Shown here in pieces: positions 1 through 64,000 of a stretch of 64,000 nt of DNA. Both the position numbers and the translations under genes were made by a program. The notes under the pieces are model-generated. The model did no database searches. It was not told where the DNA came from and worked only from the letters and a program-made list of their open reading frames with translations. How positions within the stretch are numbered: position 1 is the first letter of the stretch; each line of letters begins with the position of its first letter. The stretch lies in the sequence record MW481326.1. One strand, given 5' to 3'. This stretch comes from Escherichia phage vB_EcoM-Pr103Blw.

Positions 1-1
1 T

Positions 2-133
2 TCTGCTATCCTCCCTCCTAACGCACCTTCCACAGTCAAGAAAAAAGGCTTTAACGCACCTCTTGTTGAGACAGGTGACTTAAGGGATAACCTTGCTTAT
101 AAAATTTCTACTAAGAAGGGTATTAAGAAATGA
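2..133 (+). CDS. 3' end of an upstream structural-module gene (5' end outside window)
   Basis: Open frame from window edge to TGA at 131-133; stop overlaps ATG of next gene (ATGA coupling). Confidence 0.3.
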   Translation, partial: SAILPPNAPSTVKKKGFNAPLVETGDLRDNLAYKISTKKGIKK

Positions 134-531
134 GACTCTTAAACAGACACAGCTTTGTAGTAAAGCGTAAAGTCTCTGAAGACGGTTATTACAATGATGA
201 TGGTGATTGGGTAGCTTCACAAGATATTGTAGAGGTTAACTGCAAAGGCAATATCCAGCCATATATCAAAGGTTCTGTAAAGAACGGTACACAGATTGCT
301 TTACCGGAAGGTATCAGACTTACCGATACAAGAATCCTGTATACCACATATAAGCTTAGAACTTCAGATGATGTAGAGTGGAATGAGTCTGATATTGTTA
401 TGATTGATGGTCATGAGTATGAAGTATTTATGACTATGGATTGGTCACAACAATTAGCCCATACATCCCATTATGAATATATCATTATTAGAAGGGATAA
501 AATGAATGCAGTTAGAAACAGCAGAACTTGA
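130..531 (+). CDS. hypothetical virion protein (tail-proximal module)
   Basis: 133-aa ORF, coupled to neighbours, immediately upstream of sheath/tube genes. Confidence 0.5.
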   Translation: MRLLNRHSFVVKRKVSEDGYYNDDGDWVASQDIVEVNCKGNIQPYIKGSVKNGTQIALPEGIRLTDTRILYTTYKLRTSDDVEWNESDIVMIDGHEYEVFMTMDWSQQLAHTSHYEYIIIRRDKMNAVRNSRT

Positions 532-1105
532 AAAAGGTCTAGTTAGAACCTTAGTGGATGTTATTGGTCACAGACTAGCTCGTGATAAAAATAATAGACC
601 AAACGTAATTAGAGCTTACCCTTCTGATAACTCAAATGACAAAGGTTTAAAACCTGACCAGCCATTTATCACCGTATATTGTCAAGATGCTGCAACACCT
701 TATGGTTGGGTTCTTGATAAGTTTGTTGAGGATGATGTAGTTTGCTACAGAATTGCTTTTCAGATTCCTGTACTAATTACGGTGAATGGTAAAGGTGCTC
801 ACAGCATCATGCTTGAGCTTAAACAACGATTAGAGATGAGTTCAGTCAGAGATTTAATTCTTGAAGAGACAGGAGCTACAGTTCTAGACACTGGAGCTAT
901 TCCAAATGACTACACTTATCTTAATACAGATTTCGAAAATTCTGCACCTCTTGTTGTAACTCTTGTAAAAAATTCGGTCCTGAAAGATGAACGTGGAAGT
1001 ATTATCGAACGTGTTATTGTGGATGGTGAATTAGTTTACGAAGAAGGACAAGAGCCACCAGAATATACTATCCATCTAGATGTAGACTCCAAAGGGGTAA
1101 AATAA
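506..1105 (+). CDS. hypothetical structural protein (possible tail completion/neck)
   Basis: 199-aa ORF, ATG with AAGGGA SD; position before sheath gene. Confidence 0.5.
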   Translation: MQLETAELEKGLVRTLVDVIGHRLARDKNNRPNVIRAYPSDNSNDKGLKPDQPFITVYCQDAATPYGWVLDKFVEDDVVCYRIAFQIPVLITVNGKGAHSIMLELKQRLEMSSVRDLILEETGATVLDTGAIPNDYTYLNTDFENSAPLVVTLVKNSVLKDERGSIIERVIVDGELVYEEGQEPPEYTIHLDVDSKGVK

Positions 1106-2458
1106 ATGTGGAATCCAATTGTTAATGTAGATATTACATTGAACACCGCAGGAACTACAAGAGAAGGTTTTGGGCTGCCACTATTTTTAGCTTCAACAGA
1201 TAATTTTGAAGAAAGAGTGCGTGGTTACACTTCCTTAACTGAAGTTGCTGAAGATTTCGATGAGAACTCTGCTGCATATAAAGCTGCTAAACAACTTTGG
1301 AGTCAGACTCCTAAAGTAACTCAGCTTTATATTGGTAGACGTGCTATGCAGTATACTGTATCAATTCCTGATGAAGTTTCTGAAAGCACAGATTATTCTC
1401 TAACTGTAGCTGTTAGTGGTGGAGTTTCTCAGCCATTCCAGTACACTGCACAGTCAGAAGATACTGCTGAGAAAGTACTACAGCAGTTTAAAACACAGAT
1501 TGAAGCAGAGCCTTCTGTTAAAGACCTTGTTACAGTTAATGTAACTGGTTCTGGCGGTTCAGCAACAATGGTAATTACCAAAGCTGGTGATAATGACTTC
1601 GTGAAGGTGACTTCTACAGCACAAACAGTATCAATTGCAAGTACTACTGCTGACACAGCATCGACTGCTCTGGCAGCTATTGAAGCTTATTCAACTGACT
1701 GGTATTTCATTGCAGCAGAAGACAGAACTCAACAGTTTGTCTTAGCAATGGCTTCTGAGATTCAAGCTCGCAAGAAGATTTTCTTTACAGCTAACTCCGA
1801 TGTAACAGCCCTACAAGGTACAGAATTAGCTAGTGCAAATGATGTTCCAGCACAACTTGCTAAGAATAAGTACACTCGTACAGTTTGCTTGTGGCATCAC
1901 ACAGCAGCAGAAGATTATCCAGAAATGGCATACATTGCTTATGGTGCTCCTTATGATGCAGGTTCAATTGCTTGGGGTAACGCACAGTTAACTGGTGTAG
2001 CTGCTTCTCTACAGCCATCTAACCAGAGACCTCTGACAAGTATTCAGAAGTCAGCTTTAGATGCACGTCACTGTAACTTTATTGACCTTGATGGTGGTGT
2101 TCCAGTGGTTCGTAGAGGGATTACTTCTGGTGGGGAATGGATTGATATCATCCGTGGTGTTGACTGGTTAGAATCAGACCTGAAAACTTCTCTGAGAGAC
2201 TTGCTAATTAATCAGAAGGGTGGTAAGATTACTTATGATGATACTGGTATTACCCGTATTCGTCAAGTCATTGAAACCTCTCTGCAAAGAGCAGTCAACA
2301 GAAACTTCCTGTCATCTTACACAGTTAATGTTCCTAAAGCCTCTCAAGTTGCTTTGGCAGACAAGAAAGCTCGTATCCTGAAAGATGTTACCTTCGCAGG
2401 TATCTTAGCAGGGGCTATCTTGGATGTTGACTTGAAAGGTACAGTGGCTTACGAATAA
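1106..2458 (+). CDS. putative tail sheath protein
   Basis: 450 aa; canonical order sheath-tube-chaperones-tape measure; size like P2 FI / Mu L; assignment positional. Confidence 0.5.
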   Translation: MWNPIVNVDITLNTAGTTREGFGLPLFLASTDNFEERVRGYTSLTEVAEDFDENSAAYKAAKQLWSQTPKVTQLYIGRRAMQYTVSIPDEVSESTDYSLTVAVSGGVSQPFQYTAQSEDTAEKVLQQFKTQIEAEPSVKDLVTVNVTGSGGSATMVITKAGDNDFVKVTSTAQTVSIASTTADTASTALAAIEAYSTDWYFIAAEDRTQQFVLAMASEIQARKKIFFTANSDVTALQGTELASANDVPAQLAKNKYTRTVCLWHHTAAEDYPEMAYIAYGAPYDAGSIAWGNAQLTGVAASLQPSNQRPLTSIQKSALDARHCNFIDLDGGVPVVRRGITSGGEWIDIIRGVDWLESDLKTSLRDLLINQKGGKITYDDTGITRIRQVIETSLQRAVNRNFLSSYTVNVPKASQVALADKKARILKDVTFAGILAGAILDVDLKGTVAYE

Positions 2459-2473
2459 TAGAGGTAAATTGGA

Positions 2474-2920
2474 ATGGCTATGTATCAGCAATATTCCCCT
2501 AAAGACGTTGTGTGTAGCTGGAATGGTATTGCCATTGAAGGCTTTGCCCCAGACTCATTCTTACGTCTACAGAGAACATCACCACTTGTAACACCAGTTG
2601 TAGGTGCAGGTGGTCAAGTTGCTCTGACAAGAAATGCAGACAAGACAGGTACTATTGAGATTGAGCTAATGCAGACTTCTCTCTCTAACCAGATGCTTTC
2701 TGCAATTCAAGCTAAACAAGACAATATGGAACTTGAAGAAGATATCTCTTCTAACTTCGTAATCTACGACCCATCAGGCTCTGTTCTGGCAACTGGTATT
2801 AATGCTTGGTTGCAGGAATTACCACAGATTGAACTTGGTCGTGACCAGAACTCTAAGACTTGGATTTTTGGTTGTGAGAAGCTAGACTACACTTCTACAA
2901 TTCCAGCGTCAAGTGTTTAA
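2474..2920 (+). CDS. putative tail tube protein
   Basis: 148 aa directly after putative sheath, followed by strong terminator as expected for abundant tube gene. Confidence 0.5.
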   Translation: MAMYQQYSPKDVVCSWNGIAIEGFAPDSFLRLQRTSPLVTPVVGAGGQVALTRNADKTGTIEIELMQTSLSNQMLSAIQAKQDNMELEEDISSNFVIYDPSGSVLATGINAWLQELPQIELGRDQNSKTWIFGCEKLDYTSTIPASSV

Positions 2921-2932
2921 TAAATCCTATAA

Positions 2933-2965
2933 GGGGGAGACTTTAAAAGGTCTTCCCCTTTTTTG
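2933..2965 (+). terminator. rho-independent terminator
   Basis: GGGGAGAC-tttaaaag-GTCTTCCCC stem-loop followed by TTTTTTG. Confidence 0.6.
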
Positions 2966-2992
2966 TTTCTTTTAAAGTATTAAGGAATCACA

Positions 2993-3391
2993 ATGAAAAC
3001 AGAATTTAGAGTAATTAATGGTAAGAAAGTAAATATCGTTCTGCTTGGGGCAAGAGATGGTATTAAGATGTCTATGAAGTTGGGTAAAATTGTTGTTCCA
3101 ACTTTTGCACAGATGCTGTCAAGTCTGACTGATAAAGATAAGAAAGAAGCTCCAATGGTTCCATTTAAAGAACTTGTTGAAGCTTGTTTTGACAGAATTG
3201 AAGAAATTAACCTTGAAGAAATGGCTACCTTACTATTTCAAGGGGCAACTGTTGATGACTTCCCACTAAATATTGATACCTATTTCCAAGCAAACTACGG
3301 TGAATTTATTGACTACTTAGCATTTGCGCTGGAGGCAAACTTCGGAAGTTTTTTCGAAGCAAGCATTTTCAAAAGCCTAACTTCTCAGTAA
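2993..3391 (+). CDS. putative tail assembly chaperone
   Basis: 132-aa acidic protein between tube and tape measure genes. Confidence 0.4.
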   Translation: MKTEFRVINGKKVNIVLLGARDGIKMSMKLGKIVVPTFAQMLSSLTDKDKKEAPMVPFKELVEACFDRIEEINLEEMATLLFQGATVDDFPLNIDTYFQANYGEFIDYLAFALEANFGSFFEASIFKSLTSQ

Positions 3392-3393
3392 AC

Positions 3394-3632
3394 ATGGGTA
3401 ACACTCTACAGACACCACTAACTGATGCTGCTGTAGAGGCAACCTATGAAGAAGCAGACGAGATGAAATTTGTGCTTGCTATTTATGGTATGGAAGGGTG
3501 TAAAGAAACACTTGACCAACTCTTTGCTATGACATTCTCTGATTTATTATCATTGAGACAATTTCTTGAGATTCAGAGGTCGTATAAAGAGGAAATTGCT
3601 TACAACGAACTTAGAAGAGCAGGAAAAATGTA

Positions 3633-3633
<1 letters not shown>
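3394..3633 (+). CDS. putative tail assembly protein
   Basis: 79-aa ORF immediately upstream of tape measure; ATGA-type coupling to next gene. Confidence 0.35.
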
Positions 3634-9017
<5,384 letters not shown>

Positions 9018-9018
<1 letters not shown>

Positions 9019-10487
9019 TGGCAGGATTAACTACAACAGGATTACAAACTCTAAGATATCAGGAAATTTTTGATAATATCAAATCAAGACTTCTTAGAGA
9101 TATTTCACCAAACCTTGACGTTTCTGAAGATAGCCAATTAGGTCTCTTCCTAGCTTCAATTGCAAGGTCTTTAGCAGATACACATGAGATTCTATCAGAA
9201 ATCTATGACGGCGGGACAATTGACAAGGCTGAAGGATTTAACCTTGATGATATTACAGCTTTGAATGCTGTATACAGATATGTTGCTCAGGCAACAAGAG
9301 GTCAAGTTGAGTTTACTGGAACTACTGGTGCTACCATTCCTTCAACAACAAGATTAAGAAGTACTGCCGGAAACATCTTTTATCCAGTTAATAACATTAC
9401 CCTTACTCCATCATATTGTGTTGAAGCTACACTTGAAGTTAACTCTTTACGAACTGATGCAGATTATGTTATTATTATTGATAACGTCATTTTCTCATAT
9501 AAACCAACCTCATTAGACACAATCACTACGCTGCTAACAAAATTAGCAGAAGCTATTAATGGTGGTATTGTAGCAAAAGCAGAAGTCATTAATGATGGAG
9601 CCGCATTAAGAGTCTATAAAGACGAAGGTGATATCATTGCAAGAACAAACCCTATGGTTGTCACTGCAACAACGTTTCTGACCTTTACAAAGATTACAAC
9701 TATTTCAGATGTAGTAGCTGAAGAGGTTGGTGCTACCCCTGCTTTGGCTGGTACGCTTATTGAGATTGAGACAACTGTTGATGGTCTTGACAGTATTTAT
9801 AACAGGTATGACTTAACAACTGGTAGAAACGAAGAAACTGACACAGAACTTAGACAGAGATATTTAGAATCCTTAGCAGTTACTGGTGTAGGGACTTTGG
9901 ATGCAATTGTGGCTGCTGTTAAAAGAGTTCAAGGGGTCTCAGATGCTTCAGGTGTTGAAAATGATACTGAAGAGACGAACTCAGAAGGTCTTCCACCAAA
10001 ATCTTTTAAGATTGTCGTAGTTGGTGGTCAAAACGATAATGTTGCTCAAGCAATCTGGGATACAAAACCTGCTGGTATTAGGGCTTATGGCTCGATTTTT
10101 GGCACAGCCTATGATTTAGGTGGTTTAGCACATAATATTTATTTTAGCAGACCAACACCAAAATACGCATTTGTTAAGGTGTCTTACTCATTATATGACG
10201 AAGAAAGTTTGACAATCCCTGAAGAAGATATCAGAGATAGTATTGTGCAAGGTATTAACGCCTACGGAAGAACTCTTAAGGTTGGTAATGATGTTATCCC
10301 TAACAGAATTTATGGGTACATCTATGACGTAATCAAAGGTATTGAGATTAATGAGGTGAAAGTAGCATTATCAAACAGCCAATCAGTTCCACCTAGTGAC
10401 GGACAATATACTACAGCAAGAATTACTGTTGACGGTGACCAATATACTGTTTGGGAAAGTAGCCAGTATACCATCACTAAGGAGTAA
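9018..10487 (+). CDS. putative baseplate J-like protein
   Basis: 489 aa; order after gp25-like ORF. Confidence 0.4.
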
Positions 10488-10489
10488 TA

Positions 10490-11344
10490 ATGTTTGAAAA
10501 GATTGATAGTGTTTACTATAAAACACTTGATGAAAGGACTGTAACACAGTTTAAAGATAAATTTATCTATACAAGTATCTTGAAAGCAATCACTGATGAA
10601 TTACAAACTCTAGAGGATGTTTGCTGGCAGATGCACACAGAGAGAAATATCAGGACGTCAGTAGGCCAACAACTTGATAACATTGGCTCACTGATTAAAG
10701 TTCCTAGACCTTTAGGTGCAGATGATGAAACATATAGGGCTATGCTTTATATCCAAATCTTCCTAAGACGCTCTGACACCACCCCAACATTCTTGCAAAA
10801 AGCAATTATGACGCTATATGGTGCAACTTTCTCTCAGATTTTTGAGCATATTACTCCTAAGACTGGTGGTATCGTTATCCGTATCAACACTAGAAAAAGC
10901 GTTCTAGATGCTGCATATACATTGTCAAAGATTTCTGCAACAACTACTGGCTCCGCTGTCATCTTAAGAGATGTTACTTTAAATGGAACTGCTTGGACTC
11001 CTGTAGAGGTTGCTGATTCATCACTTGCTATTGTTGATGATAAAGAGAACTGGTTTGTAACTGATGCTAACAGAGGTCTTGTCACAAATAACACTGGCGG
11101 CTCTCTGGAGTCCAACTTAGTAGGTAGTCTTGCAGATGCTGGTGTTATTGATGGTTACTTTAAGGTTGACAGAACAGCAAACCCACAGAGCGATGATTAT
11201 ATGACTGTAGATAGGTCTAATAATAGTGGCTATTTCATTGCTGGTAAAGAAGCTATTGCAGGTGGTGCATATGGAATCATGGCTGAGGTTGCACAAATTG
11301 TCAAAGGCAGAAAAGATAAATCACAACAAGAAGGAAATTCTTAA
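10490..11344 (+). CDS. putative baseplate/tail-fiber attachment protein
   Basis: 284 aa between J-like gene and tail fibers. Confidence 0.35.
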
Positions 11345-11646
11345 TGGCAGTTCTAAATTGGTCTACAAACGAAGTAGATACTGATGGTAATCAGTTAAAA
11401 GTTTTACCACCACCGGAAGTTCAAGAGACAGGTCTTTTAAAGGGTGAGCCTATGGGTAGACAGTGGTTCAACTATATTATCAACTACCTGCTGAATAAAG
11501 TAAATGGCACTGTTGGTGAAGTTCGTTCATATGCAACTGAGCAACCAGATTTAGTGGCTAATGGCTGGAATCTCATTAAGTCTGAGACAGGGACTGCATC
11601 AACAAGTACAAGAAACCTTTACACATATGAATACGTAGGAGCTTAA
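11344..11646 (+). CDS. hypothetical tail protein
   Basis: 100 aa, ATGA-coupled, precedes fiber genes. Confidence 0.35.
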
Positions 11647-11648
11647 TA

Positions 11649-12824
11649 ATGGCAGTAGGTGAAATTCAAATTAGTGCCTTGCCACAAGCGGCCTTACCAG
11701 TTGATTTGAGTGATATCTTCCACCTTAAGCAAGGTGTTGAGGATAAAAGATGTACGCTTGAGCAGTTGTTAGCACCTCACGCATCTTTGAGGAATAACCC
11801 TCATGGTGTAACTAAATCACAAGTAGGTCTTGATAATGTTATTAACTCTCTTCAATTAGTTGCAGCTAATAACTTGTCAGATATTGTAAGTGTTGCTGAG
11901 GCAAGAGCAAATCTACAAATTATGTCGTCAGAGGAAGTGAATAACTTAATTCAGCAACATATTGACGACAAAAGTAACCCACACAATACAACGAAAGCGC
12001 AGGTCGGTTTAAGTAATGTTCAGAACTGGACAACATCTAATCTGTACAATGAAGATGCTGATAAGTATGCTACCGCGAGAGCAGTGAATAATTTATACAA
12101 AGCTATCCAAGCATCATATCCAGTAGGGACTATTCATCTATCTGTTAACTCTGCTAACCCATCCACTTACTTGCTTTGTGGAGGTACTTGGGAGTTAGTT
12201 TCCAAAGGTAGAGCACTAGTTGGTTATGATACAGATTCTAGACCTGTTGGTTCAATGTTTGGTTCTCAGACTGTAGCATTAACAAATAATAATTTACCAG
12301 CGCATACTCACTCTATCTATCTAACAGGTGGTGGTCATACACACTCTGCAAGCGTATCTATCTCTAGCTTTGATTATGGTTCAAAAAGTACATCGACTTT
12401 TGATTATGGTACGAAGACAACTAACAGTGCTGGTGCTCACACGCACACGTTTAGTGGCACAACAAGCAATGCTGGTAACCACAACCATAGAGTACCTATG
12501 AGGGGTAATGATAGAGGTGGTACAAATGCTATTACTGCATCTGCTGATGCTGGTGTTGGTAATGCTATGTATACTGATTTAGCTGGTGCTCACACCCATA
12601 GCTTCTCAGGCACAACTGCATCATCTGGTGCTCATAGTCATACTGTTGCAATTGGTGCTCATAGTCACACTGTTAATATTGGTTCACACAGTCATACAGG
12701 TACTGTTACTGTTTCTAGCTCCGAGCATACACACTCAGGAACATCTGGTTCTGTTGGTGGTGGTCAAGCTTTCAGTATTGAGCAACCATCTTTTGTAGTA
12801 TATGTGTGGCAGAGAACAGTTTAA
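11649..12824 (+). CDS. tail fiber protein with His-x-His repeat tip
   Basis: 391 aa; repeated AGAHTHTFSGTT / GAHSHTV / GSHSHTG motifs as in the metal-binding needle of T4 gp37-type fibers. Confidence 0.7.
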   Translation: MAVGEIQISALPQAALPVDLSDIFHLKQGVEDKRCTLEQLLAPHASLRNNPHGVTKSQVGLDNVINSLQLVAANNLSDIVSVAEARANLQIMSSEEVNNLIQQHIDDKSNPHNTTKAQVGLSNVQNWTTSNLYNEDADKYATARAVNNLYKAIQASYPVGTIHLSVNSANPSTYLLCGGTWELVSKGRALVGYDTDSRPVGSMFGSQTVALTNNNLPAHTHSIYLTGGGHTHSASVSISSFDYGSKSTSTFDYGTKTTNSAGAHTHTFSGTTSNAGNHNHRVPMRGNDRGGTNAITASADAGVGNAMYTDLAGAHTHSFSGTTASSGAHSHTVAIGAHSHTVNIGSHSHTGTVTVSSSEHTHSGTSGSVGGGQAFSIEQPSFVVYVWQRTV

Positions 12825-12833
12825 TTTCTTTAC

Positions 12834-12856
12834 AGGGGCTTTATAGCCCCTTTTAA
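12834..12856 (+). terminator. terminator-like hairpin
   Basis: AGGGGCT-ttat-AGCCCCT followed by TTTTAAG. Confidence 0.45.
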
Positions 12857-12870
12857 GAGGAAAATTCATA

Positions 12871-15243
12871 ATGGCAGATTACAAATTGAGTCAATTAAAC
12901 TCAATCGACACAATTCGTTCAGAAGACCTATTGCACATCAGAGTTAAGAAAAGACCTGAAATGTTGGGTGACGAAGACCGTAGAATGACCTATCAAGACT
13001 TCTTAGCTTCCTTCAAACTAGAAAGGTTTGTTCAGATTGCTGGTAGCACTATGACGGGTGATTTAGGTATTGTCAAGTTACTTTACGGTGGCAAGGCTGT
13101 ATTTGACCCTACAGGCTCTTCTGAGATTACTATTGGGGATATTTTAAAGACTTTTAAAATTAACTCAAATGGTCTTAAACTCACTATTGCAGATGCTTCA
13201 AGGTCAGCAACTGTTTATCATACTTTGAATAAACCAAGCCCTAATGAACTTGGTATGAGAACTAATGAAGAGAATGATGCGAGATATGCAAGACTTGCTG
13301 TCACAAACACATTCTCTGGAACTCAGAACATTCAAGGTGATGCTAACTTACTTCGCCTTAGAAACCAAAATGCAAACAATGCACAATACATTGAAGGTGT
13401 AAACCTAGATGGTTCAGCTAGATGGTGGGTTGGTATTGGTAGTAATGGTTCTGATGAAGTGAAGCTGTATAATAACAAATATAATTCAGCCTTGACTGTT
13501 GCAAGCAATATCTCTGTTAATAAATCTTTAGCAATCACTGGTCAAGTTCAACCTTCAGATTTCTCTAACTTAGATGCTAGATACTTCACTCAGACAGTTG
13601 CTAATCAGAGATTTGCACAGTTAGCTGCTAATAACAATTTTACTGGAACAAACACATTCAGCAGAAACCTCACCATCATCAGTGATAGTGCTGCTTTAAG
13701 GTTGAAAAATGCAACAGCTAGCTCACTATTCATTCAGGGTGTTGACTCTCAGAACACTAACAGGTGGTATGTAGGGAACGGGGATAACACAGCCTCTGTG
13801 CTGTTACACAACTATGTACACGGTTCAAATATTAGGCTTGATAATGGCTATATCTCAGTCAACCAGAACTTCAGAATCACTGGTCAAGTTCAACCTTCAG
13901 ATTGGGCTAACATTGACTCTAGATATATTCCGGCAGCAACATTAAGTACTATTGCAAGAACTAATGCACAAAACACTTTTAACGGTGTACAGAAAGTTGT
14001 TACGGATAATGAAGCTCTAATTTTGAAAAACTCTACTCAGAACAGACCATTGTATATCCGTGGTGTGGACACTGCTAATGTGTCAAGGTGGTGGGTAGGT
14101 GTTGGTGGGGCAGATACTAATGATGTTACCCTAAATAACAGTTTTTCTGGCACTCAGTTAGTTTTAGGTAACTCATCTGCAAGCATCAATAAGACACTAT
14201 CTCTGACTGGACAGATTCAACCTTCAGATTTCTCTAACTTAGATGCCAGATATTATACGCAATCTGTCGCAAACTCTAGGTACATGCTTGCTGTATCTAC
14301 TGGTTCTGGTACAGAGGTTGGTGATGGAGATGGTATTGCTTGGAATGCTAGAACTGGTTTGTATAATGTTACAGGGAAAACTGGCGGTTCAACACAACTG
14401 GTTTATCAGATGTTTATCGGTGGTGGTTCAACACCAACTGCACAGTTGAAGTTTAGCTACGGGAATGGTGGTATTTTGTACAGGACAGCACGAGATGGGT
14501 ATGGTTTTGAGAAGGCATGGGCTAAAATCTATACAGACCAAGATAAACCAACCCCTTCAGATATTGGTGCATACACTAAAGCAGAAACTGACCAGAGAAT
14601 CGCAGAAGCAATTAGTGACTCTACAGACCTGAATAAAATCTATCCAGTAGGTATTGTGACGTGGTTTAACAGTAATGTCAACCCCAACACAGCACTTCCT
14701 GGGTTAACTTGGACGTACCTGAACAATGGTGTTGGTAGAACTATTAGAATTGCAGCAGCAAACGGTTCAGATGTTGCTACAACTGGTGGTTCAGACTCTG
14801 TAACGTTATCTGTTGGTAACTTACCTTCACATACACACAGCTTCTCTGCTACCACTTCATCATTTGATTATGGTACTAAGACTTCTAGCACAACTGGTAA
14901 CCATAACCACAACAGAGGTACTATGGAGATTACTGGTACAGTGGGTTACTTTAGAAGTGACTCTAGCAGCTTCTACACAGCAAGTGGTGCATTCACACTT
15001 GGTAGCTCAACTGCTTCTAAAGGCTTCACTGGTTCTAACTTTACTTATGGTATCCCTGCTAACTTTAATGCGTCAAGAACTTGGTCTGGCGTTACTAACA
15101 CAACTGGTAACCATAACCATACTGTAGGTATTGGTGCTCACAACCACACAGTTAGCGGTAACACAGGTGGTACTGGTTCTGGTTCAGCATTTAGTGTTAC
15201 TAACCAGTTCTATAAGTTAATGGCTTGGGTAAGAACTGCTTAA
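12871..15243 (+). CDS. long tail fiber protein with internal triplicated repeat and His-x-His tip
   Basis: 790 aa; three ~110-aa repeats (ITGQVQPSDFSNLDARY...); C-terminal HTHSFSATT/GNHNHTVGIGAHNHTV like the upstream fiber. Confidence 0.7.
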   Translation: MADYKLSQLNSIDTIRSEDLLHIRVKKRPEMLGDEDRRMTYQDFLASFKLERFVQIAGSTMTGDLGIVKLLYGGKAVFDPTGSSEITIGDILKTFKINSNGLKLTIADASRSATVYHTLNKPSPNELGMRTNEENDARYARLAVTNTFSGTQNIQGDANLLRLRNQNANNAQYIEGVNLDGSARWWVGIGSNGSDEVKLYNNKYNSALTVASNISVNKSLAITGQVQPSDFSNLDARYFTQTVANQRFAQLAANNNFTGTNTFSRNLTIISDSAALRLKNATASSLFIQGVDSQNTNRWYVGNGDNTASVLLHNYVHGSNIRLDNGYISVNQNFRITGQVQPSDWANIDSRYIPAATLSTIARTNAQNTFNGVQKVVTDNEALILKNSTQNRPLYIRGVDTANVSRWWVGVGGADTNDVTLNNSFSGTQLVLGNSSASINKTLSLTGQIQPSDFSNLDARYYTQSVANSRYMLAVSTGSGTEVGDGDGIAWNARTGLYNVTGKTGGSTQLVYQMFIGGGSTPTAQLKFSYGNGGILYRTARDGYGFEKAWAKIYTDQDKPTPSDIGAYTKAETDQRIAEAISDSTDLNKIYPVGIVTWFNSNVNPNTALPGLTWTYLNNGVGRTIRIAAANGSDVATTGGSDSVTLSVGNLPSHTHSFSATTSSFDYGTKTSSTTGNHNHNRGTMEITGTVGYFRSDSSSFYTASGAFTLGSSTASKGFTGSNFTYGIPANFNASRTWSGVTNTTGNHNHTVGIGAHNHTVSGNTGGTGSGSAFSVTNQFYKLMAWVRTA
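13537..14262 (+). repeat. in-frame intragenic direct repeats (3 copies, period ~330-340 bp) in long fiber gene
   Basis: actggtcaagttcaaccttcagat...ctagat recurs at about 13540, 13880 and 14210. Confidence 0.7.
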
Positions 15244-15322
15244 TCCCTTGTTGACTGATTGTTAAGATGGTGTTAATATTCTTTATGGGTATTCTCACCA
15301 TCTTGGCTGATGAGGTGATTAA

Positions 15323-15520
15323 ATGCCTACAATCCTAGCAATTCTTCTAAAAAATCTAGGTAGCTTCTTCTGGAAACTCATTTTATCCCTTCTAAGTGAA
15401 TACATGATTGAGAAAGTGTTCTTTAAGCTTGCAAGATATCTTGCGAGTAAGACAGACACACCTATTGATGATGAGTTCGTAGATAACTTAGAAAAAGCTT
15501 TTAAGGGGGAGAATAAATGA
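15323..15520 (+). CDS. small membrane protein (possibly holin-like)
   Basis: 65 aa, hydrophobic N-terminal half (ILAILLKNLGSFFWKLILSLL), downstream of fibers. Confidence 0.35.
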   Translation: MPTILAILLKNLGSFFWKLILSLLSEYMIEKVFFKLARYLASKTDTPIDDEFVDNLEKAFKGENK

Positions 15521-15888
15521 AGTGGCTAGAGGATGCTTTTAAAAATAATATTGGTGCAATTGTAGTTGGTATTTTTAGTGTTATTGGGATGTATACCACG
15601 ATGCAAGTTTCAAGTGGTAAGCAAGAAGTGTCTGTCACAACGAAGTTACAGCAGCTAGATAATTATTCCAAAAGTAACTATTCAGCTATTCGTGATTTAC
15701 AGTCTGACATGAGACTTATTCAGTTAGGGATGGAGAATCAGAAAGTTCAGTTAGAGAATGTTAAGGGTGAGAATGCAAAACTTACCAAAACTCTTGATAA
15801 GTTCTCTGACAGTGTAAATAATCTGGCTCAATCAGTATCAGCCCTCCAAGCTATTACTGAGAAGAACACAAAAAGTACTGAAAAATAA
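15517..15888 (+). CDS. membrane-anchored coiled-coil protein
   Basis: 123 aa; N-terminal TM (IGAIVVGIFSVIGMY) then heptad-rich region; ATGA overlap with previous ORF. Confidence 0.4.
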   Translation: MKWLEDAFKNNIGAIVVGIFSVIGMYTTMQVSSGKQEVSVTTKLQQLDNYSKSNYSAIRDLQSDMRLIQLGMENQKVQLENVKGENAKLTKTLDKFSDSVNNLAQSVSALQAITEKNTKSTEK

Positions 15889-15895
15889 AGTTTAA

Positions 15896-15921
15896 GGCTC
15901 CCGTAAAAAGGAGCCTTTTTT
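15896..15921 (+). terminator. rho-independent terminator between convergent blocks
   Basis: GGCTCC-cgtaaaaa-GGAGCC followed by TTTTTTG; sits between + strand late genes and - strand thyA. Confidence 0.6.
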
Positions 15922-15925
15922 GTTT

Positions 15926-16825
15926 CTACTTACCTACTGACAAAGGTGCTTCAATCTTTCCTGCATGTTGGTAGTTGTAAATGCCACCAATAAAATCACT
16001 TGCAGTAAGGTGTTTTAGGTCACTTAGTGTGCTAAGTGGCACACCAATCTCAAAAGTAGGTGCATGGAAATCTTCATTGTTCATCAGTTCATAAACCTGC
16101 TTCATATGGTTCTGATAAATCTGGGTATCCCCAAAGACACCTATCAAGTACCGTGGAGTGTATCCAGTCATCTTGCAAAGAACTTCTAAGATGAAGCCAT
16201 AAGACGCAATGTTAAATGGAAGCCCTAAAAAGGTGTCTACAGAACGTTGATACCATTGCAAGTCAACTTCACCTTCGTTAGTGATATAAATCTGAAACAG
16301 AACATGACAAGGTGCTAAAGCCATTGAGTTTGCTGCGATATCTGCTGCATTCCAAGCATTAACAAGCATGTATCGGTCTGTGATATCACCCTTCATCTTC
16401 GTTACTAAGGTCTCTAGCTGGTCTACAACACAACCGTTATGACCTTCAAAGTTTCTCCACTGAACTCCATAGATTCTCCCACCTGCATCCTCTAACCAAT
16501 CTTGTTCAGAAGAATAATTAGAGCTTAACCAACGTTTAAAATCATCTGACCAGATAGTCCAGCGTTCTCCGTCATTTTCATCCCAAGTACGGTAACGAAG
16601 TTCACCCAGCTTATTCTCACCATTCAGGAACCATAAAGCCTCCCCAATAACTTGCCGTGTAAACACCTGTTTAGATGTTAAGAGCGGGAAACCAGTTCGC
16701 ATATCAAAACGAAACTGAGGTGGAGCAAATGCAGAGATAACATCTCCAGTTCGTGTAGTACGCAGTTCACCAACGGATAAAACATGGTTCAGGATATTTT
16801 TGTAACTCAAATCAGCTTGTGACAT
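15926..16825 (-). CDS. thyA: thymidylate synthase
   Basis: 299 aa; active-site region ...LAPCHVLFQ... and ...GLPFNIASY... characteristic of ThyA. Confidence 0.9.
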   Translation of the reverse strand: MSQADLSYKNILNHVLSVGELRTTRTGDVISAFAPPQFRFDMRTGFPLLTSKQVFTRQVIGEALWFLNGENKLGELRYRTWDENDGERWTIWSDDFKRWLSSNYSSEQDWLEDAGGRIYGVQWRNFEGHNGCVVDQLETLVTKMKGDITDRYMLVNAWNAADIAANSMALAPCHVLFQIYITNEGEVDLQWYQRSVDTFLGLPFNIASYGFILEVLCKMTGYTPRYLIGVFGDTQIYQNHMKQVYELMNNEDFHAPTFEIGVPLSTLSDLKHLTASDFIGGIYNYQHAGKIEAPLSVGK

Positions 16826-16826
16826 A

Positions 16827-17372
16827 TTAAAAGTGTCCTTTTACTTGTGGAACATAAATTTCAAAGGTTGCTTTACCGTCTTCTGAAAGTCTTGACTGAA
16901 CCTTTGCAAATACACGGTTATCATACAGCTTATCGAAGAAGTTTTCAAAAGGTAAATGTACAGTGGCCTCTTCAGTCACTTTATGGAAGACTGTGTGGAA
17001 CACTACATCAGCATACGGTAAAGCACTGACAAGAATACCTGCACCACCAATTACAAAGACATCTTCATCAATAGAGCTGTCAAGATACTTCAAAAATGCT
17101 CCAAAGGATTCTTTACTGGCCTTAGCATACATTACATCATCTTTGTCAAAATCTATACCTAAATATGGTACAGAATTTGTTAAGATAAGGTTTTCACGGT
17201 CAGGTAAAGGCTTACTACCCAGAGTCTTAAAAGTCTCATTACCCATTACCACTAAGTTGTTTTTAGTGAGTCTCTTAAATTCTTGCATGTCCTGTTTATG
17301 TCTAGGCCACGGCATACCAGTCGGTGTACCAAATTCACCATTTTCGCCACTTGCAAAGATTAGTTTAATCAT
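16827..17372 (-). CDS. folA: dihydrofolate reductase
   Basis: 181 aa; N-terminal IFA..GENGEFG..G.PWP and VVMG..TF DHFR motifs; adjacent to thyA. Confidence 0.85.
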   Translation of the reverse strand: MIKLIFASGENGEFGTPTGMPWPRHKQDMQEFKRLTKNNLVVMGNETFKTLGSKPLPDRENLILTNSVPYLGIDFDKDDVMYAKASKESFGAFLKYLDSSIDEDVFVIGGAGILVSALPYADVVFHTVFHKVTEEATVHLPFENFFDKLYDNRVFAKVQSRLSEDGKATFEIYVPQVKGHF

Positions 17373-17629
17373 TTTGTAAATCCTTTCTTAATGAACCAGT
17401 TAATAACATTCTTCACAGCTTTATTGCTGTGATAGATTAAGTGTGGTGTAGGTTGGTATGAACCATAGGCCCAGAATGATAGATGCTCACCACAACAAAC
17501 ACATGTCGTACTCTCTTCAGCTATATGACCATTAACAATCACATGAACTTCACCTTGCAAGTCTGTACATCCACAATGTGGGCATCGGATAGGGGTTCCA
17601 TCAGACTCATAGCAGTGTTCAATTTTCAT
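17369..17629 (-). CDS. zinc-ribbon protein
   Basis: 86 aa with CPHCGC ... CVCCGEH cysteine pairs; ATGA overlap with folA. Confidence 0.5.
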   Translation of the reverse strand: MKIEHCYESDGTPIRCPHCGCTDLQGEVHVIVNGHIAEESTTCVCCGEHLSFWAYGSYQPTPHLIYHSNKAVKNVINWFIKKGFTK

Positions 17630-18151
17630 TTATTTAACCTCAAAAACTGGTTCAAGAACCAATATAAAATCTACACAGTCATCTTCTTCATCCAGAATAC
17701 CATCAAAGTTCTTAGGAACGAAGTCGAAGAGGCTCATAGAGTAGCGGTCAGAAGTAATCCTGATAGTTCCTCCGATATTCTCTACAGTTAATATTGTACG
17801 GCTTTCTGTTACCTCACTAAGAAGATTACTTACAAAGTCATCTAAGAAGTGCTTCATCAGTGACTTGAAACCTTTAGGATAATCTGTACCAGAGTATGTT
17901 TCAATCTGAGGTACAAGCTTAACATTTATACTAGTCTTTGTTAAGAACGTGCTAGAGAACATACTATCAGGTAACTTACAAACAATCTTTCCAGTGCCTT
18001 CATGCTCAATCTCAACAAAACCAGCTTCGTCGCCACATGTAACTATTTTAAAAGATGCTTCATTCTCATACTGTGAAGCCATAAACTTTTTAAGCATCTC
18101 TTTAAGGAAATCTGCATGAGCATCTTGTAAGTAGATATCAATCATAATCAA
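17630..18151 (-). CDS. hypothetical protein
   Basis: 173-aa ORF in tightly packed - strand operon. Confidence 0.5.
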   Translation of the reverse strand: MIMIDIYLQDAHADFLKEMLKKFMASQYENEASFKIVTCGDEAGFVEIEHEGTGKIVCKLPDSMFSSTFLTKTSINVKLVPQIETYSGTDYPKGFKSLMKHFLDDFVSNLLSEVTESRTILTVENIGGTIRITSDRYSMSLFDFVPKNFDGILDEEDDCVDFILVLEPVFEVK

Positions 18152-18158
18152 TCACCTA

Positions 18159-18518
18159 TTATGGGAACAAGCACTTAATGTCATCGTTTTTAAAAACGAA
18201 ACTTGTGTAGTTGTGACCTTCAACATCCAGCCAAACAGCCTGAACATCTACACCATCAAGGTTGTGGTAAAGTTCTTTGATGAAGTGGTCTTTCACAATC
18301 TGGCTGCTAGTTGTTTCCAGCTTAATATTTGAGATTGCTGAACCTACAGCCATATAACCCATGACACGTTTCTTCTCAGTATGCTTAATCTTACCATCTT
18401 TGTAAGCCATAATGAGATTGGAAAGAATTTTTACACCGTAGTACTTTTCAAGGTGAGTAGGTGCACCATAAAAGCCTAATGCGAAGTTTTCAAAGTGGAT
18501 AATGTTTTCACGTTTCAT
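18159..18518 (-). CDS. hypothetical protein
   Basis: 119-aa ORF. Confidence 0.5.
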   Translation of the reverse strand: MKRENIIHFENFALGFYGAPTHLEKYYGVKILSNLIMAYKDGKIKHTEKKRVMGYMAVGSAISNIKLETTSSQIVKDHFIKELYHNLDGVDVQAVWLDVEGHNYTSFVFKNDDIKCLFP

Positions 18519-18519
18519 A

Positions 18520-18849
18520 TTAATCTGCCAACCTTAAATTGAAATTAACACCAAATTTTTCACACACTTCCAACATATACTCAAGAGAGACATTCCCAGT
18601 GAGGTGGATTATGTTGGATACACGAGCTTGAGAGATACCACAAATTTTAGCGACTTGCTCTTGAGAAAGACCTCTGGATTTAATCTCTCTCTTAAAACGA
18701 TGTGCAACGAAGTCTCTCATTTCGTCTACATCCATTGGACAAATATAACTCTCCATTTCAGCCTCTCTATCAGCCTCCCAATCATCTTGTGGAGCATAAG
18801 GGTCAAAAACCTCATTCATCTTTCTTCTTCCGTTTACGTGAAGTATCAA
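18520..18849 (-). CDS. helix-turn-helix (XRE-like) DNA-binding protein
   Basis: C-terminal LSQEQVAKICGISQARVSNI resembles HTH_XRE motif. Confidence 0.5.
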   Translation of the reverse strand: MILHVNGRRKMNEVFDPYAPQDDWEADREAEMESYICPMDVDEMRDFVAHRFKREIKSRGLSQEQVAKICGISQARVSNIIHLTGNVSLEYMLEVCEKFGVNFNLRLAD

Positions 18850-19024
18850 TTAATGAGTCTATGTTTGTAGCTCTGACCTTTTCACGTTCATCATTAAGAT
18901 AATCATCAAGAGCCTTTTCAATCTGTGAATCATCTTGACAGATGACTGTAAAGACTGTAAAGCCGTCTGTATCGTCAATTATCTTACCATAACCGCTTCT
19001 GGGATGTAACTTTTTAAGAGCCAT
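18812..19024 (-). CDS. hypothetical protein
   Basis: 70 aa, basic C-terminus (RKRKKKDE). Confidence 0.4.
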   Translation of the reverse strand: MALKKLHPRSGYGKIIDDTDGFTVFTVICQDDSQIEKALDDYLNDEREKVRATNIDSLIDTSRKRKKKDE

Positions 19025-19025
19025 A

Positions 19026-19409
19026 TTAAATACCTGTGCAGCTTCTGTTTTCTAAGAAATACTCAACACCATACATAGCTTTTTGCATCAAATCTTCTTT
19101 AAACTGAATACGATGGTTAATCATGGCCTGTACATCAATATCATCATGGTGTTTCTCTTTAATGTTTGCAGATTGCAGGAAATACTCTGCAAGGACACGA
19201 TACTGATAGTCAGTTACCTTATCAGTCATCTCTGTCAAAGATTCTTCAGAGATTGGTTTAAGTAGTTCACCATTAGCTAGAGCAACACCTTTAACAATCT
19301 GGCAAGTGTCTTCTGGAACACCTGATAAGTCCACATTGGGAAGTTCTGTTGCATTGACTGGTAAATTTATTGCCATAACCATTGCAGCAGCTAATAAAAT
19401 CTTTTTCAT
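19026..19409 (-). CDS. secreted/periplasmic protein with signal peptide
   Basis: N-terminus MKKILLAAAMVMAINLPVNA typical cleavable signal peptide; AGG SD before ATG. Confidence 0.55.
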   Translation of the reverse strand: MKKILLAAAMVMAINLPVNATELPNVDLSGVPEDTCQIVKGVALANGELLKPISEESLTEMTDKVTDYQYRVLAEYFLQSANIKEKHHDDIDVQAMINHRIQFKEDLMQKAMYGVEYFLENRSCTGI

Positions 19410-19447
19410 AATGACCTCAAAGTTATATTAAATTTTGTATTACATTG

Positions 19448-19482
19448 AGTATAAAAATAAGCTATAACACCTAACTTGTCAA
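19448..19482 (-). promoter_or_regulatory. sigma70-like promoter (- strand)
   Basis: On - strand TTGACA-17 nt-TATTTT(TATACT) about 40 nt upstream of the 19409 start. Confidence 0.35.
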
Positions 19483-19630
19483 CAGATTTTATAGCTTATT
19501 TGGCAGATTTTTTTATAAGGCTACTGCCATCCTTCCATACCAGACTACACCATGCAAGACCAGACTTCACATCACCTTACTGTGCAATATATTACTTAAA
19601 AACCCTCTTAGAAGACTCTTAAGTGATGCT

Positions 19631-19670
19631 GGTGAGTATACGTTGGCTTATGCTGCTCAGTATACTCACC
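19631..19670. promoter_or_regulatory. perfect 11-bp inverted repeat (operator-like)
   Basis: GGTGAGTATAC-18 nt-GTATACTCACC; right arm overlaps -10 of the - strand promoter. Confidence 0.6.
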
Positions 19671-19686
19671 AAATTTTCTATGTCAA
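19659..19686 (-). promoter_or_regulatory. near-consensus sigma70 promoter (- strand)
   Basis: On - strand TTGACA-16 nt-TATACT. Confidence 0.5.
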
Positions 19687-19691
19687 CAACT

Positions 19692-19838
19692 TTATATAAA
19701 AGTCCTGATAACTATATGTGTTACAAAACAGAAGATTGTGAACAAGACACCCATTGCAAAGGATGTGTTCAAAAGTTTACTTGCTATGTAAGACAACACA
19801 AAGACAACTAATGCAAACAGAATGATTGTGCTTAACAT
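19692..19838 (-). CDS. small hydrophobic membrane peptide (48 aa, below ORF-track cutoff)
   Basis: ATG 3 nt after ligase stop; MLSTIILFALVVFVLSYIASKLL... two hydrophobic stretches. Confidence 0.35.
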   Translation of the reverse strand: MLSTIILFALVVFVLSYIASKLLNTSFAMGVLFTIFCFVTHIVIRTFI

Positions 19839-19841
19839 AGT

Positions 19842-20945
19842 TTACTCATAATCCCTAATAACTAGCCCAACAGGAAACTGTAAAGAACCCTTACGAGTCA
19901 TCTTCTGGAACTGAACCGTTAAAGGTTTCCCGATAAACTCTTCAGGATGCTCAGCAAGATACTGTTTCTTCTCATGAGTAGTCTTCCATGAGACATCTAC
20001 AAAGACGTTAGGAAGAGTCTCTACAACGAACTTACCGTGACCACGTTTATCAGTCTTGACACCAGTCACTTTAAACTCTTCAGTGTGCATCTTCTTGTGC
20101 TTAATCAAGAAGTATGAACGGTGACAACACTCATAGAAAGATTCTTCAGAGATTGAACGGTACATTGCACCTTCAAACTGAGCTTCAACCCACTTATCAT
20201 GGGCTTCATCAAACTCTTCCCAAGAATTTACACGACGAGACTTAACAGGAACAACTTTACAGCCGTCTCTGAAGTCATTCAATGGTGAAGTCTCAATAAT
20301 ATCTCTACGCTCAGGCCACGTCTTAGTACTGTCACAGATATCATACCAGTAAAACTTGAGTAGATGTCGGTCAGGATTGTCTTCATTTTTAATCATGGAG
20401 ACAATATCTTCTAAGTCCAACCCATGAGCATAGATTTCACCATCAAATTCATCAACATCTTTATGGAGCCTCAACATTGCCATAATGTCAGGTATTAGCT
20501 CAGTAGGAATTTTATAAATAGTGTTCTCACGAGAATATGCTGTAAATACACTACCAATACTTAAGTGTCTTGAAATTCTACAACGTACACCATCCAGTTT
20601 CGGTTGAGCATCAGCAGGGAACTTCAGATACTTTGCATGACTAACCTTTGCAGCATCATGAGCAAGCTGTACACCTACCTTCTCAGTATTCTGTGCAGAC
20701 TCTTTTGTGTAAGCATAACCTTTGCGGTCTACTTGTTTCTTGTACTTAGCAGAAACTTCAAAGAGAGCTTGCTGTTCAGCGTTACGCTCATTCTTTTTAC
20801 CAATGTTTTTAGGTTCTGCTGTATACTCTTCAAACATCATCTTGCCATTTTCTTTACCGTAGGTTGTAATAACTTTGTCACCTACAGCAACGCATGACCA
20901 GACGTTAAAAGAGCCGTCTTTATTTTGTTTGTACAGTATTGTCAT
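19842..20945 (-). CDS. ATP-dependent DNA ligase
   Basis: 367 aa; adenylation motif KLDGVR (lysine nucleotidyltransferase motif I). Confidence 0.85.
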   Translation of the reverse strand: MTILYKQNKDGSFNVWSCVAVGDKVITTYGKENGKMMFEEYTAEPKNIGKKNERNAEQQALFEVSAKYKKQVDRKGYAYTKESAQNTEKVGVQLAHDAAKVSHAKYLKFPADAQPKLDGVRCRISRHLSIGSVFTAYSRENTIYKIPTELIPDIMAMLRLHKDVDEFDGEIYAHGLDLEDIVSMIKNEDNPDRHLLKFYWYDICDSTKTWPERRDIIETSPLNDFRDGCKVVPVKSRRVNSWEEFDEAHDKWVEAQFEGAMYRSISEESFYECCHRSYFLIKHKKMHTEEFKVTGVKTDKRGHGKFVVETLPNVFVDVSWKTTHEKKQYLAEHPEEFIGKPLTVQFQKMTRKGSLQFPVGLVIRDYE

Positions 20946-21480
20946 TTAACTCACCTTGAAGCGTATGCTTCCTTACAGGAATGATAATGCCAGTCTCTGA
21001 AAGTGCCTCTCCATATGGTTCGAAGCACTGTTCAGGTAAATTGATAATACCTCTCCCATAGAGGTCTATGAAGTCACCATCTTTTGTTTTGTAAGCAATC
21101 TTACCTCTAATGCCAAGTTTATACAACTTTAAAGAGCCATCACAATATTTTACACAATCTCTAAACTGCACTTTAAAAGCATATTTAGAAAACCTTTCAT
21201 ACAAGTCGCTTAAAAGTGCTCCAATGTTATCAAATTGTGGTGTGCATAGATTCTCGCAAATATTCTCAAACTCTTCATAGAAGTCTTCATAATTTAATGG
21301 CGTAGCATTTGTCTCATACCAAAACTGAAGTATAGCTCTCTTTTTGGGTGCTTTGTCTGAATAATCAGCCTTCTTTATTTTATACCAAGACCTACGAAGA
21401 CTATAATCATTAAGTCTTAAGTGTATGCACCTTAAGTTATGTTCAAATTCTTTATGGTTAAAGTGTTTAGTGTATATCAT
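20920..21480 (-). CDS. hypothetical protein
   Basis: Track ORF 20920..21513 starts at TTG; ATG at 21480 has GAGG SD and sits 2 nt after upstream stop. Confidence 0.45.
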   Translation of the reverse strand: MIYTKHFNHKEFEHNLRCIHLRLNDYSLRRSWYKIKKADYSDKAPKKRAILQFWYETNATPLNYEDFYEEFENICENLCTPQFDNIGALLSDLYERFSKYAFKVQFRDCVKYCDGSLKLYKLGIRGKIAYKTKDGDFIDLYGRGIINLPEQCFEPYGEALSETGIIIPVRKHTLQGELNDNTVQTK

Positions 21481-21482
21481 AA

Positions 21483-21674
21483 TCAGGCCTCTGAGTGATA
21501 CCAAGTATTGCAAGCATTACATGCGTAAAGCTCTAAGTCATTTTTATCTGGTTTATGAAAACAGTTTGCTCCGCAGTGGCAACGAAATGGTTTTCCACCA
21601 ACTGTCAGGATGAAGGATTGAACCTTTCCATCAGGAGTTCGTACAGCATTTTTATGCTTATCTTCTTTACTCAT
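21483..21674 (-). CDS. zinc-ribbon protein
   Basis: 63 aa with CHCGANCFH ... CNACNTWYH cysteine/histidine clusters. Confidence 0.45.
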   Translation of the reverse strand: MSKEDKHKNAVRTPDGKVQSFILTVGGKPFRCHCGANCFHKPDKNDLELYACNACNTWYHSEA

Positions 21675-21834
21675 TTGTGCTCTTACCTTTGTCAGATTTC
21701 ATATAGGACATGTTACTATTCCTTTTAATAAAATGTACAACGCATTTTGGTGTATCTTTTGCATCTTTGATGTGCAACCTTTCGAAGCTGTGTACTGTGA
21801 AGATTGCATCTGTCATTGTTTGCTTAGTTTTCAT
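21667..21834 (-). CDS. small protein (55 aa, below cutoff)
   Basis: ATG overlaps stop of upstream gene (ATGA); fills otherwise empty 160-bp gap. Confidence 0.25.
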   Translation of the reverse strand: MKTKQTMTDAIFTVHSFERLHIKDAKDTPKCVVHFIKRNSNMSYMKSDKGKSTNE

Positions 21835-22037
21835 TTTCTCTTACCACCAATCTCTACGTCAATAACTTGAACATCACCAGCAACATCAAACTTATGAATG
21901 ATGCTTTCCACAGTGTAAGTCCAACCCTCGATGCGAACCAACTCACCTTCTCGTGGGACGATTGGATTACGTTGAGCTACGGTTGTAGTGGAGTGAACAA
22001 CATCATAACAATAGATGTAGTTTACTAAGACTTCCAT
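21831..22037 (-). CDS. hypothetical protein
   Basis: Track ORF 21831..22136 would overlap lipoprotein gene by 89 nt; internal ATG at 22037 has GAGG SD and follows lipoprotein stop. Confidence 0.45.
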   Translation of the reverse strand: MEVLVNYIYCYDVVHSTTTVAQRNPIVPREGELVRIEGWTYTVESIIHKFDVAGDVQVIDVEIGGKRK

Positions 22038-22047
22038 CGTGAAAACC

Positions 22048-22305
22048 TCACTCAATAACCGTAGTATGTGATTGACCATTTTTGCCATAGCTATAAGATG
22101 TTGTTGTTTGAGAGTTTGGGCATCTGACAACAACAATATCTCTGCTTATAGCATCACCATTGAGTTTGTAGATTTTGCAGTCTTGCATCTCTGGAGGAAG
22201 GCTGTAAGAAGCATCTTTGTTTTCATAAGATGGGTTGCAGCCAGCCAGAAAAATTACTCCAAGTGCAACCATTGCTTTCACACAACTCTTAACCTTATTG
22301 TTCAC
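22048..22305 (-). CDS. lipoprotein
   Basis: GTG start with AGAGAGG SD; signal peptide with lipobox (MNNKVKSCVKAMVALGVIFLAGC). Confidence 0.5.
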   Translation of the reverse strand: MNNKVKSCVKAMVALGVIFLAGCNPSYENKDASYSLPPEMQDCKIYKLNGDAISRDIVVVRCPNSQTTTSYSYGKNGQSHTTVIE

Positions 22306-22441
22306 GATAGTCTACCTCTCTGTATGTTTTTAAATAGTGAGTGATGAGTTCTGGTAATTCACTACGTTTAACGTTTGAACGAAGAAGTGTCCAGTCAAAA
22401 CCTTTACCAACCCTTCCCCAGAGACTGTACATTTTCTTCAT
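22295..22441 (-). CDS. small protein (48 aa, below cutoff)
   Basis: ATGA overlap with upstream stop, GGAG SD; overlaps lipoprotein start by 11 nt. Confidence 0.25.
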   Translation of the reverse strand: MKKMYSLWGRVGKGFDWTLLRSNVKRSELPELITHYLKTYREVDYREQ

Positions 22442-22656
22442 AGCAACTCCAGAATATCAATACGTTCACCTTTGAGTACTCCAGTACGGTCTTTTGCAAT
22501 CTTACCGTCAACGATAAGGATGTGTGTAGACCTTAAAGCGTCGTTGTTAAAGGTTTTTACGAACTTGCTAGGCATGACTACAATGGACATCTCCTGAATT
22601 AACTCTGGAGTATAGCAGTTATCATGAAGTTGCTGAATAACGTCTGCAAGTGTCAT
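22438..22656 (-). CDS. small conserved protein, paralog 1 of a pair
   Basis: ATG at 22656 (track start 22671 is TTG); MTL... N-terminus and C-terminal DGKIAKDRTGVLKGERIDILELL shared with paralog 2. Confidence 0.55.
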   Translation of the reverse strand: MTLADVIQQLHDNCYTPELIQEMSIVVMPSKFVKTFNNDALRSTHILIVDGKIAKDRTGVLKGERIDILELL

Positions 22657-22681
22657 TTTTGATGTCTCCAATATTCAATAT

Positions 22682-22861
22682 CTACAAGTTCTTGTGCAAT
22701 ACTTTTAAGGTTACTTTAAGGAAAACTTTCTCACCACCAGACAGGGAAGTGTTATCAACGAGTCTATTCATTCTCTCAAACAACTTCTGCTTACGGTTCT
22801 TGATAGTTTCCTTTGAAGCACCTTTCATCATTGCTGCATGGGTTCTTCCACGGTGGCTCAT
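22682..22861 (-). CDS. small basic protein (59 aa, below cutoff)
   Basis: ATGA overlap with paralog 2 stop; MSHRGRTHAAMMKGASKETIKNRKQK...; lies between the two paralogs. Confidence 0.35.
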   Translation of the reverse strand: MSHRGRTHAAMMKGASKETIKNRKQKLFERMNRLVDNTSLSGGEKVFLKVTLKVLHKNL

Positions 22862-23067
22862 AGCAAATTCTCGATGTCTACACGCTCACCTTTCAAGTAT
22901 CCTGTCTTATCTTTTGCGATTTTCCCTCCAGCAATAAAGATATCTACTGTACGCAGAACTTCAGGGTTTACTCTATAACCACTGCAAATAACAATAAGCA
23001 TGTCTTCAATCTCTTTTTGAGAATAACCTGCACATTGCAACTGAACTTCAATCTCTGAAAGCGTCAT
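22858..23067 (-). CDS. small conserved protein, paralog 2 of a pair
   Basis: 69 aa; strong AGGAGG SD; C-terminus GGKIAKDKTGYLKGERVDIENLL. Confidence 0.55.
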   Translation of the reverse strand: MTLSEIEVQLQCAGYSQKEIEDMLIVICSGYRVNPEVLRTVDIFIAGGKIAKDKTGYLKGERVDIENLL

Positions 23068-23128
23068 ATGACCTCCTATACAAGATACAGTATAAGGTAC
23101 TCTTCCGTGAGCACCTTGTCAATACTAA

Positions 23129-25828
23129 TTAGTGAACCTCAAGCCAGCTTTTACCAACCTTACCAGTACCTGTAACAAGTGTTTCTTTCTTAAGACCTAA
23201 GTTTTTAGAAGCTTGTCCATAATACCAGTCAGTAACTGCTTTCACTTCTGCCGTCATACTTTCTGGACATTCCCAACTTGTTTCATCGTGATATGCGCAG
23301 AGCAAACGAGCACCAATAGCTGGTTGACGACCATTCAACTTCATCAAACCTTCGTCAATCATACGACGACAAGCAAGGTTGATTGCCTCATTTTGAATCT
23401 GAGCCTCTGAACCCATCAAAAGGTAGTTCAACAGTTTGTGTGGAGATTTACACCACAACCAAGCTCCAGCAACCTTTACGAAGCCCCCTTTAGAGATTGC
23501 AGCGGTCTTACCAAACACCTCTTCAAGTGCCTTCTTAGTTGCTTTGTAGTCAGCTTCCAAGTTATCTAATAGTTTCTTAATCTTTGGTAAACGCACAAAG
23601 TAAGTCTGTTTAGTTAATGCACCTTCCTGAGTAGTGGCTGCCTTAATAGTTTTAGCAAACTTTTCATCACCTGCACCGAACAGTAGTGCATAGATACCAT
23701 TCTTAGCTTTCTTACGACCTTTGCTAATCTCATGAAGAAGATTCTCATCCTGAGTAGCTCGACAATTCAAGATATCCTGCTCATCATTCAAGCTAAAGTA
23801 AATACTGTTCAGTGTATGTGCATCAGTCCCTGAATAAACAACGTACAGGTCATTCTCAGGGTCATAACGTAGGTACTTATCAATCTCTGGGTTGAGGTAC
23901 TCATCAAAGTGTTTGCAGTAATAGCGTCCATCTTCTTGACGAATAAACTCAATCTCTTCTTTACCTTGCGTCACCGCTTTGGTGAAGTCTTTGTCACCCA
24001 TAAAGTTGCAAAGAAGAACTAGCTGGGCTGAGTTCATGTCTACAGAGACAACGTTAGTACCTTCTTCACAAATCCACACTGCCCTCATTGGTTCACCATA
24101 GACAGCAGCACCAGACGGTACGTTTACAATACCATACTGTGTCATACGTCCAGTTGAAGTACCAAATACCATTGCACCAGCACTAAGGCGACCATCTGGA
24201 CGAATCTGGTTTAGCCAACCTTTCTCATCATCCTTTGAGTTCTCAATAGTTCTGCGTCTGTGCATCAAAGTATAGTACTTAGCAATCTTCTGTCCAAGCT
24301 CACCTTCAATCGTATCATAAGATGATTCCGTAAGTTTTGGTGAAGTACGGATTAAGCAAGGTTCAAGCAAATCTGTGTACTTCTTCACAGACCAGTTATG
24401 TTCAATGTACTGGACACCTTCATGTTCGACATAACTCAAACCACACCGTTCAACCATCTCCTGCCACTTAGGATGTTTTGTAATCATCTTTTTGTTGTCT
24501 TTGAAACGACAAACTTTGACAGGGCGACCATCTGAGTCTTTCTTGTAGTTCCAGTCATCTGGAATCCAACCAACTGATTTCAAGTAGTCTTTAACAACTG
24601 CTACCTGAGTCATACGAGAAACTTCAAACTCAATTGGTGTATATGGTGCATCAATCAATCCTGTGTAGCGACTTGACTCCAGTTCAAAGTGGTTAACAAC
24701 ATGGCTGTTATAGTACTTCACAGTCTTAACTGTCTTCACTGGCTTCCAGTCTTTGCATTTCTTACCAATCTTTGCATTCAACTCGTTGCAAATTGCACGA
24801 GCATCCTTCATTGCTACAAAACCTTCCTTGTACTCTTCACCAGTTACAGAGTTGGTTGGTGTATAGCAATTTCTCTTTTCAATGTTAAAAATCTTTGTAG
24901 TTGGCTTACCAAATGGTTTGATTTCGTATGTCTGCATCTCACCGTTACGTACCTGCTGACGGTACTTCGTCTTAGGGTACTTGGTAATTCTCTTCAGTCC
25001 ATCTGCATGACCGAATGCTTCCACATACTCATTCCAAGCTTTTGCAAACTCTTCTCCAGTAACTTTACCTTTAGTTTTAATAGTTGGAGGAAGATGTGGT
25101 TCAACTTCTGAAGCAAGCTCATTAGTCAACTTGTCAAGTTCCTTTACATGGAACTCCATAAGCTCTTTATCAGCCTTCCAACCATTAATAGCCTGTTGAC
25201 TCATCCAGAAAGATGTTTCTTTAGCTCGCATGTAGGTTTCATAGGTGTCTATGCCACACTTCTTTAGCTTCAGGTATTCATTATCCAGTGCACGTTTAGT
25301 TTTGGCGTTAATACGGATATCTTCTACAACACGAGTGAAGATTTCTGCATTCCACACACCCCAATGTTCAATCTCTGGTTTACGTACACCAACACGAGCA
25401 CCCCATGCTGCCAAACCATGAGCACCTTTATAGCCTTTTGGAGTTGGTCTATCCATCCACTGAACACGAGATTGGATAAGAGAATCCTGAAAGAAATTAC
25501 TCCACGGCTTACACTTTGGATTATCAAAGTTCCATAAATCAGGTGCAATGTGATTGAAAACCCACCAGTCATATCCAAGACCGTTATGGATGCAAAGCCG
25601 TTTTGCCTTTAACGCAAACTCAATACCTTCACGTAAGCCACCCTTAATGTACTTGGTATACTTGTGACCGAGGATAGGCTCATCTGTAAAGACCCATACA
25701 GGTGGCTCTTCATCGTCAGATTTATAGTCTGCGAAAGCCATTACGTGCACTTTAGTGAACTCAAGGAGTAAACCATCAGTTTCTGTATCACCAACTAAAT
25801 GTAAGTTTTTAAAATCTACGTTTTCCAT
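23129..25828 (-). CDS. DNA polymerase, family A (T7 gp5-like) with 3'-5' exonuclease domain
   Basis: About 899 aa from ATG at 25828 (GAGGGAG SD); exo motif VGDTETDGL near N-terminus; Pol I-type palm/fingers downstream. Confidence 0.9.
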   Translation of the reverse strand: MENVDFKNLHLVGDTETDGLLLEFTKVHVMAFADYKSDDEEPPVWVFTDEPILGHKYTKYIKGGLREGIEFALKAKRLCIHNGLGYDWWVFNHIAPDLWNFDNPKCKPWSNFFQDSLIQSRVQWMDRPTPKGYKGAHGLAAWGARVGVRKPEIEHWGVWNAEIFTRVVEDIRINAKTKRALDNEYLKLKKCGIDTYETYMRAKETSFWMSQQAINGWKADKELMEFHVKELDKLTNELASEVEPHLPPTIKTKGKVTGEEFAKAWNEYVEAFGHADGLKRITKYPKTKYRQQVRNGEMQTYEIKPFGKPTTKIFNIEKRNCYTPTNSVTGEEYKEGFVAMKDARAICNELNAKIGKKCKDWKPVKTVKTVKYYNSHVVNHFELESSRYTGLIDAPYTPIEFEVSRMTQVAVVKDYLKSVGWIPDDWNYKKDSDGRPVKVCRFKDNKKMITKHPKWQEMVERCGLSYVEHEGVQYIEHNWSVKKYTDLLEPCLIRTSPKLTESSYDTIEGELGQKIAKYYTLMHRRRTIENSKDDEKGWLNQIRPDGRLSAGAMVFGTSTGRMTQYGIVNVPSGAAVYGEPMRAVWICEEGTNVVSVDMNSAQLVLLCNFMGDKDFTKAVTQGKEEIEFIRQEDGRYYCKHFDEYLNPEIDKYLRYDPENDLYVVYSGTDAHTLNSIYFSLNDEQDILNCRATQDENLLHEISKGRKKAKNGIYALLFGAGDEKFAKTIKAATTQEGALTKQTYFVRLPKIKKLLDNLEADYKATKKALEEVFGKTAAISKGGFVKVAGAWLWCKSPHKLLNYLLMGSEAQIQNEAINLACRRMIDEGLMKLNGRQPAIGARLLCAYHDETSWECPESMTAEVKAVTDWYYGQASKNLGLKKETLVTGTGKVGKSWLEVH

Positions 25829-26085
25829 TTTTACTCCCTCTAAAATCATTAACCTCATACATTACTGCAAAAAATTATAAAAAGCAAGTTGACAATGTAC
25901 TTGACAAGGTGTTAATCTTTGCGAAGTGGGTTTTTACTTAAAAGGTTACTTAACAGTTTAACTATACAGATACTTTAAAACTCTTAAAAGATTATTTAAT
26001 AGCTTTTAAAAAGCTTTAAAGTATAACGTATAGAATACGTTAAGATAAAAGATTAAAACTTAATAGTTACTTAAAAGAGGCTTAC

Positions 26086-26508
26086 ATGCAGAAAATGTTT
26101 GTTCACCCAGACATAGCTGACTTTGTTAGAGCTTTGCAGAAGTTGGAAGAACTTGACATTGCTGCTCAACGGGAATATGCTCACCATCACAGGAGAATGG
26201 TTGATATACAACATGAAATAGAGTTGTCTGAAAACTATGAAGATGACTTAAAATGCTCTGTATTTGAGCATATGAAAGATGTTGCTACAGCGAGACGTAA
26301 AGCTAAAGACACAGTTGCTTTACTAGATTCTCTTAAAAAGAGGTTGCAAAGTGGTACAGACCTGTGTAATCTAGCGTCACTGATTAATGATGTTGAAACT
26401 TCTTGGGATAGACATTACTATCCACGTTCTGAAAAGACACTTGACTTTTCTTCATCCGAAAACTTAAAATGTTCTAGAAAGAAACTTAACCAACTGAGAG
26501 AGAAATAA
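26086..26508 (+). CDS. hypothetical protein
   Basis: 140 aa, first gene of + strand block. Confidence 0.5.
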   Translation: MQKMFVHPDIADFVRALQKLEELDIAAQREYAHHHRRMVDIQHEIELSENYEDDLKCSVFEHMKDVATARRKAKDTVALLDSLKKRLQSGTDLCNLASLINDVETSWDRHYYPRSEKTLDFSSSENLKCSRKKLNQLREK

Positions 26509-26509
26509 T

Positions 26510-27322
26510 ATGAATACTACTGTAGACCAGATGCTTGAAGAAAAAGGTATTGACGAAGCTTTCTTAATCAATGCCGTAGAAAGCATGGCTATGATTCTTC
26601 GTGGAAACAACTACACAGAACAGTTTATGCCTGCAAGCTATAACCTGCCTAAAGACAAGTCTGATAACGGTGCTTTTGCAGAACAGGTTAATATGATGCT
26701 GTGTGACAAAACACTTGCTTTAGCATCTATTGTTGTAGGTGTTGATGCTCTTGCAGAGTTCATTTTTTATGAGATGCAGAAAAATGACTATATTGCCATG
26801 ACCTCTGAAGAAAAAGACTCGCTATTGCTCTTAGATAATAATGAGCTAGTTGACCTGTTAATTTCGTCAACGAGTGCTGTTATGGCTGCTCTTGAGAAGC
26901 GCATGGAAGAGAAGCTGTCACGATATGAAAAACTTGATTGGGGTGTAGAAGAGTTAAACCCACGAATCAAAGAGATTATCCAGCAAACTAAAGATTCTTT
27001 AGAAGAAGCTGTGAAAGATGATTCTGTAGCTGATGTAGAACCACTACAGGTGAAGGTTGCTCTGATGATTCCAGCTATTTCTACAATGATGAATATCGTT
27101 GCACTAATCCAACTTTCTCAGATGTTGGGAGTAACCATTGAGTTCGTTGAGGAAATGACTGGCGGTGTGAGTATGCAAGCAATCAATGATGTTTTGGTAA
27201 GCATCGGTGCTTCAATCATTGAAGAGAAGCTTCGCATTAACTTCGGTGATGATTTTGTTAAGCAAATCTCAGCTATGGCTGAAAAAGAACACTCACAGAT
27301 TAATACTAACCAACTGCACTGA
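26510..27322 (+). CDS. hypothetical protein
   Basis: 270 aa, acidic, coupled to previous ORF. Confidence 0.5.
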   Translation: MNTTVDQMLEEKGIDEAFLINAVESMAMILRGNNYTEQFMPASYNLPKDKSDNGAFAEQVNMMLCDKTLALASIVVGVDALAEFIFYEMQKNDYIAMTSEEKDSLLLLDNNELVDLLISSTSAVMAALEKRMEEKLSRYEKLDWGVEELNPRIKEIIQQTKDSLEEAVKDDSVADVEPLQVKVALMIPAISTMMNIVALIQLSQMLGVTIEFVEEMTGGVSMQAINDVLVSIGASIIEEKLRINFGDDFVKQISAMAEKEHSQINTNQLH

Positions 27323-27340
27323 GTTTTTATAAATCTTACA

Positions 27341-27365
27341 AGCCTCCTTAGTTGGGGGCTTTTTA
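27341..27365 (+). terminator. terminator-like hairpin
   Basis: AGCCTCC-ttagtt-GGGGGCT followed by TTTTT. Confidence 0.4.
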
Positions 27366-27383
27366 GTAATTAATGGAGATAAA

Positions 27384-28127
27384 ATGAGTAATATTATCGC
27401 ATTTACTGGAAAGGCACGTTCTGGAAAAGACACCTCATGTTCTATTGTGAAGAACATCTTAGAGGATGAGTATGGCTACAATGTTGCTGTAATGGCCTTT
27501 GCAGACAACCTTAAACTATCTGCATCAAAGATATTTGACTTGACTTGGAATGACCTGTACGGTGAAACTAAAGAGACTCCACAGGTTTTTGACTTATCAT
27601 ATCCTGAACTGATGTTTAAAGTTACGGAAGCTATGGAGTTCACCTTCAGAGATGAACGTTACCATATGGACTTCAAGCTTATGTCAGAGTTAACCGGACG
27701 ATTAATCATGGAGCTTAAGAAGGTTGCTAAACCGACTCTATTGACACGTCTGGGGTTTAGCAAAAAGTATAAATTCTCATCAAGACAAATTCAACAGATT
27801 TGGGGTACTGAAGTTGTCCGTAAGGTAATGGGCGACAAGTTCTGGTCTAAAGACCTTGAAAAAAGAATGGTTAGATTCCATGAAATGTGCTCACTTAGAA
27901 ATCAATATGGTTTTGTCTTAATCAGTGATTTAAGATTTGACTCTGAAGCTGAATGGCTGAGTAGATTTGCACACCAAACTATTGAAGTAAAAAGAGACAA
28001 TGTGGACAAAGTTTCATCACATGTTTCAGAAAATGGGATTTCTACAAAATATGAGCGTGACATTATTCATAATAATGGTACTCTTGCAGACCTTGAGAAC
28101 AAGCTAAGAGCCATCATTAAAGTTTAA
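27384..28127 (+). CDS. deoxynucleoside monophosphate kinase (P-loop)
   Basis: N-terminal IIAFTGKARSGKDT matches Walker A of T4 gp1-type dNMP kinase (MKLIFLSGVKRSGKDT). Confidence 0.6.
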   Translation: MSNIIAFTGKARSGKDTSCSIVKNILEDEYGYNVAVMAFADNLKLSASKIFDLTWNDLYGETKETPQVFDLSYPELMFKVTEAMEFTFRDERYHMDFKLMSELTGRLIMELKKVAKPTLLTRLGFSKKYKFSSRQIQQIWGTEVVRKVMGDKFWSKDLEKRMVRFHEMCSLRNQYGFVLISDLRFDSEAEWLSRFAHQTIEVKRDNVDKVSSHVSENGISTKYERDIIHNNGTLADLENKLRAIIKV

Positions 28128-28135
28128 AAGAGAGA

Positions 28136-28336
28136 ATGAAGATGAGAGTAAAAGACAATTTTAAAGTTATTGACCACCGTTTAGTGGAACTCTCATCTCT
28201 TTCCAATGAGGTAATGATTGAACGTCTTAAGAGAGTTGAATCACGAAGGAAAGAGATTGCAGATGAAATTCATGAACTGGACAAGATTGAAAATGGATTG
28301 AAGGCAGAACTACAACGAAGAGGTGCTAATGTCTAA
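28136..28336 (+). CDS. small coiled-coil protein
   Basis: 66 aa, charged, overlaps primase-helicase start. Confidence 0.4.
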   Translation: MKMRVKDNFKVIDHRLVELSSLSNEVMIERLKRVESRRKEIADEIHELDKIENGLKAELQRRGANV

Positions 28337-30314
28337 AGGTCGTAAATTGAAAGAGGCTGGTCAGTTTATTGGTCATTGTGCATGTCCACGTTGTGGTTCA
28401 TCAGATGCTGGTTCAATCTATCATCATGACGATGATTCTTATTCAATGACTTGCTTTAGTTGTAACAAAGGTTTCCCAGAGTGGGATTTTGATAAAGGAC
28501 AAATCGTGAGCACTTATTCTACTGGTTCAGACAATAAAAACCGTACTTTCCGTGGAATGGATTTAGACGATGTGAAAGAAAACCTTGAAGCAATGGACTT
28601 AAAGGATAGGAAGATTCCTGCAAAAGTCCTTGAACGCTTAGGTATCAAGGTTGACATTGACAGTGATGGTGAAATTGATGCGCACTTCTATCCAACTTAC
28701 AAACGTAATGAAGATGGTAAGCTAGAACATGTTGGTTACCGTGTTCGTCACCGTTACCCAGAAGACCATCCAAAAGAGCACCTACGTGGTAAGCTAAAAG
28801 ACTTTTCTGGTGGTGTTGGAGACATTAAAGGTGAACTGGCAATGTTCGGTTCATGGATTGCTCCAGAAGGTGGTAACCGTCTATTCATCTGGGAAGGTGA
28901 GATGGAATGTGCGACAGCAATCTATATGACCTCTCTTGCGATTAAAGACAAGTCTCGTCGTAAGAATTACTGTCATGTATCTGTTCCGTCAGGTGCAAAC
29001 ATCAAGTCTATCAAAGATAACTATCAGTACATCACATCATTTGATGAGATTTACTTGTGCTTTGATAATGATGAAGCAGGTGCTAAAGCTACCAAAGAGG
29101 CTGCTGGTATCTTACCTATTGAGAAGGTTCGTTTATTCCAGTATCCAGAAGGTGTAAAAGACCTTAATGAATGGTGGACAAAGTTCTATAAAGAAAAAGA
29201 CACAGTTCTTGAAGGGTTTAAGCAGCGTATCTACAACGCACCTCGTTATTGCCCTGCTGGTATCAAGAACTTTGCAGATGGTTTTGAGGCAATGAAGAAT
29301 CGTGGTCAGATTCCTTTGATTCCTTTCCCAGAATCTTTCGGGGATTTGAACAGACTAACTTACGGTGGTTATGGTTTAGGAGAGATTACAACTCTGGCAG
29401 CACCATCTTCAGTAGGTAAATCAGCTTACACTCGTGAGATGATTTATTCAGCTTGGAAGGAAACCGATTACAATATTGGTGTAATTCCGGTAGAAGATAC
29501 CTATGAAGAGTTGATGGAGATGCTCTGTGCAATTCACCTGAGCAAACAGATTTCTGAGATTCCTTATGACGAACGTGATTGGGATGAATTAAAGGAAGCA
29601 CACGCAGAACTATCTAAAGGTCGTCGTATCCACATCGTAGACCATCAAGGGGCGATTGACCAAGACAACCTGCTGGAATTTGTTGACTATCTTGTTAACA
29701 GTTTAGACTGTAAGATTATTATTCTTGACCCTATTACGTTGGCTCTGTCACGTTCAGATACGGATGAAGAGGAAGTTTTGTCTGAGCTATTGCGTCGTTG
29801 CAAACGCTACCAGTATGCACAGGTTAACGTCTGTCACGTTCGTAAGAGTGCAGGTGGTCAGAAAGCTAACTCTGAAGGTGGAGATATCTCTGAAGAGGAT
29901 ATTAAGGGTTCTGGTGCGTATTTCCAGATTTCCATGAACAACATTCTGTTAATGCGTAACAAGGTTGACCCAGACCCTGTTAAGAAAAACTTGACAAAAA
30001 TCAAGTTAACTAAGTGTCGTCGTCATGGTAAGTCAACAGGTATTGCTGGTCATACTTGGTACAATCCAGACACAGGACGTCTTATCAAAGCTTCTGGGTG
30101 TGGTGTTGACATTGATGGCGCAGCAGAAAATATTCGACAACAGTTTGGCATTGGTGAAGCTGAAGACCATTATGATGACTCTTTACCTCATTATGAGGAT
30201 GAAGTGTTTGACCGTGAGACTGGTGAAGTCTATACTGAAGAACAGCGTCAAAGCTCAACGATTCCACCTGTATTAAGTGAGGATGCAGATGACTGCCCGT
30301 TCGAAACTGAGTGA
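28323..30314 (+). CDS. primase-helicase (T7 gp4-like)
   Basis: N-terminal zinc ribbon (CACPRCGSSD...CFSCNKG), central TOPRIM-like region, C-terminal DnaB-type Walker A (APSSVGKSAYT). Confidence 0.85.
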   Translation: MLMSKGRKLKEAGQFIGHCACPRCGSSDAGSIYHHDDDSYSMTCFSCNKGFPEWDFDKGQIVSTYSTGSDNKNRTFRGMDLDDVKENLEAMDLKDRKIPAKVLERLGIKVDIDSDGEIDAHFYPTYKRNEDGKLEHVGYRVRHRYPEDHPKEHLRGKLKDFSGGVGDIKGELAMFGSWIAPEGGNRLFIWEGEMECATAIYMTSLAIKDKSRRKNYCHVSVPSGANIKSIKDNYQYITSFDEIYLCFDNDEAGAKATKEAAGILPIEKVRLFQYPEGVKDLNEWWTKFYKEKDTVLEGFKQRIYNAPRYCPAGIKNFADGFEAMKNRGQIPLIPFPESFGDLNRLTYGGYGLGEITTLAAPSSVGKSAYTREMIYSAWKETDYNIGVIPVEDTYEELMEMLCAIHLSKQISEIPYDERDWDELKEAHAELSKGRRIHIVDHQGAIDQDNLLEFVDYLVNSLDCKIIILDPITLALSRSDTDEEEVLSELLRRCKRYQYAQVNVCHVRKSAGGQKANSEGGDISEEDIKGSGAYFQISMNNILLMRNKVDPDPVKKNLTKIKLTKCRRHGKSTGIAGHTWYNPDTGRLIKASGCGVDIDGAAENIRQQFGIGEAEDHYDDSLPHYEDEVFDRETGEVYTEEQRQSSTIPPVLSEDADDCPFETE

Positions 30315-30570
30315 TAGTTACAAAAGAGAGGGGTTCATACCCTTCTTTGAAGAAAAAAGTTTAAATAAATTTCAGGAAGAGTGTTTGACAAAGGTTGATA
30401 GGTTCTATAGAATGCTCCTCATGAAATGCAATGGGGAAGTTGATATAAAAGAAGATTTCTACCAAAGCACGATTACAGTCATCATTACACTGCCTCAGCA
30501 TAATATTAGTTGGCTGTTTATCATTAAAGAAAATGTGTTTGAATATCAAGTATATCGGAGAATATCATGA
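30289..30570 (+). CDS. hypothetical protein
   Basis: Track ORF starts at GTG 30277; ATG 30289 is 6 nt after GAGGA SD. Confidence 0.35.
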   Translation: MTARSKLSDSYKREGFIPFFEEKSLNKFQEECLTKVDRFYRMLLMKCNGEVDIKEDFYQSTITVIITLPQHNISWLFIIKENVFEYQVYRRIS

Positions 30571-30716
30571 AACACTCTAAAGCATTTGAAAAAGTTTTTG
30601 GGGATTCCTTAAAAGCCACTGCTGGTAAACCAGCAAAATACTATGAAGAGAAGCGTGTAAGAACTGGAAAAACTGCACGTAAAGCAGCTTCTAAAGATAA
30701 GCACAACTTCCAGTAA
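30567..30716 (+). CDS. small basic protein (49 aa, below cutoff)
   Basis: ATGA overlap with upstream stop, GGAG SD; lysine-rich (KAASKDKHNFQ). Confidence 0.35.
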   Translation: MKHSKAFEKVFGDSLKATAGKPAKYYEEKRVRTGKTARKAASKDKHNFQ

Positions 30717-30723
30717 TTAATGT

Positions 30724-30752
30724 TTGACAATAGAGTATCAACAAATTAGAAT
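30724..30752 (+). promoter_or_regulatory. sigma70-like promoter
   Basis: TTGACA-17 nt-TAGAAT about 40 nt upstream of SSB gene start. Confidence 0.55.
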
Positions 30753-30788
30753 TGGTACTTTTCATAAATTGAGATAGAGGTTTAAATA

Positions 30789-31646
30789 ATGTCTAAAGTT
30801 GTTAAAATGAAAGCTCCGGTAGAGAAGTACAATGGTACTGAACGTCAAACTCTGCGTTACCTTCTGAAAGATGTTTGGTTTTATTACCTGAACACTTCAC
30901 CACGTCCGGGAAAAGGCAAATCCATTGATAAGAAATTCCCAGGCAAAGACTGTAACTACAGTGTTTCAATTCTGGCAGAAGATGGTAACAAACTGTTTAA
31001 AGAGTTTACTAAGTCTAAGAAAAACCCAGAAGGTTGGGATAAAGTTACTACTGAAGCAGTTGATGCAGATGACTTCGAAGAGAAGTTTGGTTGCAAACCA
31101 CCATTTGAAGCAGACACTTACTACATCTTGAAAGTAAGTCGTGCAGCAGCTTATAAAGATGGTGCTGTGTGGACAGCTAAACAGTCATTCCCTGTAATGC
31201 TGATTGAAGAAGTAAATGGTAAGCGTGTAGCTGTTAAACAGCCGATGAAGAAAATCAAAGCTCAAGCATCTGACAAACATGAAGATGACAAGAACTATGA
31301 TGTAATTCATCCAGATATTGCAGTCGGTAATGGTTCTTTTGGTAGTGTGATTCTTTCTACTCACTTCTACACTTTTGAGAACAATGTCCTGACAAAACCT
31401 ATTCAGGAACAGTTTATCATTGACACCCTTGTACCCTACACTGGTGGTAACGGTGCTAACGGTGAACCTGAACTGGATGAAGACGAACTGGCTATGCTTG
31501 GTCTTGATGGTGTTGAAGACAACGGTGAAATCACTGAAGAAGACGCAAAAGACCACAAGCCTTCTAATGATTCTGATGATGGTGACGATGAAGACTTGCC
31601 AGACCCAGATGACGAAGAAGATGAAGACTTCGATACAGAAGACTAA
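30789..31646 (+). CDS. putative single-stranded DNA-binding protein (T7 gp2.5-like)
   Basis: 285 aa with acidic C-terminal tail ending DDEEDEDFDTED, like gp2.5; sits in T7-like replisome cluster. Confidence 0.5.
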   Translation: MSKVVKMKAPVEKYNGTERQTLRYLLKDVWFYYLNTSPRPGKGKSIDKKFPGKDCNYSVSILAEDGNKLFKEFTKSKKNPEGWDKVTTEAVDADDFEEKFGCKPPFEADTYYILKVSRAAAYKDGAVWTAKQSFPVMLIEEVNGKRVAVKQPMKKIKAQASDKHEDDKNYDVIHPDIAVGNGSFGSVILSTHFYTFENNVLTKPIQEQFIIDTLVPYTGGNGANGEPELDEDELAMLGLDGVEDNGEITEEDAKDHKPSNDSDDGDDEDLPDPDDEEDEDFDTED

Positions 31647-31664
31647 TCTTTAAAAGTTACTTTA

Positions 31665-31692
31665 AAGCCCTGTACTTAGTATGGGGCTTTTT
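31665..31692 (+). terminator. terminator-like hairpin
   Basis: AAGCCC ... GGGCTT stem followed by TTTTT. Confidence 0.35.
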
Positions 31693-31708
31693 CATATGGA
31701 GAGTCACA

Positions 31709-32749
31709 ATGGAGAAGTACACGCTAACAAAACTTCCCGATTCAGTTACACATGTCTTTATTGACTCTGACAGTATTGCCTATAAAGGTGCTTGTGTAGT
31801 TGAGAAAGCAAAATATAAGTATGTCAATAAACTAACAGCAGAAGAATCTGAACCATTTGATAATGCAAAAGATGCGGCAAGATGGTTAGCAGACCAGAGA
31901 ATCCTTGTGGAAGAACTTGGCCTGACATTTGATGAAGATGAATGGGAAAGACAGACTTGGAAAGAAGCTAAGAGTGAAAAAGAAGCTATCATGGCTACTC
32001 AGCAGGTTCTTCAGGAATGGCTTAAGGTTGTTGGTAAAGAGAGAACTTGGGTAGGTTACTTAACAGAGAAGGGTGTACATAAACATAAAGACATTAAAGG
32101 TCTTGAGCACCAATATCAAGGTAACCGTAAAGAGGCTGTCACACCAACACACTTGGTTGCTTGTCGTGAATATCTTCTGTCAAGACCAGAGTTTAAACTC
32201 TTAAAGGGTGGCTTCGAAGCCGATTCCATCGTAATTGCTAAAGCTGAAAAGATGGGTAAGAAGGCTGCTCTTATGAGTATTGACAAAGACCTTCGACAAG
32301 CTGAAGGTACTTATTGTATTGATATGACTTATGAAAAGTCACCACTAATTTTTATTGCTGACAATAATGTTGGTGATATCTGGGATTGTCCTATCAAATC
32401 AAAACCAAAAGCTGCAAAAACAGTTGGTGTAGGTTTTAAATTTTTGTGTTATCAGGCTGTTGCTGGAGATAATGCAGACAACTACTTCGGCCTTAAAGGT
32501 GCTGGAAAAGTAGCTGTGATGAATGCTTTAGATGGTAAAGAGACTTATAAAGAGTGCCTTGACGCTATCTATGAACTCTATGCTAAAAAAGAGTCTTACA
32601 CCTATGTGTCATGGGATGGACAGACTGTTACCAAAACACCATTAGAGTTAATGGAACAACATTTCTGGATAGCATATCAAGAGAGAAATCCAAAAGATAA
32701 TTTCTCTTTTAAGAAATATAATTGGGAGCCGTGTATGAATGAAGATTAA
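31709..32749 (+). CDS. 5'-3' exonuclease (T7 gp6-like)
   Basis: VFIDSDSIAYKGA, MSIDKDL and AGDNADNYFG segments parallel gp6 motifs (ILVMDGDWLVFQA, ISCDKDF, KGDITDGYSG). Confidence 0.6.
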   Translation: MEKYTLTKLPDSVTHVFIDSDSIAYKGACVVEKAKYKYVNKLTAEESEPFDNAKDAARWLADQRILVEELGLTFDEDEWERQTWKEAKSEKEAIMATQQVLQEWLKVVGKERTWVGYLTEKGVHKHKDIKGLEHQYQGNRKEAVTPTHLVACREYLLSRPEFKLLKGGFEADSIVIAKAEKMGKKAALMSIDKDLRQAEGTYCIDMTYEKSPLIFIADNNVGDIWDCPIKSKPKAAKTVGVGFKFLCYQAVAGDNADNYFGLKGAGKVAVMNALDGKETYKECLDAIYELYAKKESYTYVSWDGQTVTKTPLELMEQHFWIAYQERNPKDNFSFKKYNWEPCMNED

Positions 32750-33236
32750 AGGATTTGGCAATTGTCCTACCTATGGTCATTGGGTATCTTTATGTGGGGA
32801 AGTTGACCCCACTAAACATTTTGGTTTTGTCTATTTAGTATACTGTAAGAAAACCGGACAATATTATATCGGAAAGAAACAGCTTAATAGTGTGACCAAA
32901 AGAAAAGTTGCTGGCAAGACTCGGAAGAAGGTAGTCACTAAGGAAAGTGATTGGATGACTTATGAGACTTCCTCTGAGTATATTAAAAAGGATATTGAGA
33001 GCTTTGGAAAAGAATTTTTTGACTTTTACATTATTCAAACCTACTACACAAAAGGTGGTCTAGTTTATGGTGAAGCAAACCTTCAACATAAATTCGATGT
33101 AATGACAAAAAGGATTGACTCTAAGCTCAGACTCTTCTACAATGCCAATATTGCAGCAATTAAGTTTATTACTAAAGAAACTTATGAAGATGCTGAAAAA
33201 AGAATCCATAAGGTAATGAAAGCAAATTGTGCTTGA
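32739..33236 (+). CDS. GIY-YIG domain protein (possible endonuclease)
   Basis: FGFVYLVYCKKTGQYYIGKK matches GIY...YIG spacing. Confidence 0.4.
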   Translation: MKIKGFGNCPTYGHWVSLCGEVDPTKHFGFVYLVYCKKTGQYYIGKKQLNSVTKRKVAGKTRKKVVTKESDWMTYETSSEYIKKDIESFGKEFFDFYIIQTYYTKGGLVYGEANLQHKFDVMTKRIDSKLRLFYNANIAAIKFITKETYEDAEKRIHKVMKANCA

Positions 33237-33242
33237 TAACTA

Positions 33243-33506
33243 TTGAGAGAGAATAAAATGTTTAACAAAAGTAAAGCTGTGAGTCATGTAGCAAAAGTTG
33301 ACAGCAAGATTGAAGAACTTGAGCGCATTCTTGCAAATGCCAGAGAGTCAATAATTAAAGAGGTTGAAGCTGTTGAATCTCAAATGCAGCACCTAATGCT
33401 TAAACGTCAAGAGCTACGTGAGCATCTGGAATATATTGAAACACGAGAGCTAAAGGTTAACAGATATTTTAAGGAGTCCAAATGTTTAACTCAAGAGAAT
33501 CAGTAA
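33243..33506 (+). CDS. small coiled-coil protein
   Basis: 87 aa, heptad-rich. Confidence 0.4.
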   Translation: MRENKMFNKSKAVSHVAKVDSKIEELERILANARESIIKEVEAVESQMQHLMLKRQELREHLEYIETRELKVNRYFKESKCLTQENQ

Positions 33507-34237
33507 AAAACTGGAATCTTCGTTGTGGAAAAACTCAAAAGCAACCTTACAGTGATGAGTATTGGGAATCTTTGAAATCTCAATCTCTATGTATGCTTGA
33601 AGAAGCAAAAGAGCTTGTAAAAGCAATTGAAGAGAAAGACCCCATTGAGACACTTGATGCTCAGGCAGATTTGCAATATGTTCTTGACGGTTTGATTTAT
33701 CTGTCACAACATGACCATAATGGTGCTATGGAAGCTGTTTGCCATAATAATGACCTGAAGTACACAGATGACTATGAAGAAGCTTTGAAACGTCTTGCAG
33801 ATATTGAGAAGCGTACTGGTCAAGAATGTATCATCAGAATGTCAGTAGTTGATGGTAAAGAGTGGTATGCAATTGTTCGTGCAGCAGATGGGAAGATTAT
33901 GAAGCAGTCTAATCTCCCTAAAGTGCAGCTTGGTGAATACATTGTAGAACTTGAAAGCCAAGAACTTTTTGTGGTAGTATCTGAGACATGCGTTATCTGC
34001 AAAGGTATTGTAGGTAGCTTAAAGGATTTGGGTGTAGATGGTTTTGTAGAAGTTAATCCAATTACCTCTAAAGCAGATAAAGATTTCTGTAAAGAGAATG
34101 GACTATGGATTGCAGATATTGTCTACTATGATGGTGAGGAGTTCCATGTAACCTCATACCCGAAACTGAATTATGATGCTAATAACCTGAAGTGCTGGTT
34201 AAAAGGGGTTGGTTATAATGGATTCACAGAACATTAA
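33482..34237 (+). CDS. hypothetical protein (weak MazG-like EExxE segment)
   Basis: 251 aa; LEEAKELVKAIEEKDPIETLDAQADL resembles all-alpha NTP pyrophosphohydrolase motif; weak. Confidence 0.4.
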   Translation: MFNSRESVKNWNLRCGKTQKQPYSDEYWESLKSQSLCMLEEAKELVKAIEEKDPIETLDAQADLQYVLDGLIYLSQHDHNGAMEAVCHNNDLKYTDDYEEALKRLADIEKRTGQECIIRMSVVDGKEWYAIVRAADGKIMKQSNLPKVQLGEYIVELESQELFVVVSETCVICKGIVGSLKDLGVDGFVEVNPITSKADKDFCKENGLWIADIVYYDGEEFHVTSYPKLNYDANNLKCWLKGVGYNGFTEH

Positions 34238-34541
34238 TAAAGAAGGTGTGGCTCAGAAGAGCCACTTCTCAAACTACAATATCTCTATGACGGTGTTTAT
34301 GAATGACCCGTTACTTGAGAAGTATGGTGAGACTCCAGATACACTTCTGGATAATGAACAAGTTTTAAAAGCAGTTCTGTACAAATACGGGATTGATATT
34401 GAGAAAGAGTATTCTTTTGAAATCTGTCAACACAGGAATACTTTTGGTAAAGTTGTAATGGCTCCACTCTTCATGGGTGTAGAAAGAACTGACTATGGTT
34501 GGCTATATCTAAAAAGAAACTTGGAGAAATACCGTGTCTAA
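34209..34541 (+). CDS. hypothetical protein
   Basis: 110 aa. Confidence 0.4.
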   Translation: MVIMDSQNINKEGVAQKSHFSNYNISMTVFMNDPLLEKYGETPDTLLDNEQVLKAVLYKYGIDIEKEYSFEICQHRNTFGKVVMAPLFMGVERTDYGWLYLKRNLEKYRV

Positions 34542-34866
34542 AGCAAAAAAGTTATCTTATGATGACATTATCTCAGGTGCTAAATTAGGTGTTGATAGTA
34601 TCGGACAAGATGTTAAGCACGGAGACACAGTTATGTACTGTGACGACCGAAGAGGCAGAAGTGCAATCTTGTTTGGAAGAGTTGTTTGCAAGATGCGAGG
34701 TAATTACGTTGTTGAAGACATGAATGTGGATGTCACAAAACAGCTTGAAATAATTATGAATAGTAATATATCATGGTTCGTCAATTGTATGCACACTTCG
34801 TCAGTCACAAAGGTAAGTGATAAGTTTTACGATATGTGGCAGAATGAGCAAATTTTCAAGATTTAA
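34534..34866 (+). CDS. hypothetical protein
   Basis: 110 aa, coupled. Confidence 0.45.
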   Translation: MSKAKKLSYDDIISGAKLGVDSIGQDVKHGDTVMYCDDRRGRSAILFGRVVCKMRGNYVVEDMNVDVTKQLEIIMNSNISWFVNCMHTSSVTKVSDKFYDMWQNEQIFKI

Positions 34867-34872
34867 ACTAGG

Positions 34873-34895
34873 GAGCCTCTTCGGAGGCTCTTCTC
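34873..34895 (+). terminator. terminator-like hairpin with UUCG loop
   Basis: GAGCCTC-ttcg-GAGGCTC then T-rich. Confidence 0.4.
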
Positions 34896-34912
34896 ATCTG
34901 TAGGATTCAAAA

Positions 34913-37147
34913 ATGATTAAGACAATTAAAAAATCAAACGGTACAGTAGTAAGCTTTGACCCAGAAAGACTGAATAAGTGGGCATCATGGGCAGATAAGC
35001 GTGGAATTATCTGGTCAGAAGTCACTATGGAAGCTATGAAGCGTGTCTATGAAGGTTGCACTACAAAAGAGATGCACCAAGCTATGATTGATGTTTGTGT
35101 TGATAAACAAACTCAAGAGTACTCAGACATGGCTGGACGGCTACTTCTGGGTATTATCTACAAAGAAGCCTTTGGAGGCTTTACTAAGGTTCCTACGCTG
35201 GTTACCTTCGTTAAAAATATGGAGAGAGCAGGGCTTTGGGAGAAGATGGACTATTCTCAGGAAGAGCTTGAATATCTGCAAGGGTACATTGTGCACTCAA
35301 AAGATATCTCTTACGGTTATGCAGTCCTGAAACAGTTCAGAGACAAGTATGGTATCCGTGATATTAAAACGGGAAGACTTTTTGAGTCACCACAATTTAT
35401 GTTTATGGGTATGGCTATGAAAGCCTTCGAGAAGCAACCAAAGCACCGCAGACTGCAAGATGTGATTAAGCTGTACACTTACCTGTCTGACCTGAAGATT
35501 AATGCTCCTACGCCTTATCTGAATGGTTTACGTGCTACTAAGTCAGGTTATGCGTCATGCTGTTTGATTAAGGCAAATGATACTGCTGAGTCACTTGGTA
35601 TTGCTGCAAAGGTTGCTTATGATATGACTACGAAGCAAGCTGGTATTGGTATGCTGATGGAGACTCGCACTATTGGTGATGGTATCCGTCAAAATACTAT
35701 TGAGCACATGGGTAAACTGCCTTATTACAAGCTTGTACGTTCATCTGTAGAGGCAAATAAACAGAAGAGTCGTGGTGGTTCAGCTAACAACTTCTACACC
35801 GCTCTAGACCCGCAGATTGAAGATTTACTACGTTTGAAGCACCCTACAACGGTTCCTTCTAAACGTATTAATGAGATGGACTACTCATTTGGTACAAATG
35901 ATTATTTCTGGCAGTGTGTTCAATATGATACAGATTGGTTGCTATTCTCTTACAAGGATGCGCCAAAACTTTATGATATGTTCTACACCGCATCTGCTGA
36001 TGAGTTCGCTATGGCAGTTGGTCACGCAGTACACTCTGGTGTTAAGCACAGACGAGTAAAGGCTCGTGAAATTGCTAAACTGTTTATCCAGCAGCGTTAC
36101 GCAACAGGTCGTGTGTATCCATTCTTCACAAATAATGCAAATACACATACACCATTTAAAGAACCTTTGAAGATGTCAAATCTTTGTATGGAAATTGTGT
36201 TGCCAGTGTACGGCTTTGAGAAAGAGACAGACCTTTACAGAGACGATGCTGTGAAGGAGGATGGTGAGGTAGCTCTTTGCTTCCTAGCTAGTTTGGTTGC
36301 AGGGAGAATTTCAGAAGATGAATACGCTGACGTTGCTTATTATGCTCTTGCAATGGTTGACTCCGTTATTGACCTTATGGATTATCCGTATCCGTCGATG
36401 CGTAACCATGTTCAGAAGCGTCGTTCTGTTGGGATTGGCCTTACAAATGTGGCTCATTACCTTGCGAAGAACTACGTGAACTACTCTTCAAGGGCTGGTA
36501 AGACAAAGCTTCACGAACTTGCAGAGATGCACTCTTACTATCTGCATGAAGCTTCTCTAAGACTTGCTAAAGAGCGTGGTGTACCTGAATACATGAAGTT
36601 CACTAAGTACCCTGAAGGATGGGTTCCTCCGAAGACAGCTAACAAGAAGATTGATGAGAAGCATGATGCAAAACTAAGATATGATTGGGATGACTTAGCA
36701 CAACGTATCAAAGAAAATGGTGGCATCCGAAACTCTGTACTTGAGGCTTATATGCCTAATGAGAGTTCTTCACTGGCAACTAATACGACAAATGGCTTGT
36801 ACCCAATTCGTGACTTTATTTTAACTAAAAAGTCTGCAACTGGTAACGTACTGTTTATTGTTCCAGATTATGAAGAGTTGAAGTATGTCTATGAAATTGC
36901 TTGGGATATTGACACCTTTGACCTGATTGATTGTTATGCAATTGTCCAAAAGTTCACTGGTCAAGCTATCTCTTCAGATTTCTATGTTGACTACGCAAAA
37001 GCTAAGAAGGTATCATTGGCTCAAGCTTTGAAGTATATGATTTATGCCAACTCGGTAGGTATGAAAACCATGTACTACCTTAACAGTCGCATCGGTGTAG
37101 GTAAGTCTGCACTGCAAGATGCTTATTGCGAGGGCTGTGGTGTTTAG
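34913..37147 (+). CDS. nrdA: ribonucleotide reductase class Ia large subunit
   Basis: 744 aa; N-terminal ATP-cone, active-site NLCMEIVLP region, C-terminal Cys pair (CEGCGV). Confidence 0.9.
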   Translation: MIKTIKKSNGTVVSFDPERLNKWASWADKRGIIWSEVTMEAMKRVYEGCTTKEMHQAMIDVCVDKQTQEYSDMAGRLLLGIIYKEAFGGFTKVPTLVTFVKNMERAGLWEKMDYSQEELEYLQGYIVHSKDISYGYAVLKQFRDKYGIRDIKTGRLFESPQFMFMGMAMKAFEKQPKHRRLQDVIKLYTYLSDLKINAPTPYLNGLRATKSGYASCCLIKANDTAESLGIAAKVAYDMTTKQAGIGMLMETRTIGDGIRQNTIEHMGKLPYYKLVRSSVEANKQKSRGGSANNFYTALDPQIEDLLRLKHPTTVPSKRINEMDYSFGTNDYFWQCVQYDTDWLLFSYKDAPKLYDMFYTASADEFAMAVGHAVHSGVKHRRVKAREIAKLFIQQRYATGRVYPFFTNNANTHTPFKEPLKMSNLCMEIVLPVYGFEKETDLYRDDAVKEDGEVALCFLASLVAGRISEDEYADVAYYALAMVDSVIDLMDYPYPSMRNHVQKRRSVGIGLTNVAHYLAKNYVNYSSRAGKTKLHELAEMHSYYLHEASLRLAKERGVPEYMKFTKYPEGWVPPKTANKKIDEKHDAKLRYDWDDLAQRIKENGGIRNSVLEAYMPNESSSLATNTTNGLYPIRDFILTKKSATGNVLFIVPDYEELKYVYEIAWDIDTFDLIDCYAIVQKFTGQAISSDFYVDYAKAKKVSLAQALKYMIYANSVGMKTMYYLNSRIGVGKSALQDAYCEGCGV

Positions 37148-37202
37148 TTTTAATAACTATGAGGGTCGTAAAAGACCCTCTAAAAATAACTTTGGAGAAA
37201 CT

Positions 37203-37460
37203 ATGAAAGATTTGATAGCAAACCATGAATGGCCTATATACTTGCTCCACAAACCTCGAAAAACGCTGTACTATGTGAGTAGCACAGACATGATGATAAA
37301 ACAAAATGATGACTCATGGGTCGATGGCGTCTCTTACATCTCTACAGCAGATGGTAAAATCTATGCAAGACCTTATGACATGTTTAATAAAGAAAATTGG
37401 GAAGTTTTAGGCAGAAAACAAGCCTTAGAGATGATAAAGAAAGGAGAAATCACATTATGA
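37203..37460 (+). CDS. hypothetical small protein between nrdA and nrdB
   Basis: Track ORF 37119..37460 begins inside nrdA; ATG 37203 with GGAGAAA SD follows hairpin GAGGGTC-gtaaaa-GACCCTC (37161-37180). Confidence 0.4.
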   Translation: MKDLIANHEWPIYLLHKPRKTLYYVSSTDMMIKQNDDSWVDGVSYISTADGKIYARPYDMFNKENWEVLGRKQALEMIKKGEITL

Positions 37461-38530
37461 TTAACCAACACCCAATCTTTTTAGGTGGTGAGAGAAAGAC
37501 ATTTGACTCACTTAACAAGCACTACCCAAAAATCTTTGAGCTATATAAACAACAAAAAGCGCAAGACTGGTCAGAAGATGAGTTCCCTTTTGAACAATCA
37601 CGTCTTGATTTTGAGAGTGTGCCAGCATCAATGTCAGGTGTAATGCTTGAGATTCTTAAGTGGCAGTGGGAAGCAGATACCCAAGTTGCTAAGAGTTTAG
37701 CGTTTGCTTTTGCACCATTCATCTCTGATGACATTTATGCAACTGCAATTATGAAGCAGTCTGAGATTGAAAACTTACATGCTCTGACTTACTCAGAGAT
37801 TGTAAGGCAATGTATTAAAAACCCTGAAACAATCTTAGATGAGATTAACCAGAACATTGCTGTACAAGACCGATTAAAAACTGTGAACCGTGTTCTTGAA
37901 GAATTGCTGGGTGAAGGTATAAACTATCGACTGAGTTATGTCCGTGACTCACTTCTGGACAAAGACCCTTTACACTTTCATAAAGTGATTCTGAAAGGTC
38001 TATTTGCAGTGACTGCACTGGAAGGTATATCTTTTATGGCATCCTTTGCATGTACTTTTGCACTTGATGCTCAAGATAAATTTCAGGGTATTGCTCAAGC
38101 TGTCCAGAAAATTATGCTTGATGAAATCCTTCACACTAAAATTGATATTGAAGTTTTAAAAGAAACTTTAAGAGATGATGAGTGGCAAAAAGCTTTCCAA
38201 CAAATTCTTCCAGAGATTAAAGTAATCTTAGATGAAGTAGTTGAAAGTGAAGAAAAATGGTCGTATTATATCTTCTCCGAAGGACGTGCTGTAGTTGGTT
38301 TAAATACAAAGCTTCTTCATGAGTGGGTTTACTATAATGCTGCCCCACTGTATGATATGTTTGGCATTCCCAGAGATTTTGTAGCTCCTAAAGAACCACC
38401 TTTGAAGTATATGATTAAGAAGATGGAAATTGATAAAGAGCAGAATGCTAATCAGGAGCAACAGAACGGTGCGTATTTATTGAATACTGTTGTAGATGAT
38501 TTGAATAGTGGATTTTTAGAGGTTCCTTAA
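37457..38530 (+). CDS. nrdB: ribonucleotide reductase class Ia small subunit
   Basis: ATG 37457 (AAGGAGAAA SD, ATGA overlap); ferritin-like diiron protein size/position. Confidence 0.85.
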   Translation: MINQHPIFLGGERKTFDSLNKHYPKIFELYKQQKAQDWSEDEFPFEQSRLDFESVPASMSGVMLEILKWQWEADTQVAKSLAFAFAPFISDDIYATAIMKQSEIENLHALTYSEIVRQCIKNPETILDEINQNIAVQDRLKTVNRVLEELLGEGINYRLSYVRDSLLDKDPLHFHKVILKGLFAVTALEGISFMASFACTFALDAQDKFQGIAQAVQKIMLDEILHTKIDIEVLKETLRDDEWQKAFQQILPEIKVILDEVVESEEKWSYYIFSEGRAVVGLNTKLLHEWVYYNAAPLYDMFGIPRDFVAPKEPPLKYMIKKMEIDKEQNANQEQQNGAYLLNTVVDDLNSGFLEVP

Positions 38531-38772
38531 TGACTTATGTAATTTACTCCAAAACTGGATGCCCTCAGTGTGAGACTGCAAAGAATTTTGCGAAAGCTCG
38601 TGGTATTGACCATGTTGTGAGAATGTTAGGGCAGGATTATGAACTGTCAGACCTGATGGATATTGCACAGATGCCAGTTCGTCAGATGCCATTCATCATG
38701 AAAACTGACGGTCAAAACTTAAAACCTGTTGGAACGCTACAGAATTTTATGGCAGAGGTGAATAATGCTTAA
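38530..38772 (+). CDS. nrdH: glutaredoxin-like protein (NrdH-type)
   Basis: 80 aa with CPQC redox motif at N-terminus, directly after nrdB. Confidence 0.7.
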   Translation: MTYVIYSKTGCPQCETAKNFAKARGIDHVVRMLGQDYELSDLMDIAQMPVRQMPFIMKTDGQNLKPVGTLQNFMAEVNNA

Positions 38773-38971
38773 ACGCCTTTTGGAAGGTTTGGTTGTTGAT
38801 GCACCAGCCATTGTGATTGGTATGCTTGTTGTTAACCTATTTACTGATTTTGAACAAGGTTCATTGTTTGGAGCCATGCTATTATGGGTTATCTTTGAAA
38901 TATTAGAGATACAGCTAGGCATCACTGAAAAACTAAGAAAACTCGTTTCAAAGTTTTCTAAAAAGATTTAA
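38765..38971 (+). CDS. small membrane protein
   Basis: 68 aa, two hydrophobic stretches. Confidence 0.4.
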   Translation: MLKRLLEGLVVDAPAIVIGMLVVNLFTDFEQGSLFGAMLLWVIFEILEIQLGITEKLRKLVSKFSKKI

Positions 38972-38976
38972 AATGA

Positions 38977-39000
38977 AAGGGTCTCTTCGGAGACCTTTTT
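38977..39000 (+). terminator. rho-independent terminator
   Basis: GGTCTC-ttcg-GAGACC followed by TTTTT. Confidence 0.6.
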
Positions 39001-39019
39001 AGCATGTAAAGGGGCAATA

Positions 39020-41164
39020 ATGAACAAAGTACAGATTATTAAAAAGAATGGCTCACTTGAAGAACCGGATATCAAAAAAGTTTTAGCAGCAGTAACTAAG
39101 TCAGCTAACAGGGTTGGGTATAAAGAACTCCCACCAGATGTTACCCAAGCTCTTGAGTCAGCATTTATGAGGCTTCTGGTGAAGTCCACTAAGCAGAATA
39201 ATTTGCTCATCTCGGTAAATGACATTCACAGTATTGTTGAGGGTGCTTTGGCAGAAGTCAATCACGAGATTTACGAGTCTTACTCAACATATAGAAATTA
39301 CCGTAAAGAGGTTGCTCAAAATTGGGATGAGCTTTACCAAAAGACTAGAGACACACTCTTCTTAGGTGACCGTGAAAATGCCAACTTTGACAGCAGTTTA
39401 ATTTCTACAAAAGGTTCAATTATTCGTGGTTATCTGACTAAAGAAATCTTTAAACAATACCATTTAACACCAGAGGAACTCGAAGCCATTGAAAAAGGGT
39501 TTATCTACATCCATGACTTAAGAGACCTAATCTTTGGTGGTATTAACTGTTGCCTGTTTGACATTGGTAAAGTACTGAAAGGTGGCTTTGAGATGTCTGG
39601 CATCGAATACTGTGAACCGAAGTCTGTACTGTCAGCCTTACAAGTTATCGGTGATGTAGTTCTTTCAGCAACTGCACAGCAATTTGGTGGATTTACTTTA
39701 GCAGAGATTGATAAGGTACTTGTACCGTATGCTAAGAAGTCTCTACGCTATCATGCTGAGAAAGCAGCATCTTATGGTATTCCTAAAGAACATTACCATA
39801 ATTATGTCATGGAGCAGTTACAGATTGAATTAACTCAAGGTTTTCAGTCACTTGAAATGAAACTGAACACTGTACCTTGCAGCCGTGGTGATTTCGCATT
39901 CACAACTTTGACATTCGGACTACTTGACTCAGATATGTCTAATGAAGACAACCGACTACAATACATGATTGCAAGCACTCTCCTAGATGTTCGTATGAAT
40001 GGACAAGGTAAGAGCAAGAAGCCTGTTGTATTCCCTAAACTTGTTTATATCTACGACCAGAAGAGACATGATGAAAATATCTGTCAAGGTCACCTGTACA
40101 GTAAAGCTATCGAGTGTTGCTCTAAAGCAATGTATCCAGATTTCTTAAGTGTATCTGGTCACGGTGCTGTAGCAGAGGCTTTTGAGCGTTCTGGTAAGGT
40201 AATTTCACCGATGGGTTGCAGAGCTTTCTTGTCTCCATATCTTAACGATGATGGGGGAGAGTTCTACGTTGGTCGTGCTAACATTGGTGCTGTGTCTTTG
40301 AACTTGCCAATGATTTACCAGTATTCTAAAGAGAATGGTTTAGATTTCTGGAAAGAGCTTGATAAGTACCTAGAGATGATTCGCAGCTTCCACAAGAAAC
40401 GCTACGAAATGATTGCTAATATGCCAGCAAGTTCTAACCCTCTTGCATTCACACAAGGTGGTCTGTACAAAGGTACTAAGAAATCTACTGACAAGGTTGG
40501 CTGGGATATCGTGAAGTCCTTCACAGCTTCTTTTGGGGTTACCGCACTGGATGAGTTATCTGTTCTTGCTGAAGGTAAACGACTTCATGAAGTTGGAAGC
40601 TATAGTTTTGCATACGATGTTCTGGCATACATCAACATGAAAACTGAAGAGTTTAAAAATGAAGATGGATTCTTATATGCTGTCTATGGTACTCCAGCAG
40701 AATCACTTTGTGGAACTCAGCTAAAACAGTTCAGAGATATGTTTGGCGTTATTAAAGGCGTTTCTGACAAGGAATACTTTACAAACAGTTTCCATATGAA
40801 TGTTGCAGCAGACATCTCACCATTTGAGAAGCAGGACTTAGAAGAGCCATTCTTCCATATCTGTAGAGGTGGCAGAATCCAGTATGTCAGAGTAGCTAAC
40901 CCAGAAAACTTAACAGCACTTAAAAGCTGTATTACAAGAGGCATGTTGAAAGGTTTTTATCAGGGACTTAACTTTGACTTAGCAATCTGTGAGCATTGTG
41001 GTAACAGACCAAAGGCTGATGTTGAAGAGTGTGAGGTTTGCCATTCACATGATATTTCTGTGATTAACAGGGTGTGTGGGTATCTTGGATGGACTAAGAT
41101 TAAAGGTGAATCCCGAATGAACGATGCAAAAATCGCTGAGATTCGTGATAGAGTCTCTATGTAA
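39020..41164 (+). CDS. nrdD: anaerobic ribonucleoside-triphosphate reductase
   Basis: 714 aa; C-terminal Cys cluster (CEHCGN...CEVCHS) and glycyl-radical motif RVCGYLG. Confidence 0.9.
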   Translation: MNKVQIIKKNGSLEEPDIKKVLAAVTKSANRVGYKELPPDVTQALESAFMRLLVKSTKQNNLLISVNDIHSIVEGALAEVNHEIYESYSTYRNYRKEVAQNWDELYQKTRDTLFLGDRENANFDSSLISTKGSIIRGYLTKEIFKQYHLTPEELEAIEKGFIYIHDLRDLIFGGINCCLFDIGKVLKGGFEMSGIEYCEPKSVLSALQVIGDVVLSATAQQFGGFTLAEIDKVLVPYAKKSLRYHAEKAASYGIPKEHYHNYVMEQLQIELTQGFQSLEMKLNTVPCSRGDFAFTTLTFGLLDSDMSNEDNRLQYMIASTLLDVRMNGQGKSKKPVVFPKLVYIYDQKRHDENICQGHLYSKAIECCSKAMYPDFLSVSGHGAVAEAFERSGKVISPMGCRAFLSPYLNDDGGEFYVGRANIGAVSLNLPMIYQYSKENGLDFWKELDKYLEMIRSFHKKRYEMIANMPASSNPLAFTQGGLYKGTKKSTDKVGWDIVKSFTASFGVTALDELSVLAEGKRLHEVGSYSFAYDVLAYINMKTEEFKNEDGFLYAVYGTPAESLCGTQLKQFRDMFGVIKGVSDKEYFTNSFHMNVAADISPFEKQDLEEPFFHICRGGRIQYVRVANPENLTALKSCITRGMLKGFYQGLNFDLAICEHCGNRPKADVEECEVCHSHDISVINRVCGYLGWTKIKGESRMNDAKIAEIRDRVSM

Positions 41165-41173
41165 AACTTGACA

Positions 41174-41213
41174 AGGTGATGTGGGTCTTGATAGGCTTAC
41201 ATCACCTTTTTTA
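41174..41213 (+). terminator. rho-independent terminator
   Basis: AGGTGATGT ... ACATCACCT stem followed by TTTTTT. Confidence 0.55.
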
Positions 41214-41318
41214 TTGGATGTTAGATATGGCAGAGAGTATTATTGGGTTGTTCATAGGTTCTGTCTTACTAGGGTTCTTTTTAGGACTCTCTTATTGTGA
41301 GTTGAGAGGTAAGTTAAA

Positions 41319-41519
41319 ATGTTTAAAATATCAAAAGCGATGATATACATACTCCACATCCTAATCTTCTTCTTTGGGGTTAGCGTTATGGTATGGGGCT
41401 TTTCAGACCCACAATGGAGTTTCTCATATCATGGTCAGATGGATTTATGGTCATGCTTCAAACCATTTTTAGGGTTAGCTATAGCATTCAGCGCATTGCC
41501 AACTAAGGTGAAATTATGA
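41319..41519 (+). CDS. small membrane protein
   Basis: 66 aa, GAGAGG SD; hydrophobic; an overlapping 38-aa ORF at 41227..41343 is an alternative. Confidence 0.35.
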   Translation: MFKISKAMIYILHILIFFFGVSVMVWGFSDPQWSFSYHGQMDLWSCFKPFLGLAIAFSALPTKVKL

Positions 41520-41911
41520 TTAAGTTGAACCAAAAACAGTTAGAGTGGATTAAAGATTACGCTTCAGAGTGTGGCTCTTGTGAAAAGAATCACGTAAGAT
41601 ACTCAACATTCCGCACGACCTTTACATTGTACATCAGTGACAACGTTCTAAGTGATTCCGTAGAAGATGGTGCAGCGTTGCCTAATGAGTTGCTTGACAA
41701 ATTAGTTGTAGTCACTGGAACTTGGTCTGAAGAAGACGGTCACGAATTATCTAACGATGTTGTCTTCTACAGTATTGAAAACATTATGAATCCAGAGTAC
41801 ATTATGTTAATAACTTGTGCACAAGACTGTGTGCCATTGCAAAACTTCATTAAAGAGCACTGTGAAGAGTTTATTACTAAACTGGTTCCTTATCAGGTGG
41901 TGTTTGAATGA
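41516..41911 (+). CDS. hypothetical protein
   Basis: 131 aa, ATGA-coupled. Confidence 0.45.
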   Translation: MIKLNQKQLEWIKDYASECGSCEKNHVRYSTFRTTFTLYISDNVLSDSVEDGAALPNELLDKLVVVTGTWSEEDGHELSNDVVFYSIENIMNPEYIMLITCAQDCVPLQNFIKEHCEEFITKLVPYQVVFE

Positions 41912-42207
41912 GTAAAACAATTCGAAGAAAAGGTTTAAAGAACGTTCATGGACTCTATGAGTGGAGAAATGAGGTACGTAACAGAGAAAATGCTTCAGAT
42001 GTCTACTTCCATTCTGATATGATGTCCAGAAAAGGTGGCTCTTATGACTTTACAAGTCAGCCGTGTAGAGAGATTAAGAAGGCTACTAAACGTCTTACAA
42101 GAACACAAATAAGGCAGCTTTCTAAGACATCCTTCTTAGATGAAGACTTTGACATTGACAGTAAGTCTCCAAAGAAAGCTGCTCAGAACACTTATATGTA
42201 TTGGTGA
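41908..42207 (+). CDS. hypothetical protein
   Basis: 99 aa, basic. Confidence 0.45.
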   Translation: MSKTIRRKGLKNVHGLYEWRNEVRNRENASDVYFHSDMMSRKGGSYDFTSQPCREIKKATKRLTRTQIRQLSKTSFLDEDFDIDSKSPKKAAQNTYMYW

Positions 42208-42216
42208 GGTAACTAG

Positions 42217-42702
42217 ATGAATTACATGGAGATTCGACCATTTGACACAGCTAATGGTGAAGGGGTTCGTGTAAGCCTCTTCGTAGCTGGTTGTAAGCAT
42301 CACTGTGAAGGCTGCTTTAACAGGGAGTCTTGGAAGTTTAATGCTGGTAAAGAGTTTACTTATGCAAACCTCTACGGCATCATCAAGCTAATGGATGATA
42401 AGGCCATCAGTGGGCTGTCAATACTTGGTGGGGAGCCTCTGGATGACAGAAATATTCAAGAGGTCACCAACATATGCAAACGTGTTAAAACTGTTTACCC
42501 AGAAAAGTCTATATGGCTTTGGACAGGTTTTCAGTTACACGAAAAAATTCACCTAGATGTGATGAAATATATTGACGTGGTGATTGATGGTAAGTATGAT
42601 GCTTCTAAACCAACAGTTAAACCATATCGTGGTTCTGATAACCAAAACCTCTGGAGAAAAGAGTATGGGTGGCAAGGTGATTGTCAATGGCGAGCAGAGT
42701 AA
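42217..42702 (+). CDS. nrdG: anaerobic RNR activating protein (radical SAM)
   Basis: 161 aa with CKHHCEGCFN (CxxxCxxC radical-SAM cluster). Confidence 0.8.
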   Translation: MNYMEIRPFDTANGEGVRVSLFVAGCKHHCEGCFNRESWKFNAGKEFTYANLYGIIKLMDDKAISGLSILGGEPLDDRNIQEVTNICKRVKTVYPEKSIWLWTGFQLHEKIHLDVMKYIDVVIDGKYDASKPTVKPYRGSDNQNLWRKEYGWQGDCQWRAE

Positions 42703-42739
42703 ATCTCGTCGTAAAATTGGCTACGGAAAAGGTGAGATA

Positions 42740-43042
42740 ATGATTATCTCTTTTAATAGTGCTTTATTAGGCACTTATAAGGTTAAGACTGAACTCCTTG
42801 ATGAGTGGAAAAAGTATACAAACTCACTTTTTGGTAATGTTGGAATGGAAGCCTTAGCAGAGATTGAGAAGGCTGGAATATTCGAAGTTGTTGGTAAAGG
42901 CCACTTTACAATGTTCTACAGAACAAACCTAAACGTTGGTGACAGTATTGTTGGTGTCACTGAAGAAGAACTTAAAACATTTTGTGAAAAGATTGAGAGA
43001 GATACGAAATGGGAATCTGGAACAGTTTTAAATCAAAAATAA
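42740..43042 (+). CDS. hypothetical protein
   Basis: Track ORF 42584.. overlaps nrdG; ATG 42740 with GGTGAG SD is first start after nrdG stop. Confidence 0.35.
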   Translation: MIISFNSALLGTYKVKTELLDEWKKYTNSLFGNVGMEALAEIEKAGIFEVVGKGHFTMFYRTNLNVGDSIVGVTEEELKTFCEKIERDTKWESGTVLNQK

Positions 43043-43266
43043 AAGCAGCACTGGCATCACTAGGTATGCTCACTGGTGTTGACGTTACTCATCTCATGCA
43101 GAACTTCAAGATGGATGAGAAACTAGCTAATGAGATTATGGAAAGCATCTATGTAGGTCGTGGTAAAGGTGGTAAAAAACAAGCACATCGACCAACTGGT
43201 GCAGCAGCAATTAAACGTGCAGCTAAGAAAGCTCGTAACCGTAAACGTAACAAGAAGGCTAAATAA
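43009..43266 (+). CDS. small basic protein
   Basis: 85 aa, C-terminal KRAAKKARNRKRNKKAK. Confidence 0.4.
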   Translation: MGIWNSFKSKIKAALASLGMLTGVDVTHLMQNFKMDEKLANEIMESIYVGRGKGGKKQAHRPTGAAAIKRAAKKARNRKRNKKAK

Positions 43267-43268
43267 TC

Positions 43269-43589
43269 ATGAGCAAAGTTTATAACACTCGTAAATTACA
43301 GATTTTCGTACTGTGCCAGTTTATGGCTAAAGAGTATAACTACTACTACTGTGGCACAGGATTCATTAGTGATGATGACGGCTCATATCTACCATTCAAA
43401 GAGGCTGTAAAACTCTTCAATGAAGAGAAAAGCTCTAAGAAAGATATTGAAAAGGTTAAGCTAACCTACAGCAAGAAAGATAAGAAGATTATCTGCCTAG
43501 ATAACTTTGTAAAAGTTACTGGAGAAGCAAAAGAGTTTATGGATGAGAGTGAAATCTCGTTCACAAGTATCTTGAAAGTAGCTCAGTAA
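43269..43589 (+). CDS. hypothetical protein
   Basis: 106 aa. Confidence 0.45.
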   Translation: MSKVYNTRKLQIFVLCQFMAKEYNYYYCGTGFISDDDGSYLPFKEAVKLFNEEKSSKKDIEKVKLTYSKKDKKIICLDNFVKVTGEAKEFMDESEISFTSILKVAQ

Positions 43590-43601
43590 ACAGATACTAT
43601 A

Positions 43602-43630
43602 AGGGAACTGCAAAGGTTCCCTTTTTATTT
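43602..43630 (+). terminator. rho-independent terminator
   Basis: GGGAAC-tgcaaag-GTTCCC followed by TTTTTATTTT. Confidence 0.6.
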
Positions 43631-43640
43631 TGGAGACAAT

Positions 43641-44156
43641 ATGTATCTGTCAAATCTAAAACGTTCTGCTGCAATGTCAGTTCTAAGACTCAGCTTTGAG
43701 GAACGTCAAGAGTTCATCGACTCCCACCAATACGACCCTTCTAACTCAAACCACATGATTCTCTGGAATCGTGAGAGTACTCGTGAACGAGCACTATTCC
43801 GCTATTACCCACACTACACTATAGATAACCTGTATGAATGTTTTGTTGTGAAGAACACCATTACAGTGCTCAATAAGCTTTGTAGATACACAGGTAACCA
43901 GTCCTTCACATTAGGCCACCACAAGCCTGTTACAAAAGGTGGCGAACATCACTGTGCGAACTGGTTTATCCAAACTAAATCTGATAACCAGAAGCAAGGA
44001 GATAATCTTTTAAGCACCTCTAAGATGACCTATGAAGAGCAAGAGAGATATATCAAAAATAATATGCCAGATGTGCTTGACAACAACTATACAGATTTGG
44101 CAATATCTCTCCTGTTGAAGTTCGAGACAGTTTATAGGGCAACTTACAATGGCTAA
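43641..44156 (+). CDS. HNH endonuclease-like protein
   Basis: LGHHKPVTKGGEHHCANWFIQTKSDNQKQGDN resembles HNH core (HH..P..GG...N). Confidence 0.5.
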   Translation: MYLSNLKRSAAMSVLRLSFEERQEFIDSHQYDPSNSNHMILWNRESTRERALFRYYPHYTIDNLYECFVVKNTITVLNKLCRYTGNQSFTLGHHKPVTKGGEHHCANWFIQTKSDNQKQGDNLLSTSKMTYEEQERYIKNNMPDVLDNNYTDLAISLLLKFETVYRATYNG

Positions 44157-44427
44157 AGAGAAGTGGGAAATTTTACCATTAGTGAGTGAAGGTGGTAACG
44201 GTTGTGAGATGTACATGATACGAGGTCATGTTCCAGAACCAATTGCACTTGAGATGGTAAACAATTTTACAGATGGCTCTTACAAAGATTTAGGAGAGCC
44301 AACTATAAAGCATCAATGGGTCAAACCTGTACCAGACAGCACAGGTAACTGTAGTGTACTTTATCACGTTGTAGACCCTGCAAAATGCAAATCTGCAATG
44401 GCAGTAACAAACATAACTTTTGATTGA
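44149..44427 (+). CDS. hypothetical protein
   Basis: 92 aa. Confidence 0.4.
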   Translation: MAKEKWEILPLVSEGGNGCEMYMIRGHVPEPIALEMVNNFTDGSYKDLGEPTIKHQWVKPVPDSTGNCSVLYHVVDPAKCKSAMAVTNITFD

Positions 44428-44440
44428 GAGAGAGAAAACT

Positions 44441-44905
44441 ATGATTTTTTGCAATTCCCAGAAGCATGTAATAGAGATTCTATATAAGGAGTTTGGTACA
44501 GAGAACACCTTTGACTCAAATGAAGCAATTGATGTACTAAGAGAAAAAAGCCTCTTTATAAGAGGTCAATCAATTAACAATGCTCGTGGCTACCTAACAG
44601 TGCTAAGGCAATCCGGTGTACTGATAACTGTAGGCCAAATAAAAAGTAAGGGGAGACTAAGCATCAACCAGATTAACCGAGCTTTTATGGAGAAACACCC
44701 ACAACTATCACGAATGTTAGATGATGGACATGGGGAGGTAAAGAGCCTTCAAAAAACAACCTCGACCGATGTTAATTCAGTTGACATACAACCAGATGTT
44801 AGGTATTTTATTGAGGATGTGATGTTTAAAACAATGGATGAAGCAGTTGAACACTGTAAAAAACATCTGATTAAAGTTAAACGTGCAAAGATTGTTTGGG
44901 AATAA
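44441..44905 (+). CDS. tandem paralog A (unknown function)
   Basis: ATG 44441 after GAGAGAGAG SD; shares EILYKEFGT..FDSNEAI...PQLSR...KYFI.. and C-terminal K.K..IWE with paralog B. Confidence 0.5.
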   Translation: MIFCNSQKHVIEILYKEFGTENTFDSNEAIDVLREKSLFIRGQSINNARGYLTVLRQSGVLITVGQIKSKGRLSINQINRAFMEKHPQLSRMLDDGHGEVKSLQKTTSTDVNSVDIQPDVRYFIEDVMFKTMDEAVEHCKKHLIKVKRAKIVWE

Positions 44906-44938
44906 TACTTCAAAAACTTCTATTGAGAGAAAAAGAAC

Positions 44939-45391
44939 ATGTTAAGTTCATTTTACATAGCACTGACTGAGATTCTATATAAAGAATTTGGTACAGATAC
45001 CATCTTTGACTCTAATGAGGCTATAAAAGCTCTCAGAAGTGGAAGTGACTACCTAAGTAAAAGCCCTATAGCAAACATTCGGTATTACTTGACCACAATG
45101 CGTAAAATGGGGCTACTGATGGCTGTAAGTCAGGGAACAAAAGACTGTGCTTCTCTATACCTAAACCAACTAAATAAAATGATGATAGAGAGCGACCCAC
45201 AACTATCAAGACTACTTGATAGTGTTGACACAACTAATAGGAATACAAGAACATCAAAACCAAAAGGTGAGTTCCTCCCTGATGCAAAATACTTTATTGA
45301 TGAACTAATGTTTGATACCATAGAAGATGCAGTTGAGTATTGCAAAAAGAATATTATTAAGTTGAAAAGAAAGAAAATTATTTGGGAATAA
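44939..45391 (+). CDS. tandem paralog B (unknown function)
   Basis: 150 aa; same motifs and equivalent SD context as paralog A. Confidence 0.5.
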   Translation: MLSSFYIALTEILYKEFGTDTIFDSNEAIKALRSGSDYLSKSPIANIRYYLTTMRKMGLLMAVSQGTKDCASLYLNQLNKMMIESDPQLSRLLDSVDTTNRNTRTSKPKGEFLPDAKYFIDELMFDTIEDAVEYCKKNIIKLKRKKIIWE

Positions 45392-45426
45392 AACCAAGAA
45401 AACTACCATTATCGAGAGAGAGAACT

Positions 45427-46308
45427 ATGAAAACGTCTATCCGTGTTACAGTTCATTCACCAACTAAAGGAACTCATGAAGAAGAGTTTAACATCATCCA
45501 ATTCCCTTCTGGTGAGATTGGTGGACACTTTTCGCCAGAGTTTGTTGATTTTACTGCTTATGCAGCATCATCCATCAACAATGTGATTATGATTGTAAAA
45601 GGTTATGATAAAGACACATTGTTTGCTGTGGCACTTGCTAAAGAAGCAATTGATGATTTAGTACCTCATAAGTTTGCTATGAAGACCATTATCTTTTACT
45701 ATTTGCCAAATGCACGTTATGACCGTCACATGTTTAAAGGTGATGCAGCAGCTTTGAAAGTGTTTGCACAACAGGTTAATGCAATGGGTTTTGATGCAGT
45801 CTGTGCAGTTGACCCTCACAGCTATGTACCAGATAACCTGTTTAACTGCTTCCAGAGTATCCCCCAAAAGGAGATTGCAGTCCACTATGCGAATGACCCA
45901 CTGGTTGATTACTTAGTAGCCCCAGATGCAGGTGCTGCTAAGAAGATTGCAGAAACTGCTAAAGAGGTGGATAAACCATATATCACAATGTCTAAAGTAC
46001 GTAACCTTAAGACTGGTGAAATTACTGGTATGCGAATCCTTGATGATGTTGATTTGGCAGATAAAACCGTCATGATTCTGGATGATATTTGTGATGGGGG
46101 ACGAACCTTCATAGAAGCAGCTAAACATCTTCGTGAAGCAGGTGCAAAACGTGTGGAACTCTATGTAACACATGGTATCTTCTCTAAAGATGTTGAAAAC
46201 CTTCTTGACAATGGCATTGACCACATCTACACTACAAACTCTTTAGGGGAAGCTAAAGACCGTGGCTTAACACATTATGGCCAAGTTACTGTAGCAAACC
46301 TTGATTAA
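45427..46308 (+). CDS. PRPP-synthetase-family pyrophosphokinase (Prs-like; candidate ADP-ribose pyrophosphokinase of a two-gene NAD+ reconstitution cassette)
   Basis: ATG 45427 (GAGAGAGAG SD); Prs-like VDPH, APDAGAAKK and PRPP-loop ILDDICDGGRT motifs; directly upstream of NAMPT-like gene. Confidence 0.8.
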   Translation: MKTSIRVTVHSPTKGTHEEEFNIIQFPSGEIGGHFSPEFVDFTAYAASSINNVIMIVKGYDKDTLFAVALAKEAIDDLVPHKFAMKTIIFYYLPNARYDRHMFKGDAAALKVFAQQVNAMGFDAVCAVDPHSYVPDNLFNCFQSIPQKEIAVHYANDPLVDYLVAPDAGAAKKIAETAKEVDKPYITMSKVRNLKTGEITGMRILDDVDLADKTVMILDDICDGGRTFIEAAKHLREAGAKRVELYVTHGIFSKDVENLLDNGIDHIYTTNSLGEAKDRGLTHYGQVTVANLD

Positions 46309-46317
46309 AACTTTATA

Positions 46318-46338
46318 GGGGCTTAAAAGCCCCATTTT
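46318..46338 (+). terminator. short intercistronic hairpin (weak terminator or processing site)
   Basis: GGGGCTT-aa-AAGCCCC then ATTTT; weak T-run. Confidence 0.35.
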
Positions 46339-46353
46339 GAGAGAGATTAAAAG

Positions 46354-48135
46354 ATGACTAAATCACTTTATGCAGTACCAGCAGGTTTAAACGCAGATGC
46401 TTACAAATCTGGTCACATCTACCAGTATCCTAGTGCAACAGAGTACTTGATGTTCAACCTGACACCACGTAGCGACAAATGGTTTAACAGCCCCTTAGCA
46501 ATTGATGGTGTAGTTGCTTTTGGTATTCAGCGTTTTGTTAAAGATTACCTGATAGACCACTGGAACGCCACCTTCTTCGAACGTGACAAAAAAGAAGCAA
46601 TTGACGAAATCTTAGAAGTCATGAACGGTGTTCTGGGTAAAGATGCTATTGGTCGAGAGCATTGGGAAGCACTTCACGACTTAGGTTATCTGCCAGTTGA
46701 AGTATACGCTGTAGAAGAAGGCACAGTTGTCCCTATGCGTGTTCCGATGATTGTTTTCCAGAACACTGTTTCAGGTTTCCATTGGGTAGCGGGGTATCTG
46801 GAAGATGCTTTCTCTGCTGAGATTTGGAAGGCTTGTACCATTGCAACTATTGCATTGCACTACAAACGTATCTGTAAGAAGTGGGCTGACCTTACTTGTG
46901 ACAACGACTTACATTTACCTTATCAGTGCCATGACTTCGCTATGCGTGGTATGTCTGGCTTTACTGATGACGCATTTAACGCTGTAGGTCACTTAACCAG
47001 CTTTAAAGGAACTGATAGCTTCCCTGCTGTGTATACAGCTAAACGTATCTATGGACAGTCCTACCCAATATCTGATATTGGTAGCTCTGTACCAGCCACT
47101 GAACACTCTGTAATGTGTGCAAACATTGCTTGGGAAGGTGGTAATGAGTTGATTGAAGAAGAAAGACGCTTTAAAGGTGAGTTACAAACCTTCCGTCGTT
47201 TCTTAACAGAAACTTACCCAACTGGTATTGCAAGTGTTGTTTCAGACACTTATAATTTCTGGAGAACTGTGTCAGAAATCTTACCAGCACTTCGTAAAGA
47301 GATTATGGAACGTGACGGCAAACTGGTAATTCGTCCTGACTCTGGAGACCCTGTACATATTGTCACAGGATACAAAGCAATCCATTTAGAGTGTGCTAAA
47401 AAGGCTTATTACGAACACCTAAGTAAGCTGGAAGCCAGCGACACAATGTTGAATGCTGTTCTGAACATGAAGCTTGAAAACATCAATTATGGTATTGCTG
47501 GATGGCTACTGTCAGAAGGCTACGAAATGGTTGTTGACAGAGAAGACTTTGAAGTTGCTGATACAGTGCTGTTGAAAAACGCTTATATGGTTGGTTCTGC
47601 AAATGTTGTAACACGTCCTGTAGCAGAGATTGATGGGGCTATTAAGACCTTGTATAACATCTTTGGAGGAACTATCAACTCTAAAGGGTTTAAGGTACTG
47701 GATGAGCACATTGGCCTTATCTATGGTGACTCTATCACGTTGGAACGCGCAAACGAAATCCTTAAGCGTTTGTATGAAATGGGTTTTGCAAGCTCTAACG
47801 TAGTGTTTGGTGTAGGTTCTTACACTTACCAGTACATGACTCGTGACACCTTTGCATTTGCTGTCAAAGCAACTCTTGCAAGCATTGGTGGTAAAGAGAT
47901 TATGCTTGCAAAAGACCCTAAAACAGATAGTGGTGTTAAGAAGTCTGCTTTTGGTGGTGTAGCCCCTATGTGGGATGGTGAGAATCTGAAAGCTGTAGAT
48001 GGCTATGGATTCCAGAGCTTTGCAGATGCACTTGAACATCCAGCTTGTGCTTTACATTTAGTCTTTAGCGACTCTGAGCAGTTCGGCTACACAACTCTTG
48101 GTGATATTCGAAATAATATTGACAAGCATCTTTAA
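46354..48135 (+). CDS. nadV: nicotinamide phosphoribosyltransferase-family protein (NAMPT/NadV-like; candidate nicotinamide ADP-ribose transferase)
   Basis: 593 aa; DAYKSGH near N-terminus, HDFAMRG, SFKGTD, SVPATEHS, VVSDTYNFW and RPDSGDP match conserved NAMPT segments. Confidence 0.9.
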   Translation: MTKSLYAVPAGLNADAYKSGHIYQYPSATEYLMFNLTPRSDKWFNSPLAIDGVVAFGIQRFVKDYLIDHWNATFFERDKKEAIDEILEVMNGVLGKDAIGREHWEALHDLGYLPVEVYAVEEGTVVPMRVPMIVFQNTVSGFHWVAGYLEDAFSAEIWKACTIATIALHYKRICKKWADLTCDNDLHLPYQCHDFAMRGMSGFTDDAFNAVGHLTSFKGTDSFPAVYTAKRIYGQSYPISDIGSSVPATEHSVMCANIAWEGGNELIEEERRFKGELQTFRRFLTETYPTGIASVVSDTYNFWRTVSEILPALRKEIMERDGKLVIRPDSGDPVHIVTGYKAIHLECAKKAYYEHLSKLEASDTMLNAVLNMKLENINYGIAGWLLSEGYEMVVDREDFEVADTVLLKNAYMVGSANVVTRPVAEIDGAIKTLYNIFGGTINSKGFKVLDEHIGLIYGDSITLERANEILKRLYEMGFASSNVVFGVGSYTYQYMTRDTFAFAVKATLASIGGKEIMLAKDPKTDSGVKKSAFGGVAPMWDGENLKAVDGYGFQSFADALEHPACALHLVFSDSEQFGYTTLGDIRNNIDKHL

Positions 48136-48149
48136 AAGTATATGATAAG

Positions 48150-48172
48150 AGGCTCCTACGGGAGCCTTTTTA
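48150..48172 (+). terminator. rho-independent terminator
   Basis: AGGCTCC-tacg-GGAGCCT followed by TTTTTAATTT. Confidence 0.6.
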
Positions 48173-48188
48173 ATTTCTGGAGAATGCT

Positions 48189-48533
48189 ATGGACAACCTT
48201 TCCATATGGTTTAACAAGAAACCTGTACAACCGAAATACTTACAAGTTGCCTATACAGACATCCTTGAAGTTCTCGGTAAAGAAAAGTTTGAAAAGTTTT
48301 GTGAAGGTATCTACAATCACCACTGCCAATTTGCTACAAAAGAGGGTATGTTTGTCATAGAACAGTTCTTTGGCAGAGACCCAGATGACTATGAAGAGAT
48401 TAGCTTTGTAATAAAATACATGATAGAGTATATTGAAAATCGTGGATTCGAAGTTAATCCTGAATTTTATGAACATGAGGGTGTACCTTTAGCAAAAGGT
48501 TTCGATGGCATACTCGTTAACTGGACTTGGTGA
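48189..48533 (+). CDS. hypothetical protein
   Basis: 114 aa. Confidence 0.45.
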   Translation: MDNLSIWFNKKPVQPKYLQVAYTDILEVLGKEKFEKFCEGIYNHHCQFATKEGMFVIEQFFGRDPDDYEEISFVIKYMIEYIENRGFEVNPEFYEHEGVPLAKGFDGILVNWTW

Positions 48534-48874
48534 AAATTATGAAAATCAAAGAGATGAACATCAACATTGTCTTAGAAGAACGTTGGGAGAACATTAAGAG
48601 AACTGAGGACGGTCATAAGTTCCTTAACAAAATTTTAGTAGCAGCTAAAGAAGAACTGACTGGGAAGATTTCAACAGCAATCACAATAAAAGTTTGTGTA
48701 AAAGGTCTTCCAGACAATCACCAATTTGCACTTGACGAGTTTAAAGAAAACTTCTACAATCCAAACAAACAGATGCTTGAAAGTAACTTTGCAGTGTCTA
48801 CAAGTATCGTCCATGACAGAAGCTTTATCCTTTACAAAAATATGAGAGGTGAGTCATGCAAGCATATTGGGTAG
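48527..48874 (+). CDS. hypothetical protein
   Basis: 115 aa. Confidence 0.45.
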   Translation: MVKIMKIKEMNINIVLEERWENIKRTEDGHKFLNKILVAAKEELTGKISTAITIKVCVKGLPDNHQFALDEFKENFYNPNKQMLESNFAVSTSIVHDRSFILYKNMRGESCKHIG

Positions 48875-49032
48875 AAATTTTACTATCACTTGGTAGCGTA
48901 GCAGTATTTGTTTATCTTCTTTGTAAGTACTATGCAGAGCACAAAAAATGTGACTACTGTAATGGAGAAGGTTATACAAGAGCAGGTTGCTGCCCTATAT
49001 GTGGTGGTTCTGGTAAAATGTTTAATAAGTGA
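48856..49032 (+). CDS. small membrane-anchored zinc-finger protein (58 aa, below cutoff)
   Basis: GAGGTGAG SD; N-terminal TM (WVEILLSLGSVAVFVYLL) then CDYCNGEG...CCPICGGSGK (DnaJ-type CxxCxGxG finger). Confidence 0.35.
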   Translation: MQAYWVEILLSLGSVAVFVYLLCKYYAEHKKCDYCNGEGYTRAGCCPICGGSGKMFNK

Positions 49033-49060
49033 TTTAACAGTAAACTAAGAGGAAAGTATT

Positions 49061-51427
49061 ATGCGCATGGTAAACGACCACGCAGAAGTGATTAAGAGTT
49101 CAACTTCTCTAGAGACGTCTCAAGCACAGATTACAATGACACCTGAAATGTTCAGCCTTTTGAGTTCTGGTGTATACACCTTTAAAGAAAGGGCAGTGAT
49201 TCGTGAACTGTCATGTAACGCAGTAGATGCTCAGAAAGAAGCTGGAAAAGAGAACATCCCGTTCCATGTGCATTTACCTACTCGTTTTGAGCCTTACTTT
49301 GAAGTTCGTGATTTTGGAACCGGATTGACTCATGATAAAGTTATGAGTTTGTACCTAAACTATGGAGCTTCTACGAAGAATGACTCTAATGACTACATTG
49401 GTGCAATGGGTATCGGCTCAAAATCACCATTTGCAATTGCTCAGTCATTCACAGTGTCTAGCTATGTTGATGGTGTTGTTAATAAGTACTCTGTTTACCT
49501 TGAGAATGGTATCCCTCAAGTAACTAAGCTAACTACCAACCCAACGAATGAACCTAATGGTTTAGCTGTACGTGTAGCAGTTGCTGACCATCGTATTTCA
49601 AAGTTCTTTGAAGAGGCTGGTAATGTATACTCATACTTTGCTGTAAAACCAGAAAGTAATATCGAGTATGACGATGTATTAGCAGATATGAACGTCATTG
49701 CCCGTGAAGAAGGTGTTTATGATGCCATGATTCATAAGCAAAGCTGGCGTTCTAGTGGTAACAGGACAGAGTTTAATGTGGTGATGGGTAACATTGCCTA
49801 CCCTGTTAATATGGAAGCATTACTTGGTGATGATTTCTTCAAAGTATTGCCAGAATTTTTCCGTAGGAGCGTAGACCTTGTAAACATCTACATGCCTATT
49901 GGTTCAGTTGCTATTGCAGCTTCTCGTGAAGCATTGCAGATGAATGACACGACAAAAAACGTTATCATTGAGGCTACTAAAAAGATAACTGAAGCAATTA
50001 CAAAGGATGTTATCAAGAAAGTTAATAGCCAACCTACACTCATGGATGCTGCACAGGCTTATGCTGAGTTACGTTTGAACTCACGAGAGATGTTTAATGC
50101 TGTGTGTCCAAAGCTAGAGTGGGGCGGTGTTAAGCTTGATTCTCTGGAAGAAGAATTACTAAACATTCGTCGTGGAATTATCTACGCAGAAGACGGCTCA
50201 GTCATTTACGAACGTGACGGTAAAGGCAATATCAAGGTTGATAGGAACGGGAACAATATCCCTAAAGTAGATTATCTTTATGACCCAGTTGCTTATGTCA
50301 AGTTCAACTCTTTAGAGAGTAAGATTCGTGCAACATCGCTTTCCTACACTCAAGAGGCAAGTATGTTCAATATCTTTGGCGCAATGCGTAAAAGTCAAAT
50401 TGAACAGTTTTTGTTTGTTATAAATGACCGTCGAAATAAAAATGGTACTGAGAAGACTGTAGGACGCAACCAAATCTTGCGTGGTGCATGTCGAGACTAT
50501 GCCAGTGAGTCAAGTCTGTTTCACAGATACAATGGTATTGTCTTTGTATTCTCTACAGAGAAAGAGCTAGACGACTTAATCAATCTGCACAAACTTGATA
50601 AAAGCTTGTTAAAGATTGTGAAGATGTCTGACAAGGAACATCATTATCAGCGTAAAGAAGCTGTAAGAGGTGTTGTAAAACTCTGGAAAGCTGTTCCAGC
50701 AGAAGGTGTAGCTTCATACAAAGAGGTGTCAGAAGACTTAGATACGATTGAAGAACCTCAGCTTTACATTAAGGCAGTCGGTGACACAGTTGATGGTGAA
50801 TGTTTTTGCTCATCTCCAGAAGATGTAGCTAAGTCAGTTGCTAATGTTACAGGTAAGACAGTCTATGTTTTCCGAAAAGCAAATTGGAAAAAGATACCAG
50901 AAGACTGGATTGAAGTAGATGAGAAGCTCTTGAATGACAGCTTAACTGATGTTCACTGGATTAACCATAACAGGTATATGACACGTATCTATATGAATGG
51001 TGTCCTCGACCTTACAAGTAGTTGGATTATTGCCAGAAACTTTACGTTCAATAACAGGAAGATTTCTCGTGGCTATTGTTATTCACGGGATACAAACAAA
51101 ACTATCTTCTTAGAAGGTAATGAAGATGCTGTAGAGGCAATGTTTGGTAAAATCCAATACGTTGCTGCACCGTTTGCATATACTTACACTATTAGTAGGT
51201 TGCAAACTTTGAAAGACTGCCTTGACAATGATACAAAGCTTTACAAGAAAATTAAGAAAGCTGGTGACCGCATGGTCATTAAGGTGACAAACTACCTTTC
51301 AAAAAGAAAACAAGAAAACTTCTTGCTTTCTCATTTAGATTGGAATAAAGTGTCACCCATCGAAGTGAGTAAGTTCTTAGGCTTTGATGTGAAGTGTGTT
51401 CCAGAAGGGACTACAATTTACGATTAA
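49061..51427 (+). CDS. rIIA: rIIA protein (GHKL ATPase-like N-terminus)
   Basis: 788 aa; RAVIRELSCNAVDA, VRDFGTGLT and YIGAMGIGSKSPF parallel T4 rIIA N-terminal segments. Confidence 0.85.
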   Translation: MRMVNDHAEVIKSSTSLETSQAQITMTPEMFSLLSSGVYTFKERAVIRELSCNAVDAQKEAGKENIPFHVHLPTRFEPYFEVRDFGTGLTHDKVMSLYLNYGASTKNDSNDYIGAMGIGSKSPFAIAQSFTVSSYVDGVVNKYSVYLENGIPQVTKLTTNPTNEPNGLAVRVAVADHRISKFFEEAGNVYSYFAVKPESNIEYDDVLADMNVIAREEGVYDAMIHKQSWRSSGNRTEFNVVMGNIAYPVNMEALLGDDFFKVLPEFFRRSVDLVNIYMPIGSVAIAASREALQMNDTTKNVIIEATKKITEAITKDVIKKVNSQPTLMDAAQAYAELRLNSREMFNAVCPKLEWGGVKLDSLEEELLNIRRGIIYAEDGSVIYERDGKGNIKVDRNGNNIPKVDYLYDPVAYVKFNSLESKIRATSLSYTQEASMFNIFGAMRKSQIEQFLFVINDRRNKNGTEKTVGRNQILRGACRDYASESSLFHRYNGIVFVFSTEKELDDLINLHKLDKSLLKIVKMSDKEHHYQRKEAVRGVVKLWKAVPAEGVASYKEVSEDLDTIEEPQLYIKAVGDTVDGECFCSSPEDVAKSVANVTGKTVYVFRKANWKKIPEDWIEVDEKLLNDSLTDVHWINHNRYMTRIYMNGVLDLTSSWIIARNFTFNNRKISRGYCYSRDTNKTIFLEGNEDAVEAMFGKIQYVAAPFAYTYTISRLQTLKDCLDNDTKLYKKIKKAGDRMVIKVTNYLSKRKQENFLLSHLDWNKVSPIEVSKFLGFDVKCVPEGTTIYD

Positions 51428-51432
51428 AGTGT

Positions 51433-51462
51433 TTGACAAGGGGCTTCAAAGCCCCTTAGAAT
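51433..51462 (+). promoter_or_regulatory. sigma70-like promoter with hairpin in spacer
   Basis: TTGACA-18 nt-TAGAAT; spacer holds AAGGGGC-ttcaaa-GCCCCTT stem-loop; upstream of rIIB. Confidence 0.4.
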
Positions 51463-51506
51463 AGCCTTACAAAATGATTTATTAACTAACAAGAGAGAGT
51501 AATAAG

Positions 51507-52616
51507 ATGACTACTAAAACTAAAGCACAGATTGACGCAGAAATTTACGAACTGGTTAAAGAAGGTAAGCTGACTAAAACAGCTATTGCACAGAAGTTCA
51601 ATACTTCAACCCGTTCAGTTGGTCGTGCTGTAGAGCGTCATGAAGCAACCTTAAAAGGTAAGAAGAAGGCGACTTCTACACCAGCTAAGAAGACCCTAAA
51701 GCAAGTTGCTAAGTCAGTTAAAAAGAAAGCTGGCAAACCAGTTGAAAAGGTCGTTAAAGACGCTGTACAGAAAGCTCCAGTAAATAAACTGCATGAAGCT
51801 ATGCAGAAAGATGACAAGATTGAGTACATGATTACTGGTGACTCTGTAATTATGACTTACGGTTCAGAATCTGAAATTGTTGAGTCTACTCATCCGAACT
51901 ATCAAGAGATTGTAGTTCATGTTGTGAAAGGTGAGTTCAAGAAAGCATTTGAACTGATGAACATTCGTAAGTCTATCGAAAACTTCACTCAGGGTGCTAT
52001 CACAATCAAAGGTGACAAGCTCTTCTACGGTGCTGTTGAGATGCGTTCTACTCTGGTTGACCGTATTCTTCACATGATGAAAACTGGTGATAAAGGTTTT
52101 GAACGACTTGTAATGTTCTTCGAAAAACTGATGGAAAACCCATCTAAAGATTCTGTAGAACAACTTTGGGGATTTGTATCTCACCTTGATGTTGAAATTG
52201 ATGAAGAAGGTTACATCATTGGTTGGAAGAAAGTCTCTACTCGTGAAGGCAAGCTGGTTGACTCTCACACCTACAAAGTGCCTAATGATTTGGGTAACAT
52301 TGTAGAGATGCCACGTTGGATGGTTGATAACAACCGTAACGTAACTTGCTCTCAAGGTCTTCATGTTGGCGCTTGGGATTATGTTCGTTGCTTCTCAGGT
52401 GATACCATCCTGAAGGTTCGTGTCCATCCACGAGATGTTGTATCTGTTCCGACTGATTACAACGATATGAAGATGCGTTCCTCTCGTTATGAAGTTGCAG
52501 CAATCGTTGATAATCAACGTAAAGTGCTGAAAGCATGGGATGGTAAGACTGAAGCTTTGCATGTCATCGTTGGCACTGCTGGTGAACTCATCTCTCAACG
52601 TAAACGTGAAATCTAA
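51507..52616 (+). CDS. rIIB: rIIB protein
   Basis: 369 aa; LFYGAVEMRSTLVDRIL, CSQGLHVG and VRVHPRDVVSVPTDYNDMKMR closely parallel T4 rIIB segments. Confidence 0.8.
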   Translation: MTTKTKAQIDAEIYELVKEGKLTKTAIAQKFNTSTRSVGRAVERHEATLKGKKKATSTPAKKTLKQVAKSVKKKAGKPVEKVVKDAVQKAPVNKLHEAMQKDDKIEYMITGDSVIMTYGSESEIVESTHPNYQEIVVHVVKGEFKKAFELMNIRKSIENFTQGAITIKGDKLFYGAVEMRSTLVDRILHMMKTGDKGFERLVMFFEKLMENPSKDSVEQLWGFVSHLDVEIDEEGYIIGWKKVSTREGKLVDSHTYKVPNDLGNIVEMPRWMVDNNRNVTCSQGLHVGAWDYVRCFSGDTILKVRVHPRDVVSVPTDYNDMKMRSSRYEVAAIVDNQRKVLKAWDGKTEALHVIVGTAGELISQRKREI

Positions 52617-52632
52617 TAAGTAATTTCTTAAA

Positions 52633-52656
52633 AGGCTGCTTCGGCGGCCTTTTTTA
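52633..52656 (+). terminator. rho-independent terminator
   Basis: GGCTGC-ttcg-GCGGCC followed by TTTTTTATTT. Confidence 0.55.
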
Positions 52657-52685
52657 TTTGTATTTTGTGCAGAGTGCTGTATAAT
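52657..52685 (+). promoter_or_regulatory. promoter-like element with TGTGCAG motif
   Basis: TTTGTA-17 nt-TATAAT with adjacent TG; contains TTGTGCAGAG resembling the 57.1-57.3 kb repeat unit. Confidence 0.35.
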
Positions 52686-52716
52686 TGTTGTCACGATAAA
52701 CTAAACAGGAGAACCA

Positions 52717-53265
52717 ATGAAGAAATTGATTCTAGGCTTGTGCTTAATGTTTACAGCACACTTATCTTATGCAGTTGACTGCCCAGAGCTAACAATTAGC
52801 CAAAAAGTAAACATGTTAAAAGCTTACCAGTATGGTGAGAATAATATGGGTAAAGGTTGGGGTATTACTCTAGCAGCTATAGCCTTACAAGAGTCAGAGT
52901 TAGGTCTGAAGGTAGAGAATAAAAAGACCCACGACTATGGTATTTTCCAGAATCACTTGAAGACTGTTGTAAAGCGTAACAAAATTAGTCCTAATGTGGC
53001 TAAAAAGAAACTCTTAAAAGATTTTGACTATGCAGCAAAAGAGACGCATAAAGAGCTTGAGTTTTGGACTAAGGTACATGGTCACCCGAAGTCAAAGAAG
53101 ACTTTACAAAAAGTTTTAGCATCATATAATGCTGGGTATTCGTACAAAATCCCTAAAGCTAAGAAATACTCTCAAGATGTCTATAACAATATGAAAGTTA
53201 TTGCTCAATGTGAATTTGCAACAAACATTTCTAAGGTAAATCATGAAAAAATTAAGAAAGTCTGA
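52717..53265 (+). CDS. secreted lytic transglycosylase-like protein (SLT/GH23-like)
   Basis: Signal peptide MKKLILGLCLMFTAHLSYA; AIALQESELG...DYGIFQ resembles SLT catalytic Glu-Ser region. Confidence 0.5.
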   Translation: MKKLILGLCLMFTAHLSYAVDCPELTISQKVNMLKAYQYGENNMGKGWGITLAAIALQESELGLKVENKKTHDYGIFQNHLKTVVKRNKISPNVAKKKLLKDFDYAAKETHKELEFWTKVHGHPKSKKTLQKVLASYNAGYSYKIPKAKKYSQDVYNNMKVIAQCEFATNISKVNHEKIKKV

Positions 53266-53938
53266 TGAAGTCCTGTGCCACGCTTATGACTTGCATCCTC
53301 ATGAGTTAGGTCTTGATTCCTGTGTATGGACTCCAGAACAGTGCAGGGATTTTGAAGACACTGCAAGAGAAGTTGTATGTTCACTTGAAGAGTTCCACAC
53401 ATCAGAACCAATTGTGAACGTTGTGGATAAAGAAACTGGACAAGCTATAGGTGTAAGTCGTGATAGTTTAGTCATAGTCAATAAAGACCTTGTAGAAAAA
53501 GGTAACCTCATCTTAGCAGATATTGATGGTGTTCTTACAAATTTTAATCACGAAGACTGCTCAACGGAATTGACTGATGGGTCATTCTCACAGTACACTA
53601 ATCTTCTTGACTCTGTAAGAGCAAAACCAACATATGTTTTTAGTATTATTGATGCAATTGCTAATCATGCTGCCATTGGACTCTTGACAGCGAGAGGTGA
53701 ATCTCAGAGAATACCTACTGAGATGTTTTTAAGGCATAACATAGAACATGATTACATGCTTTTTATGCGTGGTTTTGGAACTAACTCTATAAGTGCAGAA
53801 AGTTTAAAAGTGAGGATGATTCAGTCTTGCATTCTTCCTTATTTTAATATAGTATGCTTTATAGAAGATACAGAGAAGAATGTTCAGAAGGTTAACAGAA
53901 TCCTTCCACACATTAAAACCATGTTAGTTAAACATTGA
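53243..53938 (+). CDS. HAD-family phosphatase-like protein
   Basis: 231 aa; ILADIDGVLTNF matches HAD motif I (DxDGVL). Confidence 0.35.
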   Translation: MKKLRKSDEVLCHAYDLHPHELGLDSCVWTPEQCRDFEDTAREVVCSLEEFHTSEPIVNVVDKETGQAIGVSRDSLVIVNKDLVEKGNLILADIDGVLTNFNHEDCSTELTDGSFSQYTNLLDSVRAKPTYVFSIIDAIANHAAIGLLTARGESQRIPTEMFLRHNIEHDYMLFMRGFGTNSISAESLKVRMIQSCILPYFNIVCFIEDTEKNVQKVNRILPHIKTMLVKH

Positions 53939-53949
53939 GAGAAAAACTT

Positions 53950-54414
53950 ATGAACAATATCATTACGGTAGCACTGGACGATACGGCAAACAAATCTGAA
54001 GTAGTTCGTAAAATGATTCAAGGTAACTTTGAAGGTAAAATTTTCCGTGCTGTTAATGTAAAAGCTGATGGCAGCATTCGTGAATACCGTGCATTGTTGA
54101 ATGTTAAAAAGCACGTAAAAGGTGCTGGTTCAACGACTGCACACAAAGAAAACCTGATGACTATCTACGATATGGGTAAGGCTTCAGAGTTAGGTGCTGA
54201 AGGTATCGTTAAAGAAGGTGCTCCGTATCGCTCTTTCAATCTGGAAACTACTCTTATGCTTTCCTTTACAAGTGGTTCTAAAACAATCACTTATCTCTTT
54301 ACTGATGCTGCAACGGTATCTGCTATTAAGGATAGCACTGTCAAAGCTGGCGTAGTTGCTGCTGCAAAAGCTTCTTCGATGGCTGCAAATATCCTTGCTA
54401 AAGTCCTCGGTTAA
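53950..54414 (+). CDS. hypothetical protein
   Basis: ATG 53950 (track start 53935 is TTG); about 154 aa, Ala-rich C-terminus. Confidence 0.45.
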   Translation: MNNIITVALDDTANKSEVVRKMIQGNFEGKIFRAVNVKADGSIREYRALLNVKKHVKGAGSTTAHKENLMTIYDMGKASELGAEGIVKEGAPYRSFNLETTLMLSFTSGSKTITYLFTDAATVSAIKDSTVKAGVVAAAKASSMAANILAKVLG

Positions 54415-54426
54415 GGTTAAGATACA

Positions 54427-54447
54427 GGCTCCTTCGGGAGCCTTTTT
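54427..54447 (+). terminator. rho-independent terminator
   Basis: GGCTCC-ttcg-GGAGCC followed by TTTTTCATTT. Confidence 0.6.
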
Positions 54448-54466
54448 CATTTCAGGAGATTGCTAA

Positions 54467-54814
54467 ATGACATTTAAAGAGTTCTGTCAAGCTACTTTCA
54501 TAATTGTTTTCTTAGTTGGGGCAGGTGTCTGGGGAGGATACTCTTACAGAGACTACCAAGTTGCTGAAGCTGAGTTAAGCAATGAGAAACTAATAAGTGT
54601 TGCTAAAGATGCTTATCAGGAAGGTTTAGCCACACTCAGCACCAATTACAAAAATGATTTGAAAGATGTGCTTGCTAAGAATAAGCACACAAAAGAGGTA
54701 CTAACATATGAAAAAACTAAGCCAGAGTTTTATAATGTTTGTGTTACTGATAATTATGTCAGGGTGTTCAACGAACAAAGTGAACAGTACATTCAAAAAC
54801 TACCAAGTAAGTGA
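54467..54814 (+). CDS. putative i-spanin (Rz-like)
   Basis: 115 aa; N-terminal TM (ATFIIVFLVGAGVWGGY) then coiled-coil periplasmic domain; o-spanin-like gene embedded at its 3' end. Confidence 0.5.
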   Translation: MTFKEFCQATFIIVFLVGAGVWGGYSYRDYQVAEAELSNEKLISVAKDAYQEGLATLSTNYKNDLKDVLAKNKHTKEVLTYEKTKPEFYNVCVTDNYVRVFNEQSEQYIQKLPSK

Positions 54815-54977
54815 GAGTGACAAGTACACTCAAGAAGAGTCAAGATTCACTGTCAAAGGTAATACTGGTAGTGATGTGGCAGCAGCCCTTGAGTTTTATC
54901 GTGATGGTTTTTACCAGTGCACAATCAAAGCTAATAACCTTATTGATATGATTTTATTAGGAAATAAACAGCAATGA
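54708..54977 (+). CDS. putative o-spanin (Rz1-like lipoprotein)
   Basis: 89 aa; lipoprotein signal with lipobox (LLIIMSGC); starts inside i-spanin gene in another frame. Confidence 0.5.
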   Translation: MKKLSQSFIMFVLLIIMSGCSTNKVNSTFKNYQVSESDKYTQEESRFTVKGNTGSDVAAALEFYRDGFYQCTIKANNLIDMILLGNKQQ

Positions 54978-55243
54978 CAGAGAATGAAGATACTTTTTAC
55001 GTAGAAGGGTACTTACTGTTACCGCGACCAAAAGAAACTTATATGCGAATTGACTTCATACCAACCATTATGGATAATGTGATGTGTCATATCTTTATGC
55101 AAGGTGTCACAGCACAGCTTAAGCATGTTGGTAAGGAGTGCAAAATAAAGGTTGACACTCATCCAGAAATCAAAGAGAATCACTACACATGGTTCTTACC
55201 AGATTCTAAAGAAATCTTAGCAGTTCTTAAAACGAGGAAATGA
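54974..55243 (+). CDS. hypothetical protein
   Basis: 89 aa, ATGA-coupled. Confidence 0.45.
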   Translation: MTENEDTFYVEGYLLLPRPKETYMRIDFIPTIMDNVMCHIFMQGVTAQLKHVGKECKIKVDTHPEIKENHYTWFLPDSKEILAVLKTRK

Positions 55244-55554
55244 TTATGCAATTCCAGCCAACAAATCGTGGATTTTCTTATGCAGAATTTAAAGATGCTA
55301 AAGGGGAAATTTGTACTTTACAAGAGAGTTCATCATACGAACCATGTATCTGGTTAGGTGCTAAAGAGGTCTCTGTTCAGTACCTAGATAATGGCTGGAA
55401 AGCACTTGATATCCCAGCATTAGTAGGTAAAGACTTTGTAGGTAATCAAAGAATGAAGCTCAATCAAGAACAGGTAAAAGAATTGTTGCCGTACCTTCAA
55501 TACTTTGCTGAAAATGGTGAATTACCAACAGAGGAACTTACAAATGCAGATTAA
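55240..55554 (+). CDS. hypothetical protein
   Basis: 104 aa, ATGA-coupled. Confidence 0.45.
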   Translation: MIMQFQPTNRGFSYAEFKDAKGEICTLQESSSYEPCIWLGAKEVSVQYLDNGWKALDIPALVGKDFVGNQRMKLNQEQVKELLPYLQYFAENGELPTEELTNAD

Positions 55555-55870
55555 TGGAAGAGACTTTGTAGCCGTTTACTACGAGAAAGGTAAAGAAGTT
55601 GGCGTAGCGCAAGTATCTTATGGCAATGGTAAGTGGCTATATGGAACAATCGCAGTAGTCGGAACAAGAAGTGATACAAAAACTTTTAAAGATTGTGTTG
55701 ACCTTCTTGAAGAATCCATCCAGAATCATTGGTGTCTGATATGGATGACTGATAACGAAGTGATGGAGCGTTTCAAAAAGATTGGTATCAGCATTGACAG
55801 TATTGAGCATGTTGATTTATATGAGCTAACTGAGAAGGTAAACTATGAAAGTAATACTAGCCAGAGATAA
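55544..55870 (+). CDS. hypothetical protein
   Basis: ATG 55544 with GAGGA SD (track start 55505 overlaps previous gene by 50 nt). Confidence 0.4.
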   Translation: MQINGRDFVAVYYEKGKEVGVAQVSYGNGKWLYGTIAVVGTRSDTKTFKDCVDLLEESIQNHWCLIWMTDNEVMERFKKIGISIDSIEHVDLYELTEKVNYESNTSQR

Positions 55871-56078
55871 AAAGACCCGTAAGATTGTAAGTTCAGCAGT
55901 ATTCATAGGAAGAGATGAAGTCGTTCCGTTTGCAGGGGAAGATGTGTTAACTTATAAGAAGGGATTAAAACGTAAATTCAGTGACCGTTTACGTGGCTTC
56001 ATCTCTGAACCATTAGAAGACTTTAAAAGTCGCTGTGGTAAAGGCATCATCACTCAAGAGGTAATTATTCATGGCTGA
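55845..56078 (+). CDS. hypothetical protein
   Basis: 77 aa. Confidence 0.4.
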   Translation: MKVILARDKKTRKIVSSAVFIGRDEVVPFAGEDVLTYKKGLKRKFSDRLRGFISEPLEDFKSRCGKGIITQEVIIHG

Positions 56079-56271
56079 TTTCTGCAAAGACTGTTCTATC
56101 GAAATGTTTGGACGTGATACAGGTGACTTAAAAGGTCTCATCACTGAAGATGATTTTAAAGCTGGCTACGCAATGCCAGTAATCTGTGAAGGCTGTGGGT
56201 GCATCTGGGTAGACCACGAAGGACAGCGTGTAAAACCTTCAGAAGATAAAGAATCTTGGGAGAGATGTTAA
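56071..56271 (+). CDS. small zinc-ribbon protein
   Basis: 66 aa with CKDC ... CEGCGC cysteine pairs. Confidence 0.4.
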   Translation: MADFCKDCSIEMFGRDTGDLKGLITEDDFKAGYAMPVICEGCGCIWVDHEGQRVKPSEDKESWERC

Positions 56272-57057
56272 ATGGGTATTGTAAAAATCATCAATGGTGA
56301 TATCTTTGCTGCATTTGATAAAGGTAAGTTTGACATCATTGGTCATGGTTGTAACTGCATGAACCTAATGGGTGCAGGTATCGCTGACAAGATTTCTAAA
56401 CTTTACCCAAAAGCATATGAGACCGATACAGAAGTTTATCTATATGCAGGTGGTATAGGACACAAACCCTGTGAAAATTTACTGGGTAATTTCTCTGTAG
56501 CACGTTTAAAACAAGGTCGTATAGCCAACCTTTACACTCAGCTTAAGACTGGTAAAGATGCCCGATACAGTGCTTTAGAGTTATCTTTGAAACAGCTTAA
56601 CAGATACTGTGAAGTTAATCAGTTGAAGAAAGTTGGTTTACCTATGATTGGCGCAGGTATCGGTGGGTTGGACCCTCAAGCCGTCACAGTTATCATCAAT
56701 CAGGTGATGAAGAGTGTAGATGTTTATCTATATGTCTATGAAGGAGAGATGTACCACAAGTTACGCTCAGGTTGGAAGAACTACTGTGAACCAGAATACT
56801 TTGCAGGTGTAGTTGTGTTCACGGATAATGCAGTTACCCTCTTCAGACGAAGAAAAGGTAAGATACATCAAAGTAACCCTCCGGTTGAGAAGATGTCTCT
56901 AAGTAACGCTCTAGTTACCCACCTGTCGAAGAGCAATCACAGGATAGCCGTAACATTTGGCAGTGATGCAGATACATATATTTATGCAAGAACTGATGAG
57001 GATATTGAGACGGTCTTCTCTTCACCGGAAGTTACCTTCTTAGACGCAAAGAACTAA
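56272..57057 (+). CDS. macro-domain protein (ADP-ribose binding/processing) with C-terminal extension
   Basis: N-terminus NGDIFAAFDKGKFDIIGHGCNCMNLMGAGIA and later LPMIGAGIGGL match macro-domain Gly-rich ADP-ribose-binding loops. Confidence 0.6.
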   Translation: MGIVKIINGDIFAAFDKGKFDIIGHGCNCMNLMGAGIADKISKLYPKAYETDTEVYLYAGGIGHKPCENLLGNFSVARLKQGRIANLYTQLKTGKDARYSALELSLKQLNRYCEVNQLKKVGLPMIGAGIGGLDPQAVTVIINQVMKSVDVYLYVYEGEMYHKLRSGWKNYCEPEYFAGVVVFTDNAVTLFRRRKGKIHQSNPPVEKMSLSNALVTHLSKSNHRIAVTFGSDADTYIYARTDEDIETVFSSPEVTFLDAKN

Positions 57058-57131
57058 GAAACTCTGTATAATATTCACAATAGACTAAGCCTTTCTTATC
57101 TGGTAAATTTTTCAGGTAAGGAGGGCTTTTT

Positions 57132-57320
57132 CATTTCAGGATTGTGCAGGTATATATCTATAGAGAAATCTGTAGAGAGAATTTTGAACTCCAAAGAGAA
57201 AATTCATTTTCAAACTGTGCAGGTAATCTCCAAAGAGCTTTTTCATTTTCAAAACGTGCAGACCCCGCTCAGGTCGGGCAAGAAAAATCATTTTAGAATT
57301 GTGCAGGTAGGTTTTTATAG
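57132..57320. repeat. array of four direct repeats (consensus TTCATTTTCAAAAcTGTGCAGGTA)
   Basis: Copies near 57132, 57205, 57243, 57288; non-coding (track ORFs on both strands here only translate the repeat). Confidence 0.6.
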
Positions 57321-57330
57321 AGAGCCAGAC

Positions 57331-57365
57331 CAACCCCTCTCCCCCTCTTACTCCCCCTCTCCCCA
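57331..57365 (-). other. G-quadruplex-capable tract on - strand (C-rich on + strand)
   Basis: + strand CCCCTCTCCCCCTCTTACTCCCCCTCTCCCC gives four G-runs of >=4 with short loops on - strand; unusual in AT-rich genome. Confidence 0.45.
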
Positions 57366-57484
57366 AAAGTCAAGAGAAAAATTTGTAGCGGATTGAAAAA
57401 TAATTCTTGATTTGTGTTCTGTTTTGTGGTAGTCGTGTGCGCACGTTTCATTACAGTTTTCCAAAAATATTTTTAAAATTTTTC

Positions 57485-57578
57485 TTGACTCTTTGAACGG
57501 GGTTATCTAGTATTTGCATCAACGGGGAGGGAATGACCTTTCCCACTAAGTAAAGTCCTTAAATTAGGAGATTCAAAA
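57485..57578 (+). promoter_or_regulatory. early promoter plus conserved leader cassette, copy 1
   Basis: TTGACT-17 nt-TAGTAT, then leader TCAACGGGGAGGGAATGACCTTTCCCACTAAGTAAAGTCCTTAAATTAGGAGATTCAAAA-ATG. Confidence 0.65.
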
Positions 57579-57959
57579 ATGGCATATCGTGCACCTAAAT
57601 TCATCAACAAAGACAACTTTCGCAACGCACTGGAGAAGTCACTTGATGAGAATTTTAAAGGTAACGTTATTGTTGTTCACTCGTTCAATTTTAAGTATGA
57701 TATCAACGGGAATAAAATCAACCATTACACGGCAACCATGTTAGATGGCACTCTTTCAAGTGAAAAAACAATTCTACATGCACTTGCTGGGCGTGGAAAA
57801 AACCTGATAAGGTGCGATAAGAGACGTTATCAGGGTGGCGCATATGGTTACGATGACGCTATTTATCATCTTGAAAATATGGGCTATCAAGTAGAAAAAG
57901 CTGGAGTATCACAAATCATCGGGAGCGATGGTTATGTAACAATCTTCAAAATTAACTGA
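57579..57959 (+). CDS. early protein, unknown function
   Basis: 126 aa; starts right after conserved leader/RBS. Confidence 0.6.
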   Translation: MAYRAPKFINKDNFRNALEKSLDENFKGNVIVVHSFNFKYDINGNKINHYTATMLDGTLSSEKTILHALAGRGKNLIRCDKRRYQGGAYGYDDAIYHLENMGYQVEKAGVSQIIGSDGYVTIFKIN

Positions 57960-58048
57960 TAAAGTACTTTACAAGGGGCTTATAGTTCGATAAAGTAAGC
58001 CCCAGATAAAGAGCTTTACCACTCAATCCTAAATTGGAGAACTAAAAA
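57960..58048 (+). promoter_or_regulatory. intercistronic palindrome-hairpin element, copy 1
   Basis: Palindrome TAAAGTACTTTA, hairpin GGGGCTTA...TAAGCCCC, then AGATAAAGAGCTTTACCACTCAATCCTAAATTGGAGA...ATG. Confidence 0.55.
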
Positions 58049-58339
58049 ATGGCTATTATCAAAAACGTTGTAATTACTGCAAAGACTCGTGATGACGCTC
58101 GCGTTATGGCTAAAAAGTTAGGCGGGAAAGTGGTTGACAACGGAAAACAATCTGCTGTAAGGTGGGGCGTGAAGGCTGATAAGCAGTTGAGGTTAAAAAA
58201 TTCACCGATAAACCTTTTTACATGTGTAAACACTATCGGGAAGACAAATGTATACACGAAAAAGGCATACATTAGACGCGTAGCATTAACATCCCCCATT
58301 CGTACAATGAGAAGTTATGCAAAGCTGAAAATTAACTGA
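58049..58339 (+). CDS. early protein, unknown function (basic)
   Basis: 96 aa; follows element copy 1; ends ...KLKIN like preceding gene (...IFKIN). Confidence 0.6.
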   Translation: MAIIKNVVITAKTRDDARVMAKKLGGKVVDNGKQSAVRWGVKADKQLRLKNSPINLFTCVNTIGKTNVYTKKAYIRRVALTSPIRTMRSYAKLKIN

Positions 58340-58427
58340 TAAAGTACTTTACAGGGGGCTTAAAAGTTGATATCTTAAGCCCCAGATAAAGAGCTTTACC
58401 ACTAAATCCTAAACTGGAGATTCAAAA
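58340..58427 (+). promoter_or_regulatory. intercistronic palindrome-hairpin element, copy 2
   Basis: TAAAGTACTTTA + GGGGGCTTAA...TTAAGCCCC + conserved RBS leader. Confidence 0.55.
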
Positions 58428-58724
58428 ATGAAACTATCAAATAAAGTCCGTGAAAATCTAAGCAAGTTACTTAATAAAATTGATTTCATTGAAACATCAA
58501 GGAATAGTCATGATGTTATGGAATGGTTACACGGAAAAATCAAAGGCCGTCGTGTAGTGATTTGCTTATGGAATAGTTGCAGGGAATATAAAAAACCTGT
58601 ATTGCAAGTCAATATCTATGATGATACTTTTAAAAGCCCTGTAAAGTCTAAAAGCGATTTATTAGAATCCTATGAGATAACTGTAAATGGCAAAGTATCA
58701 CGTAAAGAGGAAACACCATGCTAA
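58428..58724 (+). CDS. early protein, unknown function
   Basis: 98 aa. Confidence 0.6.
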   Translation: MKLSNKVRENLSKLLNKIDFIETSRNSHDVMEWLHGKIKGRRVVICLWNSCREYKKPVLQVNIYDDTFKSPVKSKSDLLESYEITVNGKVSRKEETPC

Positions 58725-59050
58725 TGACTGGTATCACTGCAATCATTGCCATTTTCGCGCTATATAAGGCATATAAAGCCTATAATCTAGCAAATAAGGC
58801 AATCACACAGCAGGTTAGCAATAACCTTGTAGAGAGCTTTCTAGGGCGTTTAAGTGATGAGCAAATAAAGCGGCTAGAGATGAGCTTCAGATATAAAGCG
58901 AAAACCTATCAAATAAGTGACATCTTCAAAGATGATTTTCAGTTAGTTGATGATTATAATTCTCTGATAAATGCTTTAAATATCAGTGACTTAAAAGACT
59001 ACTACGCTGTAATTGTTCAAGAATTGAGCAAACGAAAACAAAACTGTTGA
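58718..59050 (+). CDS. early membrane-anchored protein, unknown function
   Basis: 110 aa; N-terminal hydrophobic segment (LMTGITAIIAIFALY). Confidence 0.5.
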   Translation: MLMTGITAIIAIFALYKAYKAYNLANKAITQQVSNNLVESFLGRLSDEQIKRLEMSFRYKAKTYQISDIFKDDFQLVDDYNSLINALNISDLKDYYAVIVQELSKRKQNC

Positions 59051-59138
59051 CACTGGTTTTTAGATAGATTAAATTACACATCAACGGGGAGGGAATGACC
59101 TTCCCCACTAAATAAAGTCCTAAACTGGAGATTCTAAA
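59047..59138 (+). promoter_or_regulatory. early promoter plus conserved leader cassette, copy 2
   Basis: TTGACA-17 nt-TAAATT then leader with GGGGAGGGAATGACCTTCCCC hairpin and AGGAGA... wait-free RBS GGAGATTCTAAA-ATG. Confidence 0.65.
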
Positions 59139-59411
59139 ATGTATACTACTAACAACGGTCGCACTTTAAATGTCACACTACGTCACTATGTAGATGGTGT
59201 CATGCACTTTGAAGACTTACAAGCTGAACAACATATCTTAGATTGGCAAGTCGCAGGACTCCAAAAAACTGCTACGGGATACGGTAAAAAAATTCCAACC
59301 AGTTGGAAAGTACACTACGAAGGACGTTTGCGCAGAATTTATCAGGATGTGCAAAGCAATAGTGCATCGAGTTACATTATAGTAAAAGGTAAAAAACTGC
59401 ATTTAGTGTAA
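59139..59411 (+). CDS. early protein, unknown function
   Basis: 90 aa. Confidence 0.6.
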   Translation: MYTTNNGRTLNVTLRHYVDGVMHFEDLQAEQHILDWQVAGLQKTATGYGKKIPTSWKVHYEGRLRRIYQDVQSNSASSYIIVKGKKLHLV

Positions 59412-59495
59412 AGTACTTTACAGGGGGTTATCAAGCTGATAAGATAACCCCAGATAAAGAGCTTTACCACTCAATCCTAAATTGGAGATTCTAAA
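59409..59495 (+). promoter_or_regulatory. intercistronic palindrome-hairpin element, copy 3
   Basis: TAAAGTACTTTA overlapping stop codon; hairpin GGGGTTATC...GATAACCCC (stem co-varies relative to other copies). Confidence 0.55.
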
Positions 59496-59900
59496 ATGGC
59501 TATTAATAACCGTGAATTATCAATCTTAAAAGCACGTTTGACCGTCAACCGGATTAATGTTCTGACATCATCAGCGCCTGATGAGACATTGCACAACATT
59601 ATCGGAAAGATTCAAAGTGTTATCTTAGACGTTGAAAACGTAAAAAACTCATTGGCTGACGTTGCAGCAGGTATCACGCTAGACGGTGCGCAATATGAAA
59701 TGATTGATATGTTAGGCAAATCAAAGGTTATGAATAAAGAGTTAGACCTAAAAATGTTTCGATTTGCCGTGAAAGTATGGCTATCTGTCGAGTATGATGC
59801 TAATTTTGCAATCGCTGATTTCTTCGCCACTTGGTTACAACGTAATTTGACAAATCACGATTTTCGTGGCATCTGCGATGCAATTTATGCAGAACTCTAA
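59496..59900 (+). CDS. early protein, unknown function
   Basis: 134 aa. Confidence 0.6.
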   Translation: MAINNRELSILKARLTVNRINVLTSSAPDETLHNIIGKIQSVILDVENVKNSLADVAAGITLDGAQYEMIDMLGKSKVMNKELDLKMFRFAVKVWLSVEYDANFAIADFFATWLQRNLTNHDFRGICDAIYAEL

Positions 59901-59909
59901 AAAATTTTG

Positions 59910-60003
59910 TTGACACTGGTTTTTAGATAGATTAAATTACACATCAACGGGGAGGGAATGACCTTCCCCACTAAATAAAGTCCTTAAACTAGGAGATTCA
60001 AAA
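59910..60003 (+). promoter_or_regulatory. early promoter plus conserved leader cassette, copy 3
   Basis: About 95 bp nearly identical to copy 2 (TTGACACTGGTTTTTAGATAGATTAAATTACACATCAACGGGG...). Confidence 0.65.
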
Positions 60004-60207
60004 ATGGCTATTATTAACGGTTTAACCATTGAAACTACACACATCAAAGATATCAAAGTTGGTGATATAGTCCTTTCCCACGGCGTAGAAAAAACTGTCA
60101 CTGCAAAGGATATCAAAGAGGATTCTTTCATGGGTAGGACTCTCTTCGGTGATTCTTATTGCTTAGGTTATCTTGCAGTTTTAAAAGTTGTCAAAATTAA
60201 CAAATAA
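60004..60207 (+). CDS. early protein, unknown function
   Basis: 67 aa. Confidence 0.55.
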   Translation: MAIINGLTIETTHIKDIKVGDIVLSHGVEKTVTAKDIKEDSFMGRTLFGDSYCLGYLAVLKVVKINK

Positions 60208-60291
60208 AGTACTTTACAAGGGGCTTATAAGTCTGTAAAGTAAGCCCCAGATAAAGAGCTTTACACAATCCTTAAACTAGGAGATTCAAAA
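60205..60291 (+). promoter_or_regulatory. intercistronic palindrome-hairpin element, copy 4
   Basis: TAAAGTACTTTA overlapping stop; hairpin GGGGCTTAT...TAAGCCCC; conserved RBS leader. Confidence 0.55.
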
Positions 60292-60834
60292 ATGAAATGC
60301 TATCACGGAACTACTCAAGAAAATTTCCTCAACCTGATTAATAACGGTGATAAACCATCAGGCGCATGGAATTGTTCGGATATGGACGGCAATTTTTACG
60401 TGTATCCAGAAAATAAAATCTATGGCGACGATGAGGAAGAAATAGCATCAGAAGGTATCCAACAAGCTCTAGGAAATGCCACTATCACCGCAGCTTTCCA
60501 GATGAAAACCCAAAATATTGTTATCTTAGAACTCGATATTCCAGAGGATGAGCTGAATGATGATTATTCTTGTGATAATATGTCGAGTGTGGCAAGTTTT
60601 ACAGAGTACTTTGATGTAAATTGGATTAAAAAGGTCTATACAACAGAGTTTAACGCTATGTATTCACCTTTTTGTCTTCCTTCATTGGATAACCCAAATT
60701 TAAACTATCTTGATGAGTCTCTGGAGCTTCTTGCTAAAAGTGTTCAACAGTCGGACAGTATTCAGGTTTTTTGTGACATCATGGATACACTGACAGGGAA
60801 CATTGCAGAAGAGGATTTAAAGAGCTTTTTCTAA
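60292..60834 (+). CDS. early protein, unknown function (acidic)
   Basis: 180 aa. Confidence 0.6.
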   Translation: MKCYHGTTQENFLNLINNGDKPSGAWNCSDMDGNFYVYPENKIYGDDEEEIASEGIQQALGNATITAAFQMKTQNIVILELDIPEDELNDDYSCDNMSSVASFTEYFDVNWIKKVYTTEFNAMYSPFCLPSLDNPNLNYLDESLELLAKSVQQSDSIQVFCDIMDTLTGNIAEEDLKSFF

Positions 60835-60866
60835 AAACCTATGCAATCACCTTATAAACACTAATC

Positions 60867-60887
60867 AGCCCCTTGTAGGGGCTTTTA
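60867..60887 (+). terminator. terminator-like hairpin
   Basis: AGCCCC-ttgta-GGGGCT followed by TTTTA. Confidence 0.45.
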
Positions 60888-60900
60888 GGGGGCTTAAATC

Positions 60901-61134
60901 ATGCTTACAACCATTTATCTCATCCTTTCCATTTGTAACGGCCATTCATGCGATTTTAAAGGGCTTGAGGAGTTCACAGGAAGTAAAGAAAATGCCATTC
61001 AAGTTTGTCAGATAGCAAGGCAAGACTATCCCGCCAGTGATGACATACAATGCTACTTTAAGACAGAAGATGAAGAAGGCATTTATTTTGATAGTGTTGA
61101 CGGTCAATATGAAATTATCATTGAAAAAGACTAG
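60901..61134 (+). CDS. early protein, unknown function
   Basis: 77 aa; GGGGGC SD. Confidence 0.5.
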   Translation: MLTTIYLILSICNGHSCDFKGLEEFTGSKENAIQVCQIARQDYPASDDIQCYFKTEDEEGIYFDSVDGQYEIIIEKD

Positions 61135-61225
61135 ACAAGCCTGATAAAAGCTTGTAGAGTGTCAATCAACGGGGAGGGAATAACCTTCCCCACTAAGTAA
61201 AGTCCTTAAACTAGGAGATTCTAAA
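61132..61225 (+). promoter_or_regulatory. early promoter plus conserved leader cassette, copy 4
   Basis: TAGACA-17 nt-TAGAGT overlapping upstream stop, then leader with GGGGAGGGAATAACCTTCCCC hairpin. Confidence 0.55.
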
Positions 61226-61567
61226 ATGGCTTATGTAACTGTAATTACCGATAAAGAGAATTCATCTTGGTCAACTCAGGTTAGTGATAAGATGTCACCT
61301 ATGCAGTGTCTAAAATACTTTGAGCAGTGGAACAAAGGCGAGGATGTAAGCCCCTTTCAGGTAATGCAAATCATCCATACAGATAACGAAGGGAATAAAA
61401 CGACACTGAATAGTGAGTACTATGCAAGCCGTTTTGAAACGAGAAGTAAAACAATGAAGCTTTTACGTGAATCCGGCTATTCTCACATTGCCGCGCTAAT
61501 ATGGGATGACCTGCTGAAAAGCCAGCGTATCAGCTATGTAAAACCTGAAAAAATATTCATCAGTTAA
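61226..61567 (+). CDS. early protein, unknown function
   Basis: 113 aa. Confidence 0.6.
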   Translation: MAYVTVITDKENSSWSTQVSDKMSPMQCLKYFEQWNKGEDVSPFQVMQIIHTDNEGNKTTLNSEYYASRFETRSKTMKLLRESGYSHIAALIWDDLLKSQRISYVKPEKIFIS

Positions 61568-61599
61568 TCAATAACTTATAAAAAACTTTAAAAAATTAC

Positions 61600-61628
61600 T
61601 TGACGATACCCCTTGACAATAGTACATT
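61600..61628 (+). promoter_or_regulatory. sigma70-like promoter
   Basis: TTGACG-17 nt-TACATT in 220-bp gap. Confidence 0.4.
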
Positions 61629-61696
61629 TGTTCGAGGGGGTTTATCTAAAAGGGATTCACTTAAAAGATTCTTTATAGATAAGCTTAAAAAATTGC

Positions 61697-61789
61697 TTGC
61701 AATCAACTATCAAAACAAGTAAATTACTAATCAACGGGGAGGCGATAACCTTCCCCACTAAATAAAGTCCTTAAACTAGGAGATTCAAA
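61697..61789 (+). promoter_or_regulatory. early promoter plus conserved leader cassette, copy 5
   Basis: TTGCAA-17 nt-TAAATT then leader (hairpin GGGGAGGCGATAACCTTCCCC). Confidence 0.6.
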
Positions 61790-62320
61790 ATGAACAAGTT
61801 CAAAGCTATCAACTATATTCGTTCAAATGCTGTAATGTCTAAGCCTGTTAAAGATACCTACGAATTTCGCTGCAACGGTGTACACTTCGCAACCATCACT
61901 AAATCAGAAAACGGGGCTTATTACGTTCATCGTCGTAATGTTTCGACCGTTGTAGTCTCTCACTTTATGCAAGCTGTAGCAGAATTATTACCGTTATTCT
62001 TAGAGATTTACTTAGATGAGTGTAAAAACGTTCGCAACCATGTTAAAAACCTTTTAAATGGTTATAAGATGGCTTATGAACGTTCTATCAAGAATCTTAA
62101 CAAGTTCTATAAAGCCCCTGAAAATACTGTATCAATAGCTTATGATGTAAGCGGTGAAATGGCCAACCTCTCTAATGTAGAACAAATTAGCCTTTATGAT
62201 TTACGTCCTAGTGGCTACTCTAAGACTCTCGGTGAAGGTTTATCCTTCAATATCAAGAACTTAGAAAAAACTTTAAAAGATATTGAAAAAGATATTGACG
62301 AGACAATCAAAAGTCTGTAA
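61790..62320 (+). CDS. early protein, unknown function
   Basis: 176 aa. Confidence 0.6.
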   Translation: MNKFKAINYIRSNAVMSKPVKDTYEFRCNGVHFATITKSENGAYYVHRRNVSTVVVSHFMQAVAELLPLFLEIYLDECKNVRNHVKNLLNGYKMAYERSIKNLNKFYKAPENTVSIAYDVSGEMANLSNVEQISLYDLRPSGYSKTLGEGLSFNIKNLEKTLKDIEKDIDETIKSL

Positions 62321-62382
62321 ATTGTCAATCAACGGGGGATAACCTCCCCCACTAAACAAAATCCTAAACTGGAGTTATCAAG
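62295..62382 (+). promoter_or_regulatory. early promoter plus conserved leader cassette, copy 6
   Basis: TTGACG-17 nt-TAAATT (-10 overlaps stop codon); shortened hairpin GGGGGATAACCTCCCCC. Confidence 0.6.
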
Positions 62383-62646
62383 ATGGAAAACGTAGAATTA
62401 ACCACACTTTTACAAATTGCAACCGACAAAGAAGATGTAGCATTATTCCACCGTATCGAAAGTGATTTGTTCAATGGTGAAATCATTAAAGAATCTTACG
62501 AAGTTGTCGGATTCAAAGATGGTAAAGCATTTGGCTTTTTTGACCTCGACAAAAGCAAAGCGGTTACAATGTACGATGTTCTATCTTGTGAAATTCTGAC
62601 AAAATACAACGAAAAAAGGCTTGCAACCTACGCCAATATGCAGTAA
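62383..62646 (+). CDS. early protein, unknown function
   Basis: 87 aa. Confidence 0.6.
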   Translation: MENVELTTLLQIATDKEDVALFHRIESDLFNGEIIKESYEVVGFKDGKAFGFFDLDKSKAVTMYDVLSCEILTKYNEKRLATYANMQ

Positions 62647-62713
62647 ATTACTAATCAACGGGGAGGGAATGACCTTCCCACTAAACAAAGTCCTAAACTG
62701 GAGAATCTAAATT
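62621..62713 (+). promoter_or_regulatory. early promoter plus conserved leader cassette, copy 7
   Basis: TTGCAA-17 nt-TAAATT then leader with GGGGAGGGAATGACCTTCCC hairpin. Confidence 0.6.
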
Positions 62714-62962
62714 ATGTCAACTATCCGCGTAACTGTTAATGCTTATGGCTGCCACAAACTTGATGCAAAATTCGATATCGGTGGAACAGATAACACCTTT
62801 GACCTTATCAAAATGCTGATTCAGCAGGTGATACCAGATTATAACCCTACTGATGACTTCTGGAAAGATGCCGTAAAAGAAGCCATAAACGAGGAATCTC
62901 ACTACCATTATTGGGGTGACTTGATTGTCTCTCTATACTACAGCAAACAAGGCTACAACTAA
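62714..62962 (+). CDS. early protein, unknown function
   Basis: 82 aa. Confidence 0.6.
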   Translation: MSTIRVTVNAYGCHKLDAKFDIGGTDNTFDLIKMLIQQVIPDYNPTDDFWKDAVKEAINEESHYHYWGDLIVSLYYSKQGYN

Positions 62963-63000
62963 TCGACGCAACGGGGCTAAATAGCCCCAGATACCTTTAC

Positions 63001-63024
63001 AGCCCCTTAAATGGGGCTTTTTTA
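63001..63024 (+). terminator. rho-independent terminator closing the early gene array
   Basis: AGCCCC-ttaaat-GGGGCT followed by TTTTTT; preceded by a second hairpin GGGGCT-aaat-AGCCCC at 62974-62988. Confidence 0.6.
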
Positions 63025-63039
63025 CGTCTATCGAATCCT

Positions 63040-64000
63040 TATACAATCCCTTTCCTTTCTAGAATCTTATCAGACCTTAAAAAGCAATAACTCTATAGTC
63101 TACTCTATAACCTCTTATCAAATCAACTTAAATATAAGCCCATAACCCGAAAGGGAAGGGCAACCACTAAAATGCTCTATAAAGCTCTATAACAGCCTTA
63201 TCAACCTAACTTAAGCAATCATATTAACCCACTCTAAAAAGCCCTTTATAGAGCTTCCTAGAGCCTTAAAAGAATCTTATAAGGGTACAAGCTTATAAGC
63301 TGGCTAGTATCTTGTGAATACCTAAACAACCCCTTGATAGTCACTAAAAAGTATGTTATAGGGGCTATAGAGTTACTTCAAAGTTACGTAAAAAGAGCTA
63401 TAAAGTTACGTAAATGCTAGCCCCCTTAACATTTTCTTAACAATTTCTTAACAAACCCTACATAGTTATGCTTGTTAGAGACTTGTTAGCCCCTTGTTAA
63501 ATCTCTGTTAAGACCACGTAAAAGCCTTGTAAGAGTCTTTGACATATCCTTAAAAGCCTCTGTAAAGCCCTATAAAGAGCTATCCATACAGTTGAGGGGT
63601 AAATACTAGGGAGAGCCTTAAAAGAGCTTACAAGGGGCTGTATAGGGCTTTTAAGAGGTATGTTTAAGAGTTCACTAAGAAAGGAAAGGGAACGATAAGA
63701 AAAGAGATAGTGACCATGTTAATAGCTTGTTAAAAAGATTAAACACTTGTTAGAAACTTGTTAATTATCTTAATAAAATAACTCTTTAAAATTAACTTGT
63801 TAGCTCTTATTAGTCATCTGTTAAGACTCTGTAAAGACTATTCAGCACTTGTTAGAAAACTGTTACATCCTTGTTAGTTCTGTTAAGAGACTGTTAAGAC
63901 CTTTGAAGAGTTGTTAAGAGCTTGTGAGAACTGTTAAGAGATTGTTAAGGATATTTTAAAATTTTGCAAAGTACTTGTAAGGGAGTTGTTAAGGGCTACC
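63040..64000. repeat. non-coding region dense in short degenerate repeats (CTATARAG and yTGTTARr families)
   Basis: No ORF of 60 aa or more; more than 20 copies of TGTTAAG/TGTTAGA-like heptamers, from about 63840 spaced every 10-12 bp; also TTACGTAA x2 and CTATAAAG/CTATAGAG copies. Confidence 0.6.

What the first reader, a model, noticed from the sequence alone, without database searches (positions are those of the whole stretch)
57060..57480. Regulatory hub between late and early blocks: direct-repeat array, G4-capable tract and GTGCGCAC palindrome
This ~420-bp non-coding gap holds four direct repeats of about 24 bp (TTCATTTTCAAAAcTGTGCAGGTA) at irregular 38-73 bp spacing, then a pyrimidine tract whose complement has four runs of four or more G (G-quadruplex-capable, striking in an AT-rich genome), then a GT-rich stretch with the palindrome GTGCGCAC, ending at the first strong early promoter. 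A related TTGTGCAGAG motif lies in the promoter region upstream of the transglycosylase gene near 52665. Iteron-like repeats next to an unusual structural element suggest a replication origin or a binding array for a phage regulator; the two ORF-track entries here (57136..57366 minus, 57142..57396 plus) just translate the repeats.
Basis: seen in the sequence. Interest (0 to 1): 0.6.

Follow-up and report, generated by a model that had tools for sequence, protein, structure and literature searches.

The report
Conserved four-repeat DNA array, Felix O1 phages
A non-coding gap in a Felix O1-type phage genome holds four same-direction copies of a ~22-38 bp motif that occurs nowhere else in the genome, is kept across at least five phage lineages, and is most likely a docking array for a DNA-binding protein (a candidate replication origin or early-gene switch), whereas the G-quadruplex tract and the palindrome beside it are not conserved.

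Summary
The window is a Felixounavirus (97% identical to wV8). The four direct repeats are real. The core TCATTT-N7-GTGCA(GGTA) starts at 57131, 57204, 57243 and 57288, all on the + strand. A weight matrix built from relatives scores them at 32-39 bits; the next best site in about 90 kb scores 10 bits. The array follows the terminator of the macro-domain phosphatase gene and lies about 195 bp upstream of the first of at least 10 repeated early promoters. It is about 6.9 kb from the physical genome end, because the 608-bp terminal repeat maps to 63428 onward. The same array, same orientation and same synteny occur in Felixouna-, Susp-, Moogle- and Kolesnikvirus and in a metagenomic relative. 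The cores are as constrained as codon positions 1+2 (pi 0.028, against 0.131 at 4-fold sites). The array is not coding, because the motif is read in different frames in different genera. It shows no RNA covariation, has no Rfam match, and is not the terminal repeat. The G4-capable tract is the only one in 64 kb, but about half of the Felixounaviruses carry an unrelated equal-length segment in its place. GTGCGCAC is at chance level. My best reading is an iteron-like protein-binding array. I favour an origin, with an early-transcription switch as close rival; neither is proven.

The parts
57087..57128 (+). Rho-independent terminator of the macro-domain phosphatase gene (17-bp stem plus T-run). 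Its T-tract is the 5' part of repeat copy 1.
   Evidence: Annotated as a terminator in wV8 and KhF2. The 3' half (GGTAAGGAGGGCTTTTT) is invariant, while the 5' half is rebuilt in Mooglevirus. pi is 0.021.
57131..57152 (+). Repeat copy 1: TCATTTCAGGATTGTGCAGGTA
   Evidence: PWM score 36.5 bits.
57189..57225 (+). Repeat copy 2 with its upstream part: CTCCAAAGAG-AAAAT-TCATTTTCAAACTGTGCAGGTA
   Evidence: PWM score 39.3 bits. pi is 0.000 for 57189-57203 and 0.021 for the core.
57228..57264 (+). Repeat copy 3 with its upstream part: CTCCAAAGAG-CTTTT-TCATTTTCAAAACGTGCAGACC
   Evidence: PWM score 32.5 bits.
57283..57309 (+). Repeat copy 4: AAAAA-TCATTTTAGAATTGTGCAGGTA
   Evidence: PWM score 37.4 bits.
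57310..57364 (.). Replaceable spacer cassette. In this phage it is C-rich on the + strand, and its complement (57334-57364) is G4-capable. The sequence is variable among relatives but the length is fixed.
   Evidence: It holds the only G4 motif in the window. About half of the Felixounaviruses carry an unrelated sequence of identical length here; measured from the end of the copy-4 core to AAAAGTCAA, both versions are 59 nt.
57365..57445 (.). Conserved block of unknown role (AAAAGTCAAGAGAAAAATTTGTAGCGGATTGAAAAATAATTCTTGATT...). It holds an inverted copy of the promoter's UP/-35 module and the non-conserved palindrome GTGCGCAC (57437-57444).
   Evidence: Inverted repeat I2. Conserved in Felixouna-, Susp- and Mooglevirus. 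The palindrome is present only in the window, wV8 and L014.
57446..57513 (+). AT-rich UP-like tract (85% A+T) and sigma70-type promoter TTGACT-17-TAGTAT. This is the first early promoter module.
   Evidence: wV8 annotates it as repeat DR_6.
57579..57959 (+). First small early gene (126 aa, no known family). It marks the start of the terminal early-gene block.
52654..52686 (+). Solitary weak relative of the motif (TTTTTTATTTGTATTTTGTGCAGAG), directly after the rIIB terminator and overlapping the sigma70-like promoter TTGTAT-16-TATAAT.
   Evidence: PWM score 10.2 bits, the fifth best in the genome. Sequence shown. Conserved in Suspvirus and UAB_Phi87 but absent after rIIB in Erwinia phage MM7.

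Best explanation
The four repeats are a DNA-level array of oriented binding sites for one sequence-specific DNA-binding protein, probably encoded by the phage. It assembles a nucleoprotein complex at the inner border of the terminal early-gene block. The function I commit to is an iteron-type replication origin. An early phage protein would occupy the four sites. The complex would sit at a fixed distance from a conserved block and from the very A+T-rich, strongly transcribed first early promoter, which would help to open the DNA. This resembles transcriptional activation of lambda ori, or T4 oriE with its iterons and the neighbouring early rep genes (both recalled from knowledge, not tested here).

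Shown: the array exists; it is unique in the genome; it is non-coding; it has no structured-RNA signal; it is under purifying selection; and it keeps its copy number, order, orientation and geometry across genera.

Inferred: that a protein binds it, and that the protein is phage-encoded.

Guessed: that the outcome is replication initiation.
For: - Uniqueness and strength: the four sites score 32-39 bits against 10 bits or less elsewhere in about 90 kb, on both strands. There are no regex hits in the other 25.6 kb of wV8.
- Selection: pi of the 18-nt cores is 0.028. The comparison values are 0.131 at 4-fold sites and 0.024 at codon positions 1+2 of the adjacent gene, and 0.089 in the spacers between repeats.
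- Deep conservation with synteny: four copies in the same orientation lie downstream of the phosphatase gene in Felixouna-, Susp-, Moogle- and Kolesnikvirus, although the rest of the gap cannot be aligned with the Erwinia phages. A metagenomic relative with about 48% aa identity has five copies.
- Lineage-wide motif switch: all copies end in GTGCAGGTA in the coliphage genera and in GTGCATAG in Kolesnikvirus and in L062. A Kolesnikvirus deposited with a Salmonella host (SB18) keeps the Erwinia-type motif. This points to a phage-specific rather than a host factor.
- Geometry: copy 4 lies 197-199 bp from the -35 in Felixounavirus and 192-194 bp in Susp/Mooglevirus. The 59-nt spacer keeps its length even where its sequence is replaced.
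- In the Erwinia phages the four copies are one-mismatch DnaA boxes (CTATGCACA / TTATGCACG), all in one orientation.
- No host counterpart: there is no match in 5,426 E. coli genomes, and no enterobacterial array among 185,579 species genomes.
- Prior from established knowledge: clustered, asymmetric ~20-bp direct repeats at a single locus are typically origin iterons (lambda, P1, P4, SPP1, T4 oriE).
Against: - No origin has been mapped in any Ounavirinae, and no initiator gene was found. The neighbouring early proteins match no Pfam family.
- The spacing (37-45 and 73-77 bp) is wider and less regular than the ~22 bp of classical iterons.
- The A+T-rich tract is 158 bp away, and it is the UP element of a promoter type that recurs at other early genes.
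- The replication genes lie far away in the genome.
- In the coliphage lineages the copies are not DnaA-box-like.
- Viable relatives have only three copies (Si3-like, L048/L078) or a mutated copy 2 (L013, L038).
- GC skew shows no origin-like switch at 57 kb, although skew here follows the direction of transcription.
Confidence: 0.32

Rival explanations
1. The array is a transcription-control or boundary element. A phage early protein (or a host nucleoid protein) binds the four sites, which overlap the terminator's T-tract and lie at a fixed distance upstream of the first early promoter. It would then do one of two things. It could insulate the terminal early block from the upstream rII-phosphatase operon. 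Or it could drive the early-to-middle switch, by shutting off or silencing the early block, or by promoting read-through or activation at middle times. Phi29 p4/p6 and spreading ParB-type silencers are mechanistic analogies recalled from knowledge.
For: - Copy 1 always overlaps the T-tract of the terminator, even where the upstream gene and the hairpin differ.
- The distance to the first early promoter is conserved through a non-homologous replacement of the spacer.
- The array precedes the first of at least 10 early promoter modules in every lineage.
- In Felix O1, RT-PCR over 'ORF14' (8042-8254, which covers copies 2-4 plus the C tract) was positive and is listed among ORFs that peak at 25 min. 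The flanking ORF13 and ORF16 are listed at 5 min (PMC3185647).
Against: - The motif is absent from all other early promoters and from the rest of the genome, so it cannot be a general early operator.
- The repeats do not look like sigma70 promoters.
- The RT-PCR was not strand-specific and was only semi-quantitative.
- No regulator has been identified.
Confidence: 0.25
2. The array is a DNA-entry boundary signal, analogous to the T5 injection stop signal. It marks the inner edge of the roughly 8-9% of the genome that carries the host-takeover genes, and it pauses or anchors the entering DNA until early proteins are made.
For: - The experimentally determined 608-bp terminal repeat of UAB_Phi87 (PMC4837284) maps to window 63428-64000+. 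The array is therefore about 6.9 kb (about 7.9%) from the physical end that carries the early genes.
- The MM7 record carries an exact 444-bp terminal repeat, and its array is 7.85 kb (9.3%) from that end, with the same gene architecture.
- The T5 iss is likewise a conserved untranslated repeat region at 7.9%, better conserved than the neighbouring ORFs, with DnaA-like boxes (bioRxiv 10.1101/866236).
- The Erwinia-type copies are DnaA-box-like.
Against: - Two-step DNA transfer has never been reported for Felix O1-like phages.
- The T5 iss lies inside a ~10-kb terminal repeat and is built of large inverted repeats, which are absent here.
- The coliphage copies are not DnaA-box-like.
- It is unknown which end enters first.
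Confidence: 0.07
3. The repeats act at the RNA level. They would be repeated protein- or sRNA-binding motifs in a read-through transcript, or in an antisense transcript started at the inverted TTGACT module at 57373-57368.
For: - RNA over the region is detectable in Felix O1.
- An inverted copy of the UP/-35 module faces the array. In the allele-B relatives it is followed at 17 bp by TAGCCT (my reading).
Against: - There is no Rfam match.
- RNAalifold finds no covariation on either strand beyond the terminator; the covariation terms are -0.92 and -0.94 kcal/mol.
- The array lies directly behind a strong terminator.
- In this phage the putative antisense -10 (TAAGAG) lacks the key -7 T, and the promoter scan finds nothing there.
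- A5 and T5 alternate upstream of the cores, which would change any pairing.
Confidence: 0.08
4. The region encodes a small protein (wV8 gp13, Felix O1 ORF14, or the minus-strand ORFs called in 3HA14, mistaenkt, SB18 and UAB_Phi87).
For: - ORFs of 50-100 aa are open on both strands.
- Several annotators called genes here.
- Felix O1 ORF14 was RT-PCR positive.
Against: - Annotators disagree on strand and coordinates, and RefSeq Felix O1 has no CDS here.
- The spacing differs by amounts that are not multiples of 3 between genera: 73/39/45, 75/41/45 and 37/37/39.
- The conserved motif falls in phases [2,1,1,1], [1,1,2,2] and [0,2,1,1] of the longest open frame in different genera.
- Conservation therefore tracks the DNA motif, not any frame.
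Confidence: 0.02
5. The array is a functionless relic of tandem duplication of the terminator tail and its downstream sequence.
For: - Copy 1 shares its T-tract with the terminator.
- A similar T-tract-plus-TTGTGCAG arrangement follows the rIIB terminator.
Against: - Core diversity is 4.7-fold lower than at 4-fold degenerate sites.
- Copy number, order and orientation are kept across genera whose flanking protein is only 48-69% identical.
Confidence: 0.03

Closest known systems
Iteron-type phage and plasmid replication origins (lambda ori, P1 oriR, P4 ori/crr, SPP1 oriL, T4 oriE with repEA/repEB)
   Same: Both have several asymmetric ~20-bp direct repeats in one orientation, at a single locus, in non-coding DNA next to early genes and an A+T-rich transcribed region. 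In both, the motif changes lineage by lineage, as expected if it co-evolves with its own binding protein.
   Different: The spacing here is 37-45 bp (plus one interval of 73-77 bp), not about 22 bp. No initiator gene has been recognised, no origin activity has been shown, and relatives with three copies are viable.
T5 injection stop signal region (Repeat Region 3 of the first-step-transfer DNA)
   Same: Both are conserved untranslated repeat regions at about 8% from the genome end that carries the host-takeover genes. Both are better conserved than the adjacent small ORFs. DnaA-box-like elements occur in T5 and in the Erwinia-phage version of this array.
   Different: The T5 element lies inside a ~10-kb terminal repeat and is built of large inverted repeats, palindromes and paired DnaA boxes. 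Here there are four simple direct repeats outside a 0.4-0.6-kb terminal repeat, and two-step entry is unknown for this phage group.
Phi29 p4/p6 binding-site array controlling the early/late promoter switch
   Same: Both have four sites for a small phage protein between transcription units, forming a nucleoprotein complex with fixed geometry relative to promoters.
   Different: Phi29 sites are inverted repeats placed between divergent promoters. Here the repeats are direct, lie 200-350 bp upstream of a single promoter, and directly follow a terminator. There is no sequence or protein homology.
Plasmid centromere repeat arrays (for example F sopC, 43-bp units)
   Same: Both have a unit length of about 38-43 bp, tandem direct units, and a single locus per replicon.
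   Different: Each sopC unit contains an inverted repeat and there are 12 units. A virulent phage has no known need for partition, and no ParB-like gene was seen near the array.

Membership tests
Iteron-type replication origin | Three or more direct repeats of about 17-22 bp in one orientation at a single locus | tested here: met
   There are four copies of a 22-nt core, all on the + strand and unique in the genome.
Iteron-type replication origin | Regular spacing of about two helical turns between iterons | tested here: not met
   Start-to-start spacing is 73/39/45 bp here, 75/41/45 bp in Mooglevirus and 37/37/39 bp in Kolesnikvirus.
Iteron-type replication origin | An adjacent A+T-rich DNA-unwinding element | tested here: inconclusive
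   An 85% A+T 40-mer lies at 57446-57485, 158 bp from copy 4. It is the UP element of a promoter type that is repeated in the early block.
Iteron-type replication origin | A cognate initiator gene next to or overlapping the iterons | tested here: inconclusive
   The flanking proteins match no Pfam family apart from the Macro domain of the upstream gene. The one early protein conserved as far as the Erwinia phages (59139-59411) gave an unusable model, pLDDT 55.6.
Iteron-type replication origin | Replication initiates at the site | not testable with these tools
   This needs marker-frequency analysis or 2D gels.
T5-type injection stop signal | A cis element at the inner edge of the first-entering ~8% of the genome | tested here: inconclusive
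   The position fits: 6.9 kb (7.9%) from the end carrying the early genes, and 7.85 kb in MM7. The order of DNA entry is unknown.
T5-type injection stop signal | Large inverted repeats with paired DnaA boxes inside a long terminal repeat | tested here: not met
   The array consists only of direct repeats, lies outside the 608-bp terminal repeat, and has no DnaA box within one mismatch in its copies in this phage.
G-quadruplex regulatory element | Four G-runs of at least 3 with loops of 1-7 | tested here: met
   57334-57364 on the minus strand. It is the only such motif in the window.
G-quadruplex regulatory element | Conservation of G4 potential in relatives | tested here: not met
   G4 potential is absent from the 12 allele-B Felixounaviruses, from L014 (lost by a point change) and from MM7. 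It is present in allele A, Suspvirus and Mooglevirus.
Protein-coding gene (wV8 gp13 / Felix O1 ORF14) | A reading frame conserved across relatives | tested here: not met
   The motif phase differs between genera, and the indels are not multiples of 3.
Structured non-coding RNA | A match to a known family, or covariation supporting a fold | tested here: not met
   Rfam gives nothing relevant at E<=1. RNAalifold finds no support beyond the terminator on either strand.
Direct terminal repeat / packaging site | Coincides with the experimentally determined genome ends | tested here: not met
   The UAB_Phi87 DTR sequence maps to 63428-64000+, not to 57.1-57.5 kb.
Sigma70 promoter cluster | -35 and -10 hexamers with 16-18 bp spacing in each repeat | tested here: not met
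   The promoter scan finds no site within 57129-57330.
Host DnaA-box cluster | TTWTNCACA within one mismatch in each copy | tested here: not met
   None of the four copies qualifies in this phage. All four do in Erwinia phage MM7.

The most novel reading that the evidence does not exclude
The array is a DNA-entry or compartment-boundary signal in a myovirus. It would be a T5-like stop or anchor that delimits the terminal ~7-8 kb host-takeover segment, which enters and is expressed first, and it would be read by a phage-lineage-specific protein. If so, staged genome delivery would extend beyond the T5 group, and it would offer a simple four-site element for dissecting how such signals work.
Probability: 0.07. 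Interest if true: 0.85.

Novelty: new variant of a known kind. Interest (0 to 1): 0.5.

Why it matters
Felix O1-type phages are classical typing phages and are used for therapy and biocontrol. Even so, their replication origin, their temporal gene control and their mode of DNA entry are all unknown; the Felix O1 genome paper says explicitly that temporal regulation is not understood. This array is the most constrained non-coding element found in the region. It is unique in the genome and shared by the whole subfamily, which makes it a concrete handle that is easy to mutate. Deleting it, titrating it from a plasmid, or using it as bait should identify a dedicated DNA-binding protein and show which of these processes it controls. 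The result also corrects database annotation, because the ORFs called over the array are spurious. It also shows that the eye-catching G4 tract and the palindrome are not the conserved parts.

Tried and rejected
1. Terminal repeat or pac site. The KhF1 record and several metagenomic contigs end inside this gap. However, the two KhF1 copies are only 89.7% identical, which points to a mixed assembly. One contig end is a Nextera adapter and another contig is chimeric. The published UAB_Phi87 DTR maps 6.3 kb downstream. Rejected.
2. Known RNA family. Rfam at E<=1 gives nothing relevant.
3. Conserved RNA structure. No covariation on either strand.
4. Coding. Rejected by frame analysis.
5. Sigma70 promoters in the repeats. 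None found.
6. Host-factor sites. In this phage the copies are not DnaA boxes, and the gap has no IHF consensus match. My by-eye comparisons with the CRP, Fis, OmpR, MarA, ArgR, Fur, LexA, Ter, dif and Chi consensus sequences (recalled from memory) gave only partial, inconsistent resemblances.
7. Host or other-phage homologues of the array. There is no E. coli genome match. Pattern scans of IMG/VR, 185,579 species genomes and JGI metagenomes returned only Ounavirinae-like contigs plus unrelated coding or satellite tandem repeats.
8. Covariation test using the solitary site after rIIB. The site is absent in the Erwinia phage MM7, so the test could not be run.
9. Candidate binding protein. The only early gene conserved as far as the Erwinia phages (90 aa) has no Pfam or PDB match, and its AlphaFold model is too poor for a fold search.
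10. Literature. I found nothing on this array in the papers I could search and read: the Felix O1, wV8 and UAB_Phi87 genome papers and the Bas63 PhageMaP study. The Bas63 supplement is not held, so insertion fitness in this gap could not be read. No Felixounavirus transcription-start-site study turned up.
11. More distant macro-domain loci (L039, L040) have no intergenic array.

Full report
**Identity and setting.** The window is a Felixounavirus. The stretch 56900-57700 is 97.3% identical to phage wV8 (positions 7482-8279) and matches 229 phage records. The gap studied, 57058-57578, lies between a 261-aa Macro-domain 'phosphatase' gene (T4 Tk.4-like; 56272-57057) and the first of a series of small genes of unknown function (57579 onward). 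Upstream on the same strand are rIIA, rIIB, a weak SLT-like or 'endoribonuclease' gene, polynucleotide kinase and the spanins. The array therefore sits inside the long early/middle transcription unit described for Felix O1 (genes 97-131/1-23; PMC3185647). It does not sit between a late and an early block.

**Anatomy, 5' to 3' on the + strand.**
- A strong intrinsic terminator lies at 57087-57128 (17-bp stem).
- Four direct repeats follow, with cores starting at 57131, 57204, 57243 and 57288. Copy 1 shares its T-tract with the terminator.
- The real unit is about 38 nt: CTCCAAAGAG, an A5 or T5 tract, TCATTTT, 5-6 variable bases, then YGTGCAGGTA.
- A 59-nt spacer comes next. In this phage it is C-rich, and its complement (57334-57364) has four runs of four or more G.
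- A conserved block of about 80 nt follows. It includes an inverted copy of the promoter's UP/-35 module.
- An 85% A+T tract and the promoter TTGACT-17-TAGTAT lie at 57485-57513.
- This promoter is the first of at least 10 repeated promoter/5'UTR modules spread over 57474-62714.

**Is the array more than chance?** Yes.
- The exact 10-mer TGTGCAGGTA occurs three times in 64 kb, all in the array.
- A weight matrix built only from relatives scores the four copies at 32.5-39.3 bits. The best other site on either strand of the window, plus the remaining 25.6 kb of the wV8 genome, scores 10.2 bits.
It follows the rIIB terminator, overlaps a sigma70-like promoter, and is conserved in Suspvirus and UAB_Phi87. 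It is absent from the Erwinia phage MM7. I treat it as a weak relative, not part of the array.

**Conservation.**
- The same four-copy, same-orientation array lies downstream of the phosphatase gene in Felix O1 itself. It is also found in 27 IMG/VR relatives, in Suspvirus, in Mooglevirus and in Erwinia Kolesnikviruses. In the Erwinia phages the repeats are the only part of the gap that still aligns.
- Start-to-start spacing is 73/39/45 bp in Felixouna- and Suspvirus, 75/41/45 bp in Mooglevirus and 37/37/39 bp in Kolesnikvirus.
- A metagenomic relative whose phosphatase is about 48% identical has five copies.
- Si3-like phages have three copies and a different upstream gene.
- Within Felixounavirus, nucleotide diversity of the cores is 0.028. 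It is 0.131 at 4-fold degenerate sites and 0.024 at codon positions 1+2 of the adjacent gene, and 0.089 in the spacers between repeats.
- All copies of a lineage share the same 3' end: GTGCAGGTA in the coliphage genera, GTGCATAG in Kolesnikvirus and the metagenomic relative. A Kolesnikvirus deposited with a Salmonella host keeps the Erwinia-type motif. This suggests a phage-specific reader rather than a host one.

**The other parts of the 'hub'.**
- The G4-capable tract is the only canonical G4 motif in the window.
- However, 12 of the 27 Felixounavirus-group relatives carry an unrelated sequence in its place, and MM7 has only three C-runs.
- Both alleles are exactly 59 nt long. The distance from copy 4 to the -35 is held at 197-199 bp in Felixounavirus and 192-194 bp in Susp/Mooglevirus. 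So the length of this spacer matters, but its sequence and its G4 potential do not.
- GTGCGCAC occurs once. About one 8-bp palindrome is expected per 420 bp, and most relatives read GTGCGCCC.

**What the array is not.**
- It is not the terminal repeat. The 608-bp DTR of UAB_Phi87, determined by Bal31 digestion and run-off sequencing (PMC4837284), maps to window 63428-64000+.
- Record and contig ends that fall in the gap are assembly effects.
- It is not coding. Annotators disagree on strand, and RefSeq Felix O1 has no CDS here. The motif falls in different phases of the longest open frame in different genera.
- It is not a known or structured RNA.
- The repeats are not sigma70 promoters.
- They are not DnaA or IHF sites in this phage, although the Erwinia-phage copies are one-mismatch DnaA boxes.
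- There is no counterpart in E. coli genomes or in other bacterial genomes.

**Genome architecture.**
- The array lies about 6.9 kb (about 7.9% of the genome) from the physical end that carries the early genes.
- The Erwinia phage MM7 record has an exact 444-bp terminal repeat and the same layout: phosphatase, array, 16 small + strand genes, about 1 kb of non-coding DNA rich in TGTTAAGA repeats, then the end. Its array is 7.85 kb from that end.
- The array therefore marks the inner border of a terminal block of host-takeover-type genes across genera.

**Experimental hint from the literature.** In Felix O1, 'ORF14' (8042-8254) covers copies 2-4 and the C tract. It was RT-PCR positive and is listed with ORFs peaking at 25 min, while ORF13 and ORF16 are listed at 5 min. 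The assay was not strand-specific.

**Interpretation.**
- The data support a DNA-level array of oriented binding sites for a dedicated, probably phage-encoded protein. This array is geometrically coupled to the conserved block and to the first early promoter.
- What the complex does is not shown.
- I favour an iteron-type origin (0.32). The reason is that single-locus clusters of asymmetric ~20-bp direct repeats in phages are usually origins. The weaknesses of that reading are the spacing, the missing initiator gene and the distance to the A+T-rich tract.
- A transcription boundary or early-to-middle switch is nearly as likely (0.25). It is favoured by the overlap with the terminator, the fixed distance to the promoter and the RT-PCR timing.
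- A T5-like DNA-entry boundary is the most novel reading that is not excluded (0.07).
- RNA-level, coding and relic explanations are unlikely.

**Dead ends.** The one early protein conserved as far as the Erwinia phages (59139-59411; 81-93% identical across three genera) has no family or PDB match, and its model is unusable. The Bas63 knockout study gives no readable data for this gap.

Noticed in passing
window 63020-64000: About 1 kb of non-coding DNA ends the early block. [quoted passage not shown] The region is packed with TGTTAAGA / CTTAACA motifs: 12 TGTTAA in 981 bp, against 60 in the whole window.
   Followed up: partly
window 57159, 57316 and 62937-63366: The 7-mer TATAGAG occurs 12 times on both strands of the 64-kb window. 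Two of these lie at the same offset (28 nt) after repeat copies 1 and 4, and seven lie in the ~430-bp non-coding stretch just before the terminal repeat. It may be a second shared motif linking the two non-coding regions.
   Followed up: partly
window 57474-62714: The early block carries two families of repeated promoter/5'UTR modules: one with 6-7 copies of 51-89 nt that contain a conserved hairpin (GGGGAGGGAATGACCTTCCCC), and one with 4 copies of 101 nt. Nearly every small gene has its own copy. These correspond to DR_1 to DR_9 in the wV8 record.
   Followed up: partly
window 59139-59411: This 90-aa early protein of unknown fold is 81-93% identical across Felixouna-, Moogle- and Suspvirus, which is much more conserved than the neighbouring phosphatase (64-69%). 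It is the only early-block gene still recognisable in the Erwinia phages (50% identity). It has no Pfam or PDB match, and the AlphaFold model reached only pLDDT 55.6.
   Followed up: partly
window 57310-57368 versus L016, L018, L020, L024-L026, L028, L029, L032, L038: There are two unrelated alleles of exactly equal length (59 nt) between repeat copy 4 and AAAAGTCAA. One is C-rich and G4-capable. The other begins GGTGGGTGCAGGTGGGG, which carries an extra GTGCAGGT half-motif.
   Followed up: yes
L002 2680-3160 (KhF2); also ekra, LF82P1/P3, SeKF_63: Some relatives carry an insertion of about 480 bp with two small ORFs and an extra promoter module between the first early promoter and the homologue of gene 57579. 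This is mosaic gain or loss of early genes.
   Followed up: partly
L005/L006 (KhF1 record ends); L022, L021, L027 (IMG/VR contigs): The KhF1 GenBank record starts and ends with two copies of this gap that are 89.7% identical, which suggests an assembly of mixed strains. Contig L022 ends in the C tract with a Nextera adapter sequence, L021 ends at the same base, and L027 becomes an unrelated GC-rich sequence after copy 3.
   Followed up: partly
L062 (IMGVR_UViG_3300045988_063805), reverse strand about 5330-5760: An uncultured 88-kb relative has five motif copies (AAAWTCATTTTAAAAACGTGCATAGG). About 11 TTAACA motifs follow them directly, resembling the terminal-repeat motif of Felix O1-type phages. 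There is no close cultured relative in the phage collection.
   Followed up: partly
window 57087-57128 versus L034-L037: The 3' half of the terminator stem is invariant across genera, while the 5' half has been replaced in Mooglevirus by a different sequence that still pairs with it. This suggests the 3' half is constrained as part of repeat unit 1.
   Followed up: no
L048, L078 (Si3-like phages): These phages have a different gene upstream of the array and only three motif copies. The sequence between copies 1 and 3 contains an inverted repeat (ATCTGTAGGGGTCTGCACAGAT) in place of copy 2.
   Followed up: no

What the first reader, a model, noticed from the sequence alone, without database searches (positions are those of the whole stretch)
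57485..62713. Seven copies of a conserved promoter-plus-60-nt-leader cassette driving an array of small early genes
Each cassette has a sigma70-like -35/-10 (TTGACA or TTGCAA, 17-nt spacer, TAAATT or TAGTAT) and then an almost invariant transcribed leader: TCAACGGGGAGGGAATGACCTTCCCCACTAAATAAAGTCCTTAAACTAGGAGATTCAAAA-ATG. The leader holds an 8-bp stem-loop (GGGGAGGG/CCTTCCCC) and a fixed Shine-Dalgarno context. Promoter hexamers vary between copies while the leader is preserved, which suggests the leader itself is functional: an RNA processing or stability element, or the binding site of a translational or transcriptional regulator acting on the whole early set. The 13 downstream genes are all small, unknown and early-type, so this is where host-takeover and anti-defence factors would be expected.
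Basis: seen in the sequence. Interest (0 to 1): 0.6.

Follow-up and report, generated by a model that had tools for sequence, protein, structure and literature searches.

The report
Repeated early promoter-hairpin cassettes in phage
A Felix O1-like phage places nearly the same small control unit (host-type promoter, RNA hairpin, standard ribosome-binding site) in front of 11 of 13 small early genes; this matches the "PeSL" cassettes already known from T4-like phages, which also act as recombination points for swapping genes.

Summary
The window comes from a Felixounavirus, and the region corresponds to Felix O1 genes 14-23. Seven copies of a sigma70-type promoter plus a ~60-nt leader lie at the stated places; none is expected by chance. 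They serve a block of 13 small genes with no known family.

Four copies lie directly after stop codons. Each is a 20-bp interrupted hairpin with strong covariation support, and each contains its own promoter: TTTACA, 17 nt, TAnnnT. Both types end in the same ribosome-binding region (CCTAAACTGGAGAWTCTAAAATG).

Stop codon, A-rich tract, promoter, G-run/C-run hairpin and Shine-Dalgarno/ATG together match the published definition of T4-type PeSL cassettes. As with PeSLs, gene gains and losses between related phages have their break-points inside the cassettes. Felix O1 carries a clean chimera of two window cassettes.

Between genera the leader diverges about as fast as the genes. Only the start-site motif, the hairpin as a structure and the ribosome-binding region persist. 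Near-invariance within one genome therefore reflects repeated, recombining copies more than a specific regulator site.

Verdict: a new member of a known kind, in a phage subfamily where I found no description of it. Interest is moderate. What the hairpins do remains untested.

The parts
57485..57581 (+). Type A cassette 1: TTGACT (57485-57490), 17 nt, TAGTAT (57508-57513), TCAACGG at 57519, hairpin 57524-57544, GGAG, ATG 57579
   Evidence: 58.4 bits
57958..58051 (+). Type B cassette 1: stop codons TGA/TAA inside the lower stem, TTTACA (57968), 17 nt, TAAAGT (ends 57996), 20-bp interrupted hairpin 57960-58019, shared ribosome-binding region, ATG 58049
   Evidence: dG -25.1, z -4.3; 84 bits
58338..58430 (+). 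Type B cassette 2: TTTACA (58348), 17 nt, TG-n-TATCTT (ends 58376), long hairpin, ATG 58428
   Evidence: 86.7 bits
59047..59141 (+). Type A cassette 2: TTGACA (overlaps the stop TGA of the 110-aa ORF), 17 nt, TAAATT, TCAACGG at 59081, hairpin 59086-59106, ATG 59139
   Evidence: 72.6 bits
59407..59498 (+). Type B cassette 3: TTTACA (59417), 17 nt, TG-n-TAAGAT (ends 59445); upper stem GGGGTTATC/GATAACCCC differs from the other window copies by paired changes on both arms; ATG 59496
   Evidence: dG -28.8, z -4.9; 76.2 bits
59910..60006 (+). Type A cassette 3: TTGACA, 17 nt, TAAATT, TCAACGG at 59944, hairpin 59949-59969, ATG 60004.
   Evidence: 65.2 bits
60203..60294 (+). Type B cassette 4: TTTACA (60213), 17 nt, TAAAGT (ends 60241), long hairpin, ATG 60292
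   Evidence: 83.3 bits
61132..61228 (+). Type A cassette 4: TAGACA (contains the stop TAG of the 77-aa ORF), 17 nt, TAGAGT, TCAACGG at 61166, hairpin 61171-61191, ATG 61226
   Evidence: 65.3 bits
61697..61792 (+). Type A cassette 5: TTGCAA, 17 nt, TAAATT, TCAACGG at 61731, hairpin 61736-61756 (7 bp), ATG 61790
   Evidence: 53.8 bits
62295..62385 (+). Type A cassette 6: TTGACG lies inside the 176-aa ORF, 17 nt, TAAATT contains its stop TAA; TCAACGG at 62329; short hairpin 62334-62350 (6 bp); ATG 62383
   Evidence: 49.6 bits
62621..62716 (+). Type A cassette 7: TTGCAA lies inside the 87-aa ORF, 17 nt, TAAATT contains its stop TAA; TCAACGG at 62655; hairpin 62660-62679 (7 bp); ATG 62714
   Evidence: 60.2 bits
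57579..62962 (+). Array of 13 small ORFs: 57579-57959, 58049-58339, 58428-58724, 58718-59050, 59139-59411, 59496-59900, 60004-60207, 60292-60834, 60901-61134, 61226-61567, 61790-62320, 62383-62646, 62714-62962. Eleven follow a cassette. 58718 overlaps the end of the preceding ORF (possible translational coupling). 60901 follows an internal terminator.
   Evidence: no Pfam match and PHROGs of unknown function
57087..57133 (+). Intrinsic terminator upstream of the block (equals Felix O1 t13)
   Evidence: PMC3185647 Table 2
60867..60887 (+). Internal intrinsic terminator (AGCCCCTTGTAGGGGCT + TTTT) after the 180-aa ORF
   Evidence: one search lists the same palindrome on the - strand
61600..61640 (+). 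Extra promoter-like site TTGACG, 17 nt, TACATT, overlapping a CCCC...GGGGG hairpin (61609-61640) in the 120-nt spacer before cassette A5
62973..63024 (+). End of the block: promoter-less hairpin GGGGCTAAATAGCCCC (62973-62988; it has the CAACGGGG start of type A and the CCCCAGATA end of type B), then the intrinsic terminator 63001-63018 plus T-run (equals Felix O1 t23)
   Evidence: PMC3185647 Table 2

Best explanation
The block is an array of composite regulatory cassettes of the PeSL kind (promoter-early stem-loop). Each cassette sits between the stop codon of one small gene and the start codon of the next.

**Composition of a cassette**
- an A/T-rich tract;
- a host sigma70 promoter;
- a G-run/loop/C-run hairpin that forms in the sense-strand transcript;
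- a standard ribosome-binding region, CCTAAACTGGAG-N8-9-ATG.

**The two layouts**
- Type A has the hairpin just after the start site. The predicted start is the A of TCA, which gives 5'-AAC followed by the hairpin.
- Type B has the hairpin wrapped around the promoter. The predicted start is the A of AGATAAAG. Only read-through transcripts from upstream would carry the full 20-bp hairpin.

**Proposed function**
- Almost every small gene gets its own early transcription and uniform translation signals as soon as host RNA polymerase sees the injected DNA.
- The hairpins separate neighbouring transcription units. They may do this as attenuators, processing sites or decay barriers; which one is not known.
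- Because ~25-60 nt are shared by all copies, the cassettes are preferred sites of homologous recombination, through which genes of this variable block are gained, lost, duplicated and moved.

**Shown versus inferred**
- Shown here: the anatomy, conservation of the promoter geometry, the sense-strand hairpins, confinement of the cassettes to the variable block, and break-points inside cassettes.
- Inferred: promoter activity, the start sites, and what the hairpins do.
For: **Promoters**
- Type A, 116 distinct copies from several phages: -10 T1/A2/T6 in 116/116; -35 starts TTG in at least 105/116; 17-nt spacer; 5 nt to TCA; 77% A+T upstream.
- Type B, 90-102 distinct copies: TTTACA in 90/90; T1 87/90, A2 87/90 and T6 87/90 at a 17-nt spacing, with hexamer positions 3-5 free. 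T1 and A2 lie in an otherwise variable loop, so the hairpin does not explain their conservation. TG is present at -15/-14 in 56/102. An A lies 7-8 nt after the -10.

**Hairpins**
- Type B: 96.1% of cells paired; 5 pairs changed on both sides; 64 cells; covariation score 0.117 against at most 0.022 when partners are slid; 0/500 shuffles reach it.
- Type B scores 60-88 bits on the sense strand and 27-42 bits on the antisense strand. U.G wobble pairs are frequent, which favours the sense RNA.
- The Erwinia phage copies carry GGTG/CACC in place of GGGG/CCCC.
- Type A: 90.6% paired; one pair covaries (AU 75, CG 12, GC 2, UG 2); a G.U pair is present in 72/103 sequences.

**Distribution**
- All 7 type A and 4 type B copies of the 64-kb window lie within 57.5-62.7 kb.

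**Recombination**
- Gene order across 8 phages shows a fixed backbone with variable genes between cassettes. The same gene follows type A in one phage and type B in another, and one gene occupies different positions.
- The Felix O1 F-I junction is a chimera. Its left half equals the window cassette at 59910. Its right half equals the one at 61132. The crossover lies inside the shared leader, and ~1.2 kb with three genes is removed.
- Michonne has a tandem gene duplicate with a cassette-to-cassette junction.

**Match to PeSLs**
- The definition was taken from PMC2839356 and PMC4122927. Real phi1 PeSLs were read directly.
Against: - No transcription start, promoter activity or RNA end has been measured for any Felix O1-like phage that I could find.
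- Neither hairpin type is followed by a T-run, so they do not look like canonical intrinsic terminators. The terminator role shown for one phi1 PeSL cannot simply be transferred.
- Covariation in the type A hairpin is thin. One pair covaries, and a G-run facing a C-run still pairs at 80.8% when slid by one column.
- Sequence homology to phi1 PeSLs is not established: nhmmer E-values are 0.05-0.2 and cover the promoter part only.
- Leader identity between non-orthologous copies in one genome (0.82) only slightly exceeds that between orthologous copies of different genera (0.79). Concerted evolution is therefore suggested, not proven.
Confidence: 0.7

Rival explanations
1. One reading: the leader is the specific target of a trans-acting regulator (a transcriptional operator, translational repressor or antiterminator) that controls the whole early set together.
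For: - The ribosome-binding region is nearly identical in all 11 cassettes and is found nowhere else in the 64-kb window.
- GGAG is the Shine-Dalgarno core in 11/13 block genes against 19/78 other genes.
- A small CC..GG stem that covers the Shine-Dalgarno sequence recurs, with a paired T/A insertion in one variant and CCTT..AAGG or CCTC..GAGG in the Erwinia phage.
Against: - No candidate regulator was found. T4 RegB, which cuts GGAG in early mRNAs, has no homolog by tblastn in the window or the related loci.
- Rfam finds nothing.
- The central part of the leader is replaced between genera, and the hairpin sequence changes.
- Overall leader conservation is no higher than that of the ORFs.
- Hairpin-less promoters exist in the same block.
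- The small Shine-Dalgarno stem has only 2-4 bp, and its outer pair fails in 30/103 sequences.
Confidence: 0.15
2. The type A hairpin is a 5'-terminal stabiliser. It sits about 3 nt from the 5' end and would shield early mRNAs from 5'-end-dependent decay (RppH, RNase E), as the ompA 5' stem-loop does. This is compatible with the main explanation.
For: - The fixed geometry (-10, 5 nt, TCA) puts the best pyrimidine-purine start at the A of TCA. The RNA would then begin AAC followed by a 6-8-bp G/C stem.
- The G.U pair in 72/103 copies favours the sense RNA.
- That a hairpin must lie within a few nt of the 5' end to stabilise an mRNA is my own knowledge (Emory, Bouvet and Belasco 1992).
Against: - Type B transcripts would start after their hairpin and so lack one, yet they serve equivalent genes.
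- Some type A-like promoters have no hairpin.
- The start site is only predicted.
Confidence: 0.35
3. The type B element is an RNase III-type processing site between cistrons, like the T7 early sites R0.3-R1.3. It would cut read-through transcripts into single-gene mRNAs and leave a protective 3' hairpin on the upstream one. This is compatible with the main explanation.
For: - It has 11-bp and 9-bp stems around a 3x3 internal loop. It sits exactly between a stop codon and the next ribosome-binding region, and covariation supports both stems.
- The 3' side of the internal loop (CCCC/AGA) coincides with the predicted promoter start. Processing and initiation would then give the same 5' end.
Against: - The comparison with T7 sites rests on my memory of their shape; no cleavage data exist.
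- The invariant T1/A2 of the embedded -10 in the loop and the TG at -15/-14 are explained by a promoter, not by RNase III.
- Type A cassettes have only a 6-8-bp stem, too short for RNase III.
Confidence: 0.25
4. The hairpins are transcription terminators or attenuators that insulate each gene, as reported for the stem-loop of one phi1 PeSL.
For: - In vivo, the PeSL211/210 stem-loop lowered lacZ expression about as much as rrnB T1 (PMC2839356).
- The hairpins here sit in the same place and are likewise a G-run followed by a C-run.
Against: - No T-run follows either type; the sequence after the stem is ACTAAAT or AGATAAAG.
- True terminators with T-runs exist separately at 57087, 60867 and 63001.
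Confidence: 0.3
5. The repeats are only leftovers of recent duplications and have no function of their own.
For: Copies within one genome are very similar, and the block clearly rearranges.
Against: - The architecture persists across Felixounavirus, Mooglevirus, a 90,743-bp contig that I take to be SUSP1/Suspvirus, and in part Kolesnikvirus.
- Promoter positions stay invariant while stems change by compensatory substitutions. This is purifying selection, not decay.
Confidence: 0.05

Closest known systems
PeSL (promoter-early stem-loop) cassettes of T4-type phages RB49/phi1, T4/PST and KVP40/nt-1 (Arbiol et al. 2010, PMC2839356; Comeau et al. 2014, PMC4122927)
   Same: - The order of parts is the same: stop codon in an A/T-rich tract, sigma70-like promoter, G-run/loop/C-run stem-loop, Shine-Dalgarno sequence and ATG. 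In PeSLs the stem-loop lies between the promoter boxes, over the -10, or just downstream of it.
- There are many copies, concentrated in a variable block of small orphan genes.
- Insertions and deletions between relatives end in the cassettes.
- The type B -35 (TTTACA) fits the T4/PST PeSL consensus TTTACW-N17-TAYWAT.
- The element at window 51433 has the phi1 layout, with the hairpin in the spacer.
- The motif GGAGAWTCWAAA..ATG is confined to the cassettes in both phages.
   Different: - The host phage belongs to another lineage: Ounavirinae, ~87 kb, with no T4-type transcription factors reported (PMC3185647).
- Sequence homology is not shown (nhmmer E 0.05-0.2).
- Two fixed layouts alternate here.
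- Type B has an additional lower stem, giving a 20-bp interrupted hairpin that pairs the -35 region with +3 to +15.
- The transcribed leader is longer (25-60 nt) and carries an invariant TCAACGG start motif.
- Promoter activity, terminator activity and mini-circles have not been tested here.
[quoted passage not shown]
   Same: Five or six near-identical TTGACA-N17-TAgAAT promoter repeats lie between small genes of a putative early region, in myoviruses once grouped with Felix O1. Their conservation extends beyond the hexamers.
   Different: That paper describes no hairpin, no shared leader or ribosome-binding region, and no link to gene shuffling. I did not compare the sequences.
RNase III processing sites between the early genes of phage T7 (own knowledge)
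   Same: They are interrupted ~20-bp hairpins between cistrons of an early, host-polymerase-made transcript. The type B shape resembles them.
   Different: T7 sites contain no promoter. T7 early genes share three promoters at the genome end rather than having one per gene. Cleavage is untested here.
The 57-bp and 39-bp direct repeats listed in the Felix O1 genome paper (PMC3185647)
   Same: They are the same sequences. The 57-bp repeat is a type B cassette and the 39-bp repeat is the promoter half of type A.
   Different: They were reported only as direct repeats. These promoters were not among those the authors listed, and no structure, function or recombination role was proposed.

Membership tests
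PeSL cassettes (Arbiol 2010; Comeau 2014) | sigma70-like early promoter with an A/T-rich tract upstream of the -35 | tested here: met
   By sequence only. Type A: (T1/A2/T6 in 116/116; 77% A+T upstream). Type B: (TTTACA 90/90; TAnnnT 87/90, rising to 90/90 if a 1-nt spacer shift is allowed; 74% A+T upstream).
PeSL cassettes (Arbiol 2010; Comeau 2014) | Stable stem-loop, typically a G-run then a C-run, within or next to the promoter (between the boxes, over a box, or just downstream of the -10) | tested here: met
   Type A has it downstream of the -10. Type B has it between the boxes and over the -10. Definition.
PeSL cassettes (Arbiol 2010; Comeau 2014) | Bounded by the upstream gene's stop codon and the downstream gene's Shine-Dalgarno sequence and start codon | tested here: met
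   Stop codons lie in the type B lower stem, or in the -35 or -10 of type A.
PeSL cassettes (Arbiol 2010; Comeau 2014) | Many copies, concentrated in a variable region in front of small genes of unknown function | tested here: met
   11 of 11 strong model hits in the 64-kb window lie within 57.5-62.7 kb. The genes have no known family. Gene content varies between phages.
PeSL cassettes (Arbiol 2010; Comeau 2014) | Insertions, deletions and replacements between related phages have their ends in the cassettes | tested here: met
   Chimeric Felix O1 junction; gene-order map; Michonne duplication with a cassette-to-cassette junction. Only a few junctions were examined base by base.
PeSL cassettes (Arbiol 2010; Comeau 2014) | Promoter activity and terminator/attenuator activity shown experimentally | not testable with these tools
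   Needs reporter fusions. The canonical terminator signature (T-run) is absent.
PeSL cassettes (Arbiol 2010; Comeau 2014) | Circular recombination products (mini-circles) between neighbouring cassettes | not testable with these tools
   Needs outward-facing PCR on infected cells or virion DNA.
PeSL cassettes (Arbiol 2010; Comeau 2014) | Sequence relatedness to the T4-type cassettes (not required by the published definition) | tested here: inconclusive
   A phi1 PeSL profile picks the type A promoters as its best hits in 170 kb, but at E 0.05-0.2. A shared ribosome-binding motif was noted.
Canonical intrinsic (rho-independent) terminator | G+C-rich hairpin followed directly by a T-run | tested here: not met
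   On the + strand one search lists only 57087 and 63001. No type A or type B hairpin qualifies.
RNase III processing site (T7 early type) | About 20 bp of double-stranded RNA, often with an internal loop, between cistrons | tested here: met
   Type B only: 11 + 9 bp around a 3x3 loop, supported by covariation.
RNase III processing site (T7 early type) | Cleavage by RNase III | not testable with these tools
   Needs an rnc mutant or an in vitro assay.
5'-terminal mRNA-stabilising stem-loop (ompA type) | Stem-loop within a few nucleotides of the true 5' end | tested here: inconclusive
   The predicted start leaves 3 unpaired nt, but no start site has been mapped.
Any curated RNA family (Rfam 15) | Match to a covariance model | tested here: not met
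   Only a chance miRNA hit, 22 bits against a 104-bit cut-off, E 0.57.

The most novel reading that the evidence does not exclude
The type B element serves twice. As DNA it is a sigma70 promoter. As RNA in read-through transcripts it is a ~20-bp processing hairpin whose cut site coincides with the promoter's own start. Initiation and processing would then give the same single-gene mRNA. In addition, the early ribosome-binding motif GGAGAWTCWAAA..ATG, which appears only in these cassettes and in the PeSLs of the unrelated coliphage phi1, would mark a cassette that has moved between phage families, or a shared site for a host or phage factor that times early translation.
Probability: 0.15. Interest if true: 0.6.

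Novelty: new member of a known kind. Interest (0 to 1): 0.38.

Why it matters
**Unanswered question in the Felix O1 paper.** The authors asked how transcription proceeds in this block. The answer proposed here is that 11 of its 13 genes have their own host-type promoter.

**Reach of the PeSL design.** If confirmed, the design extends from T4-type phages to an unrelated myovirus subfamily that is widely used for Salmonella and E. coli typing, biocontrol and therapy. Such cassettes would then look like a general way for virulent phages to plug in, express and exchange small accessory genes.

**Practical uses**
- The cassettes mark the boundaries of the exchangeable gene set that differs between otherwise near-identical therapeutic phages.
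- They offer natural insertion sites and ready-made early expression signals for phage engineering.
- They correct database annotations that call the hairpins minus-strand terminators.

Tried and rejected
- **Rfam, permissive threshold:** nothing relevant.
- **Canonical terminator scan:** the cassette hairpins do not qualify.
- **Protein families for all 13 genes:** no function, so the anti-defence idea could not be tested.
- **Literature on transcriptomics or mapped starts in Felix O1-like phages:** none found. The only data are the RT-PCR time classes in PMC3185647.
- **Any mention of PeSLs together with Felix:** none.
- **RegB-type endonuclease idea** (uniform GGAG Shine-Dalgarno cores as cleavage targets): GGAG is enriched. 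T4-type RegB, confirmed as PF10715, has no tblastn match in the window or the related loci. The idea is left as unsupported.
- **Homology of the cassettes to phi1 PeSLs (nhmmer):** marginal E-values; not claimed.
- **Concerted-evolution test on leader identities:** the difference is too small to be decisive.
- **Shine-Dalgarno-covering mini-stem:** suggestive variants, but it has only 2-4 bp and is partly mis-registered in the model alignment; not claimed.
- **DNA operator reading:** rejected as the main reading. The stems change sequence while keeping pairing, and they contain G.U pairs that would be mismatches on the other strand.

Full report
**Where the window comes from.** Megablast of 57000-63000 finds 258 phage records, nearly all Felix O1-like myoviruses (Felixounavirus), with best identities of 88-92%. 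The region lies between the Felix O1 terminators t13 (window 57087-57128) and t23 (63001-63018). It therefore corresponds to Felix O1 genes 14-23. It follows a macro-domain "phosphatase" gene (56272-57057).

**Checking the observation.** Seven + strand copies of the described unit exist. TCAACGG starts at 57519, 59081, 59944, 61166, 61731, 62329 and 62655.
- Six match the 28-nt core with at most 3 mismatches, where shuffles give none. The seventh is a shortened variant.
- Each has a -35, a 17-nt spacer, a -10 and exactly 5 nt before TCA. The pairs are TTGACT/TAGTAT, TTGACA/TAAATT (twice), TAGACA/TAGAGT, TTGCAA/TAAATT (twice) and TTGACG/TAAATT.
- The hairpin folds as described, with 6-8 bp including a G.U pair.
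- Thirteen small + strand ORFs follow. None has a Pfam match, and all belong to PHROGs of unknown function.
- A covariance model of the leader finds only these seven strong hits in the 64-kb window.

Four further intergenic units of a second type lie at 57958-58051, 58338-58430, 59407-59498 and 60203-60294.
- Each begins at the stop codon of the upstream gene.
- Each folds into a long interrupted hairpin: an 11-bp lower stem, a 3x3 internal loop, a 9-bp upper stem and a 10-11-nt loop. The free energy is -25 to -29 kcal/mol, with z-scores of -3.5 to -4.9.
- Each ends in the same ribosome-binding region as type A (CCTAAAYTGGAG-N8-9-ATG).

Eleven of the 13 genes therefore follow a cassette. One ORF (58718) overlaps the end of the preceding ORF. 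One (60901) follows an internal terminator at 60867-60887.

**Related phages.** I collected the homologous block from these sources:
- Felix O1, KhF1 and phiWec177;
- the Mooglevirus phages Moogle, Michonne and Silverhawkium;
- an Erwinia Kolesnikvirus;
- 40 IMG/VR fragments.

Every gene of the block in the Felixounavirus and Mooglevirus phages uses the same ribosome-binding region.

*Type A promoters.* In 116 distinct copies the geometry is conserved. The -10 has T1, A2 and T6 in 116/116, the -35 starts TTG in at least 105/116, both spacings are fixed, and the 14 nt upstream are 77% A+T. The best pyrimidine-purine start is the A of TCA. The RNA would then begin AAC followed by the hairpin.

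*Type A hairpin.* Its sequence is not fixed. Variants include GGGGAGGG..CCTTCCCC, GGGGCAAGCAAGCCCC, GGGAAGCAATCCC and GGGGAGGGAAACTTCCCC. On 103 distinct sequences, 90.6% of cells pair. Only one pair covaries (AU 75, CG 12, GC 2, UG 2). A G.U pair present in 72 sequences favours the sense strand. Support for this hairpin is moderate.

*Type B hairpin.* Support is strong. On 99 distinct sequences, 96.1% of cells pair and five pairs change on both sides, in 64 cells. The covariation score is 0.117, against at most 0.022 for slid partners, and no shuffle out of 500 reaches it. Sense-strand hits score 60-88 bits and antisense hits 27-42 bits. The Erwinia phage copies carry GGTG/CACC in place of GGGG/CCCC. 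U.G pairs are common.

**Type B is also a promoter.**
- In 90 distinct copies TTTACA is invariant.
- At a 17-nt spacing the hexamer has T1 in 87/90, A2 in 87/90 and T6 in 87/90, while positions 3-5 vary freely. The three exceptions are 1-nt spacer shifts.
- T1 and A2 lie in the otherwise variable loop, so the hairpin does not explain them.
- TG is present at -15/-14 in 56 of 102 copies.
- The A of AGATAAAG lies 7-8 nt after the hexamer, the usual start distance.

The block therefore probably has 11 cassette promoters rather than seven, plus a promoter-like site at 61600.

**Why the promoter halves vary and the leader does not.** In four type A copies the stop codon of the upstream ORF lies inside the -35 or the -10, at 59050, 61134, 62320 and 62646. 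In two of them the -35 lies within coding sequence. The promoter half is therefore tied to the upstream gene. The leader is free, non-coding and shared.

Between genera the leader is not especially conserved. The 62 nt upstream of orthologous genes are 55-81% identical, against 59-80% for the ORFs. Only the last 24 nt do somewhat better, at 71-92%. Three things persist:
- the start motif TCAACGG;
- a G-run/C-run hairpin;
- the ribosome-binding region.

A few promoters in the block have no hairpin.

**Recombination.** A gene-order map of eight phages shows a fixed backbone with variable genes inserted between cassettes. Four genes follow type A in one phage and type B in another. One gene occupies different positions.

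The Felix O1 junction between the 134-aa and 113-aa genes is a clean chimera. Its left half matches the window cassette at 59910. Its right half matches the cassette at 61132. The crossover lies inside the shared leader, and three genes (~1.2 kb) are absent. Michonne carries a tandem duplicate of an 85-aa gene whose junction joins the ATG of one cassette directly to the CTTTACA of the next.

**Comparison with what is known.** The Felix O1 genome paper listed two of these sequences as 57-bp and 39-bp direct repeats. It did not interpret them, and it stated that how transcription proceeds here is unknown.

The design matches the published definition of PeSL cassettes of T4-type phages (PMC2839356, PMC4122927):
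- a stop codon in an A/T-rich tract;
- a sigma70-like promoter;
- a G-run/loop/C-run stem-loop between the boxes, over a box, or just downstream of the -10;
- a Shine-Dalgarno sequence and ATG;
- about 100 bp in all;
- concentration in variable regions before orphan genes;
- location at the ends of insertions and deletions.

I read real phi1 PeSLs directly. They look like stop-AAAAAGTTG-TTGACA-GGGGATC..GATCCCC-TATAAT-ACACACATACCGAAACGA..AGGAGAATCAAAATG. One further element of exactly this layout lies at window 51423-51470.

The motif GGAGAWTCWAAA..ATG is confined to the cassettes in both phages: 9 hits in the window, all in the block, and 11 hits in 20 kb of phi1, all in PeSLs. A phi1 PeSL profile picks the type A promoters as its best hits, but at E 0.05-0.2. 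Common descent is therefore not shown. I found no paper linking PeSLs with Felix-like phages. PAK_P1-like Pseudomonas phages have a simpler version, 41-nt repeated early promoters.

**What the hairpins do.** This is the weak point.
- They are not canonical terminators, because no T-run follows.
- The phi1 authors showed strong attenuation for one PeSL stem-loop.
- The type A hairpin would lie about 3 nt from the 5' end, which suits a 5' stabiliser.
- The type B hairpin has the size and shape of an RNase III site, and its internal loop coincides with the predicted start.

These roles do not exclude each other, and none is tested. No Rfam family matches, no RegB homolog is found, and the middle of the leader is replaced between genera.

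**Verdict.** The feature is real and well defined. It is best read as an array of PeSL-type promoter/hairpin/ribosome-binding cassettes that give 11 of the 13 small early genes their own expression signals and serve as recombination points. It is a new member of a known kind, apparently undescribed for Ounavirinae. Interest is moderate.

Noticed in passing
window 57127-57309 (and L006 10822-10994): Four copies of a ~23-nt motif, TTTTTCATTTTCAAAnnGTGCA(GGTA), lie directly after terminator t13 and upstream of the first early promoter. None is expected by chance. The same motif occurs four times at the same place in an Erwinia Kolesnikvirus, so it is conserved across genera. A C-rich tract follows at 57334-57364. 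The repeats could be iterons or regulator sites; their function is unknown.
   Followed up: partly
window 63020-64000 (and L006 17700-18668): About 1 kb of non-coding DNA lies after the block, where the + and - strand gene clusters converge. It is packed with short repeats of CTTGTTAA/CTGTTAAG. The Erwinia phage has a comparable repeat-rich region (TGTTAAGA, CTTCTAA).
   Followed up: no
window 51423-51470: Another promoter/hairpin unit lies outside the block: stop codon TAA, then TTGACA, GGGGCTTCAAAGCCCC in the spacer, then TAGAAT. This is the same layout as the phi1 PeSLs. It sits ahead of the gene starting at 51508.
   Followed up: partly
window 61568-61696: An unusually long spacer holds a promoter-like site, TTGACG, 17 nt, TACATT (61600-61628), which overlaps a CCCC..GGGGG hairpin (61609-61640). 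It also holds the block GGGATTCACTTAAAAGATTCTTTATAGATAAGC (61652-61685), which is also present in Moogle, Michonne and Silverhawkium. In the latter two a 45-46-aa ORF follows.
   Followed up: no
window cassettes and L048 (phi1, NC_009821.1 108000-128000): The ribosome-binding motif GGAG-A(A/T)TC-(A/T)AAA..ATG occurs only in the early cassettes of this phage (9 hits, none elsewhere in 64 kb) and only in the PeSLs of the unrelated coliphage phi1 (11 hits in 20 kb). The Erwinia phage leader CCATCGAAACAA also resembles phi1 CCATCGAAACGA. Whether this reflects convergence or transfer is undecided.
   Followed up: partly
L004 (KhF1, KT184313.1) 3060-3080, 3925-3945, 5483-5503, 6642-6662: The GenBank record annotates the type A hairpins as rho-independent terminators on the opposite strand. 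Given the promoter context, this is probably a mis-annotation.
   Followed up: no
L003 (Michonne) 2424-3292: An 85-aa gene is duplicated in tandem. The junction is cassette to cassette: the ATG of one ribosome-binding region is fused directly to the CTTTACA of the next cassette, leaving a cassette with no gene.
   Followed up: partly
window 57579-62962 versus the rest of the window: GGAG is the Shine-Dalgarno core for 11 of 13 block genes but for only 19 of 78 other predicted genes. No homolog of the GGAG-cutting T4 RegB nuclease was found by tblastn.
   Followed up: yes
window 62973-62988: After the last gene lies a promoter-less hairpin, GGGGCTAAATAGCCCC, which combines the type A start (CAACGGGG) with the type B end (CCCCAGATA). 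It sits just before the true terminator and may be a cassette remnant.
   Followed up: no

What the first reader, a model, noticed from the sequence alone, without database searches (positions are those of the whole stretch)
57960..60291. Four intercistronic elements combining a perfect palindrome with a co-varying hairpin
Between the first and second gene of several early operons sits TAAAGTACTTTA (a perfect 12-bp palindrome, often overlapping the stop codon), then a GC-rich hairpin whose two arms change together between copies (GGGGCTTA/TAAGCCCC versus GGGGTTATC/GATAACCCC) with variable loops, then AGATAAAGAGCTTTACC and a conserved RBS. Compensatory changes that keep pairing argue for selection on the structure. 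The hairpin has no T-tract, so it is not a classical intrinsic terminator; candidates are an RNase III or RNase E processing site, a differential mRNA stability element, or (with the palindrome) a protein operator or anti-termination site.
Basis: seen in the sequence. Interest (0 to 1): 0.55.

Follow-up and report, generated by a model that had tools for sequence, protein, structure and literature searches.

The report
Promoter-in-hairpin cassettes between early phage genes
The four repeats are compact gene-expression cassettes of a Felix O1-like phage, each a host-type promoter written inside a conserved RNA hairpin, and they closely resemble the 'PeSL' promoter/stem-loop cassettes that shuffle small genes in T4-like phages, so they are a new example of a known kind of element.

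Summary
The window is a Felixounavirus (93% identical to phage wV8). It has exactly four copies of a ~90-nt intergenic element at 57960, 58340, 59409 and 60205.

1. The "perfect palindrome" is not an independent site. It is the 5' strand of a lower stem that pairs with TAAAGAGCTTTA, inside "AGATAAAGAGCTTTACC". The whole element folds into one ~62-nt, 20-bp irregular hairpin. Compensatory changes in relatives support both stems, and U·G wobbles put the structure on the + strand.

2. All 77 distinct copies, from 18 genomes in three Ounavirinae genera, carry TTTACA, then 17 nt (18 in two copies), then TAnnnT. The only invariant bases of the "variable" loop are the −12 T and −11 A. This is a σ70-type promoter nested in the hairpin, and the predicted start is the A of AGATAAAG.

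Indels between related genomes break at these cassettes (16 of 19 breakpoints). The same gene can sit behind either cassette type.

This architecture matches the PeSLs of T4-type phages, which have not been reported outside them in the papers I could search. What the hairpin does in RNA (attenuator, RNase III site or 3'-end protection) is unresolved. Promoter activity is inferred, not measured.

The parts
57948..58048 (+). Cassette copy 1. It runs from the last four codons (K-I-N-stop) of ORF 57579-57959 to the base before ATG 58049.
   Evidence: Repeat family D2; covariance model hit at 87.2 bits; RNA fold -25.3 kcal/mol, z -4.8.
57960..57971 (+). Copy 1: 5' strand of the lower stem (the 'palindrome' TAAAGTACTTTA). 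It pairs with 58007-58018.
57968..57973 (+). Copy 1: -35-like hexamer TTTACA.
   Evidence: invariant in 77 of 77 distinct copies.
57975..58003 (+). Copy 1: upper stem-loop. Arms are GGGGCTTAT (57975-57983) and GTAAGCCCC (57995-58003), with an 11-nt loop.
57991..57996 (+). Copy 1: -10-like hexamer TAAAGT, spanning the loop and the 3' arm. The predicted transcription start is A58004.
   Evidence: the TAnnnT pattern is invariant across copies. The start site is inferred from spacing.
58007..58018 (+). Copy 1: 3' strand of the lower stem, TAAAGAGCTTTA.
58328..58427 (+). Cassette copy 2. Palindrome 58340-58351; -35 at 58348-58353; upper stem 58355-58363 with 58375-58383; -10 TATCTT at 58371-58376 with TGn before it; predicted start A58384; 3' lower strand 58387-58398; ATG 58428.
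   Evidence: covariance model hit at 88 bits.
59397..59495 (+). Cassette copy 3. Palindrome 59409-59420, overlapping stop codon TAA 59409-59411; -35 at 59417-59422; upper stem GGGGTTATC 59424-59432 with GATAACCCC 59443-59451; -10 TAAGAT at 59440-59445 with TGn before it; predicted start A59452; 3' lower strand 59455-59466; ATG 59496.
   Evidence: fold -29.7 kcal/mol, z -5.25; covariance model hit at 73.9 bits.
60193..60291 (+). Cassette copy 4. Palindrome 60205-60216, overlapping stop codon TAA 60205-60207; -35 at 60213-60218; upper stem 60220-60228 with 60240-60248; -10 TAAAGT at 60236-60241; predicted start A60249; 3' lower strand 60252-60263; ATG 60292.
   Evidence: covariance model hit at 80.7 bits.
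51423..51472 (+). Distant relative in the rIIA-rIIB gap: TAAAGTGTTTGACA, then hairpin GGGGCTTCAAAGCCCC inside the spacer, then TAGAAT (TTGACA-N18-TAGAAT, 11 of 12 consensus matches).
   Evidence: covariance model hit at 21.5 bits, E 0.012.
59036..59138 (+). Example of the sister cassette type D1: TTGACA-N17-TAAATT, then hairpin GGGGAGGGAATGACCTTCCCC in the 5' leader, then the same leader and SD as the studied cassette. Other copies start at 57474, 59899, 61121, 61686 and 62610, with a leader-only relative at about 62335. D1 alternates with the studied cassette and is interchangeable with it.

Best explanation
Each element is a self-contained early-gene expression cassette of the PeSL type (promoter-early stem-loop).

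At the DNA level it is a promoter for the host sigma70 RNA polymerase. It has an A/T-rich upstream region that holds the stop codon of the preceding ORF, a -35 hexamer TTTACA, a 17-bp spacer that often ends in TGn, and a -10 TAnnnT. A 6-7-nt GC-rich discriminator follows. The predicted start is the A of AGATAAAG. A ~45-nt leader then runs to a GGAG Shine-Dalgarno and ATG.

Written over the same ~62 nt, on the sense strand, is an RNA hairpin that can form only in transcripts reading through from the upstream gene. Its parts are:
- outer lower stem UAAAGU/GCUUUA;
- an A·A mismatch;
- inner lower stem CUUUA/UAAAG;
- a 3x3 internal loop, CAN/AGA;
- a 9-11-bp G-rich upper stem;
- a loop that carries the -10.

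I infer that this hairpin ends, attenuates or processes read-through RNA. It would leave the upstream message with a protective 3' hairpin, while the embedded promoter gives the downstream ORF its own expression. The most specific guess is a single RNase III cut on the 3' side of the internal loop. That cut would give nearly the same 5' end as promoter initiation.

Because ~100-nt near-identical cassettes flank each small ORF of unknown function, they also act as homology patches for gain, loss and swapping of ORF modules.

What is shown: the sequence architecture, the conservation pattern, the pairing covariation and the breakpoint association. What is inferred: promoter activity, the start site, and what the hairpin does.
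For: 1. Promoter signature.
- All four window copies match TTTACA-N17-TAnnnT.
- So do 77 of 77 distinct copies from the window plus 17 loci in Felixounavirus, Mooglevirus and Kolesnikvirus. Two copies have an 18-nt spacer.
- At least ten different -10 hexamers occur.
- In alignment A2 the invariant positions from the loop onward into the 3' arm include exactly -12 T, -11 A and -7 T. TTTACA is invariant too.
- TG sits at -15/-14 in about 40% of copies.
- The distance from -35 to -10 is fixed even though stem and loop lengths differ.

2. RNA hairpin.
- Every window copy folds into the same long hairpin, at -25 to -30 kcal/mol and z -4.0 to -5.25.
- RNAalifold predicts the same three helices on its own.
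- 95.6% of cells are paired. Covariation is 0.140 against 0.061 in shuffles (0 of 500 reach it) and 0.04 or less for slid partners.
- Pair 7-58 is GC 51, UA 7, AU 1, GU 2. Pair 20-45 is GC 54, UA 11. Pair 26-39 has four pair types.
- U·G wobbles at pair 22-43 (40 of 65) and pair 8-57 (52 of 65) would be A·C mismatches on the other strand.
- The covariance model scores the + strand about twice as high as the - strand.

3. Modularity.
- 16 of 19 indel breakpoints between the window and eight related genomes fall in D1 or D2 cassettes, which cover 21% of the region (P about 8e-9).
- ORF 61226 follows a D1 cassette here, but its wV8 homologue, gene 24, follows a D2 cassette. ORF 57579 likewise follows D1 here and D2 in LF82P1 and LNA1.
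- Copy number ranges from 3 (Felix O1) to 10 (L036).
- Recombination scars exist: Mordin has two cassettes in tandem with no ORF between them, and L036 has a cassette fused right after the ATG of the preceding one.
- The flanking ORFs have no Pfam domain and match only PHROGs of unknown function.

4. Precedent. PeSLs of phages RB49 and phi1 have the same layout:
- the stop codon lies in an A/T-rich stretch;
- a sigma70 promoter is present;
- a GGGG...CCCC stem-loop with G-T pairs most often sits between -35 and -10 or overlaps the -10;
- an SD and ATG follow.
They were shown to work as promoters and as terminators/attenuators, and to mediate ORF shuffling (PMC2839356). The T4/PST promoter consensus is TTTACW-N17-TAYWAT (PMC4122927).
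Against: - I found no transcription start, 3'-end or expression data for these sites in any Ounavirinae phage. Promoter activity rests on sequence alone.
- The -10 hexamers are individually weak (3-5 of 6). The consensus scan finds many such matches by chance (58 found against 39.5 expected).
- The hairpin has no U-tract, so its attenuator role cannot be the canonical intrinsic mechanism.
- A promoter-initiated transcript lacks the 5' half of the hairpin, so the two functions act on different RNAs. Why they should overlap is not explained.
- Many stem pairs are invariant and therefore uninformative. The copies are paralogues and orthologues, not independent samples. Three of 12 copies with a changed position 7 are not compensated.
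- Felix O1 end-point RT-PCR is mixed. Genes 16 and 20, downstream of two copies, peak at 5 min, but gene 17, downstream of a third, peaks at 25 min.
Confidence: 0.65

Rival explanations
1. A purely RNA-level intercistronic element with no promoter function. Polycistronic early mRNA would be cut by host RNase III (or another nuclease) in the long hairpin, or stabilised by it. The TTTACA and TA...T conservation would then reflect recognition of the RNA by a protein.
For: - The helix is about two turns (20 bp plus a mismatch and a 3x3 internal loop). [quoted passage not shown]
- Covariation supports both stems.
- The element always lies directly after a co-oriented ORF.
Against: - The invariant bases match sigma70 geometry exactly (hexamer, 17 nt, TAnnnT, frequent TGn). 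The total length is fixed although stem and loop lengths vary.
- The cassette substitutes for the D1 cassette, which carries a much closer sigma70 match (TTGACA-N17-TAAATT), in front of the same genes.
- No Rfam family matches.
- RNase III proximal-box and distal-box rules were not evaluated.
Confidence: 0.15
2. A DNA-level protein-binding site. The palindrome TAAAGTACTTTA, or the GGGG...CCCC inverted repeat, would be an operator for a phage regulator or a target of a recombination protein. The apparent RNA structure would be a by-product.
For: - There are two TAAAG-NN-CTTTA motifs 47 bp apart, flanking an inverted repeat.
- The PeSL authors speculated that GGGG...CCCC could be bound by a recombination protein (PMC2839356).
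Against: - Only 25 of 77 distinct copies keep a perfect palindrome. One tandem copy lacks the left half entirely.
- G to U or A changes in the left half of the first motif are matched by C to A or U changes in the right half of the second motif. This breaks both palindromes but keeps the pairing between the two motifs.
- Within one genome, different arm sequences co-vary, which a single binding protein would not require.
- U·G wobbles are strand-specific.
Confidence: 0.05
3. A canonical intrinsic (Rho-independent) terminator that closes the upstream transcription unit.
For: - A stable GC-rich hairpin lies directly after a stop codon.
- The wV8 GenBank record even annotates a 'Rho-independent terminator' (on the - strand) over one copy.
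Against: - The upper stem is followed by AGAUAAAG and the whole hairpin by CCACUCAAUCC. Neither is a U-tract.
- The terminator scan does not call these sites. It does call true terminators with T-runs nearby, at 57087, 63001, 54426 and 52630.
- No gene runs on the - strand here.
Confidence: 0.04
4. A selfish miniature repeat (REP- or MITE-like) that spreads through intergenic gaps and has no function for the phage.
For: Copies are many, nearly identical, and vary in number between genomes. They are homogenised within lineages: all Mooglevirus rows share T at columns 17 and 22, and all Kolesnikvirus rows share GGTG/CACC.
Against: - Every copy has the same orientation and the same position between a stop codon and an SD/ATG.
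- Promoter positions are invariant while neighbouring bases drift, and pairing is maintained by compensation.
- The element is conserved across three genera, at 78-100% identity in a 76-nt query.
Confidence: 0.05

Closest known systems
PeSLs (promoter-early stem-loops) of T4-type phages RB49/phi1, T4/PST and KVP40/nt-1 (Arbiol et al. 2010, PMC2839356; Comeau et al. 2014, PMC4122927)
   Same: - The upstream stop codon lies in an A/T-rich stretch.
- The promoter is sigma70-type; T4/PST use the same TTTACW-N17-TAYWAT flavour.
- A GGGG...CCCC stem-loop with G·T/U pairs sits between -35 and -10 and overlaps the -10.
- An SD and ATG lie at the 3' end.
- Many copies are clustered among small ORFs of unknown function.
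- Indels break at the cassettes.
   Different: - The host is a different phage subfamily (Ounavirinae). In the literature I could search, PeSLs were described only in T4-likes.
- Here the stem-loop is the top of a longer 20-bp helix. Its lower stem pairs the -35/upstream region with transcript positions +4 to +15, with covariation.
- Geometry is far more uniform (one architecture, against five PeSL subclasses).
- Promoter, terminator and mini-circle activities are untested here.
RNase III processing sites of the phage T7 early region (R0.3 to R1.3; R1.1 is the model substrate)
   Same: - They are intercistronic hairpins in early phage mRNA.
- The helix is about two turns, interrupted by an internal loop.
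- The expected product is an upstream mRNA that ends in a protective hairpin (PMC1540722; the T7 layout is from my own knowledge).
   Different: - T7 sites are not promoters.
- There is no sequence similarity.
- Cleavage is untested here.
- Proximal-box and distal-box antideterminants were not evaluated.
Intrinsic terminators and REP/BIME-type 3' stabiliser hairpins
   Same: They are stable GC-rich hairpins just downstream of a stop codon. They can block 3'-5' exonucleases and attenuate read-through.
   Different: - There is no U-tract.
- A promoter is embedded.
- Orientation is fixed and coupled to a downstream SD/ATG.
'Direct repeats' noted in the Felix O1 genome paper and in the wV8 GenBank record (DR_1, DR_7, DR_9)
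   Same: These are the very same sequences. The Felix O1 paper lists the 57-bp repeat CTTTACATGGGGCTTAAAAGTCTGTAAAGTAAGCCCCAGATAAAGAGCTTTACCACT between genes 15/16 and 19/20 (PMC3185647). wV8 annotates them as repeat_region features.
   Different: They were reported only as repeats. No structure, promoter or function was assigned. The Felix O1 paper lists five other putative promoters and says that regulation is not known.

Membership tests
PeSL (promoter-early stem-loop cassette) | A sigma70-like promoter: -35, about 17 bp, -10. | tested here: met
   TTTACA-N17(18)-TAnnnT in 4 of 4 window copies and in 77 of 77 distinct copies. The -12 T, -11 A and -7 T are invariant.
PeSL (promoter-early stem-loop cassette) | A stable stem-loop (often GGGG...CCCC, with G-T pairs) within or overlapping the promoter. 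| tested here: met
   The upper stem starts 1 nt after the -35 and overlaps the -10. U·G pairs are present.
PeSL (promoter-early stem-loop cassette) | The upstream gene's stop codon lies in an A/T-rich region 5' of the -35, and an SD plus start codon lie at the 3' end. | tested here: met
   Stop codons abut or overlap the element. The 16 nt upstream of the -35 are 75% A+T on average. GGAG and ATG follow.
PeSL (promoter-early stem-loop cassette) | Many copies clustered in a plastic region of small ORFs, with indels between relatives breaking at the cassettes. | tested here: met
   16 of 19 breakpoints fall in cassettes. Copy number is 3 to 10 per genome. The ORFs have no known function.
PeSL (promoter-early stem-loop cassette) | Demonstrated promoter activity, terminator/attenuator activity, and mini-circle formation. 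| not testable with these tools
   This needs reporter fusions, 5'/3'-end mapping and inverse PCR. No published data were found.
RNase III processing site (T7 R1.1 type) | A double helix of about two turns, possibly from coaxial stems, with an internal loop or bulge that limits cleavage. | tested here: met
   11-bp lower stem (with one A·A mismatch), a 3x3 loop and a 9-bp upper stem in all four copies. The criterion comes from PMC1540722.
RNase III processing site (T7 R1.1 type) | No inhibitory base pairs in the proximal and distal boxes, and actual cleavage by RNase III. | not tested
   The box rules were not applied. Cleavage needs an experiment.
Intrinsic (Rho-independent) terminator | A GC-rich hairpin followed at once by a U-tract. 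| tested here: not met
   The hairpin is followed by AGAUAAAG (upper stem) or CCACUCAA (whole hairpin). The terminator scan does not call these sites.
Palindromic protein operator | Dyad symmetry conserved within the site across homologues. | tested here: not met
   The palindrome is perfect in 25 of 77 copies. Compensation occurs between the two motifs, not within one.
T4 middle (MotA-dependent) promoter | A MotA box (TGCTT-type) about 12 bp upstream of a sigma70 -10. | tested here: not met
   Mooglevirus and Kolesnikvirus copies read GTGCTTTACA, but the gap from TGCTTTA to the -10 is 19 nt, and the window copies read TACTTTA. The spacing rule is from my own knowledge. The Felix O1 paper reports no T4-like polymerase modifiers.

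The most novel reading that the evidence does not exclude
The cassette is a truly dual-coded element. The same 62 nt specify a sigma70 promoter in DNA and, in read-through RNA, a U-tract-less processing or attenuation hairpin. The cut, on the 3' side of the internal loop (AGA), would coincide with the promoter's own start site. The downstream ORF would then get the same 5' leader whether its RNA was initiated there or processed there, and the upstream ORF would always end in a protective hairpin. This would be a designed insulator that makes each small gene a portable, context-independent module.
Probability: 0.15. Interest if true: 0.6.

Novelty: new member of a known kind. Interest (0 to 1): 0.4.

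Why it matters
- It gives a concrete, testable answer to a question the Felix O1 genome paper left open: how the early region is transcribed. That paper listed five putative promoters and said that how transcription gets past the many terminators, by read-through or by secondary promoters, is not known. Here nearly every small early ORF has its own host-type promoter cassette.
- It extends the PeSL idea (portable promoter/stem-loop linkers that drive modular gene shuffling) beyond T4-like phages to Ounavirinae. This group is widely used for Salmonella and E. coli typing, biocontrol and therapy.
- The strict overlap of a promoter with a covarying 20-bp RNA helix is a clean case of two codes in one sequence. 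It could also serve as a compact insulating part for phage engineering.

Tried and rejected
- **Rfam scan of 50000-64000 at E up to 1.** Nothing overlapped the elements.
- **Searches for Ounavirinae transcriptome or start-site data.** None found. One search was wasted on terms that were too generic. The phiEa21-4 genome paper could not be read, so I cannot exclude that it discusses these motifs. Its GenBank record has no regulatory feature on them.
- **IMG/VR scan with the 14-mer AGATAAAGAGCTTT.** It returned mostly chance single matches. Only five loci were real relatives.
- **RegB lead.** Mordin gp003 is annotated 'similar to T4 endoribonuclease RegB', and the early SDs are GGAG. The Felix O1 homologue is described as the protein of the 'vs-regB intergenic region', that is T4 Vs.1, a lysozyme-like protein. 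I dropped the lead without testing it further.
- **MotA-box resemblance.** Rejected on spacing (see the membership test).
- **Minus-strand function.** The reverse strand scores about half as well in the covariance model, would have A·C mismatches, and has no genes.
- **DNA cruciform.** Judged unlikely because the loops are 10-12 nt and the lower stem spans about 45 nt. Not formally testable here.
- **Felix O1 RT-PCR timing.** Examined as evidence for independent promoters and found too inconsistent to use.
Full report
**Source and observation**

The 3-kb stretch around the finding is 93% identical to Escherichia phage wV8 and matches 246 records, nearly all Felix O1-like phages. The window is therefore a Felixounavirus genome (subfamily Ounavirinae). 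The finding lies in the block of small rightward ORFs downstream of rIIA/rIIB.

TAAAGTACTTTA occurs exactly four times in the 64 kb, at 57960, 58340, 59409 and 60205, all on the + strand. Shuffles give a mean of 0.57, and 0 of 100 reach four. Each copy abuts or overlaps the stop codon of the preceding ORF. A covariance model built later finds these four sites and no other strong site. They score 74-88 bits on the + strand and 27-40 bits on the - strand.

**Prior record**

The sequences are not unknown. The wV8 GenBank record marks them as repeat_region DR_1, DR_7 and DR_9. The Felix O1 genome paper lists a 57-bp direct repeat, CTTTACATGGGGCTTAAAAGTCTGTAAAGTAAGCCCCAGATAAAGAGCTTTACCACT, between genes 15/16 and 19/20 (PMC3185647). 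Neither source assigns a function. That paper names five other putative promoters and states that how transcription is organised and timed is not known.

**The palindrome is half of a stem**

Folding each copy as RNA gives the same single long hairpin. UAAAGU pairs with GCUUUA, followed by an A·A mismatch. CUUUA then pairs with UAAAG. A 3x3 internal loop (CAA or CAG opposite AGA) follows, and then a 9-bp upper stem with a 10-11-nt loop. Energies are -25.2 to -29.7 kcal/mol, with z-scores of -4.0 to -5.25. The 12-nt palindrome is thus the 5' strand of a lower stem.

**Comparative test of the structure**

I collected the element from 17 further loci:
- Felixounavirus: wV8, LF82P1, LNA1, Felix O1 and four IMG/VR genomes.
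- Mooglevirus: Mordin, Moogle, Sf19, ESh20, Silverhawkium and one IMG/VR genome.
- Kolesnikvirus: Ep030, ST-3 and MM7.

They gave 77 distinct copies and 65 distinct cores.

On the 65-row alignment A2 the three-helix structure performs as follows:
- 95.6% of cells are paired.
- The covariation score is 0.140, against 0.061 ± 0.005 in shuffles (0 of 500 reach it) and 0.04 or less when partners are slid.
- In the outer lower stem, pair 7-58 is GC in 51 rows, UA in 7, AU in 1 and GU in 2.
- In the upper stem, pair 20-45 is GC in 54 rows and UA in 11. Pair 26-39 shows UA, AU, UG and GC.

RNAalifold predicts the same helices without being told.

The U-A variants at pair 7-58 break both TAAAG..CTTTA motifs as palindromes but keep them complementary to each other. 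They occur in unrelated cassette types:
- LNA1: TAAATTAC...GTGATTTA.
- Mordin, Sf19 and Silverhawkium: TAAATTGC...GAGATTTA.
- Felix O1: GAGATTTC...GAGATTTA.
- Silverhawkium: TAAAATGC...GAATTTTA.

U·G wobbles at pair 22-43 (40 of 65) and pair 8-57 (52 of 65) would be A·C mismatches on the other strand. The structure therefore belongs to the sense strand, most simply to RNA.

Only 25 of 77 distinct copies keep a perfect palindrome. This argues against a symmetric protein operator.

Caveats:
- Eight of the 20 pairs never vary.
- The rows are related paralogues and orthologues.
- Three of 12 copies with a changed position 7 are uncompensated.

**A promoter inside the hairpin**

The consensus scan lists all four copies as TTTACA-N17-TAAAGT, TATCTT, TAAGAT and TAAAGT. 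On its own this is weak evidence, because the scan found 58 sites where 39.5 were expected by chance.

The comparative pattern is what counts:
- Every one of the 77 distinct copies has TTTACA, then 17 nt (18 in two MM7 copies), then TAnnnT.
- At least ten different hexamers occur, including TAAAGT, TATCTT, TAAGAT, TAGTAT, TAATCT, TACAGT, TATAGT, TAAAAT, TAACTT and TAATAT.
- In A2 the invariant columns are TTTACA, four columns in the 5' arm, the T and A at -12/-11 in the loop, the T at -7 in the 3' arm, several further stem columns and GATAAA. Invariant -12 T, -11 A and -7 T is the textbook signature of a sigma70 -10 element (established knowledge).
- TG at -15/-14 occurs in about 40% of copies.
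- The -35 to -10 distance stays fixed although stems range from 8 to 11 bp and loops from 7 to 12 nt.

The -10 is followed by 6-7 nt (A)AGCCCC and then AGATAAAG. The likely start is therefore the A at 58004, 58384, 59452 and 60249. This start site is inferred.

The 16 nt upstream of the -35 average 75% A+T. In three of the four window copies the repeat reaches into the upstream ORFs, which all end K-I-N(-K)-stop (AAAATTAAC). I read this directly.

**Context: a second cassette type and modular exchange**

The same region holds a second repeat family, D1. It consists of TTGACA-N17-TAAATT, then the hairpin GGGGAGGGAATGACCTTCCCC, then the same leader, SD and ATG. Copies start at 57474, 59036, 59899, 61121, 61686 and 62610. 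Nearly every small ORF between 57.5 and 63 kb is therefore preceded by one cassette type or the other.

I compared 57000-63300 with eight related genomes. Sixteen of 19 distinct indel breakpoints lie within 10 nt of a cassette, while cassettes so padded cover 21% of the region (binomial P about 8e-9). Examples:
- wV8 carries an extra [gene 23 + D2] unit, joined through a 24-nt shared leader at 61203-61226. The ORF at 61226 follows D1 here but D2 in wV8.
- LNA1 lacks ORF 58049-58339, which lies between two D2 copies here.
- LF82P1 lacks 59141-59908, which lies between two D1 copies here.
- Felix O1 lacks 60009-61165, which lies between two D1 copies here.

Copy number runs from 3 (Felix O1) to 10 (L036). 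Mordin has two cassettes in tandem with no ORF between them. One IMG/VR genome has a cassette fused right after the ATG of the previous one.

The ten ORFs around the elements have no Pfam domain and match only PHROGs of unknown function.

Lineage-specific homogenisation is also visible in A2. All Mooglevirus rows have T at columns 17 and 22. All Kolesnikvirus rows have GGTG/CACC. This fits frequent exchange among copies.

**Comparison with known systems**

This layout matches the promoter-early stem-loops (PeSLs) described in T4-type phages phi1 and RB49 (PMC2839356):
- The upstream stop codon lies in an A/T-rich stretch.
- The promoter is sigma70-type.
- An SD and ATG follow.

Those cassettes were shown to be strong promoters and effective terminators/attenuators in lacZ assays. 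They also mediate insertion, deletion and replacement of ORFs.

The follow-up paper gives TTTACW-N17-TAYWAT as the promoter consensus of the T4/PST set (PMC4122927). That is the same -35 flavour as here. In the literature I could search, PeSLs are described only for T4-like phages. I found nothing linking them to Felix O1-like phages.

The Ounavirinae version differs in three ways:
- It has the covarying lower stem, which pairs the -35/upstream region with positions +4 to +15 of the promoter's own transcript.
- Its geometry is very uniform.
- It has no U-tract.

**How it most likely works**

Shown: the architecture, the conservation pattern, the pairing covariation and the breakpoint association.

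Inferred:
- Host RNA polymerase initiates at the A of AGATAAAG, giving each downstream ORF its own early expression.
- Transcripts that read through from the upstream ORF contain both halves of the element and fold into the long hairpin. Selection on that fold implies it matters for those RNAs.
- The hairpin is not a canonical terminator. Genuine terminators with T-runs exist nearby, at 57087, 63001, 54426 and 52630, and were called by the same scan that skipped these sites.
[quoted passage not shown] A cut on the 3' side of the internal loop would give almost the same 5' end as promoter initiation.

Attenuation without a U-tract (as reported for a PeSL stem-loop), or a simple exonuclease barrier after cleavage in the A/U-rich leader, are equally open. 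I put about 0.65 on the composite promoter/stem-loop cassette reading as a whole, and about 0.15 on the specific coincident processing-and-initiation model.

**Wider pattern in the window**

A -35 hexamer followed at once by a G-rich stem (TTKACANGGKG) occurs eight times against 0.48 expected. Besides the four copies, the sites are:
- 51433: the rIIA-rIIB gap, TTGACA-N18-TAGAAT with GGGGCTTCAAAGCCCC in the spacer.
- 41168: here the stem is followed by TTTTTT, so it is a real terminator overlapped by a promoter-like site.
- 25901.
- 23122, on the - strand.

These were seen. Nesting promoters and hairpins thus looks like a general habit of this genome. The studied repeat is its most stereotyped form.

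**Verdict**

The element is best filed as a new member of the PeSL kind of composite regulatory cassette, in a phage subfamily where it had been noted only as a "direct repeat". It has an added lower helix that is worth testing. Interest is moderate (0.4). It is informative for phage genome evolution and for annotating Felix O1-like therapeutic phages, but it is not a new principle.

Noticed in passing
window 57474-57578, 59036-59138, 59899-60003, 61121-61225, 61686-61789, 62610-62713 (leader-only relative at about 62335-62385): A second repeat family, D1. It has a strong sigma70-like promoter (TTGACA-N17-TAAATT in two copies), then the hairpin GGGGAGGGAATGACCTTCCCC in the 5' leader, then the same leader/SD as the studied cassette. 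It alternates with the studied cassette and replaces it in front of the same genes in other genomes.
   Followed up: partly
window 51433, 41168, 25901 (+ strand) and 23122 (- strand): Other sites where a -35 hexamer is followed at once by a G-rich stem (TTGACAAGGKG). There are 8 such sites in the window against 0.48 expected. The one at 41168 has a 10-bp stem followed by TTTTTT, so it is a true terminator overlapped by a promoter-like site.
   Followed up: partly
window 63435-63993: A dense array of short direct repeats of the type CTTGTTA / TGTTAAGAG (repeat families D5, D9, D10, D14, D15). It lies in a stretch that corresponds to a ~1.6-kb gap without annotated genes in wV8 (record 13884-15531). 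It looks iteron-like, and could be a replication origin or another protein-binding array.
   Followed up: no
window 57131-57323: Three to five direct repeats of ~34-36 nt (CTCCAAAGAG...CATTTTCAAACTGTGCAG and TCATTTCAGGATTGTGCAGG). They lie between the strong terminator at 57087-57128 and the first D1 promoter. Function unknown.
   Followed up: no
window 57948-57959, 58328-58339, 60193-60207: Three unrelated upstream ORFs end with the same codons, K-I-N(-K)-stop (AAAATTAAC...). The cassette homology therefore reaches about 12 nt into the coding sequence and dictates the C-termini of different proteins.
   Followed up: partly
L002 (Citrobacter phage Mordin) 3410-3958; L128 (Felix O1) 286-834: Mordin gp003 is annotated as 'similar to T4 endoribonuclease RegB'. 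The Felix O1 homologue is described as the protein of the T4 'vs-regB intergenic region' (Vs.1, lysozyme-like). The RegB label is probably an annotation slip. All early SDs here are GGAG, which is the T4 RegB target motif.
   Followed up: partly
L001 (wV8) 10083-10127 and 11602-11622, - strand: The wV8 record annotates minus-strand 'Rho-independent terminators' over one D2 hairpin and one D1 hairpin. No T-tract follows either, and there are no minus-strand genes there. These are probably prediction artefacts.
   Followed up: partly
L002 (Mordin) 8631-8784; L036 near 6864: Two cassettes lie in tandem with no ORF between them (Mordin). In an IMG/VR Mooglevirus genome, a cassette is fused directly after the ATG of the preceding cassette. 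Both look like scars of cassette-to-cassette recombination.
   Followed up: partly
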